Assembly: GCF_000143415.4 (NCBI RefSeq)
Contig: NW_003314286.1
Location: 1,110,239-1,174,238 of the forward strand
Origin: Selaginella moellendorffii
Taxonomy: Eukaryota > Plantae > Lycopodiophyta
Direction: 5' to 3'
DNA length: 64,000 nt
The notes under the pieces are model-generated. The model saw only the letters and a list, made by a program, of their open reading frames with translations. It was not told the origin of the DNA and searched no databases. Numbering within the stretch: the stretch's first letter is position 1; each line of letters begins with the position of its first letter. Position numbers and translations under genes: made by a program. Below are positions 1-64,000 of the stretch, in pieces.

Positions 1-2771
1 GTTTTGTATTATTTTTAAAAGTTTTATTTCCAAGTTATGATCTGGATTTATCATATGTTTCACAAAATAAAATATAAAGGTTTTCATGATAGCAAATATG
101 CTATATAGGTTTTATCAATGTATGATGGCTCTACTAACATCATATTAAATCTCATGGATAAAGACATCCACAACATATTACTTGGGGTAAAGTTTATTGT
201 ATTGAAAATTTCTGATATAAAGAAAAAATTAAACATGTATTGTATATAAGTTATTTCTCTTAACAGAGAAAATATATTATAACATTATATTAAGAATTTA
301 ATATGTTTATATACTTAATTTTATAAGTATAGCATTTAAATTTGATAGAAAATATTATTTTTATATCAAAATTAATGTTTTCATATTTTTAGTGTGTTTT
401 GTAATTTCCATTACACTAATTATACTTTAATTGCATCAAGAACACTTTTATTTTTTATAATTTAAAAATTTACTACTTTATTTGTGATTGTGAGTATATG
501 GAATTTGCATCTTATATGATGCATTTATTTATTTTAGGGACAATTGTAAATTTTTCTATAAATACATTAATAAATTTGTATGAGTATAATTATCTTTTAC
601 TCTTAAAATAATATTACAAAATGCTCTTTAAAGTTGAAATTCCTAACTTTTTTCCTTAACTACATTTCTTTCACATAAAGCTTTATTGCAAATACTAAAT
701 AATAAAAATGACACTAATGTTCATTCCTAGAAAATAAAAAGTTTAAGATGAATTACATTCAGATTAAGAAAATCTAGATAATAGTTTTATTTTTTGACTT
801 AAATAAATATTTTGTTCAGAAAAATATTTTATTTTTTGGATTACTTTTAATTATGAACTATATGATGATGTGAATATTGAACAATCATTTTACTTAAAAA
901 AATATTTAAATCTTTTTTTAAAATATTAATACCATATTTAGTACAAGACAACTTTAATGACTTAGTAAATAATATAATAGGTTAATATTTCTCAATAATA
1001 TGCTAGAATAATAATTTAGAGTTTACTTTGATATACCAAAAAATTAAATACTAAAAGAGAGGAAAACATTGGGTAAAATAATTTATAATTTTTCTAGAAA
1101 ACTTTATAAGTTAAGAATATATATTAAGTTTTTCTTATAATTGATGAACACTTAAGAAGTTTATTTAGGATAAAAATAGCTTATATTTTACCAATATAAC
1201 CATGATATTTTACCTATCTAACTATAGTAGGCCAAAAGATTTACAATTATCATTTTTCTTAATTAAAATCTATGAAGTCCAAGTGTTAGTGTAATGAGAT
1301 TTTGATAGTTATTGGAGTGGTTTCAATTTGAATCACTTTCTCTTGTATATAAGCTAAGTTTTAATATGCACATTTCTATATTCTATTTACATATTCCATG
1401 CACTCACATTAGTGGAAATAAGAGGCAACTTTAATTGTCCTTAAGAAGTTTAAATTTGGGATTTTGGTTTATATTTAACTTTTGCATAATTTAGATCTCC
1501 CTTTCTTTATAGCTTTTTTAATTTCTTTTTTTTTTTTTTGCTTTTTCCTTTTCATTCATCTTTATAGTAGAGTAGCAAAGTCTTCTCCTTTGACTCTAGA
1601 GTAGTAGTTAGTGTAGTTTCTTGATGATATACAATTGCAATTGAACAATTAAACTCAATTGATGGCATTATTCACGGCACATATTATAGCTTCTCTTACT
1701 CTTATTGCCAATCCTCATGTTTCTCTATAATTCTTTTTTGAGAATTTTGGGGATGATGTGTACTATTGATTTAATCATTTCATGATGATTGCCATATATC
1801 ATTTTTGTGATAATGCTTGGCATTTATATAAGTTTCTGATGTGTCTCCAAAGGACGGCATTGCAATGTTCTACGTGTTTAAAGATGTCCAGAAAAATGCT
1901 CCAATCCACACAAGTGGCTACACTCAAACTATTTTACCATACTAACGATTGAGATGATGCTTTCCAACAATTATATCATCTTTGTCAATGATTATTTAAG
2001 TTGGTGATGCAATTTGGTATTTGTTTCTAATTTCATGCGGAGCCAATTATGTTGGAATAAATTAAGTTGGGAATGTTGTGACTAACACTTTGTTAAGATT
2101 TTGAAATCTTGTACATGCATTTACTCTAGTAGCCTTTGATGATACTCTTCACTTAGTATAATATTATAAAATGTTGCCTCTTCCACTTCTCGTTGCATGT
2201 TCTTTAGCTCCACTTATTATGGGAAATAGTTCTGTTCTAATAAAGGTTGATGTTGCTACTACTCAAGTTTAAAGACAAGGGTGAGGATATAGTCATCGTT
2301 CTGATGTTCATTATTAGGCATATGATGAAGTTGATCACACATTATTGACATTATCGGCCATTTTCTAGGTGGAGACCTTGGCATTAACAATGTCTCGTTG
2401 GTGATGCTACAATAAAAGGTTTAGACATTGAGATGTGTCTATAAAATGAGGAGTCACATGAGTAATGGATAGTCCTTGTGAAAATAAGTCAATGACTCCT
2501 CCATCATTTTCTCGGGAGTATCATCAAGGGGTTTACTTAGTATCAATTCATCAAATGTTTACTTTCTAAGCTTGTTTTTATAACAAGAGATCTCATATTA
2601 TCCTTTTCATGTTGGTTGATATAAATTTAAGTTTATCTTCTATTGCTTAGTCTATTATCACATGCTACCATCTATATTTGTATCATATAGTAGAATTAAT
2701 TTTCATTCTTTATAGCAATAATTATACATATGTATGTGCATAGGACGAGGGTGATTTTGTTGTGCATATAG
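1..2771. mobile_element. Highly AT-rich, CpG-depleted decayed repeat/TE sequence
   Basis: No ORF of 60 aa or more in the track, very AT-rich, few CG dinucleotides, and contiguous with recognisable TE remnants. Family not assignable except a weak piggyBac-like patch near 1090-1205. Confidence 0.45.
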
Positions 2772-2992
2772 TGTAAGTAACCAAAGAAAACGACTTGAGA
2801 GACGGTCTATAGGGTTCAAATACAAAGGGAAAGGGTCCATGAATAAGAATGCATCAATCGGTTAAGGGTCTTGGGATATTTGAAGTTAAGCGTCTTTGGG
2901 TTTGAATAGTATTAGGCTAGGTGACCTCCTGGGAAATCCAAACTTATGAGCTTATATATAGGTGATCTTGACCTTGAGTTATAATCATTATA
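2772..2992 (+). mobile_element. LTR-like repeat copy 1 carrying a 5S rRNA-derived segment (Cassandra-like)
   Basis: Starts TGTAAG and ends ...CATTATA (consistent with decayed ...CGTTACA), followed by AATGGTG (PBS-like). 2884-2939 matches the internal control region of plant 5S rRNA. A diverged direct repeat lies at 6306-6483. Confidence 0.7.
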
Positions 2993-3898
2993 AATGGTGC
3001 TAAATCTAGCTTTGGACTTCATCCTTGGCATGGATTAGTTATAACATAATCATACCAAGTTTAACTTTGAGGCTTTCCCCCCTTGTCTTATACTTCTTTA
3101 TCTTTCTTTCATTCCTCTCATTTTTGTTCTTCTTTTCCTTTTGTTTTTATCTTGCTTCCATCACTTTGGTTTCCTCATTATTTCCATTTCTATCTTGTTC
3201 TCTATTACTTCTTCAAATCTGTTTGATAGTCTTTATGTTGTAGCAGTTGAACAACTCATAAAGAAGTATTCCAATCTCTTTGAATTTGATTTGCTATTTG
3301 GGGTTAAGATATGTCATTCTATTCCAACTAAGGATACTCGTCTAATTAAGGAGTAGGGAGTCACGCTAGGCATCCTGTGTGATGCCGTTCATAGATGCAT
3401 ATGTGGAGGTTGGGTTCAAATCCCGACCCTCTAGTGTTTCGGTTCGAGTCCCACATCACTAGAGCGTGGTGATGGTTTGGAATATGAGGACACTCATATT
3501 TTGGTGGTCATGGACTCTTAATGAGGAGATTGGCTTGGGCACACCACCAAGTGGGGGATGTTCTGGAGTCGTGATGCACAGTTAGATTGGTTAGAGTGAA
3601 AGTTCGGCATATTTAACTTGAATACTTTGGTGCAAAGGGCACCAAGGACGTGGTGAATGAGATGGGGACACCCAGTCTCAGTTGCTATGGATCCTTGGCT
3701 GGAAGGGTTGGCTTGGGCGCACCGCCAAATGTGGGGGATGCCCCTAGGGTCATAGTCAACAAATTAAAAAGGTCTGGAAGACTTAGTTCCTATTGGTAAA
3801 CATGTTAATGGGTTAAGATAAGGTCACTAGGTGATTTTGTGGTTTAAGGAATATGATTCCTAGTTCAAAGTGTTGAGTTGAACTATTGAGAATGGTGT

Positions 3899-5410
3899 TG
3901 TAAGTGACTAATTTTTCCATTCTACTAACCACACCTTCGACCACTTGGAGGAGTCTCATTCACAACCTTCTTAAGTCTAATTCAGGACTTGGGACTTGCT
4001 AGCCCCGAGAATGGCATCCATGCCACTCATCCCTTGCATTTAGTCTAAGTGCTCCATATCCCGGTCCCAAGACCGACACCCCAAGGTACCACCAACATAC
4101 TAGCCCGTTACACTAAGGCCATGCTTATTTACCTTGGTCACACCGGTGGTCTAACCCACCTGCATCGCGGTCCTGTCTCTCAAAGACTGGGCCATCCGTC
4201 CATGAGTGACCATCTTGGGTCCACTCCTTAGCATCCTTAAGATGCCTGTAGACATAGGGAACAGCCTTCCCCAATATCCCTTTTACAGTCTGCACCAAGA
4301 TCTTTTTCTGTCTATGGTTGTGTTCACCAACACTGCCACTAGATCAAGGCCCACAGGCCTGACCACTAAGTCCTAGTGTCCTCTGGGACTTCCTCACCAC
4401 ATGACTGTATCATTGGTCACCACACTAAAGGATTGCTCCTCTTCCATTCTATAGTCTGGGACTTTGGGACAACATTTCGGAACACTATAGCCTTATGTGA
4501 GTCTCATGAGTACTCTCCCCACCTTCCGCCTTTTGGTGCTCTAGCCGTGGGCTTAGAGCGAGGTTCCATTGAGTCACATTAGGTATCCAAGTAGGTAGTG
4601 CCACCCACAGTTGGACTGGGAGCATCGACCATTCGATCTCCCAGGGGAACTAGAGTCGGCTCTTGAACACTTCACCAAGCTACCCCGCTTGACAATCCGT
4701 ATTCACTCTAGCCTTGGACCTCCCAGTGGTTATCTCGTCACCCAACACCTGGGCACAGCCTTCCTAGGCCAAACTGGCTCCACTAGAGTCCTCCCCTACT
4801 ATACTTTTGGAGCTCACCAAACCCCCAGGGTCTGGGAGACAAATGCTTTGGGCTTTCACCCTCTCAGACTCGAACTCGGACTTGGACTTGGACTTGGACT
4901 CGGACTTGGACTTGGGCTTAGGCTCAGTCTCAACCTCGGTCTCAGTCCCGGTCTCGGTCTCGGTCTTGGTCTCGACTTCGGACTCCATCTCGGGTCCTTC
5001 TCGGACTCCATCTCGGATTCCATCTCAGGTCCATCGCGGACTCCATCTTGGGTCCATCTCGAAGTCCATCTCGGACTCCATCTCGAGTCCATATCGGACT
5101 CCATCTTGGGTCCATCTCAGACTCCATTTCGGGTCCATCTCAGACTCCATCTCTGGTCCATCTCAGACTCCATCTCGGACACTTCCACATGTCATATGTT
5201 AGTCCTTTTGGGCCTCTTTTTCGAGCCTCACTTATTGCTCGCTTCATGCTCATTCCTCGAGCACTCCATTGGGAGTTCCACTCCCGCTCTTGACCTTTCA
5301 AGTCGGAGCTTTTAGTCCAATTGTGTTACGCTCGTTTGGCTTTTGCTTCGGCCATTACCACGTGGCATCCTTTCGGCTCCACTTTGGGGTTTAGGGATTT
5401 GTGTCTCACA
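3899..5410 (-). mobile_element. Solo LTR (~1.5 kb) with 5-bp TSD, nested in the 5S-LTR element
   Basis: TG...CA termini (tgtaagtgac...gtctcaca), flanked on both sides by GGTGT (3894-3898 and 5411-5415). Reverse-complement homologue at 6604-8565. Confidence 0.85.
4865..5180. repeat. 6-bp (CTCGGT/CTTGGA) and 12-bp (CTCGGACTCCAT-like) tandem arrays inside the LTR
   Basis: Visible periodicity. Produces the low-complexity LGLG/SDSISDS/TPSR ORFs in the track. Confidence 0.9.
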
Positions 5411-6305
5411 GGTGTGGCTTGGTCAAGGTGACTAAGTGGGAAGGACACCTAAAGGGAAATTAATTGTGCCAATACGATAGTATAGTAAGTCCATGAAAGT
5501 AGTCTTTAAGAGAGACTCATGGGAGGGTTGCAAAGTTGGGCCGTGGATTGAGCCCGTAGTAGAAAATGCTAAAGAGACCTTTTAGGGGTGAGCACCCTCT
5601 GGACTTAGCAAGGTAGAGCCTTTGCCATGGAACCAAAAGGATACTTCGAAAATGGAAGTAGTGATTCTATGTTGTTCAGTGCAATAATCAACAGATAAAA
5701 GCAAAAAACTAGTGGCCAAGTGTGGGCTAAGGAGTTCATTGGAAGGAATCGAAATGGCAAAGTTAGACATGGAACACTAAGGTGTTAAATGCTAACGGCT
5801 TGTGAGAAAGGAAGTGTGCTTCTAAGGATAGATTCCCAAATACTCTAAGTTGGCAAAGGTGAAAGCTCCAAGGGAGGGAGCTGTAAAGTAGCCAAATGAT
5901 AGAGTTGTGGACAGCTTTAGCACAACTTACAATAGCTGGAACTTAGTGCCAAAGGTGGCATAAAATAGAAAGGAGGATGATAGTGCCCTCAAGTGGAGAA
6001 CTTCCTAAGATAGGGAAGTGAAGTTACACAATATGTGCAAAGAAAGGTGTCAAAGACACCAAGGAAATTGACTTCGAAAAGTCAAAATTAAAAGTTCCAA
6101 AATGAACTAGTTATATCAATAGAAGTTGAGACTACTTGAGAATGACTAATGGGATTGAGCTAGAGAAGGTGTCTCTAATGAGTCTAGCAAAAGCTAAACC
6201 AATAAAAGGGAGAGAACCACCTGAGGCGGTCAAATGAGTCTTTATGTTGGAGACACTATGCTCCTTAAAGGTTGGACAAGGCATGGTGAGCTTTCGGTGT
6301 CAAAT

Positions 6306-6483
6306 TATAAGCAACCAAAGGAAACGACTCAAGAAATGATCCATAGGGGTTCAAATATAGAGGGAAAGGGCCCATGAATAAGAGTGCACCCCCTTTTCCA
6401 AATGGTTAAGGTCTTAGGATATTTAAGGTTAAACGTCCTTGGGTTTGGGTGACCTCTCGGGAAGTCCAAACTCAAGAGCTACA
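6306..6483 (+). mobile_element. LTR-like repeat copy 2 with internally deleted 5S-derived segment
   Basis: tataagcaaccaaaggaaacgactc...gggttcaaata...ccatgaataagagtgca...ggtgacctctcgggaagtccaaact aligns co-linearly with 2772-~2955. The 3' end is truncated. Confidence 0.7.
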
Positions 6484-6603
6484 AACCATTGACGAATATT
6501 GGTTAGATGCCAAGGATGGAAAAGGTAATACATGCTAATGCTACTTTATAAAATGGTTTATTGTTTGATGAAGACATCAGACTTTGTCTATGGGTGGTGG
6601 AGT

Positions 6604-8565
6604 TGTGAGACACAAATCCCTAAGCCGAAAAGTGGAGCCGAGAAGTGGAGCCAAAAAGGTGCCACGTGGTAGTGGCCGAAGTGAATGCCAAACGAGTGTA
6701 ACATGTTTGGATTAAAAGCTCCGACTTGAAAGGTCGAGAGCGAGAATGGAACTCCCAATGAAATGCTCAAGGAACAAGCACAAAGCGAGCAATAAGTGAA
6801 TCTGTAGAAAAGGGACACAAAAGGACTAACATATGACACGTGGAGGAGTCTGAGATGGAGTCCAAGATGGAGTTCGAGATAGAGTCTGAGATGGACCTGA
6901 GGCCAAGACTGAGGCCCAGCCCAAGCCCGAGTCTGAGTTCGAGTTTGCCACATGGTAGTGGCCAAAGCAAATGCCAAATGAGTGTAACACATTTGGACTA
7001 AAAGCTCCGACTTGAAAGGTCGAGAGCGAGAGTGGAACTCCCAATGAAATGCTCAATGAACAAGCACAAAGTGAGCAATAAGTGAATCTGTAGAAAAGGG
7101 ACACAAAAGGACTAACACATGACACGTGGAGGAGTCCAAGATGGAGTCCAAGATGGAGTCCGAGATGGAGTCTGAGATGGACCTGGGGTTGAGACCAAGG
7201 CCCAGCCCAAGCCCGAGTCTGAGTCTGAGTTTGCCACGTGGTAGTGGCCAAAGTGAATGCCAAATGAGTGTAACACGTTTGGACTAAAAGCTCCGACTTG
7301 AAAGGTCAAGAGCAAGAGTGGAACTCCCAATGAAATGCTCAATGAACAAGCACAAAGCAAGCAATAAGTGAGTCTATAGAAAAGGGACACAAGAGGACTA
7401 ACACATGACACGTGGAGGAGTCCGAGATGGAGTCCAAGAAGGACCTGAGATGGAGTTCGAGATGGAGTCCAAGATGAATCCGAGATGGACCCGAGATGGA
7501 CCCAAGGCCAAGACCGAGGCCGAGCCCAAGCCCGAGTCTGAGTCCGAGTCTGAGTCTGAGTTCGAGTTTGAGTCTGAAAGGGTGAAAGCCCAAAGCATTC
7601 TTCTCCCAAACCCTAAGGGGTTTGATGAGCTCCAAAAGTATAGTAGGGGGAAGACTCCAGTGGAGCTAGTTTGGCCAGGAAAGGCTAGTTTGGCCCAAGA
7701 AGGCTGTACCCAGGTGTTGGGTGATGGGATAACCATTGGGAGGTCCAATGCTAGAGTGAATACAAATTGTCAAGCGGGGTAGTTTGGTGAAGTGTTCAAG
7801 AGCCGGCCCGGGAGATTGAATGGTCGATGCTCCCAATCCAAGTGTGGGTAGAATTACCTACTTGGATACCTAGTATGGCTCAATGAAACCTCGCTCTAAG
7901 TCCATGGCTAGAGCACCTAAAGGCGGAAAGCGGGGAAAGTACCCACGAGACTCGCATAAGGTTATGGTGTTCTAAAATGTTGTTCCAAAGTCCCAGACTG
8001 TAGAATGGAAGAGGAGCAATCCTTTAGTGTAGTGACCAAGGATACGGTCATGTGGTGAGAAAGTCCTAGAGGACAATGGGACTTAGTGGTCGGGCCTGTG
8101 GACCTTGTCCTAGTGGCAGAGTAGGCAAACTCGGCCATAGACAAAAAAATGATTTAGTGGGGACTGTAAAAGGGATATTGGGGAAGGTGGTTTCCCCTGT
8201 CTGTAGGCATGTCAAGGATGCTAAGGAGTGGATCTTGGATGGTCACTCCTGGACGGATAGCCCAGTCGTTGAGAGACGGGACTACAATGCAGGTGGTGTT
8301 GGACTACTGGTGGTACCAAGGTGAATGGGCATGGCCTTAGCATAATGAGTTGGTATATCGGTGGTACTTTGGGGTGTCAGTCTTGGGACCGAACACGTGA
8401 AACACTTGAACCAAGTGCAAAGGATGAGTGGTATGGATGCCATTCTCGGGGCTAGCAAGTCCTAAGTCTTGAATTGGATTTAAGGATGTTGTGAATGGGA
8501 CTCCTCCAAGTGGTCGGAGGTGTGGTTAAGTGACTAAAGTAGGATGAAAAAATTAATCGCTTACA
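6604..8565 (+). mobile_element. LTR (~1.96 kb), same family as 3899-5410, opposite orientation
   Basis: TG...CA termini (tgtgagacac...cgcttaca). Preceded by purine-rich GGGTGGTGGAG (PPT-like) and followed by TTTGGTG (PBS-like). No TSD. Confidence 0.8.
6661..7570 (+). repeat. Three tandem ~286-bp units within the LTR
   Basis: gccac(g/a)tggtagtggcc recurs at 6661, 6947 and 7233. The homologous solo LTR has only one unit. Confidence 0.9.
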
Positions 8566-9699
8566 GTTTGGTGTGTGCCTATGGAGAGTATAGTTGAACC
8601 TTAAATCTAATATAACCCAAGAAGGGGGATTTAAAGAGAATTTAAGATTCTATAGATGGAAGGCTAAAATTCCATTGTTCATGCAATGAATAATTGAATA
8701 TAAATAGGTTCAAATAAAAGTTGGTATAATAGATAAAAGAACTTAACTGAGGCTAAGGTAAAAGTGGTTAGATATATTAGTTAAGCTCGTAAATTAGAAA
8801 AAGAAAATTTATGGTCTACATTAGATTGAGTAGAAAGTTTATCCTTCATCACTACAATAAATTTGACAACAATATTATCAAGACCACGAAGAATATAATG
8901 ACTTGGTAAGTTAGATATTATTAAGGAACTTTTATTGATTAGAATTAAAATTTTATAAGTAATCATACTTACAGACTTTCATCACTCTATTATCTTTAGC
9001 TATATATTTTTAAAAAATATGCACAAATATAGAATAAAAACATATTATAGTAAAATGGATTCAAAAATAACATATGAAAAGTTTTGGTACTTTTTAGTAA
9101 GTGATACTATCAATTATGTTTTTTGACATGCAGTAAAGAAATTTGTGGAATTTATGGACCAAAATAAAACACTGACCTACTTTTAATGTAGCATGTTTTT
9201 AACTAATCTACAAGTGAGATAAAATATCAAGTATATTAATCTTGTCAATACAGCTGGTGGGATATAGATTGGCAATAATACCATACATTTAAAGTAGTTT
9301 AATTTCTATATTTTGAATAAAATCTTGAATATTATCCTGATGCAATACCTTATAGTATATGAATAAATGAAATGACAAAAAAAAAGAAGCTTTAGAAAGT
9401 ATCCCAAGAAAGAGTCTTTTACAAAACACCACATATTTGCCCATCGATGGGTAGTTATTCTAGCCCAGAGGTATGGCAGAGCACATTGGCTTGTTTTGAT
9501 GTTCTTGAGAATCTAAAGTTTTTCATTCATTCGAAATAAAATAAAAGGAAGAAATGCATAATACAGTACCCCTCACTCTTATGTGGTTGCCCCTTTGCCA
9601 CGCTCACTCCTCGCTTCCTCCGTGGCGCACTTAGTCACGCCCAGCTCTGCACCCTAAATGTTTAATGACTAACTCTAAATTAGTAATGTTAAACTTTAA

Positions 9700-10195
9700 T
9701 TAGTAGATGTTGTTAATGGATATGTTAACGACTATAATTTTATAATTAGCCAGTGAATGAAAATTTATAAGTATATAACCTGAGTGGTTGAATCAATTGA
9801 ACTTCACTCATTATATAGTCAACCACTCCCAGAATTTTATTGATCCCGTGACTGGAGTTTATACAAATCGTATTGAATCAACATGGAATGTAGTGAAAAT
9901 ATCCCTTCCTCGCTATGGTACAACAAAAGGATTATACAGCTCTTACTTTCAAAAATATATTTGGCAAAAAATATATATTGAAAGAAAGGAAGCTGCATTT
10001 AATATTCTATGCAGTCATATTAAGCTATACAATCAAGATAATGCTATTATAGTAGAATAAATAATATATTTGATTTTTTACTTTTAAATACTTAAAAATA
10101 TTTGAAAATAATATACTAGAACAATCTTTAATTTATAGTGATGAGGTGGCATGCGCATGTAAGCAATGAGGTGGCATGCGTATGTCAGCAAATCC
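9700..10195 (+). mobile_element. Truncated Merlin / IS1595-family (ISXO2-like) DNA transposon remnant
   Basis: ORF 9788-10060 has H..VNHS.NFIDPVTG.YTN.IES.W...K......G......YF..Y.W, the C-terminal signature of DDE_Tnp_IS1595/Merlin transposases. It is followed by a 2x25-bp tandem (10141-10190) ending AATCC, a candidate right terminus. Confidence 0.7.
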
Positions 10196-10250
10196 AAATA
10201 AATTGTGCATTCTACCCAATTAAAATAAGCAACACAGCCTTTTAGGTTGG

Positions 10251-11419
10251 ATGGAGGGAGAAAAGAAGAGAGTGGTCTTGGTCACGGGAGCGTCGTCCGG
10301 GCTGGGCAAGGAATTCGCGATCGCGTTCGCGCGGCAGGGATCTTACCGGGTGGTGCTCGCGGCGCGCAGGACGCATCTGCTGGAATCGGTGTGCGAGGAG
10401 ATCGGGCACCACGATGCCCGCTCTGTGGAGCTGGATGTGAGCGCAAACGAGAAATTTATCGATGCTGCCGTTGATCGGGCGTGGAATTGCTTTGGAGGTG
10501 TGGATGTCCTCATCAACAATGCAGGCATTAGAGGCAACTCTTCAATCTCTTTCTCGCTCTCTTTCGAAAATATGAAAAGTTCTTGCTGGTTTTTTTGCTT
10601 GAAGATTTTCAATCTCTTTTTTTCTCTTGACAACGTTCTTGGCTCCACCGAGGAAAAAAAGTGGCATTAGTTTCTCGAAAGTCCTTGCTTGAAGATTTTT
10701 CCCTTGAAGATTTCTTGCCAAGTGTTTTTCTTGAAGATTATGTGCCAAGTTCTTGGTTGACAACGTTCTTGCTTCTTTGGTGATAGTCTTTTTCTTAGCC
10801 AACTTTTTTCTTACGATAGTATTATTCTTTCTTTTTTTTGTCCTTCAGGGCCTGTAAAGTCGCCTCTGGAGCTGGACGAAGACGATTGGAACAAAACCTT
10901 TAACACGAACACGAGAGGTACATGGCTGGTTTCCAAGGCTGTCGCGAGGAGAATGGTGGCCGCCAAGAAACCCGGCTCGATCATCAACATCTCCTCCACT
11001 GCATCATCCGGTGGCCTTCTTCCCGGCGGGATCGCCTACGCTTCATCCAAGGCCGCCATCAATCGCTTGACTCAGGTACCAGCTCCCTCCTTCCTCCCTG
11101 CTCGCGATTCTAAACGCCAGAGCACACACTCTTTCAGAGCATGGCCTTGGAGCTCGGCAAGTTTAAGATCCGAGTAAACGCCATCGCAGCTGGGATCTTT
11201 CGATCCGAGATCACCGACAGCCTTCTCGACAAAGCCTGGGTCCACGACGCCGCGGCCAAGATCGTTCCGCTGCTCCGGTTTGGACAAGTATCTCCCGACT
11301 TGACGTCTCTCGTGCTCATGCTTGCGAGCGAAGAACACTCGTCTTACATCACCGGCCAGATCTATCACGTCGATGGCGGTCACACTTTGCCTGGGATCCG
11401 ACTCTGGTCATCTCTTTGA
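10251..11419 (+). CDS. Short-chain dehydrogenase/reductase (FabG-like), probably peroxisomal; 3 exons
   Basis: TGASSGLG Rossmann motif, NNAG, YASSK catalytic motif, RVNAI, and C-terminal SSL* PTS1-type tripeptide. Introns about 10534-10848 and 11076-11137. Confidence 0.92.
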
Positions 11420-11449
11420 ATTGATATGTTTGCGTCTTTCGTCCTTTTG

Positions 11450-12580
11450 TCAACGAGGTTGACCCACCGGTGAAGTGAGAATGAGAAAGGCTTGTAGGTG
11501 CTTGTTGAATTCCTTGGGCCTTTCCACTTGTGGAACGTGTCCTGTCTTTTCAATCACAACCAGCATCGCATTCTCACCTAAATGTCTGAAAAGAAGAGCA
11601 AGTGAGATCAGCACTGTAAGGAAAGAGACACTTGATTCTCAATCAATCAATCACTCACGCTTTTAGCTGTTTGGCGAGCTCCAGATCGAAGATCCGGTCG
11701 TGCGATCCCACGAGAATCAAGACCTCCTGTTCAAGAGCAATGTAAGTGCTAGAGAAATGATTTCCAAGAGTGTGTCTTTGCCTGTGAGAGCTTTGGCAGC
11801 GGCTGCGCGGCTTCGGTGCCGATGACCAGGCCGTCGAGGAGCTCAATCCTCTCCTTCCTGTTGCCGCCATACACCTGGATCGAAGCACAGTCAACGCACG
11901 GGCAGCAAGAGTCAACGAGGATTGAACACGAAAGCCTTTACCTCCATGAGATCCCGGACGAAGAAATCTGGGAGCCACAAGCGCTTATAGAGGCAAAGCT
12001 GGATGCTTTTCTTCTGGACCGCGATGGAGCTGGGCATGAGAACCTCGTGAATGTGCCTGGCCTGGAACGCGTCGAGGATCGCATCGTTGCTGTGGGGATC
12101 CATGCAAACGCCCGAGCTCGCGATCACTACCCTCTTCACGCGCGCCGGATCCAGCTCCGCCATCCGGAATGCCACGAATCCGCCGTAGCTCGTCCCCGCC
12201 ACCGCCGCCCCGTCGACGCCCTCCGCCTCGAGGATTTCGAGCATACAGCGAGCCTGGAAGAACTCGGACCGCGCGCGCTCGTCGCTGGTGGTCGATCCGC
12301 CAAAGAAGACGAGATCGGGCACGTAGAGCGCGAAATTTCGGGACAGATCGGGCAGCTGATGCTCCCACCCGGCGATCCCGTTGGCCGCGAAGCCGTGGAT
12401 GAGCATGAGCGGCGGCTTGGAGGGATCGTAGCCCGGGCTCGCGCGATCGGGCACCCAGCAGCGCATTACCGTGACGGAATCGCGCAAGGGGAACGTCTTT
12501 TCGATCAATCCCAAGCTCCGGCAGCGCTTCTCCAGCCGGCGTAGCATCGATCGAACGAGCGAGAAGCCGAAGCACGCCAT
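11450..12580 (-). CDS. Alpha/beta hydrolase (ABHD6/monoacylglycerol-lipase-like)
   Basis: LIHGF, PDLVFFGGS, GTSYGG nucleophile elbow, GHVPQVERP catalytic His region. Multi-exon. Confidence 0.9.
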
Positions 12581-12681
12581 TACCCTATAATCCTTCTCTT
12601 CTGAAGGTTCGAGAACCTTAAATACATTGTGAAGCATAGAATATGCTTATTTCGAGCAAGGAATATGCTTCTAGGATTAGG

Positions 12682-14649
12682 TTAAGATCGCGCCCACGCG
12701 CCAAGCAGGGCAGTGCGCGCGGCGTCGCCCGGGACGAAGGGCATGGCGAGGAGGAGCTCGCGGGCCTCGTCCAGGCGGCCACAGCGAGCTAGGAGATCCA
12801 CCGCGCACGCCCATTGATCCTCGCGCGGCACCACGCCGAAGTCGCCGGTGATGAGCTTCCAGCAGTGGAATCCCCGGTGGAGATCGCCGGTGTGGCTGCA
12901 CGAGAGGAGGAGGAGGCTGAAGACGATGGGATCGAGCGAGAGTCCCTCCACCGCCAGGGAATGCAGCGCTGCCGGGTCGAGGGCGGCGCCGCTGCGAGAG
13001 CGCGCGTCCAAGGCGCAGCTCCACGCGACTGGATCGGGCGAGATCTTCTGGGAGAGCTCTAGGGCTTCGGCGATTCCGCCGCAGCGGCCATAGGCGCTGA
13101 TGAGCGAGGCAAGCACGGCGGGCAGGGAGTCTAGGCCGGTACCCTGGATGCTCGAGTGGATCGTCTTGGCGATGGCGAGCGAGGAGATTTGGGCGCAAGC
13201 GTCGAGGGCTGCGAGCACCGTTGCTTCGTTTGGTGTCACTCCCTCGATCGCCATTCCCCGCAAGAGGCCGAGCGCGCGGCAGGGATCTCCGCTGGAAGTG
13301 AATGCTGCGATCATCGTGTTCCAGGAGATCGTGTCTCTTTGATCCATGCTGTGAAAGAGGGCTATGGCGGTATCGAGCGATCCGTGCTGGGCATACGCCG
13401 CGATCATCGTGTTTCGCGACGCAGTGTCCTCTACCGGTCGATCCTGGAGGAGAGATTGGGCAGCGAGGAGATACCCTCTCTGAGCATACGCGGCGATCAT
13501 TGCATTCCAGGAGATCGCGCTGCGCTCCGGCATCTGATTGAAGAGCGATCTGGCGTCGTGCAATCGATCGCCGTGCGCGAGGGCGGAGATCATGAGCGTG
13601 TAGGCGACGATGTTTCTGTGTGGCATTCGATCGAAGAAAACCTCAGCGGTGGCTAGATCTCCCTCGCGGGCGTGCGCGGACGCCATGGCCGTCCACGAGA
13701 TGACGTTCTTGTGCTGGATCGCGTGGAAAATCTCTCGCGCGGAGTCGAGAGCACTGAGATTTCCGTACGCGGTGAGCGTGATGTTGGAGGAGGTCGCGTC
13801 CCAGCAAGGCATTCGCAGGTAGCACTGGATCGCGAGGTGGAGCTCGCCCCTCTGGGCGATGGCTTCGAGCAGCGAGATCCATGACCAGGAGCTTCGATCT
13901 GGAACAAGGGAATCGAATGCTTCTGTGATTGCATGCCTTGTTCTTTCGGGATCTCGAGCTAGAGCAGAGACGATTGCTGTGCTTGAGATCATGTCCCAGA
14001 TCGGCATCAAATCAAAGACAGCCTTCGCGCCCGCGAATTTCTCCCCGGCCTGGATCATCTGGCTCCAGGACGCGATGTTACGCTGCGGGCAAGATTCGAA
14101 GAGAAATCTCGCGTCCTGGCAGCGATCTTCCCGAATTGCAGCCGCGATCATCGAGTTCCAAGTGAGAGTGGTGTGCTGGGGCATGCGATCGAAGAGATCT
14201 TGGCACTCCTTGCGATGCCCTTGCTGGGCAAATGCGGTCGCCATAGCGTTCCAAGAAACCATACCCCTAGAGGGCATACAATCGAATATCCGCTTGGCGG
14301 TGTGTATATTCCCGGCTTGGGCATATGCCGTGCACATTGTGGTCCACGTCACCTCGTCCCACGCAGGCATATTGTCCACCACGCGCTCGGCATCTTCCAG
14401 ATCCCTATTCCCGGCATATGCCTGTAGGAGGGAGTTCCAGGTTCGAATATCTCGAGCGCCGGCGCGGTCGAAAGCCATTGCGGCCTCATCCAACCGTCCG
14501 TGCTGGCCAAGTGCCATGATAATGGCCGTCGATGCCACTGCATCCCTCTCGGGCATTTTCTCGTAGAGCGCTAGTGCGGTGGGGAGGTCTCTGTTCCTGA
14601 CGAGCAAAGCGATGGAAATATTCCAAGAGATTATATTCCTTGGGCGCAT
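12682..14649 (-). CDS. PLS-class pentatricopeptide repeat protein, mostly short (S/SS-like) motifs, ending in the E region; no DYW
   Basis: Intronless ORF with ~31-aa repeats (A..lFd.Mp.r..isWn.mi.aya) and the terminal CAVDLLARCGRLDEA...MPFVP motif. The first in-frame ATG is at 14649; the track start at 14706 is TTG. Confidence 0.88.
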   Translation of the reverse strand: MRPRNIISWNISIALLVRNRDLPTALALYEKMPERDAVASTAIIMALGQHGRLDEAAMAFDRAGARDIRTWNSLLQAYAGNRDLEDAERVVDNMPAWDEVTWTTMCTAYAQAGNIHTAKRIFDCMPSRGMVSWNAMATAFAQQGHRKECQDLFDRMPQHTTLTWNSMIAAAIREDRCQDARFLFESCPQRNIASWSQMIQAGEKFAGAKAVFDLMPIWDMISSTAIVSALARDPERTRHAITEAFDSLVPDRSSWSWISLLEAIAQRGELHLAIQCYLRMPCWDATSSNITLTAYGNLSALDSAREIFHAIQHKNVISWTAMASAHAREGDLATAEVFFDRMPHRNIVAYTLMISALAHGDRLHDARSLFNQMPERSAISWNAMIAAYAQRGYLLAAQSLLQDRPVEDTASRNTMIAAYAQHGSLDTAIALFHSMDQRDTISWNTMIAAFTSSGDPCRALGLLRGMAIEGVTPNEATVLAALDACAQISSLAIAKTIHSSIQGTGLDSLPAVLASLISAYGRCGGIAEALELSQKISPDPVAWSCALDARSRSGAALDPAALHSLAVEGLSLDPIVFSLLLLSCSHTGDLHRGFHCWKLITGDFGVVPREDQWACAVDLLARCGRLDEARELLLAMPFVPGDAARTALLGAWARS

Positions 14650-14780
14650 AAATGGATCAATGATCTCTGGGTGGATGATCTCGATATGTGTGAGCGGGAT
14701 TTTCAAAATGTGGAGCTAGGGTTTAATGATCTGACACGGGCGGCGGTGTGTGAGAGAGTGGCTGCAATCCAGAAGAAGCG

Positions 14781-17223
14781 ATGCCTCGGACTAGCAAGAA
14801 TGTGGATCACAAGCGCAGGGCAGAGGTGTTGGTAGGAAATCGCCGGGCGATGAGGCTCAAGACTCCTGGAATGAGCGCCGATCTTGCCGATCTTGCGAAG
14901 GTAGGGGCAGAGGGCGACGTGGATGTGGAGAATGGCCAAGCTCTCTCGAAATCTGGGAACTTTGTGCTCGGCGATGCCGCGAAAGTGAAGAACAATCTCC
15001 GGATCTTCAATATGTGCTACTTGCAAGCGATCAAGGTGTGACATTCTTCCATTCTTTGGTTGTGTCTTAGATGTTTTCCTTCTCTTTTCTTTTTTCTCTT
15101 TCCACAGGAAGAGCAGGAGCGTTGCAAGAAGATGAGGAACGCTTCCCAGCGTCCCGACTTGAAAGCGATCTCCAAGGTGATCATCTATGCCAAAACGAAG
15201 AACCTCTAACGTGTTTCTTCTTCACAGATGCTGCGCATGAACGCGATTCTTTTTCCGGAGAAGCGCATTGGCGACTTACCTGGTATGCTTTTTATGATCT
15301 TCGCGTCGAAGTATACAATGCTTCTTTCTAGGAGTAAAAGTCGGAGACACTTTCTTCTCTCGAGCTGAGCTCGTCAGCGTGGGGATCCACAAACACTGGA
15401 TAAACGGAATAGATTACATTGGAAAGGTACTTGCTAGTATCACGATGATTTATCTCTCACGCTTTGCTTAGGGAGGCAACGATCACAAGACATATAACTT
15501 GCCTCTGGCCATTTCTATCGTCATGTCGGGAGGCTATGAGGACGACGTTGACAACTCCGATGATGTGATTTACACGGGACAAGGTGGAAACAATCTCGCT
15601 GGTGACCGGCGCCAAATGCAACATCAAGAGATGAAGCGTGGTAATCTGGCCTTGAAGGTTTGTGCTTGCTTTACGTTCCATTGGCTTACGTGCTGAGTTT
15701 GCAGAACTCTATTGAAGAAGGGAACCCTGTCAGAGTCATCCGTGGCCATGACTTGAGGCACAGCTACACTAAAAGGGTGTACACGTACGATGGCCTCTAC
15801 AAGGTATTCACGATTGATTTCCTAGTCTGCGTTGTTTTAACTGTGTTTGTAGGTAGTGGACTATTGGGCTGAGAGAGGGATATCCGGTTTCAAGGTTTAT
15901 AAATTCAAGCTAAGGCGCTGTGAAGGCCAGCCAGCGCTTACGACTGAGCAAGTCCGCTTCTGTAGAGGAAAGCTTCCTGTGGCGCCATCTGAGCGCGGGT
16001 GAGTACGCAGTGAACTTGGTTTGAAAAACTAAAGTTTGATCCTCTCTTTTGCAGACTAGTTTGCAAAGATATTTCCAATGGACTGGAAGTTTTGCCAGTT
16101 CCCGTATCGAATCTCGTGGACAATCCGCCTTGTGCACCCGATGGTATTTCACAAGTTTCATGCATTCTTTGTGTGACAAATGACTTTCGTAGGCTACAGA
16201 TACATCAACAAAATCGAAATTGATGACGGGATTGTACTTCCGCCTCCAGCGCTGGGATGCAGTTGCAAGGGGCTCTGCGTCGATCCTAAAATATGCAGCT
16301 GTGCAAAACGAAATGGACACACGTTTCCATACGTTGACAGCCATGGTGGCAGGTTCTCGACTCGATTTTTCGTGCAAGACTGATTTTCTTTTATGTTTTT
16401 TAGACTGGCTGTGCCTCTTGACGCCGTGTATGAGTGTGGCCCAAACTGCGGGTGCGGTCCGGCATGTATAAACCGAGTGACGCAGCGTGGCCTACGTTAC
16501 CGCCTTGAGGTGAGCATTGTCAAGTGTTGGCGGCGATTTTGATATGTTGTTGCTACGATTTCAGGTGTACAAAACCCAGCACAAAGGATGGGCTGTTAGA
16601 TCATGGGATTCCATCCCTGCTGGAGCGCCCGTCTGTGAATACTTTGGCAAAGTTATAAAGTCTGACAGTCTCGACGTAAAGAGCGACGTCTATTTGTTTG
16701 ATCTGGATTGCATTCAAACCATGCGAGGAGTTGACGGTAGACAGGTATACCATTTACATTTGGATTCGAGAATTTCTAAAACTTCTTCTCCAGAGACGGT
16801 GGGGAGACCTGAACAAGTTTTTGGACGACCAGAATGGGAAAGTTAGCTGCGAGTCCAAGGACGCTGAGGATGCGGAACACCATGGACAAGCGGAGTTTTG
16901 CCTGGACGGAGGCGAGTGTGGAGCAGTAGCGCGTTTTATCAATCACAGCTGCGAGCCAAACCTCTTCATCCAGTGCGTTTTATCGACTCATCACGACATG
17001 CGAATCCCTCGGATTGTACTGTTTGCAGCTGACAACATAGCACCACTTCAGGTAAAACTTTTCGCAAATCTAATAGACATCCACATAATCTTTGTTGTGA
17101 AAATGGCAGGAGCTAAGCTACGACTATGGCTATGCACTCAACAGTGTGGTCGATTCTGATGGTCTAGTGAAAAAATTGCCGTGCTACTGTGGAGCACTCT
17201 CGTGTAGGAAGCGACTTTACTAA
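14781..17223 (+). CDS. SUVH4: Histone H3K9 methyltransferase SUVH4/KRYPTONITE-like (SRA/YDG, pre-SET, SET, post-SET)
   Basis: SIVMSGGYEDD...YTGQGG, YTYDGLY (SRA), cysteine-rich pre-SET, KGWAVRSWD, ARFINHSCEPN, ELSYDYGY, and CYCGALSCRKRLY post-SET. Confidence 0.9.
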
Positions 17224-17664
17224 CAGCGGAAACGGATGTAAGGAAATTCTTGACAGATTGATGATGGCAAGTTCTTATGATATTTGTTTCGCAGGATCAG
17301 TATCATGTTTGTATTTGATTGTAAAAGGTTGCGGCTTCGGAGGTTTATATTATCGTCAGGTTTACAACCTTTTCACGAAGGGTTAGACTGGATATTGATG
17401 AAATTTTGGCCAAGCGAACCTTATGTAACAAGAACAAAATCTTAGACCGCGATTAATTATGTATGGAGCCAACCCAAGTACTATCTCGTTTTTAAGAGAC
17501 TGCTTGAGTCTCAGAGGATTGGAAAAAGTATGAGCTTGTCACTAGGTGATACTACGATGGAGCTCGAGGTTTGGATGAGTGAAGTATGATGGAAGATCAC
17601 CTCGATTTTAAGAAGAGTGAAAAATTGTAAGATAAAATGGCGGGATCGTGCTAAAGAAGAAAAG

Positions 17665-17674
17665 CTCAACGGCT
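17665..17674 (+). promoter_or_regulatory. Candidate MSA (mitosis-specific activator) element
   Basis: CTCAACGGCT contains the AACGG core about 190 bp upstream of the coiled-coil gene. Single copy, so weak. Confidence 0.35.
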
Positions 17675-17859
17675 ATATCACTCTGCTCAAATTTTTCTTT
17701 TGGGCGGTCAGTAAAGAGACGCAAATGTGCCTGGGCGCGATCACGGTGGAATAGGGTCCGACGATCTTCTCGCCCGCCCTACTCTAGGTACGCGATCTTT
17801 CTCTTCGCGCTTGTTCTTTGCTGGATCGTCTCCAATTCTGGATGCTAGGGTTGCGCGGC

Positions 17860-20070
17860 ATGGCAAGAGGAGGGATCCGGAGGTCGCGCTGCGACGAGAA
17901 TGCGAGGAGGGCCGAGGAAGAGGAGGCAGAGGCCGTGAAGCGGGCGAAAGGAGCGGATTATGGCAGCTCCAGGGAGAAAGAGGGCACTGGATCGAGTAAG
18001 GAGCAGCAGCAGAGTAGGAAGGGCAAGAAATCTGGGCGTAGGAGAGGCCGCGCGAAGAAAGACGGGAGCTCCATGGCGACGGCGTTGCTCCCAATCAACG
18101 AGAATGCATCTGGATCGTCTCTGGAAGGGGGAATCGCCAAGAAAGACGAGGATTTGCTCGTGGACAAGGCCAAAAATGTTGAAGTGGAGGCTGTGGCATG
18201 TAAGGACCTTGTTTCCTTCTTTGAGTACTTTGTTCTAAGGGGAGATTTTTGCAGTCGTGGAAAGCACGAAGCCTGCGAGTTTGAGTGAGGATGGAGAAGG
18301 TAACTCCAACTTCGTTTGAAATTTGCTGACGAGTTTCTCGTTTCTCGTGTTTTCACAGTCGAGCTTTCGTCATCTTCTTGCATGCACAGCCCCGAATCGC
18401 CCAAGGAGAAGACTGTCATCTGGAGCAATGCTGCTTTCTGCTCAGAGCAGCAAACTCAGACGCCGACTGCGACGATGTCAGTGGAGAAAAGCGTCCTCGC
18501 ATGCAACGATGATACGGTGGCTGGTATGGAACTGATGACAGCTGAAGATACCAAAGGTAGCGATGACTCTTTAGCAGTGAAACTTTCCTTGGCTGTTGAT
18601 GAAAAGGAGGCCAACGAAGTACACGAAGTCAAGGTGCCAGAGAAAAATGAAATGACAGCGATCGTCGAAGACGAGGAAGTAGACCACTTGGAGAAAGAGA
18701 TAGAGAACGAGATCGCACTTCTGACTAAGAGGTTGGCGGAGCTTCGTGCAAAACGGGAGGCGAAACACAAGACACAGGAACGAGCAAAGCGTGCACTCAG
18801 CTGTCCCCCGACTCCGCTTTCGTCCGGACTACAGGAACAGACGAACGATGGAGACAAGAGTAAGAGCCGGGGGAAAGGAAGGATGGTGTCGGCCAAGTTT
18901 CTGCAGTGGCCAACAAAAAGTCCTGACCTTGAACCAAAGACGTCGGAGAAGCGGGCGTCCTTTAGAAGAAACGAGGCTACTACGATTTCCTTTCAAGCTA
19001 CTCCGACGAATGCCGTGACTCCTTTCTCCAAAGGTACTTCGACGGGTGCTGTGACTTCTTTTTCGAAGGCTACGACTCCTCATCATGGCCGTGCTCCTGT
19101 TCCGGACGCTGAGCAAAAGGAAACTTCTCTCAAGTCGGCTCCAAGAGTTTCTGTTCCGGACGCTGAGCAAAAGGAAGCTTCTCTCAAGTCGGCTCCAAGA
19201 GTTCCTGTTCCGGACGCTGAGCAAAAAGAAACTTCTCTCAAGTCGGCTCCAAGAGTTCTTCTTCGAAGCAAAGCCATTGAGAAACTCCAGGCAGGCGCAG
19301 GTCTCAAGTGTCTAGCTCGGCCAGCGAGCTCCCTGAAGGGTAGCTACCGTTGCAGCCTCGATGGCAACTTCATCGAGCAGATCCGAAACCTCAGCTTAAG
19401 CCCCGCCACCAGCAACGTTTCGGAGGCATCCAAGAAGTTCGACTGGACCAAGTCGCTTAGATCTGGAGCTACCGTGGAGAAGAGGCCCCAGGTTGACGAG
19501 AGCCACAAGAAGGCAAAGGGGACTCCGGAAGCACAGCTTCTAGTCGATCTCAAGGAGAGCAACAAGGCGTCCAAAGTTTCTCCGTCCGTGACACGAAAGG
19601 TGAGGAACGTTGCAAGCCGGTACAACGAGTCTCCTGCTCAACACCAGCCTACGAGGAAGCGATCTCTGGACATCCCGTCTCAAGCGCCAGAGATGGGAGG
19701 AGCGGCACCAGCAGCTTCGAGCCACAGGAAAAGAGTGTCACTCGATCAGCAGCAGCAGCAGGAGCAGGCAGTGGTCGACGCAGCAAATCCTCCAGCTCGA
19801 AAGTCTGGCATTGGAGCAGCGGCAAGGTCCGGATTGAGTCGTCTCCGGCCGAGGAATCCAGCGAGCAAGGAGGCGATGAAAACGCCACCGATGAGAAGAG
19901 ATGGATTGGAGAGCGAGCTCAAGAAGCTGCCGGGTCTGGTGATCAACCGGGAGGTGGAGTATAGTCCCAGAGACTCGGGCTGCGTGAAGCGCGCGAGCCA
20001 ACAAGGAGGACAGAAGAGCTTCTTCCTAAGCACCGAGAGCTGGGACGCTGGCCATCGAGATGAAAAGTAG
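17860..20070 (+). CDS. Conserved plant coiled-coil protein similar to Arabidopsis At4g02800
   Basis: Ordered motifs IWSNAAF, EIENEIALL..RL..LR, GR.V.AKF, VASRY, RKRSL and SPRDSG..KR match that family as I recall it. The 5' exon structure is uncertain. Confidence 0.7.
19096..19257 (+). repeat. In-frame 54-bp coding tandem repeat x3 (PVPDAEQKETSLKSAPRV)
   Basis: Three near-identical units visible in both DNA and translation. Confidence 0.95.
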
Positions 20071-20252
20071 AGAAAATCTAAGCGAGGTAACGTTTGTTTC
20101 TTCTTTTTTTTTATCTCCCATGGTTTGATCGCTCAACTTCTGGCTGGGTCATCCTTTTCAAATAAGGGGAATATGCTTGTTGTTAAATACTATGCGAATA
20201 TACTCGTTGTTCTAAGAATATTTAGGGTTCTACGGAAGAAGGTCAGGAGGTT

Positions 20253-21707
20253 ATGGCTGGCGCCCCGCCTCCAGGTTTGGCGATCGCGCCGATCGATCGA
20301 TCAATCACTGACGCTTCTCTCTTGTAGACGATAGCAGCCTGGTGGTGGTGTTGCTGGATACGAGCCTGCATTTCTGGAATGCAGTGGTGAGGTCCTCTTC
20401 AGGGCTCCAACAGGTGAGAATATTTTGCATTTCCTTGAAAGGGGCCAGTTTGATCTCTTCGTTTCTCACAGGTTTTGTCATTCCTCAATTCTCTGGCGCT
20501 CATGAATCACATGAACCATCTGGTGATTATTGCGAGTGGATGCAATTCTTGGTGAGTGACAAGAACTTCTTTTTGCCGTTGCTAAAAATTTTCCCTGCCT
20601 GTAAATTGCAGCGAATTCTTATATGATTCTTTGGACTCAGATGAAAGAGCTGGTGCAAATCACCAGACGGCCTCGGAGAAGATTGTACAGAAATTAAATG
20701 ATTTCGTTTCCAGGGATGCTACTCAGCCTCCGAAATTCCAGCCTTCGCTACTCTCGGCGTCCTTGTCAATGGCTCTTTGTTGTGAGTATCTCATTTCTAT
20801 CCTTTTAGTTTTTCCTCTTTCCCTTCGCAGATATCCAAAGGGCACTCAAAGAAAAGATAGGTCCTTCCAAGCCCAGGGTGAGTAGCGTGGTTTGACCCGC
20901 TTGTCTTACATTTGCTTACTACAGATGCTTTGCTTGCAAGCCTCGCCTGACGCTCCTCATCAGTAGGATATTTTGTTTTTTTGTTTTCTTTTTTCCGAGT
21001 AATACGTGGTTTCATACGATGGTTCGGGTTTTGAAGGTACATTGCTATCATGAATGCGATCTTCTCAGCACAGCGTTCCATGGTTATCAAGTTTCACGAG
21101 CTTTATCAAGAAGCGTATATTAACCATCTCTTACTGCGTTTTAGGTGCCAATCGATGCGTGCATGGTCGGTGCTCAACATTCGGCCTTTCTTCAACAGGT
21201 TTGAAGTGAGACTCTTTCGTTTCCTTTTCTTCTATCGTAACATTCCAGGCCGCGGACATTACCGGTGGAACTTACTTAATGCCGCAACAAGCGGATTCGC
21301 TGTTAGAGTACTTGATGGTATAAAACTTGGAACTTCCTTTTTCATTCTTAAGAGATGTTTCCGGCAGACAATTTTCACAGTGGATTTACACTCTAGGCAA
21401 TTCATCCAGCTCCCCCGCTCGGCAGGAGTGGATTTTCGGGCCTCGTAAGGAGAAGAGAAAAAAGCTTCAATCAAATTATAACAGACATTCTTTGCAGCTG
21501 TTTCTGCCACAAACGCACAATTGACATGGGCTATATATGCTCGGTTTGTTTATCAATCTTCTGCAAGCAACATAAGGAGTGCTCAACTTGCGGGTAAGTC
21601 AAGACTTTTGTCTACTTTCCTCTTTTCCATCTTCTGACGTGAGGGAAAAAAATTACAGCTCAAGCTTTGCTAGCAGCGGCACGAAGCGCAAGACGCCCGC
21701 CTCGTGA
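20253..21707 (+). CDS. TFB4: TFIIH subunit TFB4/p34 (GTF2H3), intact copy
   Basis: SLVVVLLDT, SLLSASLSMALC, YIAIMNAIFSAQR, FLQQAADITGG, GVDFRASCFCH, GYICSVCLSIFC zinc finger. Multi-exon. Confidence 0.88.
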
Positions 21708-22433
21708 CTCTTACACAGAATACAACAGCCGACCTCCTGCTGCGGTTTTGGTGGTATTAGTTCCAACTCCCAGGATCAACTCCCTTCGTCGATGCTTGGC
21801 TCATGTCGTGCCGCCGCACGGCCTCCTTGAGCTTTCTCTGATGCTCTCGAAGCGAGTGATACATGACAAGTGCCACGACCTTTCCAGAGTCGAGATCACG
21901 AGCCTTGTATACGTTACTGTAAGTTCCTTGTCCAATCTGCAATGATAAGAAACGTTCCCATAAAATCTTTGCTGTCCTTAACCTTGTCAAGCTTTTCGAA
22001 AGAATCAACATCCAGCCTTTGATCGCCTCGCCAGCCACCGCCATCCGCGGCGACCTTGGGGAAGGATTTGGATCCTGTGCATGGATCCTGTGCAGCCTCG
22101 CCCGGCGCTTGTCCATGCTCCTGGCTTTGGATCTCTCGAACACGATCCAACTCGATGCTCGTAGATAAATGCGCAGCTGTGGCCGCGAGTAGGATTTGTC
22201 GTTGGGACTTTCCTGCGATCAGGACGACTTTGCGCAGATAGGTGCGCTGTGGAGACTAGCTTCTTCCTTGATTGCAGCTCCTAGCTGCGGCAGCTCATTC
22301 CCATCCATTGGAATCCAACGCAGCTCCTCGGATTCTCGAGCGGGCAAGCGCTTCTCCCAGCTCCCGGAGCGCCGTAAAGAGTGACATCTAGACTGCAAGA
22401 CAGCATTCGCAATACCGCCGCCATCTCCTACCT
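21708..22433 (-). pseudogene. Deletion-riddled duplicate of the CDK-like kinase gene
   Basis: Co-linear fragments of 26044-29064. The start codon segment (caccccatt) and most of the kinase domain (~1.9 kb) are deleted. Confidence 0.9.
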
Positions 22434-22486
22434 GTGATGGCACACGCGTAGGCAATAGGAATTCACGCCCGGTACGTACTCCGTAG

Positions 22487-24917
22487 TTAATTTAATGGCA
22501 TTTTCTCCTGCTTCAACCGTTTGCGCCCGGCTTTCTGCTTGGCTTTCATTTTAGCAGCTTCAGCTTCCATTAAACCGTTGAGTGGAATTGCTAGAATCAG
22601 GTCGGGTGTGCTGGGGAACTTCTTCCTCGAGGACGCATCTGGGATTCCGTACTTCTCTGCAATGTCCTGCAATTCCGCTCTGAGAAACATCCCACGGTAT
22701 TTCTGTTTGTCGGCCAGCTGCTCATCCAGTTCGTTCTCTCTCTGCTTCTTCCTGGCCTTCTTTTCGTTTGCAAGCCTCTCCCTCAATTTGCCCAACTCCT
22801 TTAGCAGCGCAATTTCCTCCTCTGTCAACCGCAAACACCTGTCAAAAGCAATCTCTGCTTTTGTGTATGCAACTGTGCCGTCGTCCTGCTCATAATGCGT
22901 CACCAGTTCCTTCGCTTCCTTGTTCTTAGTGCCCTTAGTCTTCTCCGGAGTTCCTGAAACATAGCAAGTTAAGAAAAGCCAAGAAAAGATTCCTAGGCTA
23001 CCTTTCTTCCTGGATGTCGGCTTGTTAGTCTTCTCCGGAGTTCCTGAAACATGCGGGGTCATTAGACAAGAGAAGCCATAATTAAACTACGTTACCTTGT
23101 TCTAACGTCCTGTTTTCCTCGTGCTCCTCCGACGGAAGAGAAGTCGGCTTCGGGCAGACGTACACATAATATAGCTTGAAAGGATCAGTAAGGATTGTCC
23201 ACTGTATAAATTCTTCTCGACGCACGAACTTAAACTCTGTACTTCTGTGAGCTCCGGGGTTGAGGCACACCTGAACGAACCAGAAGTGTAGCATTCCATG
23301 CCCGTCCTTCCAGACAAGCAAGCCGTCAACGTACTTGAAATTAAACGATCCTGTCATGTAGAAAACCTTCTCGTTCGTGTTCAAGTCGCTGGCGGTTATC
23401 AGCTTCGGCTTGCCAGATAAACTTTCAACCCGATCCGCCCGGTAGTTGGTGCCTCGAAAACAGAAGCCCTCGTCCAATACAGCCTCTGCTACAATCCCCT
23501 CGCATATGTATCCTACTTGGGGCCAAACGGTGTTCCTTTCCTTCAGTAGCTGTTGAAGGAGCGCACGCATCTGCGGAGTTCGGTACACATGGCTCTCCCT
23601 CCTTAACAAACGCATCTGGAGATCGAGTTCCCGGATAAACGGAGTGCAAGGAATCGAAGACTCCTGGCCGGCAATAGGGAGAAGAAATCCGTCCACGAGG
23701 TCGGGCTGCTTCCGCATTGACTGGAAATTTTCATCCTCCCTGAATAACGAGACAACCTCACTCCAGTCGCAAGCATCAGCAAGGAATTTATGGCCGGGTG
23801 GCAAACAATGAGCTGACGAAACTATCTCAGTCGTAGACCTAGAGGGTACCTGCCAACGAAGAAACAATTAGCTGAAACATAGTTGATGACCACATACCGG
23901 CCCAGTTTCAGTCTTCCGCTTCAATACCGCCATCGCGAGCGGATTCTCAACTTTCCGCTTGTTGGAAGCAGCACCAGTTATTGTCTTCACGTACTGCGCA
24001 CATTTTTCCTCGAGCAAGTACAAGGACATAGGATGTCTCCCAGCAAGATGGTCCACCACAGCGACACGGTCAGGATTCTCTCGGAGCATCGGGCCGAGAA
24101 TTTTACAAGTCGTGAGAAATGTATTGTACTCCTCCTGCAGTAAGCAAGATAATGACGATACGCGAAGAAAAATCTATTTTACCGAGGTGAAAAGACAATT
24201 GAAATGCTCGTTGATATGTGTTACGTCCACCCGAGTTACGTTGCGCGAAAATGTCTGGAACCTGTGAGTAGACCACTTGTAAAAGACATCTAGCCAGCGG
24301 CTGGCTGCCTGTGCATCTTCTGTATCCTCCAAACGCCTAGGTGAACCGTCCTTGTGTGACTTATCGTAGCGTTCTGCGCCATCAACCAAGAGAAAGAACT
24401 TCTCATTCTGAACTCTGATTTTCAGAAAAGCATCCAGGCTGTCAGGGGAGTCAATAAGCCCAATCTTCTCGACAGCTTCGGCGTCATCGCTGAAGGCGAA
24501 GTAGAGTGCGGCCGTAATCTGTGGGACGAGAGGGGCCATCGCATCTAAGTACCAGATGCATATGATCCTGAGTTTCGGAATCTGGGCCGAGATAAGCAAG
24601 ATTGCCAAGGCCCGCAAAAAGCATGATTTCCCTGAACCCTTTACGCCACTCAAGGAAACTACGCATGAGACATCCAAGGCTGGGTTCTCCCCAATCTTTT
24701 CAACAAGACGCGAAAGTATCTTCCCGTATTCCTGCCGAGTTACAAAATCGAAGACCTTAGACGGCCTCGTGCCTGTTCTAGACCAGGGCAAACCGGGGAA
24801 TGGCAGAGACGCAACGATCTCACCTGGCCTTGGATCGACTAGCTTCCTGAAGTTCTCGTCCCCAAGGGCAATGATCATCTGCTTGATTTGCTCCGCTCGC
24901 ACCGCATCCGCTGCCAT
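22487..24917 (-). CDS. Orphan Crinkler/CR-type protein: P-loop NTPase + PD-(D/E)xK-like nuclease + basic HeH/Rho-N-like tail (~5 exons)
   Basis: Walker A SGVKGSGKS, Walker B FFLLVDG, FTSEE and G.HP..L motifs, then YVDGLLVW...FWFVQV. The four ORF pieces join in frame through canonical GT-AG introns. The true 5' end is uncertain. Confidence 0.65.
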
Positions 24918-25123
24918 TCGGTTGAAACCTTAATATGATATACTTCACGAAGACTAGGTCTCAACTCCAGAGAGCAGTTCCTTCGAGGCCCTGGCAAATT
25001 CTCTTAAGAAAATCGCTTTCTGATTAAGATGGAGCTAAGTGAATTTCTGGCACTCCTTACATTGTGAGCCAACAGGGAGGAAAGAAGAGCTTTTCCCTAA
25101 GCACCCGGGAAGAGTACAGTTTC

Positions 25124-26043
25124 AAGAATATTTAGGGTTCCCGGGAATCTAAGCGCGGACCATCTTTTTATAATAAGTCGTCGTTTTAAGAACATTAAAG
25201 GATCGAGCGATCGCACTGATAGATGATAGCAGCCTGGTGGTGGGGCAGCATTTCTGGAATGCAATGGTGCGGTCCTGTTCAGGGCTCCAACAGGGAGAAG
25301 ATTGTACAGAAGTTAAATGATTTCGTTTCCAGGGATGCTACTACAGCCTCCGAGAGTCCAGCCTTCGCTACTCTCGGCGCGCTTCATTTCTATCCTTTTT
25401 AGTTCATCCTTTCAAGCCTCCACATCAGTAGGATCTTTGATTTTTTTTCCAATCCAATGGTTTGCGTTTTATTGCTAATGCGATCTTCTCAGCACAGCGT
25501 TCCATGGTTATCAAGTTTCACGAGCGTATCTCTTACTGCCTTTTAGGTGCCAATCGATGCGTGCATGGTCGGTGCTCTACATTCGGCCTTTCTTCAGCTG
25601 ATACTCTTTTCTTTCTTTCCTTTTAGTGTAAAATTCCAGGCCGCGGACATTACCGGTGGAACTTCTCTAATGCCGCAACAAGCGGGTTCGCTGTTAGAGA
25701 GTATTTGAGAAAGTTGGAACTTGTTCTTTCTTAGGCACGGTGGATTCACAGTGGATTACACTCAAGGCAATTCATCCAGCTCCCCCGGAGTGGATTTTCT
25801 GGCCTCGTAAGTAGAAGAGAAATAAAACTTCAATCTCAACTTATAACAAACATTCTTTGCAGCCGCTTCTGCCACAAATGCACGATTATCAATCTTCTGC
25901 AAGCAACATAGAGAGTGCTCAACTTGCGGGTAAGTCAAGACTTTTGTGTACTTTGTCTTTTCCATCTCCTGACGCAAGGGGAAAAAAATTACAGCTCAAG
26001 CTTTGCTAGCAGCGGCACGAAGCGCAAGACGCCCGCCTCGTGA
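25124..26043 (+). pseudogene. Deletion-riddled duplicate of TFB4 including its upstream region
   Basis: Co-linear fragments of ~20075-21707 with many short deletions and frameshifts. The 3' end is nearly identical (caagctttgctagcagcggcacgaagcgcaagacgcccgcctcgtga). Confidence 0.9.
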
Positions 26044-26142
26044 CTCTTACACAGAATACAACACTGGTGGTGGCCGACCTCCTGCTGCGGTTTTGGTGGT
26101 ATTAGATCCGACTCCCAGGAAGGGAAAGACAAGTACCTGGAA

Positions 26143-28745
26143 TCAACTCCCTTCGAGGTTGCTCTTCTCGGCCGATGCTTGATTCATGTCGTGCCGCCGC
26201 ACCGCCTCCTTGAGCTTTCTCTGGTGCTCTTCAAGTAGCTCTTCGATGTCTACTGGGGCAGAGAAGCCGGGACGAAGCAGCGGGCCAGAGTGATACATGC
26301 GCTCCTGAGGATCATAGCCCTGCAAAGCAAAAGTATTTAAGTACATTCACAAGCAGCCGATATGACAATGTTACCGCTGGAGTCGGCTGAGAATCTCTCG
26401 CTCCAAACGCTCCGTCCTTGGCCGGGGCCTCGGGAAGATTTGGGGGCCCACGGAACACGTCCGAGCGCCGGGAGTCGAGCTCGTGTTTCCTGTCGGCGGC
26501 CTTGAGCACGCTCCGCAAGTTGTGCTTGGAGAAGTCGCCATCCTTCCCTTGGCCTTGCTCGGCAAAAGACCCGTGCCGTGACGAGCTGCTTGTGATCCTG
26601 TCAACTTCCACTTGTCCGGTGGATGATCGCATTGCCCTGCTCGTCGACCGTTGCGGGGCCATTCTCACGTCCTCGTCTCGTTGCTTCCGGGACCAGTTGG
26701 CAGTCGCTGCTGTCGGGTTCCCAATTGGGCCAGAGCGCGATGATGCTGGAGGCACAAACTGGCGTGGTGGAACCGGTGACGTGCCCCGGACATCCGTGGG
26801 TTGCTGCCCGTATCGCGGAGCTGGAGGCTCCATGGGAAATCCAGATGCTGACTTTTCGGAAAGATACGTAAACTTTTCGCTCTTGCTCTTCGAGGAATGA
26901 GAAGACAAACGCCGTTTCTGACGGAAAAATAAAAAGTAAAAAATAGAAAAATAAAACGTGAGAAAAAAAAGAAAGAAATGCAGCCATTTATTACGAGCAG
27001 AAATTACCTGTACGGAAGCGTGAAGCTCTGCATTGGCGTCGGGCGCAGGCACGGCCCTGCTACGTTCCCTGGAGCCATGCCTCCGGCCTTCTGCAACACC
27101 ATGCTTGGCTGCTCTCTGTCTGGAATGGTAAAAACAAGCACCGCTTTAGTATAATTGGACAAAAGCACGAGGATATAATTACCTCCTGGACTCTTCATCT
27201 CTCATCTTGGCGTCAAATTCCTTGCTCGGAGGATATTTTGGTAGAACAGATGGATCGCATGGAAACGGCTTAGTGTTAAAAAACTGCATGGAAGCACTCA
27301 AGTTAGAATGTTACAAGTGCATGCATGAGCCACTTACATCTGCTTTCAGTGCTCCAGCTGCAGTTCCTCTATCAGCCGGCTCAATCGCAAGAAGAATATC
27401 GAGAAGGGCCAGTGCGGTCGAAGGGAAGTCTTTGTAAGTATCAGCGATGCAGCGTTTGTAAGGCTGCTGCGGCTTAAAAATCGTAGCGTGAGGAAGTTTG
27501 GATTTTTTCCAATACTCTTCCGATGGCGAGCCACATAGCTTAAAAATCTTGTGTAATTGCTCCACCTGTTCGATCAATAAGAAAGGCAGGCGTTACTAAA
27601 CATCGTAAAATAAAAACCAAGGAGCATACTTCCGTTCGCCCAGGCATGATGGGCTTGCCAGCCAGTAATTCAGCTAGTATACAGCCAGTGCTCCAGAGAT
27701 CCACCCCAACACTGTATTCTGTAGCACCGAGTAGTAGCTCCGGCGGCCTGTACCAGAGCGTCACAACCCGGCTAGTTAAAGCAAGGTTCTGGTAGGGGTG
27801 ATAAAACGTCGCCAATCCAAAGTCGGCAATCTTAAGAATCCCGCTGTTATCTATCAAGAGGTTGGACCCTTTGATGTCGCGATGCAGCACGCCTCTGGTA
27901 TGGCAATGATCGAGTCCTCGTATTAATTGTTGTAAGTAGCATTTAACCTGAAATCGCAAAAAACATGTAACTGAAGGAAAAAAAAAGAGAGGGTAGCTTT
28001 TGCAAACCTGTGGTTCTGTGAACATGATGCCCGGACAAGCTGCGAGCCCGGCAAGATCGTGCTCCATGTACTCGAACACAAGGTAGAGGCTGGACGACAT
28101 GCGGGAGGTAACCAGGCCTTCCAGCTTCACCACGTTTGGATGGTCGAGCCTCCTCAGTATCTGGATTTCCCGGGCCATGAACTTGACGCTCTCGGGCTCG
28201 AGGCTGTCAAAGCGGACCTTTTTGAGTGCCACGACCTTTCCAGAGTCGAGATCACGAGCCTTGTATACGTTACTGTAAGTTCCTTGTCCAATCTGCAAAG
28301 ATAAGAAACGTTCCCTCAGGCAACCATATCAAAGAAAACCAAATCCACTTGCGAGCCTTCGTACCTTGTCAAGCTTTTCGAAAGAATCAGCGCGTCGAGG
28401 AATCCAGCCTTTGATCGCCTCCCCAGCCACGGCGGAGAGCCAACCGGGCCACCCCGCGGCAACTTGCTCGCCCTCGGCCTGCTTGGGGATGACGCTTTGA
28501 CGAGGATTTGGATCCTGTGCATGGAGCCTCGCCCGGCGCTTGTCCATGCTATCCTCGCGACCATTTTGTCTCGTCCTGGCTTTGGATCTCTCCCTGTCCT
28601 TTTCCACGATCCCGTTGAGCCCCTCGAGCGTCTCGATCCTCGCAGATCCATTGAAATGCCGCAGCTGTGGCCGCGAGTAGGATTTGGCCTTGGGACTCTC
28701 CTGCGATCTCGAGGTGGAGGACGACTTTGCGCAGATACACCCCAT
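26143..28745 (-). CDS. Plant CDK-like (CKL / At1g54610-type) Ser/Thr kinase, intact copy
   Basis: MGCIC N-terminus, EQVAAGWP.WL, IGQGTYSNVYKA, ESVKFMAREI, HRDIKGSNLL, DFGLA, TSRVVTLWYRPPELL, and C-terminal YHSGPL. Confidence 0.93.
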
Positions 28746-29252
28746 TGGTGCGCTGTGGAGGAGACTCTAGCAAACAATCCCTTCTAGCCCTCTTCCAGTA
28801 GCTCTTCCTTGCTTGCAGCTCTTAGCTGCGGATGAAACCCCAGCTCATTCCCATCCATTGGAATCCGACTCCAGTGGCACCATAATCGCAGCTCCTAGGG
28901 TCGAAAAACCTAAACCCCGGGATCCTCGAGCTAAATTCCAGTAGCGGATGCTTCTCCCAGCTCCCGGAGCGCCGACGAGAGCAAGATCTAGGCTCCCAGA
29001 CAGCATTCACGACCGCGCCGTGGCTGCGCAACACCCCCGCTTCTCCAGCGCCACATCCTACCTTGGATTCTCTTTCGAGCTCTCTCACAGCGCCTTCTTT
29101 CTCATCCCTCGCCCTCGTCGATGATCGCACTGATCGATCGAAAGTTTTGCCACTGCGCAGGAAAAATAGATTTTTAAGTGTTCCCCAAATTAGGTTATAA
29201 GGGTTACTATGACGGGCGCGACGCGTCACTGACGTGTGGCCGTCGCAAGAAA

Positions 29253-31327
29253 ATGGAAGCCATGGATATTTCCATGGCCTTGGCGCCCGATTGCCTGCGC
29301 AATGGCGCTGGCGCTGGAGCGATCGCTGCCGCGGCGAGGGAATTCTCGGCGAGATCGTCTTGCCGGGCGATCGGGATCCAGGTAAGTGATCGATTGCGCA
29401 GTCGTTTTAGCAGCAGGATTGTGATGACCTGATTCCAGCGGGATTCTAGACGAGGCAGCGAAGGCTGCGTTTGATTGCTAATGCTACGATCGATAGGAGC
29501 GCTGGAGATATTGCGCGAGATGCACCAGCGCCAGGTTCTCGATTCTTTTTGTGTGAATTCTTTTTCTTTTCGGTTTTCACGATCAAAACGGTTGCCAGGG
29601 AAGATTAAGATTGATCCGCAGATCTTGCAACCCGTGGATGGATTTCCAGCGCTTCCGCGGACATTTTCTATCACGTATGATTTTTCTTGCGACTGCTAGC
29701 ATCGATTTTCTTATACTTTTGGTACTATGGACAGGATTCATGGAGTTACTTTGGAGGAAGAGTTGGAAAGGTAAAATATTTCTTCGTGTTCAACTTAACT
29801 TGAGTTCTTCTTTCTCAGACTGAAGCAAGACATCAAGGGTGTGGCTGGAGTGATTGATGTTTGCTGGATTGGAGAGCTGGTCCAGGGAGGACCAAGAGGA
29901 GGCTATGTCACAGTCCAGCTTGAGCTTCAAAGCGATGCTACACTAAGGAGTGTTACGAGCGCCATTCAAGCGCTTGACAGCTCCAAGTTGCTGGTTTTGC
30001 CATATAAGAACAACTCCTGGAAATGGAGGTAAGCAACAAGCCTTGTGTTTTCGTTCGCTGTATGACGAAAGTTTTTCATATCAAGGGATTACAAGATCAA
30101 CTTTGGAGTGGCTGGGTGTGGAAATCCGATCATTCTGGTTCATGGATTCGGTAAGCGCCAGAATCAATGTGTTGTAAGTTTGATTTGCTTGTGTCTTTAC
30201 GTTTCTCTAAAGGTGGAAATGCCGGGCACTTCGGAAATCTGCTATCGTATCTAGCGGAAAACAATAAAGTCTACGCGATCGACCTCTTAGGCTTTGGTGA
30301 CTCAGAAAAGCCAAAGCAGGCTGACTACAGCCCGGATTTGTGGGCGGAACTGGTCTGCGGTGAGTTTCTTCCAGTTTTCTTAAGGCCTCCCGACATTGTC
30401 TTGGATAGACTTTGCGCAGGAGTTCACGGAAAACGGAGCTGTGCTGGTTGGAAACTCCATTGGCTCGCTCTCAGCACTCACAGCTGCCGTTAAAGGTGGA
30501 AAGAATACTGTTCGGTAAGAAAGCCGATTCCCACTAATGTCGCTTTTAAGAATGGACTTTTCGTTGTCGTAGTGGACTGGTGCTGCTGAATTGTGCCGGG
30601 GCAATGAACAGGAAAGGCTTAACTCAAGATGGTTTTTTATTGCAGCTGCTGTCGCCCGTGTTCGTAGGTGTTGAATACATACTCGCACAGCCGCGCTTCG
30701 CAAACCTTCTATTCAACAGGTCAGTGCTTTTCTCGGACATGTAGTTTCAATACTCAAGCGCCTATAGATTTCGAAGCAAGGACAACATCAGAAAGATACT
30801 CACTCAGCAAGCCTATTGCAACAAGGAATCTGTCACAGATCAGCTGGTATTTCCATCCATGTTTGCTCTTCCTTCCGCAAAGCTTTTGCTTTACAGGTCG
30901 ATATTCTCTATCATCCGTCAACCGACGAAGGGGCCGTGGACGTCTTTGTCAAAGTCTTCACTGGAAACAATCCAGGTAACTAAACAAATCTCGGTTTAGT
31001 TGTTTGATTTTTTTGTTCCAGGGTCGAGGCCGGAGAAACTTATGTCCGAAGTGGAGATCCCCGTTCTTGTCCTGTGGGGTGATCGAGATGCTTGGACCCC
31101 AGCGAACGGGCCCGTAAGTCATATGTTTTGAGCTCTTGGTCGCCAAAATCCTCATAGTTTTTTTCTCTGGATCGATTCAGGTGGCAAAGTTCTTTGTGGA
31201 TTTGGAGAAGAAGAGAAACGACGTGAAATTCTACGCGCTCGAAGGCGTCGGTCACTGCCCTCACGACGATCGACCCGAGATCGCTGCCGAATACATTCGC
31301 TCTTTCCTATCATCACTTAACTGGTAG
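29253..31327 (+). CDS. Alpha/beta hydrolase (pheophytinase-like family), probably plastid-targeted
   Basis: LVHGFG, YAIDLLGFGDSEKP, VGNSIG, LWGDRD.WTP, GHCPHDDRPE, with a transit-peptide-like N-terminus. Confidence 0.82.
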
Positions 31328-31422
31328 CAACGTTTAATCTTAATTAACACACATTTAAATACTAATCTAATCTTTAAGAATATACCTCGTATCTGGCAAG
31401 AACCCTAGATCTTACTCACTCC

Positions 31423-32700
31423 ATGGCGCTCTTCTTCGTCAAGAACAATTTCTTCCTGGGCGCGTACCAGGAGGCGATCAATGCCGCCGGCAAGCTCAAG
31501 GGATTGTCCGATCAGGAGGCTGCCGAGCGCGACTACTTCGTCTACAGATCGTACATTTCCTGCGGGCTCTACCAGGTAACGAATCTCTCTCTTCTCGCAC
31601 TAGAAGATCACACAATTCGAGTGGATTGCAGATTGTTATCGATGAGATCAAGAGCTCGACCAGCGCCCTGGAAGCTGTGAGGCTGCTTGCTACATACTTC
31701 CTGGGAGAAAAGGTAAACAAAGGATTTCGAAAGAAACAAAGTAGCAGTGTTGTTCCAGGAGTCGGCAAAATCGTCTCTCAAGGACTTGTTAGCGGATCCA
31801 CTGGTTGCTTCCAACAACGACGTGCTTCTCATAGCGGGCATCATCCATGCTCACGAACAAGACTACAATGAAGCGCTCAAGTATACTCATGCTGGAGAGA
31901 CGCTCGAGCTGTAAGTAAAATATATATTTTTTCTTTTTCTCTTCTTTCGTTGGAGAAAACTTTTCTCTTCTTTCGTTGGAGAAAACTTTTGTCTTTGCTT
32001 TGTTTCTCTTTTCATTTTCTTCTCTTCTGATCGAGAGACCCTTTCTTCCAGATGCGCGCTAAACATTCACATGTACATAAAGCTGAATAGAACCGAGCGA
32101 GCCGAGCAGCAGCTAAAAGTCATGCAGCGAATCGACGAGGACCACACTCTCACGCAGCTGGCCAATGCGTGGGTCAATCTAGCGCTCGTGAGTTTTCTCC
32201 TGTCAAGATCTTCGTATAGTTTCTATAACAATCGTGTTTTTGGCCTGGACAGGGAGGCTCCAAGATTCAAGAAGCCTCTTACATATTCCAGGAGCTCTCC
32301 GAGAAGTACTCGTGGACGGTACCGCTCATGAATGGAAGGGCCGTTTGCCACATGCATATGGGCCAGTTTGATGACGCCGAGCAGCTCCTTCTAGACGCTC
32401 TCCTCAAGGTACAAAGTTTTCAAAGCTTTGTTTTTATTATCGATTGATCAAACACCTTTGCTCCAGGATAACAAGGACGCTGACACTCTCGCCAACCTTA
32501 TTGTCTGCTGCCTCCATCTCGGAAAATCCACCACTCGCCATATGAGGTAACTTTGACACTCCGTTTGCTCCAACGTTTTGCTAAGTTTTGTTTTGTTGTT
32601 TGGTAGCCAACTCAAGTCATTGCAGCCGGATCACCCGACGATCCAGCGTCAAGTCGCGGCCGAGACGATGTTCCAGCAGGCACTCCAGGCCATGGGCTAG
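31423..32700 (+). CDS. COPE: Coatomer subunit epsilon
   Basis: NNFFLGAYQ, ERD.FVYRSYI, MQRIDEDHTLTQLA.AW, IFQELSEKY, TLANLIV. Confidence 0.92.
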
Positions 32701-32762
32701 GCGGAGATACTCTCCTTTTTGTATTCCTGACATGAGATAAATCGCCAGAATCTTCTTTCCTT

Positions 32763-35700
32763 TCAAGGCTGCTGCTGTGGTGGAGTAACAGTGAGCTTGA
32801 CTGGTATGCTTGACGAGTCTTCGGTGCCACCGTTGCTTTCCTCGAGTGGAACCTCCACTACAATCCCTTTGTACAGGCAAACTTTCTCCTCTTCGCAATA
32901 GTACACCTATGGGAAGGAACGAGCAAAAGTGAGTTTGGAAGCCCGCATTGCTGCCATAGAAAAGAGCAAACCTTGGAGATTATTCGTAATAAGGACCTCG
33001 TCGGTTTGCTTCTCTCGAAACTTAAGCTCGCCCGACCATCCTGAAGAGTGCCTTTATCTGGCTTTACGTCCACGGAGTCATCAGGCTCCACATCAACTTC
33101 GTACTTGCTGGTTGCTTCCTGTTTGTAACAAACATAATAAGTATTACAATGCTTTAGCTTGGAACACGAACCTTGCTGAAGTGATATCCAGGAGGCAAAT
33201 CTATTTGTAGTTGCAAGTCTCCTCTGAGACCGGGAACAGCCTGGAGGCGAACGACTTCCATATCAGAGGAAGGCCGTCTTCTCAGCCGACGAGGAGACTT
33301 CTCCAATGGTCTTGGAGGCTCGACTCCTTTCAGCTCCAACGTAGTAACTTGTATAGCGTTGTCGTCCGGCCGGGGCTTGAGTAGACGAATCACGTTGTTG
33401 TTTGTATCGGCTACAAATAAGCTTCCTGTTCAAGCAGACTTTGTGAGTACGAAGCGGATGTAACGTGCATTAAGTTCTTACCATTGGGGCCCAAGGCGAG
33501 ACCGGCTGGCTCTGAAAACTGAGAAGGAGAAGGAAATAACTATCAGCGAATTGGAACAGTAGCTGGGGTACCTGAGCTTTTACGCCTTTCCCATCTTCGT
33601 AGCCCGCGACACCAGTCCCTGCAACTGTACGCACTGTTTTGCTGGCTAAATCCATCAGTTTAATCTGCAATATCAAAAGCATGTTAACGTGGTCGTTTTG
33701 GAAATGACTCTGACCTTGTGATTGTAAGTATCCGCCACGTAAACTGCACCGTTTGCGCTCGAGAGTATCCCCAGAGGGTGTTGGAATAGTGCTTGAGACG
33801 CTGGGCCATCCTTATCTCCGAACTAACGTCGACAGCTGAAACCATGCAGCTCTGGCGATGCATAAAACAAAACATACCTGAAACAAGTTCTCTGGAAATG
33901 CGGGATCGCCTCCCGAAAGCCATTGCGAGCCTCCCGTCTTCAAGTTTACGGATCTCACAGAACTACTTTCGCTGTCGGCAATATATAAGTGGTCCATATC
34001 TGCCCCAACCAGCTCAGAAAAGCTGAAGCCACGTTACAACTTGAGACGAGATTGCTGGGCGAGAAAAGCAACCCACCAGGAGATAAGGACAGTCCCGACG
34101 GCTGCGCGTACGACGAGTTTGACCCCCTGACACATAGAAATCATATAGAAATCATACTAATATGTTGAAAACTACTTACTTTGAGCCATTGAGGTTACGC
34201 TCGTATCCATCCCCGCTAAACACTTTCGCAACACCATTGCTCCTATTAAATTCCCATATTTGATGCTCCCCCGCCATTGCTATGTAAAGCATCCCATCAG
34301 GATGCAAGCAAAGGTCCCATGGTGAATTGAGCGGCTAAATGAAAGAGAGAGAAATGGTAACTGAATCCATATGATGTATGAATGTACCTGAGACTGGCCT
34401 GCTTTTCCACCCCTGTAGTCAAAGCCTCTTTCTCCAGTACCAGCCAAAGTTCTTACTGTCTCTTTCACAAAATCAACTTCCCTGTAATTGCATAAGAAAT
34501 GTTACTGAAGTCAGATATCAAACTATATTACCTGAGAGCATGATTTTCGGTATCTGCCACGTACAGGATGTTCTTTTCAGTATCATACGCTACACCCTGT
34601 AGAGCGGTCATAAGAAAGATCCAACAGTCTTAAAACTACTGCACCTGTGGTCGATTAAATGATGCTAAGGAGAATGATCCATCGGTTAAGCCTTCTGCTC
34701 CAGAGCCAACTTGTAGAATATAATTTCCATTCAAATCGGTGACAACCTTCAAAAAAACATTGTCATTCGTGTAGATACAAATAAAGAGCACTTACTATCC
34801 GATTGTGATTGCTATCAGAAATGAAAAGACGACTATTTGCCAGGTCCGTGGCCAGCTTTCCAGGAAAGCTCAATGGAGTAGTCAGAATTCGCGCACTTTT
34901 GCTTTTCTCGAGCTGTAATGGAATAGGTTGAGCGTTCAAAAGTTTCTTCTCTCCATAATATTGCAGTGCAGCATCCACTAGATTGTCCAAGTCCTATGGC
35001 AGACGTAAGAAAATCTTGGAAAGCGAAGACGAAATAATACCTTTCGATGACCTTCTCCAGCAAGCCTCGCTATCACTTTCCCATTGGGACTGACAACCAC
35101 GAAGGTCGGCCAAGAGCTAACTCCGAGTTGGCGCCATAGATTCATATCACCGTCGTTCACTACCTGTGACTTTGTGAGTCAACTCCGCTATCCCGAATAG
35201 AATGGGCTTACCGGATGCGTCACATTGTAGCGAAGCACTGCATTTCGAATCGCCTCTGTGTCTTTCTCATTGTCGAATTTGGCAGAGTGTACACCAACAA
35301 CTGTGAGCTGCAAAGGATTTTCATATAACAAGAAAAAAAAACGTAAGTACTCACCGGTTGATCTTTATACTTTTGTTCAAGGTATGCCAGATCGGGGAGT
35401 ACATGCATACAGTTAATACAACAGTATGTCCAGAAGTCCAGAATAACCACCTTTCCGTGCAGGGCCTGTCAAACTAACAAGCTTAGCCATTTTAAACACA
35501 CATCCAGTCATGCATACCCCTTTAAAACGAAGAGGTGCTGCTGTGTTCAACCACTGAAGACCTGGGGGAAATTCCATGACTTTCTGTCCGCCACTTCTGT
35601 AAGCACCAAAACTGTTTCGAAACGACATCTAGCATAAGTAAACACGTCACTTTCTTTGCTTCAAGATTCGATATGTAGCTCTTGAACGAGTCGATACGGT

Positions 35701-37439
35701 TCCCAGAGTCCAGTTCTAGTGCAACAAAAACAACCATAAGCAGGAGACTACCAAATAAAACTGGCAGCAACCTTTACCAGAGCCAATAGCGAGTGGTATA
35801 TCATCAGCACCCAGAAAAGCATTCAAAAGTGCCATAGGAGAACCATATGTCATGGCCTGTTGGTAGTTTAGTTAGTATAAAGAACGAGAAATGGAGTGTA
35901 TACCTTCCAACGTGTTGCAGCAAAAGCCAAACAGGATGTTCCTAGACTAAAGCTTCCAAGCCTGATAATGTCTCGCCTAGTGATGCTAGTGCTGCAAAAC
36001 AGCATGCAAAGCAACAGTTCTTTTCGTTTTTTGCCAAATCTTAACAAAGAGAGAAATACCCGAAAGGAAGAGATACTTCAGTATCTAAAATAGAGTAGAT
36101 CCAGTCCATGCCCGTTACACCAGGCGCCGCTTCTTTAACATCTGCATCAACAACGCAGATCCTGGACACTTTCTTAAAAGAGCCATTGAATTTATTGAAG
36201 GAAAAACAAGAACAAGAGCTTTGCTCACCAAGAAAAAAAAAATGGAAAGAAAAAATGATCTAAGCCATCGTACCTTTGTCTTGTAAGTTCAGTATATCAG
36301 AAAGTGTGATATTGGCAATATTCATTCTGGTAAGTGTTGGATTCGCCTTGGCCAAACTTTCTTCGGAGAGCGTTGTAGATACTGCAATGCACCTCATTCC
36401 GGCTGCTCGAGCAGCTTGCACGCCAGCAAGTGCGTCTTCTACAACAACACACTGGACGACACAGAGTTAAAAAAGTACCCGGAATTTAATCATGCCTTAC
36501 CTCTGATGGAGGAAGGCCAAGTGCTTTCGCTGCGGCCAGAAAAATGTCTGGCGCAGGCTTTAGCCTCTCGAAAACGTCCGCTGAGACAATGGCATCAAAA
36601 CTGCCAGGAAAAACACGTTGCTAAAACACCAGCACATTAAAAAAAAAACAGTAAATACTTGGTTTGTGGTAAGCCTGCTGCCGAAAGATTTGCGTCAACT
36701 TTGATTCGATCCGCGCTAGATGCAACGGCGACTTTGAGACCAGCACGTTTGCACTGAGTGTTGAGGTGATTAGAAGACAAACTTTTAATATCCATGAGCT
36801 TACTTCCATGATGAGCTCTAGTGCTCCGGGATATCCCAAGCCAGAGTCCGGCTTTGCGTACTGTCGTAAAAATAATTCACTCGTTACTTTCGCTTTCCTG
36901 TAGAGCACGATTTTCACCTTTTGGATGTAGACTTCAAAGAACTTTTCTTTGGCTTGAATGGGATCAAAACCTGGAACCTGGTACAATCCAGCAACACCTC
37001 CCAAAAAGTTTGCTTCGCCTGGAAAGGATGGAAACCAAGAAAGATTTCTTTCGATCAAAAGCAAGCCGGGGGAAGACTTACCAGTTCCCATGAATGGAAT
37101 GAAATCCTCCGGCCTGACAGTCACGCCCATTCCAGCGAAAACATCCACAGCTGCGTCACGCGATCTCTCCTCGCTATCGCACAGCACTCCATCCATATCG
37201 AACAGCACACCACGAACTGGCGGCGCTTCTTCAGCGCCTTGCCGAGATTTCTCCACCGCCCTAGCGCAAGAACACGATCGATTACCTCCATTGCTTCCAC
37301 GCCATCGCCTCGATGCATCGCGCCGCCCGCGGATTGCCGGTGCGAACGCCAATGCTGGGAGAAAATCACCCGCGCGGCAGTGGAGCCGCGGCCATGGCGC
37401 GAGATAGGGTGTGAGCGCCACGGAAGGCGCCATCGCCAT
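32763..37439 (-). CDS. SOQ1: SUPPRESSOR OF QUENCHING 1 (HAD + thioredoxin-like + NHL repeats)
   Basis: [14 protein letters not shown] motif, [22 protein letters not shown] repeats ([32 protein letters not shown]), and C-terminal VYYC...CLY. Confidence 0.93.
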
Positions 37440-37561
37440 TGCGCATGTATGGAGCTCCAAACGCACGGAAAATATAAATCTCGGATATTCCCAAGCCAGT
37501 GAAGAATATTCTCATTTTTGAACGTGGAGAAACGCGATCCACAAAGGAAAGAGATATCCAT

Positions 37562-39117
37562 TCACGAAGCCATGAGGCGTTCCTTTAGTAAAACTACGAG
37601 CTTATCGGCGTCCACAGTCACTGCTACTTTCACCGGCGGCTTGTTACACCACGCTGTAGGTACTGCCCATCTACAAATCACGAAAGAAATTTTCTATAGT
37701 TCCATCCAGGAACACGAACGAAAAAAAAATGGCGAGAACTTACTTCTTCCTTGTGTTGTTAAACAAGGTAAGCCCACGGCAAATTCCCTCCTGCTGGACT
37801 CTTACGACACCTTCTGCGTAAGTAAAGAGCGATGGATCGATTGCCGCGATTACTGTTGCGGGATCGTGAAGATAAATCGCTGCCAATAGAGAGAAAACTC
37901 ATCAAAAGCTCGGCACAGAGAAAGAAAGCTTCTCTTCTTTTTTTCTCACCGTCAATGTTGTAGTAATCCCTGTGATAGTTAAGGTAGCACATAATTACAT
38001 CGCATAGATATCGACCATACTTGCTGTCGCTTCTCCTGAGCTCCTCTATTTGTGGGCCTAGAACTTGCGAAGTTAGAGCAAAGACAAAAACGAGAATAAA
38101 AGACCAAGGTACCTGTCATTGTGACTTGATGCGTTATGTTGATGCCGATTATTTTCGTGTTGGCTCCGCATGTAAGGACTATATCCGCGGCCAATGGATC
38201 TCCTAAAACCTTCATCCAAAATCACTTTTTTAACAAGAACCGGAAACCGGGGACAGCAAAACTTACATTTGCCTCTGCAGCGGGGTTAACGTTCCCGTTC
38301 ACTGCAAAAGCACCACCAAGGATCACGATCTCGCCTACAAGTTTAGCAAATGATGGATCCATCTCGACAGCCTATGTTTTGGACACAAGTAGTGTCAAAA
38401 GCACAAACGAAAATCCAAAACTTCGTACCTTGCCGAGATTTGTCAGAGGGCCAAGAGCTATGATTGTCACTTCCCCAGGAAACTCTTTCACTTTAGAAAT
38501 GAAAAACTCGGGAGCAGTCATATCAATTGGTTTCCCCTTTGGAGCCGGGGGATTTGTGTTCCCCAATCCATCTTTTCCATGAATAAAATCAACAGCGTGC
38601 TCTTTCGTATCACCCTGTCAAATTAAAGGAAAAAAAAACCAGATGGAGCCCGAAACTTAAAAACACACACACAAAAGAAAAAACGAACCTTGAGAGATTT
38701 GTGTAGCCCTTGAGCAACAGGAATGTCCTCCCTACCTGCAAGTTCGCACTAGAACAAGAACCTCAGCTCCCGAAACCTTTGCGAGGCAGAAAAGGAAAAC
38801 GAAAAGGAAGAATTTTTTTACCAGATGCAAAGCGTTTTGAGTTGCCATTGACGTTGATACATTCCCAAACGTCGTCGTGAGGCCAATGACATCGAGCTCT
38901 GGCGACTGAAAGGCCAGCAAAATTGCCATTGCATCGTCTGCAAGAAGCAAAGGAAGAATCGATTAGAAAGGATCAAGAAGAAAAGAGGGAGAATCGACCC
39001 CCAAGCAATGCAAATCCAAAGAGAAAAGCCCCGGCAGCAAGAACTACGCCTACCTATGCCCGGATCTGTGTCGATGATCACCTTCTTTTGGATCACGTGG
39101 GCGCTGGCGGGCGCCAT
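37562..39117 (-). CDS. Inosine-uridine preferring nucleoside hydrolase (URH/NSH)
   Basis: IIDTDPGIDDAMAI, GLTTTFGNV, HGKDGLGN, ALGPLTNL, GNVNPAAEAN, LHDP. Confidence 0.92.
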
Positions 39118-39438
39118 CGAGCGATCTGCTTGGCTCCCACAAGCAAACAACGTCACGTGAAATTTAATCTCCCCTAGGTTAACAAAAAATATAAAGGAAA
39201 GGATATGCTCCATAAAAAAAAAAGGAGGATCGCATATTCGCATTTTGAGATATATCAGCAAAAAAGTCGTGTAGTGGTCCGGTCATTATATTTATGAATG
39301 AGAATTTCATTTCTCATATAATCGTCAAGCCTGGAAAGAAAGAAGATTAAAACAAAGATGCCAAAATCGACAGCTTACCAATCGAGTATACAGTTTAAGC
39401 GGCGAAGATCTCGTCCCAGGAGCTCATATAAATAATCT

Positions 39439-42570
<3,132 letters not shown>

Positions 42571-43112
42571 CGCCCGAAATATTTCCTCACACGGAGAGAA
42601 ATGCCGCCAGCAGCGCCACATTTCCCACCGCATCCGCGCGCCTCGCCTGGAGCGCGAAGAAATTCGCCGATTCAATGCCGCGCAGCTTATGAATCGCCAG
42701 TGCGCTGGAATCTCCGCCACATTCCCCCTGCTCCATCGTTATCTTCATCGTCACGGATTGCTACAGCACCAGTGGCGTCGCGGCATCTAGCACGGGACGA
42801 TCAAAAACCCTATCTTGCTCTCGCATTTCTCTTTGTTCCCTTTCTTTTCCTTTTCTCCCTTACGTCACTCAAGATACGAATATCCTGTTAGGGCTCCTTT
42901 GTGTCCGAATCTCTTGTAACTGACGCATAAAACGTGACAAAAGGACGGTGTAGATTGATTTGACCCCGGCGGTCACAAGCTATCGCTGGTTGCTAATGTG
43001 AGACGAAACGCCCAAGAACAACATCATTGACGCGACGTAGACTTGCATACTACGATAGAAATCTCCTGGAATCGATTAGACAAAAAAAAAATTAAGCCCA
43101 GGAGTTTAGAGA

Positions 43113-44267
43113 TCACTTCGCTGCTTGCAAAAGCTTCTGAACAAGTATGTGTTGCTGCGCTGCGCTCAAGCACTCGGAGTTGATGATCGCATTGGAGACG
43201 AGCACGGTGGTGGCTGGAGCATCGGATTTCACCTACAAAATCTCACACTCGCTCACGAATCCAAGACAGACAAGTTCCCGACGTACCCAAACGCGACCAT
43301 TTACACCAACGGCGATCTCAAAAGCCAGGCTTTTGCCAAGAGCTTCGAGCACCGGATAAGTCGGCGTACCCAAGAGCCTGAAAGAGAGAGAATCAGGATC
43401 GCCTGAAAACTATCGAGGAAAAACTTACGATCTTGCGAGTCCGGTCGAGCACTCAAACAGGTATCCTTCTTTCAGTGGGCCGTAACCAGAGCCTTTTCCA
43501 GAAGCTACAAAAGATCAAGTATGTTTACTAAAAGACCAATGCTGGAAGAAGCATACCATCCAAACACGAGAGCGCGGGACTGATATCGCGATGGGCTTTC
43601 ACCACTCTTCCATAGACCACAGCCCCTTCCTGTGAGTATAGAGTTCTCGTCACCACACCACAAATCCAAAAAACTTGCCTTGAGGTTTGGAATGTTCTTC
43701 CGCGTAGCACCCTCGAAAGAGAGTATAGGAAGAAGCCCAAGAACTGGAGCATTCAAATCCACCAAAAACTCCTGTGTGTGACGAATGAAAATCACTTGAG
43801 CAATCACTTGAGCAATCATCAAACCTCGGCGCGACGATCGATAACAATTCCAATCACAGAATCCTCGGCACTGGGAATGTACTATACAAACCAAGAGAAA
43901 GAAAAAGATAAACATCAAGCTTTGCTCAAACAAAAAATGCAAAAAGAGAGAAATTTACTCGCTTCTGTGATCCCTCCACCCAAAGTTTGGATTTTGCGTG
44001 ATTCAATCTCCCGGCCTTGATAGCTACAACGCGATCAGCATCCTAGACAAGAAATGCTCGCTCTTTCAAACAAGAACAAAGAGAGATAAAAGAAAGAAAA
44101 ACCTGAGAAAGGCCGCTTCCCAATCGCAGCACCTTGTTTTGCGCCTGAGCTGCGAGATCAAACACCACATCGCCTGGCAGCTAACAAGATCAATCGCGCA
44201 AAATTTCCAGCAAAGGCGCCACAAAATCACTCACAACGATCCGAGACGCGCCCTCCTCTCCCCCCAT
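43113..44267 (-). CDS. RRP40: Exosome complex component RRP40 (EXOSC3)
   Basis: Spliced reading gives LPGDVV, LSFEGATRKN.P.L and FEIAVGVNGRVW KH-like segment. Confidence 0.88.
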
Positions 44268-44328
44268 TTACAAATTTCTAGGTTAAACCTCTTTTAGGTT
44301 TGAGATGGTCTAGGGCGCGGCGGCCGCT

Positions 44329-45561
<1,233 letters not shown>

Positions 45562-46072
45562 GAATGTAAAACATATATATTGCTCACTCACATATTTAAG
45601 TTAAAATTTTACAGTTTTATTGTCATTCCAAAATTAATCTTAGACTAATGATAGTATAAATTTTGGTAGTAGCTTAATAATTATTGTTCTACTGTTTAAG
45701 GTTTTCAATCTGACATTTTTTTGTTCTATTAATTTATTAATTTATTTTTGCTTTGCTTAAGCAAACCTGAGTGGATATACCTAAAATATATTTAAATATT
45801 TTAGGATATTTTACCATTTAACGGTCGTTATTCATTTAAATTAATTTTGTATTTATAATTTTTAAACTTGCTTAAACACAATGAGATTAATATTGTATAT
45901 CTAAATTTATTTATAATTATAAACTTTTATTTGATCAATAGGAATACACAATTGCTACATGCAATGCATAGCAAATTATTTGTATGTTGATCATTTTTAA
46001 CATATAAAGGTGAATGATATCCAATGCTGACAATATTCATGCTTTTATTTGTATTAGTTTACATATTCTCTT

Positions 46073-47972
46073 TTAAGAATTGTGTGTAAGGGCCATTCCT
46101 GTTGCCTCTTCAGGTATTAAACCCAAGAGTAAAACGGGAAGAAGTGTGCATGCAGCCTGAATAACAATCCCAAGGGACAAATTGCCAAATTCTTGCAACG
46201 AGATTTGCAATGCAGACGCCAAAGCTGCACCTGCAAAAGAACTTATGGTACCTCCCAAGTTACTGATTGACATGAACAGTGCAAACAAAGTTCCCTCGAT
46301 TCCGGGAGGACATATCTGACCGGAGAACACCAGAAACGGCATAAACCTGTTGTGTTTAGTCCAAAGTGAGTTCTGGAAGCAGTAGAAAAGGAAGTAAGAG
46401 CTCACTTGAACTGATTGACAGCATCTCCAACAGCGGATGCACCCAGAACGAAAACTTTGTCGGGAATTCCCATGCGTGTGTTGAGGCGAGATACAAAAAC
46501 CACATCGCTCAACGTAAGAATGGCAAGACCAATATGAACCAGCCTGAAGAAAAAACTATAAGCGAAAGAAGATTATCACGTAGCATTACCTGAAAATTTT
46601 CCTGAGTGATACTCTCTTTAAGTAATGGTTGTAAAGAAAAGTGCCTAGCATGAGTCCTCCCCAGCCAACTACACGGCTGGTTCCCAAAAAAGACGCGTCC
46701 AGCTTCACAGAATTGGTCTGGAAGTAGAACATAATCGTTGACAAATTTGGAACCGCTGACTGCGATATCAAAAACCACAGCATTGGCCTGTAAAAGGTTG
46801 ATCAACGGAAAGTGTATGATAGAAGTGGAAGACTTACCGGAAAACCGAAGGCTGCTTCACTGCTTGATACAAAGAGCGACAAGCGCCTCCTATTGTAGGA
46901 CTTGTCTCCTTCTGCTCCTCGCGCATTTCCTCCTCAGTTTCAACTTCTTTCCTGTCTAAGCTCCCTCTTCTTCTGCGAAGACTTTTGGATTCTGGATCAT
47001 CTAATGCTTCGTTCACATCGTTTGGCGAACTGCTTTTTGTGTCCTGGATCCCCTGTCCTTCTCCACTTTCTGTTTTTCCATCGATGGCCTCGAGCTTTTC
47101 CTCGGGGCTCTCGACTATTGCTATCTCTCCAACACTATTTCCCAGCTTCCTGTCGTCCAGAAACGCGCAGGAGAGAAGCTGGACGAGCGGGAACGTCGCA
47201 AACATCATGAAGATCCCACTTACTTGAAGTCTGTCCAACGCCACCCCGCCGGCAATACTCCCCAAAATCCCACCGAAAGCCATCGCTAGCCACGACATGG
47301 ACTGGAGCTCTCCTGCGAACTCAGCCCTGAGCAACACACAAGTTCCACAGTAAGCCAAAGAGAAAGAACAAGAAAGATAAAAAAAATTAGTTTTTTTACT
47401 ATGAACGAGAGAAGACCTTTCTTTCCTGGCCATCTCCGCAACCATGGCATCCACCACCACGTCCGCCATAGCTGCTCCAAAATTCTGGATCGTCAGGAGA
47501 ACGGTCAAGTAAATGTAAGAGGACCTGGACCACTCCACGGCGCCGAGGACAAGCCATGGAACGAAGCACAGGACGCTGGAGATGACCAGGTATGGAATGC
47601 GTCGTCGACCAAAGATGGGAACGCAATCGGAAAAAATCCTGGCACAAAGCAGAGCAGAGCAAAGCGAGAGATTAGCATTTCTTTATTGACTATTTCTCAT
47701 TTTCTTACCCATACAGAGGCTTGATGCTCCACGGAAGAAACGAGGTGGACATGACAAACTGCGACGCAGAAGGGCTGAGCTTGAGCTGATCCTTCATCTG
47801 ATAAGAGACTCCCATCCATGCCAGCGATCTAAAGCCCTGTGGCAGAAATCTCTAAGAAAAACGAAGTTCCTAAGCTCGCAACAGCGATCCAAACCTGCGT
47901 CCAGTAGATCGAAGTCACCAGGAGCAAGAAGGGCGCCCCAAATGTCCTCCCCAGCCTCCCGATCCACTTCAT
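46073..47972 (-). CDS. Folate-biopterin transporter (BT1/FBT family)
   Basis: PWSIKPLYG, DVVVDAMVAE, GELQS..W...A.GG, CPPGIEGTLFALFMSISNLG. Confidence 0.9.
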
Positions 47973-49410
47973 CTTCTTCTTCTTCGTCCCTCCGCCCTAA
48001 CGAATTAGGTCAAATGAGGAGGCCCTAAAACAGAGAGCGCGTAATCCCTGGAAACGCGGTGATGTGGCGAAATTAATGACCTCCGGAAGCGAATTCGCTT
48101 TCAAAAAGGATGAGCCGCGGCAAAGGTTCAAAGAAAAGCTTGTGTGTGTCTTTTGCGCCTAGCTAACGAGCATTCCATCCAAATTAGTAGTTTCTCCTTT
48201 CTTTGTCAAGTCGTCGGTCATGGCATCCTCCCTTCACAATCAATTGAAATCCAGAGAGGATTAGGGCGGGGTGCGCCCGCCGGTTTGACGTCGCCGCACA
48301 CGCACGCACGGAATAGATTTGTCAACGTTTACGCGTTTGTGGCAAATAAAAAGAATTCATTGCTGGCTGAGGTCCTCGGGTAGGATGGGAATCAATCGAA
48401 GCAACAAACAAATCAGTCGTCCAGCCCGCGACGCATTACCCACCTCCGCCATCACCACCGCATTGAATTCAAGATTCATGCATGCACATCTCGATCCATC
48501 ATCTCGCAGTGCAGCACCTGACGAAGATAAAAAGAAAGAAATACGTGCAGCAAGGAGCTGAGTTGATGGAGTTGATGGAGTTGATGGGTGGGAGGGATTT
48601 TGATTTTTGAGAGATGGCCAACCGGACCGCCAGCCCATTTCGGGTTGGCGTCTGTGGTTGACCTTGCACTGCCCGCTGCTGCTACATTGCATGGCTTGTT
48701 GTACCCGCCAGAAAAGAAACGGTGTCGTGTCACACGCGTATGTGATAAACCTGCATGTCAACCCCCGGAGTAAAACAAATCAATTAAAATACTGGCGAAA
48801 AGGTGGCAAACATTTTCTTCATCATCATCATCGCGCTTTCCGCTTCTTTGCGAGACAAAAGCGCCCCGACCCAGGATTCCCGAGAGCGCAAACAGTGTCT
48901 TAAAGCTATTCAACACCAAAGCCCACTAGTTTACTAGACAAAAGCGCGGGATCTTTCCAGGCTTGTCTGCTAAAATATTTGCTCGCCGGTGGTTCCTCCC
49001 AAACCCTAAATCTCCTGCAGTGGCTTTTCGGGGCTCATCACCAGACCAGCTCGCCACCCATGCGGAAAGATTTACACAGCATGTTGACTATGCCTTGCGT
49101 TTGTCAGGGCAGGGTAACCTAAAAGGCTGGCAGCCAGCTCGATGGGAAATGCCCATCATTGTCTTGTAGCTACCACCACCGCCAGGGCGTGAGAATCATA
49201 CGGTGCTCTGCTCGTACTCTACGGGTACATTCGTATATGAAGTCGCATTAAAGTCGTAAGTACAAAATGCCTGGTTGTGGTATATCAAGCGCCGCGCCGC
49301 AAAGCGGATAATTTCTCTTTCTCTCCTTTCTTTTGCGGAGATCTCTACTTTTTTGTCCGTGATCATCTCTGCCAGACGCGCTTAGAGCCCTACTATACCC
49401 CTCCCGCCAA

Positions 49411-49520
49411 GCCGACACGTGGAAACGAGAAACTTTCAAAGTTTTAAAAGGGTGGCATATCCCCCGGGTAATCTCCCGCCCGCCGCGACTGTACGGAGTG
49501 GCCAGGGTGGCCCACGTGGC
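49411..49520 (+). promoter_or_regulatory. Overlapping DRE/CRT + ABRE and a second G-box upstream of the IQM-like gene
   Basis: GCCGACACGTGG at 49411-49422 and CCACGTGGC at 49512-49520. Motif match only. Confidence 0.35.
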
Positions 49521-49951
49521 GGCTGACCAGGGCACGGAAATTTGGGGAAGCTTGGTGTTGCTAGGTCGCGTAGCTGGGGCGAAGAAGGGGGCGAATGGCT
49601 ATGGTGTATGTACCATCGCAGGGGGTCCATCTCCACCGTCGCCTGGTGTGGCCGCGCGACATCGCTGTGTGGGCGCTGACCGTATGCCCCCTTTGGTCGC
49701 GGCCTTTAAATGCTGCCTGGCAGCGCATTCTTTCCCCGCATTCTTTCTTCGCGATTTTGCCTCTCTGCTGCGTGCACCCTCGTTCTCGATCGGGCGCTCT
49801 CACTCTCCCCTTCGATTGAGTCGCGAGTTGGGTCGTTTCAAACTACACAAATCCGCAGTCATTGTGGATTCCGCGTCTCTGCTGCTTGCTTCTGGTAACT
49901 CCGAAGATCTTATTCTCTCCACTTTCTATCAATTGTCTCACTCGCGCGCTC

Positions 49952-51511
49952 ATGTATCAAATTAAGGTGGACATGACACGAGCTCCTGTGGAAGCGCTAT
50001 CGGTTTCCAGCACTGTCAGGACGAGCTTTCTCACTGATTTCAACCCCTCGCCTTGCCCAGCCGAGACGCTCACGGCAGAATGGTAAGCAATTCCCTCTTG
50101 AGTTTTACTTTGATTCTTCACCCCCTTCCCTTCTCTAAAGTTGCTCGCCTTGGAAAAATTCTCTATGTAACTAACGGCAATGCGTTTGCTTCGAATGGAT
50201 CCAGGTGGAAAGTCTTAGAAGGAGCAGATCTTATGGAATTCAGCTCCAACGAGAAGCAAAAGAGTGTCTCCGCTAGGTGGGCGCAGCTAAAGAAGAAAGT
50301 CGGCAAGGTGAGAATTTGGAGCCTTCTTATCAAGTAGCAAGAAAAGTTCTCGTTTTGACTGGAAGGTTCCTTGGTTTTAGATTACGCGAGGTCGTTCCGA
50401 GGACGATGACAATGCAACCAACCTTGCAATCCAACACTGGCTCGAAGCTGTAAGCACCGGAGGCTCGAAAGAGAATGTTTTTTGGTGCTAAAGTTGCGTT
50501 TGCGCAATGCAGATCGATGCAACACATCGTTACGGCCACAACTTGCACGTTTATTTCAAGTTCTGGGAGAAGAGTGACACAAAGGAGCCATTCTTTTACT
50601 GGCTGGATTACGGAGAAGGGAGAGACGTGGATCTGCCGGACAAATGTCGCAGGTCCAAACTCATGGAGGAGAAAATTATCTATCTAGGACCTGTAAGATT
50701 GGAACTCTTTTCCTCTCTCTCTCTCTCTGTCTTTTCGTTATTTTTTATTGCTTTCGTATGGGTTTGAACTGGTCCATTTGTGCAGAAGGAGCGAAAGCCA
50801 TACGAAGTTGTGTTCGTCGACGGGAAGTTTTGCTACAGGCAGACCAAGAAAAACTTGGATGGCGACCAGATGATCTTCGTCTTGAGCACAAAAAGGAAGC
50901 TGTATGTGGGAAAGGTACTTACAAAAACTTCGCCAATTCCAGTCTACCAAGCTTAAACTTTTGTGTCTTTCTTCCTTTTCCAGAAGGAGAAAGGTAGATT
51001 TCAGCACTCCAGTTTTCTAGCGGGAGGCCCTGCATTAGCTGCTGGTCGTTTGACTGTGAAGGATGGGGATTTGAAGGTAAACTTGTGCACAAGGTCGCCT
51101 TCTTTTGGACTGACCATAACATTTCTTGCTGCTTCTGTAGTGTCTTGAAGCACACAGCGGTCATTACCGGCCGAGCGAGATGAATTTTAAAAACTTTGTC
51201 GACTTGTTGTCCTCCACTGGTGTGGACGTCACTACAATGGTGCGTATGATTCTATCCTTCAAATTGGCTTTCGTATCTCCGAGTCGTGGCCTTTGACAAT
51301 TAACAAAGTCTTGCTCTGGTTGCAGATCCTCGCCGGTTCTCACGACGAATCCAAAGGTCGACAGAGATCTCTCAAGCGGCGGCAGAGCAGCCACGGGCAT
51401 GAAATGCAAGACGCCCAGGAACAATATCAGGCACTCGTTCTGAATGCCGACGCTGACAACGAGACTTCCGCTACATTTTTTGATCCCACAATCTACACTC
51501 CTTTCGTGTAG
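49952..51511 (+). CDS. IQM-family (calmodulin-binding protein 25-like) protein
   Basis: LAIQHWLEA|[54 protein letters not shown]. Confidence 0.85.
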
Positions 51512-52255
51512 AGGCAAGCTGGAGGAAGGCAACAAAGTGGAGCAAGCAAGCAAGCATGCACCAGAGATGACTCTACGCTCGTCTTCCTCGCGCTGTACAG
51601 ATTGTCCGAGAAGAAAGAAAAAGAAACAAGCGGACAAAGTCTCGCGAGAAATGTACAAAATGACTCATTTTGTGAGAGATTCTTTTGCAAATTCTCATCT
51701 AATCCAACTCGAAGGAAAACAAAGTTTTGGATCTTGTGTTCTTGGGACTCTAGAGTTTGTAGAGACTAAACTTCCTCGTCTTTTTAGCGGCGAAAAAGCG
51801 CTCCTTGGCATGGAATTTCGTGTTGGGTGGTGGATGCCTTGGAGCCCAAGGCAAGTACTAGAGACAAACACATACACACAAAGACCGCCAGTTTTATCTC
51901 TAGGAAGAAAGACCGAGCTACCAGAGAACCAAAAATAAAATATGGACGTCTCTCCCAGAGATTGATTGGGACCCTCCGAGAGATACTAGCAATCTGTCCA
52001 AAGTCAATCTCCCCTATTGCGCTCTACGTCTGGAAGAGTATAAGAGATTCCTATCACTGTGGCAAAGTCAAGCAAGTTCTTAAAAGGTCGCTTTTGGAAG
52101 TCTGTTTTATCTTTCTTTCGCAAGAGCATGGAAGGCAGCTAAACCGCGTTGCTTTGCTGGTAACAAAGTAGAGAGAGTTATATAGAAGAGCAGTGGACGA
52201 CCAGTTCCTCACGATTAAACATGGCAAGGACCGAAGCACAGAGGAAGAAGGGCGC

Positions 52256-54228
52256 TTAAGTCGCGGCCGCGGTGGCGTTCGTGGGGTTTCCTCCGGGTCT
52301 TTTGTACGTTAAAGTCATGAGGAGCTCCAAAGATGTGTCGAGCTTGGATGGAGTTTGATCGTCCCGAGGCTTTGCAAGCCAAATGCGCTGGACGTTCTCG
52401 ACTGGCAGGCTGGAGACGATGGGTTGGCCCCGGCAATTCAGTTCAACCTGGAGAAAGTGTCAAGAAAGAGAAAGTAAAACACGAGAAAGGATGGAAGAAA
52501 GTTTGCGCTGGTTTTTGCGACAAATCGGGAGGAGCAAGGGGGCTTACGTCGGTTTCGTTGCCGAGGTTGAGCTTCGTCGCAATGTACTTCTTGACCAGCG
52601 ATACGGGAAGTCGTCCGTCTCTGCGCGTTTTAGAGAAGTCAGTGGAGCTGAAAAAAACACAAGTCGTCTTACGTTATTCTCACGTAGGGTGTTGTGATCG
52701 CGGGAAGCACCGAGTCGTCGCTCCTGTGGATCCGACAAGTCAGACGCCAAAGAGAAAAAATAAAACAGAGAGAGATCGAGAGAAAGATGGCCTAGACTGA
52801 CACAAAAGCTAGCGAAGCCAGAGAAGTTTCTAAGGGAAAACGACTTAACTGGTTGGCCGCGGGCTTGAGAGCAAACCACACTCCATTGTCCGCTGTGACG
52901 ACCTGGAAGCGAGGAGGAAGAGTAGCCTTGTAAAGTTCTCCGCCATTGTTGGCGCTGGTTCCACCGCGACGTCGAGGTACGCCTTTCGTCGGCCGGGAGA
53001 GCTTGGAGAAGCGTCCGGTGGTTGCCTGCCTTTTGATATCTCGGCCCACCGAGGTGGATGGCTGGTTTTGCTGCCTGGACGATCCTCCGGCGTGGTCCGA
53101 GTCCGCCAGCTCGGCCAAGTATGCGAGCGGAGAGTGATAGCCTGCTGCCACGGACTTGCCTTTATCTTCGCGAGTTGGTTTCTTCGCGTGGTTACCTGGA
53201 GGAAAATCAAAGAAAAACGAAGTAAGATCACGTCAGAGTTTGCAAGATCATTATAAATGTGATGTCAGGAGACAAAGCGAAATGACCAACATACTTATCC
53301 ATAGTTTACCAGTCAGGCCTTCCCAATGAGTGCAGAGTGAAAACTTATCTCGAGTTACCAGGCAAATGCACGAAACTAAGAAACCGAAGGACTACTGTGC
53401 AATCAAGCAACTTCTAAGATTAAAACTTAGCATGCATGGAAAACGAAAGTGATAAAAGCAACTTACCTGAATCACTGCTCTCGGATTTGTGTTCTTCGTC
53501 CTCTTCGCTCGAGCTTGTTATTTCTCGCTTAACTCTCGTGTAATGCTGCTGCTGCGGCCGGCTCGGCTTTCTCCGCCTGGATGACGATGGTGCCGAGAAT
53601 ACACCAAGAGAAGATAAGGACCGCTCTTTTCGTTTGAGACGTGGTAGCGGACTTGCATCGCCTGGAACTCGTACTCTTGGAGCTCCCGGAGAGAATAGCT
53701 TGTTACGAAGCTCATCGAGTTGAGGGTCAGGCCTGCGTGGTGAAAACGAAACAGTAAAAGGTAAGTACATCAAAACAGTCTTAAGAAACCCATGAAGATC
53801 ACGAGACAACATGCTTTGTTTCGCGGTCCAGTCTAAACACCAAAAAAAACTCAACACGGCCTCCAAATCCACTCGATCTCAAGGAACTTTGAAACCAATA
53901 TTCTCAAAGCAAACCTGAGTTTCTCGAGAGGCGCGACACCGAGGTAGACATCACAGATCGGGCACGACTGTGTATCATCCTCGCTGAGCTTGAGATGTAT
54001 ACACTCCCTGCAAACTGCGTAACATCACCCACAAGTTTAGAGAGCTCGTAGAGGTCGTCAAGAATCTTTGATGCTTGTTAAAGAAGAAAAGATCTGGAGT
54101 GAGAGAAAGAAGAACTTACAAGAATGGAGGCACTCGCAGATGGTGGTCGCCTCGTCCAAGAGGCTGCTGCAAAGAGGGCATGTAAGGCATGCCACTAGAG
54201 GCGCCCTGGCAACCTTGACGACCTCCAT
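52256..54228 (-). CDS. DRIP/BMI1-like PRC1 RING E3 ligase (RING + RAWUL)
   Basis: LTCPLCSSLLDEATTICECLHSF...CPICDV, RPD..L, KRKERSLSSL, VWFAL, LPVSLVKKY, and CRGQP RAWUL motifs. Confidence 0.88.
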
Positions 54229-54948
54229 TTGACGCTACAGCATCTCTACGCCCATGGCACCGCAAAACCAAAGAAACGTTCAATAGGGTCAGGAAGAAAC
54301 GCGACGGAAAGATACTTGCAGGCAAGAACTCGTGATGAATCGAGAGCTAGCTCGGTTGCATGGAGGAGGAATCCAGATCACTGGACATATAAACCCCCAC
54401 AAGCGCTGCTAGATGCAAAAGTTTCTACGTTGAATCACGCGAGATGGCTGAAAGTTTGAGGAGACTTACATGTATATCGCTCGGATTCGAGAGCTCCGCG
54501 CTGGATTTCCAGCCCTATGGAAGTGAGCGGCTGTGTAAGCTAGACTCACGATCGTCGTCAAAAACAAACACCAAAGAATAAATCAAAGAGAGAAAAATAA
54601 CCAAGAGTCGCGAGAGAAGAGAGATCTAAATCTTTCTCTTTGGCGAATGCGTGCTCGATTTCTAGGCAAGCCCACGAGGAAGAACTACCTTGTACGGGGA
54701 TCAAACGAGAGACGCCACCACCAACACGAAGAATAGCGCCATGGCGGCCGCGTTTCACAAGCTCCTTGGAGGACTTCTTCGTCTCACACTCTTTCTACCT
54801 TATAGAAATACAAACTATAGAGCACCAAAGAATATAAAGCAAGAGAATGGGGGAGATGGAGGACATCATATATATTCGAGCTGCCATTGGGAGCTAGTTT
54901 TAGGGATTGCTCCATGTCTCCGAGAGAAATCCACGATCGTCGAGGTAA

Positions 54949-57516
54949 ATGCATTCCTCTAGCCGCTCAAGGAATCCTGCCGCATTGCCGTCGAAATATC
55001 GGGATTTCTCGGGTGGAGCACGCTGGAAATCCTCGGTAGCTATGAGTTCTTCGCTAGGGCTAGAGATTGTGGAGGCGGGAGGCGTGGATTCTGGGAAGAG
55101 CGGTGCCGGGAATCGCAAGGTGGACAGGGCTACGTCGATTGTTCTTGCGGCATTGAAGTCCTGCCGGGATTTGAGAAAGGGGAGGAAGATCCACGCGGAA
55201 ATGGCCCACGATCGCGAATCCAACATCTACGTCGCCACTGCGCTCGTCAACATGTACTCCAAGTGTGGGAGCCTCGCGGAAGCGAAGAGAGTCTTCGATC
55301 AGATGGAGGCTCGCGACGTTGTCTCGTGGACGGCGATGATACTGGGCTATGCCGAGAGTGGCAAAGGTGACGAAGCGCTCAAGCTCTTCGAAAGCATGGA
55401 AGCTCTGCCGAATTCTCGGGCTTTCGTCGCGGCTCTCAAGGCCTGCTCGGCTCTTGCGACGAGAGAAGCTGTGCTCGATGGGAAGATCGTCAAGGTTGCG
55501 ACGCTCGCGAAGGCGAAGGATTTGCACGCTCGAGCCGCGAGCGCTGGCTTCGACACGGACATCTTCGTCGCCAACACGCTGGTGGATGTGTACGCGAAGT
55601 GTGGAGCCATGGAACTCGCGAGGGAGGTATTCGATAGAGCCGCGCTTCGTCGCACTGTGGTCTCTTGGAACGCGCTGATGCTCGGCTATGCAGGAAACGG
55701 CGAGGAGAACGTAGCGCTGGAGCTTTTCGCTGTCATGCTACGTGAAGATGGCTTCCCTCCGGACTCACGGAGCTTCCTCGCCGCGCTCAAGGCCTGCAGT
55801 AGCCTGGCGGCGAGAGAGGAAGCGAGGCGAGTGGATGGCAGGCTCGTCAAGCTCGAGAGCTTGAAGAGAGGGATGGAAATTTACGCACAGGCTGTGAGCA
55901 GCGGCTTCGACACCGACTTATACGTTGCCAGCACGGTGGTGGACATGTTTGCGAAATGCGGCAACTTAGTCCAGGCTCGGAGGGTGTTTGACAGAATGGA
56001 GCACCGGAACTCTGTCGCGTGGAACGCACTGATTCTCGGCTATGCCGAGAACGATGAGGAAGAGGTGGCTGTGGATCTGTTTCGGCGCATGGGAACAGGA
56101 GAAGCTTGCGCACCAGATGGCTCGACTTTCATTGCGGTGCTCAAGGCATGCATTGGTTTTGCCGAGAAGGAAAGCCCGACGCAAATCGATGGGAAGGTGG
56201 TGAAGTTCCAGGCACTAAGAACAGGTATGGGAGTTCACTCTCAAGCTCTAAACCGTGGTTGTCATCGTGACAGTTTCGTGGAGAACGTTCTAGTGGACAT
56301 GTACGCTACCTGTGCGAGCTTAGTGGACGCGCACAGGGTCTTCGACAGGATAGTTGCGAGGGATGTAGTTTCGTGGACAGCACTAATGCGGGGATATACT
56401 GAAACCGGGGAGCCAGAGGTGGCTTTGGATTTGTTCCAAGAGATGTTTGGAGCTGAAGCGTGCTGGCCGAACGCTCGGAGCTACCTTGTTGCAATCAAGG
56501 CATGCACATGCCTCGCCGAGAAGGAGCCAGCCAGTGGAAACGAAGAACTTGAACAGGAAGCGGAACTTGCGAAAGTCGGAGCTCTAGAGAAGGGGATGGC
56601 GATTCACTCTCGAGCTGCACAGGATGGATTAGTGGCTTCGAATGTGTTCGTCCCGAGCAGCCTGGTGGATATGTACACGAAGTGTGGCAGCATGGTGGAC
56701 GCACGCAGAGTCTTCGACGAGATGTCCAAGCACGACGTTGTTTCGTGGACAGCTTTGATTCTCGGCTACGCTGAAAACGGTCACGGGGACTTAGCGCTGG
56801 AAAGTTTCTCGCGGATGCAAAGAGAAGGTTGTCTGGCGGACTCGAGAACTTATGCTGCTCTTGTCAAAGCCTGTGCAAGCGCCGCCACCTTGGGAGCTGT
56901 GAAAGCTGCCTATGGAGAGGTTTGCCGGCAGGGACTTGAGGACGATGCGAGCTTGGCAACTTCTCTCATCGACTGCTTCGGCAAATGTGGGACCTTGATC
57001 GATGCTCAGCTCGTCTTCGACTCTATTTCGACTATAAAAGACCCGGTCTGCTGGAGCACGATCATCTCGGCTTACAGTCGCCAGGGTGACACTCAACGCG
57101 TTTTCTCTCTTTTCAACGAGCTCGTCGAGGCAGGCCAACAGGCAGACGGTGTGACTTATCTCTGTCTGCTCACGGCCTGTGGCCACTCGGGGCTTGTGGA
57201 GACCGGAAAGAAGTACTTCGAGGCCATGCTGTCGTCGGGAGGAATAGCTCCTGCCATCGAGCACTACCACAGCATGATCGATCTGCTGGGACGGGCCAAC
57301 AAGCTCAACGAGGCTGTAGACATGGCGAGAAGCATGCCGTATGAAGCGACCGACGTTACTTGGAGGACGCTCCTGGGTGCCTGTCACAAGTGGAAAAATG
57401 TGGAGCTGGGAAGGATCGCGTTCCGGGAGCTGATTAGAGTGGATGCAAAGGATTCGTCTGCTTACGCGATGATGGCCAACTTAAGTCCAGCTTCAGAGGA
57501 GTTTGAAGGTGGCTGA
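54949..57516 (+). CDS. PLS-class PPR protein with E domain, no DYW
   Basis: Intronless P-L-S triplets (ALVNMYSKCGSL..A..VFD.M..RDVVSW) and terminal HYHSMIDLLGRA...MPY...W.TLLGAC. The start could include an upstream exon at ~54741. Confidence 0.92.
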   Translation: MHSSSRSRNPAALPSKYRDFSGGARWKSSVAMSSSLGLEIVEAGGVDSGKSGAGNRKVDRATSIVLAALKSCRDLRKGRKIHAEMAHDRESNIYVATALVNMYSKCGSLAEAKRVFDQMEARDVVSWTAMILGYAESGKGDEALKLFESMEALPNSRAFVAALKACSALATREAVLDGKIVKVATLAKAKDLHARAASAGFDTDIFVANTLVDVYAKCGAMELAREVFDRAALRRTVVSWNALMLGYAGNGEENVALELFAVMLREDGFPPDSRSFLAALKACSSLAAREEARRVDGRLVKLESLKRGMEIYAQAVSSGFDTDLYVASTVVDMFAKCGNLVQARRVFDRMEHRNSVAWNALILGYAENDEEEVAVDLFRRMGTGEACAPDGSTFIAVLKACIGFAEKESPTQIDGKVVKFQALRTGMGVHSQALNRGCHRDSFVENVLVDMYATCASLVDAHRVFDRIVARDVVSWTALMRGYTETGEPEVALDLFQEMFGAEACWPNARSYLVAIKACTCLAEKEPASGNEELEQEAELAKVGALEKGMAIHSRAAQDGLVASNVFVPSSLVDMYTKCGSMVDARRVFDEMSKHDVVSWTALILGYAENGHGDLALESFSRMQREGCLADSRTYAALVKACASAATLGAVKAAYGEVCRQGLEDDASLATSLIDCFGKCGTLIDAQLVFDSISTIKDPVCWSTIISAYSRQGDTQRVFSLFNELVEAGQQADGVTYLCLLTACGHSGLVETGKKYFEAMLSSGGIAPAIEHYHSMIDLLGRANKLNEAVDMARSMPYEATDVTWRTLLGACHKWKNVELGRIAFRELIRVDAKDSSAYAMMANLSPASEEFEGG

Positions 57517-57690
57517 GAGAAAGCTCGGGGTACTGATACTACACTTTGGTATGCACTTTTTCTGCCTGGTCCTAACTCGCTTGTTCTTGCTGGAAAAGGT
57601 ATCTTTGATTCAAAAGGAGAACCAAACGCTCTGGCACATTTGAGTCCAAAACATCCCGTTGCTCGATCCGACTGTGATAAGTTCTAGTGG

Positions 57691-57918
57691 TGATATGATT
57701 GGTTCTTGTCAAGAGCACTGATTTGAAGTCTTTGGCCATTCCACTATGTTCTTCGTTTTCTTAATTTTTTCTTGCAGTGATATGTTTGGTTCTTGTCAAA
57801 GCGCTGATTTTAACTCTTTGGCAATTCCTCTTGACGTACTATGTTCTTTTTTTCTAGCACGATATGTTTGGTTCTTGTCAAATGCACGTCTTTGGCCATT
57901 CCTCTCGACGTACTATGT
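57691..57918. repeat. Three degenerate ~85-bp tandem repeats
   Basis: gatatg(a/t)ttggttcttgtcaa...tctttggc(c/a)attcc...actatgtt recurs at ~57692, 57779 and 57861. Confidence 0.85.
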
Positions 57919-58096
57919 TAATAGAAATTCTTGTACAACCCGTGTAATCGGACGCGGACCGACGAAATAGGAAGTTTAAAGCTTAAGTCAGCTAAGTCAA
58001 ATGGAGCGAGTCAACTTTAGTAAAAGACTCTAGCAATGTAATGTATGTATGTAAAGAATGGATTTTTTCATGAATGTGTATATGGCTTTTCACTTG

Positions 58097-61000
58097 TTAC
58101 TTGATCATATCTTCAAACTTATCGAGACTCTTGACGCGTTTCATCCCCCAGAAGATGAACATCGAGAATGCTCCTGTGAACGCAATAGGAGATTTTGAGT
58201 TACTGCGATTTTCCATAACGAAGATCACTTACCAGCGCCAAGGAAAGAGGCTATAGCAAAGTCTTGCAGTCCTTGGGTGCTCAAAGTCACACCCACGTTT
58301 ACCAGCGTCGCAGCCGCCACCAGATTCATGGTCGTGGTTTGCAAAACCGAGGATTTCCTTGCTGCTCGCTCGGCCTGTATCGCGATCATTCCTGTGTTAT
58401 AATCTTCTAAACTTTGTGGAGCGACGATCGCTTACCTCGAGAACTCTCACCCGGAGCTTGATATCGCCGTCCTCCAGCTGCTGCATAAATTTCTCTATGT
58501 GCTGGACTCTCATTGGCATCGCGACTGTTGCATCCCGTGTCTGGACGAGCACAAGGTATTTGGCACGAGGACAAAGAAACGATCAAATGGTTTTTGCTTA
58601 CTTCCATAGCTTGGCGCTGGAGCTCCTGGACGAAATCCCTTCTAGAGTCTCGGATGTTCAAAAGCTCCTGTAAATAAAAAAGAATGTTAAGATTCATAGA
58701 AACAGGTTGTTTACCTGAGCGTATGGAGCAGCAATCTTCGCAAATGAGAACTTTGGATCAAGAATATAGCCTATGCCTGAACAAAAAGAAAACAATTTAA
58801 GCATGATCATTTAAAGTTTGTGAAAGAAAACCTTCCAGAGTCGAGAAAGCACGTAACACGAATGTGAAAGTCGATGGGAAACGAAATGGTTGGTCCACAG
58901 CAATGGCAAACAAATCCTAGCATTCGTGAGAGACATGTTAGATTGGCTTGTATACGCTTGACATGCGCGTACCTCTCCTATAGCCGTGAACGTTGTGGCT
59001 TGATCGGGTCTTTGGCTCGTCAAGTTTTTCAGGAAGAATTGTATTGTCTTTCTTACCTGTTTTTAGCATGGAAGTTAACTCTCTGCTTGAAAATCTAGAA
59101 TTTCTAGAAAGAAAACTTACAGGTCCCATGTCTCCTGTTGGAACCAAAGCACCCAAGTCTACCAATCCTTGAATAACCTGCTGCGAAATGCTACTATTAT
59201 CTTTGATGTGAAAGTGCTCTAGTTACCTTTGAAGCATCTTCCTCATACACCGCATAGAAGAGCTCCAGAAGCTTTTCCTTTGTGAAAGACTTGATTTCGC
59301 CCATCATCCCAAAGTCGTAGTAAATAAGTGATCCATCGACCTCCACTGCTAAGTTTCCCGGGTGTGGATCAGCATGGAAAAATCCAGTTTTTAAGATCTA
59401 GAAACATAACAGAAAACAATAGTGAAAAAACGTAAACAGGAATGTTTCGAGTTCGCTAACCTGAATGAGGTAAGCTTCAATTGCCCGAGATGCTATAAGA
59501 GAGCGATTGTAGGAACCGGCGTCTAGAGCTGCCAAGTCATTGATTTTAATGCCTGCAAGACCGAGATGATAGAAGTAAAGCTCGGACGGCTACCAATCGA
59601 TTGTACCTGGGAGATACTCTAGTGTTATGACCTTTCGCGACGTAAAATCCCAGTAAACTTTCTGCAGAGAAAGCTCTTCCCGCGTTAGAAATGCACACTG
59701 GAGCAAGATTTCCTACTTACAGGGACTTTCACCCACTTGATATTCCTGAAATCACGTCGAAACTTATCAGCATTTCGTCCTTCATTTATGTAGTCGATTT
59801 CCCGATACAAAACTCTGCAAGAGTGATTGTAAGGACTCATAACAAAAACCATGGTATTTACGTAGCACATTCGTCGTAGATTCCCACCCAGTCTCTCAAA
59901 GGACCGCCAAGCATCTCGTCCTTTTGGAAGTATTCCGCTATAAACTTAAGATTGCCTGAAACAAACTTGTAAGACAAGAGAACGAGAAAACAAAATCTTA
60001 CTTAAGTCGATATCGAACAGCTCTTTCAAGCCAGGCCTTTGGATCTTCACCACGACTTGCTCGCCATTTCTAAGCACCGCTCTATGCACCTGTTAAAATA
60101 AAACAGTTCTTAGAACGTTGATCAACACGCTGAAAGCAAAACTTCGATTTACTTGTCCAAGACTCGCAGCTGCCAAAGGCTGCCTTTCAAACTCCGAGAA
60201 GAGCACCTGCATCGGAGTATCCAGCTCGTTTTCGATCATGAGCTCTGCTTTTTCTGGAGAAAAAGCTGGAACTCGATCCTACACAGCACACATTAGCATA
60301 ACATTCTCCACAAACACCGAGACTGTCACCTGAAGCTTTGCAAGCTCTTCCACAAATTCAGCTGGGAACAAGTCCGACCTCGTCGAAAACAACTGGCCAA
60401 GTTTGATGAAAGTTGGTCCGAGCTGCAGTATGGATTCTTTCACCCACACTGCTATGCTACGCCTCCGTGAAATCTGATGCGTGAAAGAAACCAAACCAAG
60501 AGTTAGAAAACTTTGCACAGCGAGATATGGAAAGAACACTACCTCTTTCGTCTAAGTACCTTCTTCTCTTCGCTGAATCCTCCAACGTATGACCATTTGG
60601 CGTCTATCAGGAAGAGCTTCGCTCTCAAGCTTAACACAAAGCTCCACACATCGATGGTTCTTTGCAGCTTGCTGTAGTTCTCTTTGGACCAGCTAAAGTT
60701 CTCGTCCGACGGCAAAACGTCCACTCGGTCGCTCAAAGGGAGGAGCGCCGACTTTGTAATCCTCGTACCGCTATTGCCAGATTTTTCTGGAAGTTTGAAA
60801 GAGTTTTCTATGTCGACCGACAGCTTGATTGTGCCACTAGAAACTCCATCTTCTACGTAGAAACGATGTAGCAGTCGTTAAGAGAAAAACTTTAGCTTAC
60901 CATTGCCATTCTCCGAGATTTTTCTCAAGCCAGTAGCTCCATTTCCTACGTAAACGAAGACTCAGTTGCTAGGAAGAACTCGTCTTCGAGCGAAAAACTT

Positions 61001-61336
61001 GCGTTTACCATTAGCGTTTTCCGGGATTTTCTTCAGGGTGGTTCCATTGCCTGGAAGAATTTTCCTAGGAAATTTGAATGAATTCGAGGGAAAAACTTGC
61101 GTTTACCATTAGCGTTTTCCGGGATCTTCTTCAGGCTGGTTCCATTGCCTGCAAGAATTGTTCTAGCAAATGCGAATTAATTCGAGAAGAAACTCACCAC
61201 TGCGATCAATCAGTGCCGCCCTCTTCATCTCCTCGACGGGTATCATTCGGCTGCTGAGAATCCTGGCTCCAGGAGCTCCATTTTTTTGCTCCTTTGGCGG
61301 TGGAGACGCCATCGCGCCTATGTGGATAGAGCGCAT
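58097..61336 (-). CDS. ABC1K7: ABC1-like atypical kinase, ABC1K7/SIA1-like
   Basis: WSKENYS..QRTIDVWSFV, LGPTFIKLGQL.STRSDL, AAASLGQVHRA, VKIQRPGL, EIDY..EG.NA, GFFHADPHPGN, YYDFGMMG. Confidence 0.88.
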
Positions 61337-61483
61337 CTCTTCTCCACACAAAGACGCGCGACCAAAGCGGCCAAAGAGTACAGGGGAAGAATATGCGGGC
61401 AAACAATCTTAGCGCTGACGTGGCACACTAGCATTTGCTTTTTCTCTCACGCAAAGATTTTAGGGCGAGAGAGCGCGTCGACG

Positions 61484-63702
61484 ATGCAGCACCAACACGC
61501 TGGCTATGGCGCCGCTACTCCAGGTATGACGCCCGCCTATCCATCGCCATCGCCGCCTTCCTACGCTTCGCCGCCATCGAATCCCCCGTATTATCACCCC
61601 AGCAGCTACGCGAATTACGCCCCAAGCTCCCCCATTCTCTCCTCCTCCTCCGCGGATTACCTCGCCTCCTATACCGGATCCACAGCACAGGAGAGCGGCG
61701 CAGGGATGTATGCACAGATCCCGGCTTACGCTCCACCGCCGCCCGATCCAGCCACTTTCTCGTATTCCACGCACGATCCGTCCTATTCGCCGCGAGCTCC
61801 TTCGTTTGATCGCCTCCCCTCTCACGAGAGATCGTCGTTTGAGCCGGCCGCCAGTTCTTACACGCATGCTTGGCCCTCGGCTTATGGAACTTCCGACTAC
61901 CAGCTTGGTAGGAGCTCGAGTTATGGTGGAGGATATGGCACTGTGGATGCCGCGGTGTACAGTGAAGCAGCGTCTAGATGGGGATATGAGCCGGCGGTGA
62001 GCGAAGAGAATCCACACGCCAGCGATGGAAGATATGGAGGTGTTGCGGAGAAGTCTTCTTCTTACAGCACGGACAGTGGTAGTCGAGTGGATTACTCTAC
62101 TGGAGTTTATGCCTATGATGGTGGAAGTTCTCAGCCGTATGGATCGAGGGGGACCGGATCGGCGCGGTGGGCTTCCGAGAGCAGTAATCCGCTCGGAGAT
62201 CTGCCGAAGTTGGCCAAGGCTTTGCCGAAAGTTGACAGTGAGTCGAGAGGCGGTGGCGTGCAAAAGTATCACGTAAAGCTTCTACAGGACTCGAGCTCCG
62301 TGGGTCTTCCGACGAATGTTGTGTGCCAGGTTTGATCATTACGTTGCGTTTGTTTCTCGATTGCTTTAAACTCTCCTGCTTACACAGATCGGTTTGGATG
62401 GAGTTCGACTTGTTGATCCAAGCTCCGGACGGACCTTGCGAATTTATCCTCTCGACACCATTACGAAGTGGGAAGTAAGTTCTGAAGCATGAATTTAGAG
62501 AGTTTCTCAAGTTTTGATTGCAGGTTAATGAGCCATCGGTCTTTACGTTCTGGGCCAAGAGCGCCGTCGATTTTGAGCAACGTAGAACAAGGTTACAGTC
62601 CAGTGCTTCCACCACGAATGCCATATTGGATACTTTAACTGCAGCATGTGTTCAGGTATTTGTTTAATTTTTAACCTTGTAAAGTAAATCAGAGTTTTTC
62701 GGTGTAGCTATGTGAAATGGTTGGGAAAAGTGACGCAGCGAAGGCTTCGATTTCTTCAAATGTCATTCCTGAGAAGAAGTTTACCTTCTCAGAATGGCTT
62801 ACTCGTTCCAAGGCACCAGTTCAAGAAGAAAAGGATCATTGGGTATGTTTTTTGAATTGGAGCATGATATCCGTATTGCGTTTGTTTAGGTTCCAGACGA
62901 AGCGGTGACAAAATGTACAGCTTGTTCGAGTGACTTCGGGCCTTTCCTTCGGAGAGTAAGTATATCGATATTAAGCTGGCATGGTTTCACAGTTATCTTC
63001 GTGATTAACAGCACCATTGCCGGAATTGCGGTGATATATTTTGTGACAAGTGCACACGCGGAAGAACAGCCTTGACATCCGATGAAGATGCACAGATTGT
63101 TCGTGTTTGTGACCGTTGTCTGGTAAGATTTTGACATTTCTCAAACCTTGACTGACGCTCTCTGTGACAGGCTGAGGTTACACAAAGGCTGACCAACACG
63201 AAAGAGACTAGCAACAAGTTTGCATCTCAGCAGTCACATGAAGATCTTGCGAAGAAGCTTCAGGTTTGGTACTGCCTTGAGATAGGACGAGTTCTGATTC
63301 GTGAAAGCTGCTCGAACAGGAGGAACTGGAACGTAATGCTCCGCCACGGAAGACTGTTGACAAGTTGTCAGGTCAAACGTCCTTGCTCAACTGCAGCAAG
63401 TGCGGGAGCGTTTCAATCGTAACAGGAAGCACAGCCGGATGTCCGACTTGTGGTTCGGATGCGTCTGGGGGTCGAAATGGAGTAACTAGGAGAACTTCAA
63501 GATCAACCGACGGTAGCAGACGCCGCACGCGAGACGTTGCTTGTCCAACTTGCACAGTGCATCTGGAGGTGCGTGGTTCTGTTTGTATTACGTCCGACTG
63601 TCGAAGCTAAGCTACTTTCTTGTACAGGTTGAGGTTCCGAGCTTTGGATCGGAGACGGTAGAGTGTGGTGTCTGCCAGCATCCTTTCCTGGTGAGCGCAT
63701 AG
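61484..63702 (+). CDS. FREE1: FREE1/FYVE1 (Pro-rich N-terminus, PH-like, FYVE, coiled-coil, C-terminal zinc ribbon)
   Basis: PYGSRGT, VQKY.VKLL, CQIGLDGVR, EEKDHWVPDEAVTKC, RHHCRNCG.IFCDKC, RVCDRC, HEDLAKKLQ, VACPTCTVHL...CGVCQHPFLVSA. Confidence 0.93.
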
Positions 63703-63840
63703 ATCGGTAGCGAGGTAATAGAGTGTCGTGGCGATGTAAAGTTGGCACATTGGAGTTAAAATTATTGCTTTTAACCTGTGTCTCAAAAACTGTTTTTTGT
63801 CAGTTCACAGTCTAGATAGACTAAGAAGCAATGTGACAAG

Positions 63841-63966
63841 CCTTCTCTTTCGGTTTTTTCCTTCTCTCTGAAGACTCACTTGTTTTGAAGAAACATTTGG
63901 TGGCAAGAAGAAACCTCTCTTTCGGTTCGTTTTCTTCTCTCTCTGAGACTCACTTGTTTCGAAGAA
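63841..63966. repeat. Two-copy ~70-bp tandem duplication
   Basis: ctctttcggtt...ttctctct..gactcacttgttt.gaagaa occurs at ~63841 and ~63914. Confidence 0.75.
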
Positions 63967-64000
63967 CAGGCTTTTCTACCTCTACTCTTACAGAGCTCCA

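Follow-up and report, generated by a model that had tools for sequence, protein, structure and literature searches.

Reciprocal gene decay in a direct duplication of a TFB4 and CDK-like gene pair flanking an ATPase-like gene in Selaginella moellendorffii

How does a gene come to lie between two copies of a duplicated block, each of which has lost what the other has kept? The question is raised by a locus in Selaginella moellendorffii, studied here in a window of 64,000 nt (the whole stretch of DNA analysed). An earlier note had described its order as an intact TFB4 gene, a broken CDK-like gene, an "orphan" gene, a broken TFB4 and an intact CDK-like gene, and had suggested that the orphan's arrival went along with the duplication, the subsequent gene losses then helping to lock it in place.

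Two direct copies separated by a unique spacer

Self-BLAST, repeat search and global alignment within the window were used to compare the units, and all three recovered units A and B (Table 1) as collinear and in the same orientation. The two units form a direct (tandem-type) segmental duplication, except for the unique spacer of 2,625 nt at the junction, which keeps them from abutting. Comparing the interval of 20-29 kb with itself, which the earlier note had proposed as a dot-plot, yielded two direct copies with the gene order it had given, and exon-by-exon checks of reading frames and splice sites agree with that order. The left boundary (A 19995/B 25066) is sharp and falls within the terminal ~25 codons of gene U, which lies upstream; unit A includes the final ~75 nt of U and unit B a recognisable 40 nt of its 3' end (25066-25105). 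The right boundary lies at about A 22440/B 29066 with a precision of about 20 nt. No homology was found outside either boundary, and alignment scores of the flanks were at the level of shuffled sequence. The orphan does sit at the junction, as had been claimed, for it fills the spacer between the units (left edge sharp, right edge to about 20 nt). Global alignment of A and B covered 1,647 aligned nt with 7.1% mismatches (92.9% identity). Jukes-Cantor (JC) K between the units was 0.04-0.05 for exons versus about 0.11 for introns and upstream sequence, and this difference reads as one copy having been constrained and the other free.

Table 1. Positions of the units, genes and gene remnants in the window
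Feature	Position	Strand	Description
Gene U (SELMODRAFT_442564 / LOC9636734)	17860..20070	+	public proteins P0001/P0002 map to 17860-20067
Unit A	19995..22440		U 3' tip, intact TFB4, CDK-like remnant with upstream region
TFB4-A	20253..21707	+	intact; 12 exons, 834-nt CDS, 277 aa (frame/splice check)
"Safe" crossover window	21548..21787		homologous to B 25884-26154
CDK-A	21776..22240	-	pseudogene; reduced to fragments of exons 8, 2 and 1
Unique spacer	22441..25065		orphan gene plus its flanks (3', 46 nt; 5', 148 nt)
Orphan gene (SELMODRAFT_414929 / LOC9636735)	22487..24917	-	intact; 5 exons, 744 aa
Orphan exons	24917-24183, 24134-23898, 23849-23096, 23043-23002, 22953-22487	-	
Unit B	25066..29066		U 3' fragment, TFB4 pseudogene, intact CDK-like gene, ~320 nt upstream of the kinase
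TFB4-B	25220..26043	+	pseudogene; 517/834 coding nt kept (62%)
CDK-B	26143..28745	-	intact CDK12/13-like kinase; 8 exons, 2145-nt CDS, 714 aa

Checks and searches of the gene models that we derived went by single, unjoined exons; for full-length searches, the query was the public protein P0012. In TFB4-A, every intron is GT-AG and internal stops are absent. Its pieces match the Pfam family Tfb4 (PF03850; best E = 1.2e-14; profile positions 28-55, 81-127 and 191-273) and human GTF2H3/p34 in the PDB (E = 2e-9). These exon-by-exon matches extend across the protein and take in the C-terminal zinc finger, identifying it as the TFIIH subunit TFB4/p34. TFB4-B has lost exon 1 with the ATG as well as exon 3, its exons 4-6 are truncated, a 29-nt deletion in exon 11 has removed zinc-finger cysteines, and a Pfam search of it gave no Tfb4 profile match. 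Likewise, the introns of CDK-B are GT-AG; its protein starts with the motif MGCICAK and matches Pkinase in Pfam (E = 1.6e-56). The best PDB matches of exon 3 are CDK12/13/11/7 (E = 2e-35), and the kinase domain is closest to those of cyclin-dependent kinases. CDK-A keeps 405 of the 2145 coding nt (19%), its ATG is deleted, and a 1.9-kb kinase core, the counterpart of B 26299-28224, is gone. The junction of this core deletion near 21865 carries a 3-nt filler (read by eye), and an ORF at 21757-22143 still gives a weak Pkinase match. Because the right unit boundary coincides with a donor-like AG|GTAGGA, a putative splice donor, CDK-A would lack any 5' exon or promoter past 29066; we infer a 5'UTR intron of the kinase here, and the promoter arguments built on that intron are conditional on it.

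Reciprocal decay and the stability of the insert

Decay was counted as alignment gaps of 10 nt or more between A and B. The TFB4 half has 17 such gaps missing in B versus 1 in A, and the kinase half 0 missing in B versus 20 in A. This asymmetry between the halves (Fisher p = 6e-10) puts the reciprocity far beyond chance and bears out the claim that each unit lost the opposite gene, with TFB4-A and CDK-B intact and CDK-A and TFB4-B broken. The intact genes are the outer ones, TFB4-A beside U and CDK-B beside the downstream DNA, and they have kept their native upstream context. The broken genes are the inner ones; both face the junction and carry dozens of deletions, at 0.7-1 deletion of at least 10 nt per 100 nt. 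At the junction the duplication probably severed both genes from the DNA upstream of them, so that the inner copies would have been crippled from the outset; the reciprocal pattern would therefore be the expected outcome and not a coincidence.

The proposal that recombination between the remaining homologous patches would now cost an intact gene, thereby locking the insert in place, stands only in part. It assumes that TFB4 and the kinase are both essential. Reciprocal decay is just a partial barrier to excision of the orphan by recombination, and the lock is leaky: a crossover in the window of ~240 nt listed in Table 1 would leave a single TFB4-CDK pair, intact, and remove the orphan. The longest perfect tract (85 nt, 21643-21727) lies in this small stretch, as do 27% of all perfect A/B tracts of at least 20 nt. 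An insert stabilised by reciprocal loss in flanking duplicates is an interesting concept, partially realised here.

The ATPase-like gene in the spacer

The derived model of the orphan has the same length of 744 aa as the public model P0012. Its introns of 48, 48, 52 and 48 nt are all GT-AG and required for an open frame, and its GC3 of 0.59 is similar to that of neighbouring genes. The protein contains a Walker A motif (GxKGxGKS, residues 91-98) and a Walker B residue (D179), matches to AAA_16/NACHT/nSTAND stay below the threshold of Pfam (best value in the family, 4.5e-6), and in a predicted model the fold resembles ORC/Cdc6/DAP3/NLR ATPases with borderline Z values of 8-9. The residues E441, D499 and Q517 are conserved in the family, and a Rho_N/HeH-like helix pair is located near the C-terminus at about 681-701. 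The full-length model from nine sequences had a pLDDT of 58. A profile search of the PDB found nothing. Judging from these features, the gene encodes a predicted P-loop (STAND/ORC-like) ATPase whose E-D-Q module is conserved and whose C-terminal tail is HeH-like.

The C-terminal modules of Crinkler/RHS-type (CR) proteins consist of a P-loop NTPase, an HTH and an REase, and CR-type proteins have been reported in land plants (both summarised in PMC5289972, the former from Zhang et al. 2016). The orphan is like these modules in its N-terminal P-loop ATPase followed by the conserved E...D...Q region, and its nearest clusters in the ESM Atlas are from Mucoromycota, one of them with a Crinkler header (score 0.92, TM 0.40). 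It is unlike them in belonging to a family with T or C at the position of the REase lysine. Foldseek/VIA matches of its predicted structure were of the ATPase type only and included no nuclease fold (model pLDDT 70-80 at the E-D-Q region). The Crinkler N-terminal header PF20147 was absent from the orphan protein and 8 relatives in Pfam searches.

The gene has no close copy: no second one was found within the window, its sole relative of >50% identity among public proteins is its allele, and the nearest full-length paralogue among annotated proteins is at most 37% identical over its length. The name "orphan" is nevertheless overstated, for the gene belongs to a small lycophyte/fern family with about six distant paralogue clusters in S. 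moellendorffii and one fern homologue. Relatives of this kind include LOC9633370, SELMODRAFT_430802, 418248/411088, 412734 and 412431 and, in Adiantum, GOP47_0027853; representatives of the family number only 7 among 1.84 billion. Several origins were rejected for it. A transposable element or its cargo does not fit the spacer, which has no TIR/LTR, no TSD at its ends and no near-identical copies, and Helitron-like ends were not seen by eye; a retrocopy or processed gene is at odds with the four introns, and recent horizontal transfer with the native GC3, the introns, the distant paralogues and the fern homologue.

Under neutrality, about 16-24 deletions of at least 10 nt would be expected in the 2431 nt of the orphan. 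None disrupts it and both alleles are full length; the gene is selectively maintained, and this selection of its own is the main reason for its retention. The decay rate of the inner copies provides an internal yardstick showing the ATPase gene to be under selection, which is of use for work on the little-understood Crinkler-like family of plants.

Origin of the arrangement

The public S. moellendorffii assembly contains both haplotypes, and allelic proteins occur on two scaffolds, as might be expected if two haplotypes of one locus had been wrongly joined in tandem. Such an artefact is nevertheless extremely unlikely. The copies are 7% diverged with 37 reciprocal deletions of at least 10 nt, a different gene is missing from each, and the true allelic copy is on a separate scaffold of 4.34 Mb, around SELMODRAFT_438480/405102, where U, TFB4 and the orphan each have an allele; the U and orphan alleles are 96% identical in protein, and that of the orphan is full length. 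The haplotype mis-assembly named in the earlier note as a danger to its reading can thus be set aside.

A roughly 5-kb block was duplicated in direct orientation in an ancestor of S. moellendorffii. It runs from the 3' tip of U through TFB4 and the convergent CDK12/13-like gene to ~320 bp beyond the kinase on its upstream side. In the history that we prefer, a single complex rearrangement, by break repair or replication template switching, would have duplicated this block and at the same time captured the ATPase gene at the junction. The donor copy, being redundant, would have been lost afterwards, and the gene would now probably be transcribed from its own 148-nt flank and the orphaned TFB4-B promoter region. 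We give an arrival together with the duplication, in one rearrangement, about an even chance. It would explain the position exactly at the junction, where a subsequent chance insertion to within ±20 nt is improbable, and the orphan accompanies U and TFB4 on both haplotype scaffolds. However, neither a donor nor a close paralogue was found among annotated proteins, transposon hallmarks are absent from the spacer, and the native GC3 and short GT-AG introns fit an old resident neighbour equally well. Such a neighbour would presuppose an ancestral order U-TFB4-CDK-orphan-D, with three genes duplicated in tandem and each later reduced to one copy, the distal copy of the orphan being either cleanly deleted (at least 2.6 kb in one event) or skipped by a second template switch. 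Only common event types are required, kilobase deletions do occur at the locus as the loss from CDK-A illustrates, the gene is old, native-looking and single-copy without a donor copy, and the ~370 nt from its stop codon to the start position of CDK-A are a normal intergenic distance in a compact locus. We still consider this history rather unlikely: no trace of another copy of the orphan was found rightward of 29066 (tblastn E > 8), the survivor would be the copy stripped of all but 148 nt of its native upstream region whereas the one in full context was deleted, and the pattern of intact outer and dead inner genes would have just a 25-50% chance.

Alternatively, the duplication might have come first and the orphan have entered the dead zone separating the copies only afterwards, perhaps favoured there since the orphaned TFB4-B promoter could drive its expression. 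The junction region would have been selectively neutral once duplicated, and the gene and the TFB4-B remnant are arranged head to head, about 300 nt apart, but the insert lies on the junction itself (25065/25066 sharp; 22440 ± about 20 nt), a target of tens of nt inside several hundred permissive ones, and transposon ends and a target-site duplication are absent, making a late insertion distinctly improbable. More improbable still is a self-mobile ATPase/nuclease-like family whose integration duplicates a multi-kb target, with breaks perhaps made by the family's own product and reciprocal decay rendering excision costly and the insert addictive.

Complex duplications with insertions are known from plants, where filler DNA is captured in the repair of double-strand breaks, and from FoSTeS/MMBIR template switching. 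The locus resembles these classes in its duplicated segment, the extra DNA at a novel junction and the lack of transposon termini, and differs in that the insert is a whole functional gene with introns and not short filler. It also resembles tandem segmental duplications with complementary gene loss, given its direct multigene copies with each gene single-copy in a different unit and a decay through deletions of the sort that a small, deletion-biased genome would lead one to expect. Unlike in that class, the copies lie apart with a unique 2.6-kb gene on the junction, and the loss was probably set by truncated upstream regions and not by chance. The arrangement is a tidy but fairly ordinary duplication scar that does not call for a new mechanism. 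It offers a clean, datable case of a duplicated block resolving in a compact plant genome, with a neutral A/B divergence of about 0.11 and the death of the two junction-facing copies by many small deletions, at about one of at least 10 nt per 100-150 nt.

Duplication of the TFB4-kinase block and reciprocal decay

The earlier note's description of this locus, an instructive duplication scar, is accurate and statistically solid. Repeat search, self-BLAST and global alignment all recover the claimed duplication of a TFB4 gene and a CDK-like kinase gene as collinear direct copies, units A and B. The first two methods match 20.0-21.85 kb with 25.07-26.23 kb and 21.87-22.42 kb with 28.2-29.0 kb, and the global alignment has 7.1% mismatches over 1,647 aligned bases. 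The left boundary (A19995/B25066) is sharp and lies inside the last ~25 codons of the upstream gene U, so that unit B starts with a fragment of the 3' end of U, and the right boundary (about A22440/B29066) adjoins a splice-donor-like AG|GTAGGA. No homology was found past either boundary, where local alignments score at the level of shuffled sequence.

Gene models were verified exon by exon, with searches run on single pieces or exons, and they uphold the proposed order of intact outer genes (TFB4-A, CDK-B) and inner pseudogenes (CDK-A, TFB4-B).

Main features of the duplicated locus
Feature	Coordinates	Strand	State
Gene U (SELMODRAFT_442564 / LOC9636734)	18316-20067		ORF
Unit A	19995-22440		global alignment
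TFB4-A	20253-21707	+	intact: 12 exons, all GT-AG, 834 nt, single terminal stop
CDK-A			pseudogene: 405/2145 coding nt left; ATG gone
Spacer with orphan gene	22441-25065		5 exons, 744 aa
Unit B	25066-29066		global alignment
TFB4-B			pseudogene: 517/834 coding nt left; exon 1 (ATG) and exon 3 missing
CDK-B	28745-26143	-	intact: 8 GT-AG exons, 2145 nt

Pieces of TFB4-A match Pfam Tfb4 (profile positions 28-273) and human GTF2H3, and CDK-B matches Pkinase (E = 1.6e-56) with CDK12/13 as nearest solved relatives. TFB4-B gave no Tfb4 match and carries a 29-nt deletion in its zinc-finger exon. CDK-A lacks all sequence homologous to B 26299-28224, and its deletion junction, as read from the sequence, contains a 3-nt filler; such short fillers are typical of end joining. 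The TFB4 and kinase genes are convergent, with ~100 nt between their stop codons.

That each unit lost the opposite gene is evident from gaps of 10 nt or more, with 17 segments absent from B versus 1 from A in the TFB4 half, and 0 from B versus 20 from A in the kinase half (Fisher p = 6e-10). For exons the A-B Jukes-Cantor distance is 0.04-0.05, and for introns and upstream DNA it reaches about 0.11, as expected for one constrained and one free copy. The breakpoints lie near the 5' ends of the tail-to-tail genes, and native upstream DNA is kept by the outer copies only, TFB4-B having 260 nt and CDK-A 320 nt left before the junction. A structural cause fits this pattern: cut off from their native upstream DNA at the junction, the inner copies may have been dead on arrival, and the reciprocal pattern would then be expected, not a coincidence of 25-50%.

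Gene U matches its public Selaginella moellendorffii model at 100% identity on a scaffold of 2,002,060 bp, and a second scaffold (4,340,499 bp) encodes the allelic proteins P0003 and P0004 (the latter a fused U+TFB4 model), which places the window in the nuclear genome of this lycophyte. The public S. moellendorffii assembly includes both haplotypes. U contains three tandem 54-nt repeats in its coding region (19095-19264, 94-100% identical), encoding the 18-aa repeat PVPDAEQKE-T/A-SLKSAPRV; all three recur, with small differences, in the allele of the other haplotype. The U-fragment of unit B (25066-25105 versus 19995-20034) reads ...GGKKSF..., like the other-haplotype allele, and thus keeps the ancestral state, while U of this haplotype reads ...GGQKSF...; the K-to-Q change in U thus postdates the duplication.

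The gene between the copies

The spacer gene (introns of 48, 48, 52 and 48 nt) is the public model SELMODRAFT_414929 / XP_002974807.1 (P0012). Neither terminal repeats nor a target duplication were found at the spacer ends. An exhaustive HMMER search with exon 3 returned 7 proteins in 1.84 billion representatives, namely its allele, five more clusters from S. moellendorffii at 23-37% identity, and a single fern protein, from Adiantum capillus-veneris, so that the label "orphan" fails in the strict sense. No close paralogue is annotated at 50-90% identity, and none occurs within the window.

In the family alignment E441 is invariant, D499 and Q517-x-T/C are conserved, and Walker A/B motifs and a Rho_N/HeH-like motif at the C-terminus are present. 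In the orphan's structural model the N-terminal domain resembles ATPases of the ORC/Cdc6, DAP3 and NLR types, with a borderline Z of 8-9; structural and profile comparisons recovered no nuclease fold. Its nearest ESM Atlas neighbours are Mucoromycota clusters, one with a Crinkler header, which fits the Crinkler-type NTPase-REase proteins that PMC5289972 reports from land plants. However, the orphan has no Crinkler header, and its family does not conserve the nuclease lysine; it is therefore classed here as Crinkler-module-like and not as a member. Its composition is native (GC3 0.59, neighbours 0.57-0.60). An exact 28-nt direct repeat (22935-22962 and 23025-23052, 90 nt apart) doubles an intron acceptor and the first codons (GTPEKT...), giving a 42-nt mini-exon 4, and the duplicated peptide recurs in the allele P0005.

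Per 100 nt, the pseudogenes beside the orphan carry 0.7-1 deletion of at least 10 nt, and about 16-24 would be expected in 2431 nt of equal age under neutrality, yet neither the orphan's reading frame nor any of its eight splice sites is disrupted; the gene is thus maintained by selection. The other haplotype likewise encodes a full-length allele of 741 aa (96.07% identical).

Origin and persistence of the arrangement

A causal tie of the duplication to the arrival of the orphan is plausible, though not proven. One complex event might have duplicated the block and captured the orphan at the junction, the donor copy being lost later as redundant; this history, to which we give an even chance, would explain both the death of the two inner genes and the position of the insert exactly at the junction. 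Alternatively, the orphan already lay upstream of the kinase gene, and a plain three-gene tandem duplication was followed by traceless deletion of the distal orphan copy. That history is unlikely, although it invokes commoner event types and agrees with the orphan's age and native look, as the survivor would be the copy with a truncated upstream region while the full-context copy was cleanly removed; two novel junctions are needed by either history. Insertion after the duplication is more doubtful still. An assembly artefact is extremely improbable: mis-assembly of two haplotypes was rejected since A and B are too diverged and their defects complementary, and a true, separate second haplotype has its own U, A-like TFB4 (P0004) and orphan allele (P0005), seen as proteins with the consecutive UniProt accessions D8QYE2 and D8QYE3.

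The suggestion that recombination between the copies would endanger an intact gene, and so lock the insert in place, is weaker than stated. Crossovers left of 21548 give a product with the TFB4-B lesions and those right of 21787 one with the CDK-A lesions, leaving fewer routes to loss. However, a crossover within 21548-21787 (about 240 nt, 15% of aligned bases) would rebuild a single intact TFB4-CDK pair and drop the orphan. This interval includes 27% of all perfect tracts of 20 nt or more, among them the longest (85 nt, 21643-21727). Reciprocal decay therefore cuts the routes to orphan loss without closing them, and the argument presumes that the TFB4 and kinase genes are both essential and single copy.

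Other repeats in the window

A 1.1-kb inverted repeat (3899-5021 versus 7417-8565, 82% identical) flanks 6660-7552, which has internal repeats of about 290-nt units (83-87% identical); short repeats lie nearby (2774-2952 and 6308-6480), and the whole probably represents nested transposable elements. GC swings from 23% at 1-2000 to 62% at 12001-14000, against about 47-53% elsewhere. Self-BLAST alone detected diverged internal direct repeats at 55223-56798 (64-71% identical, period about 340-1400 nt).
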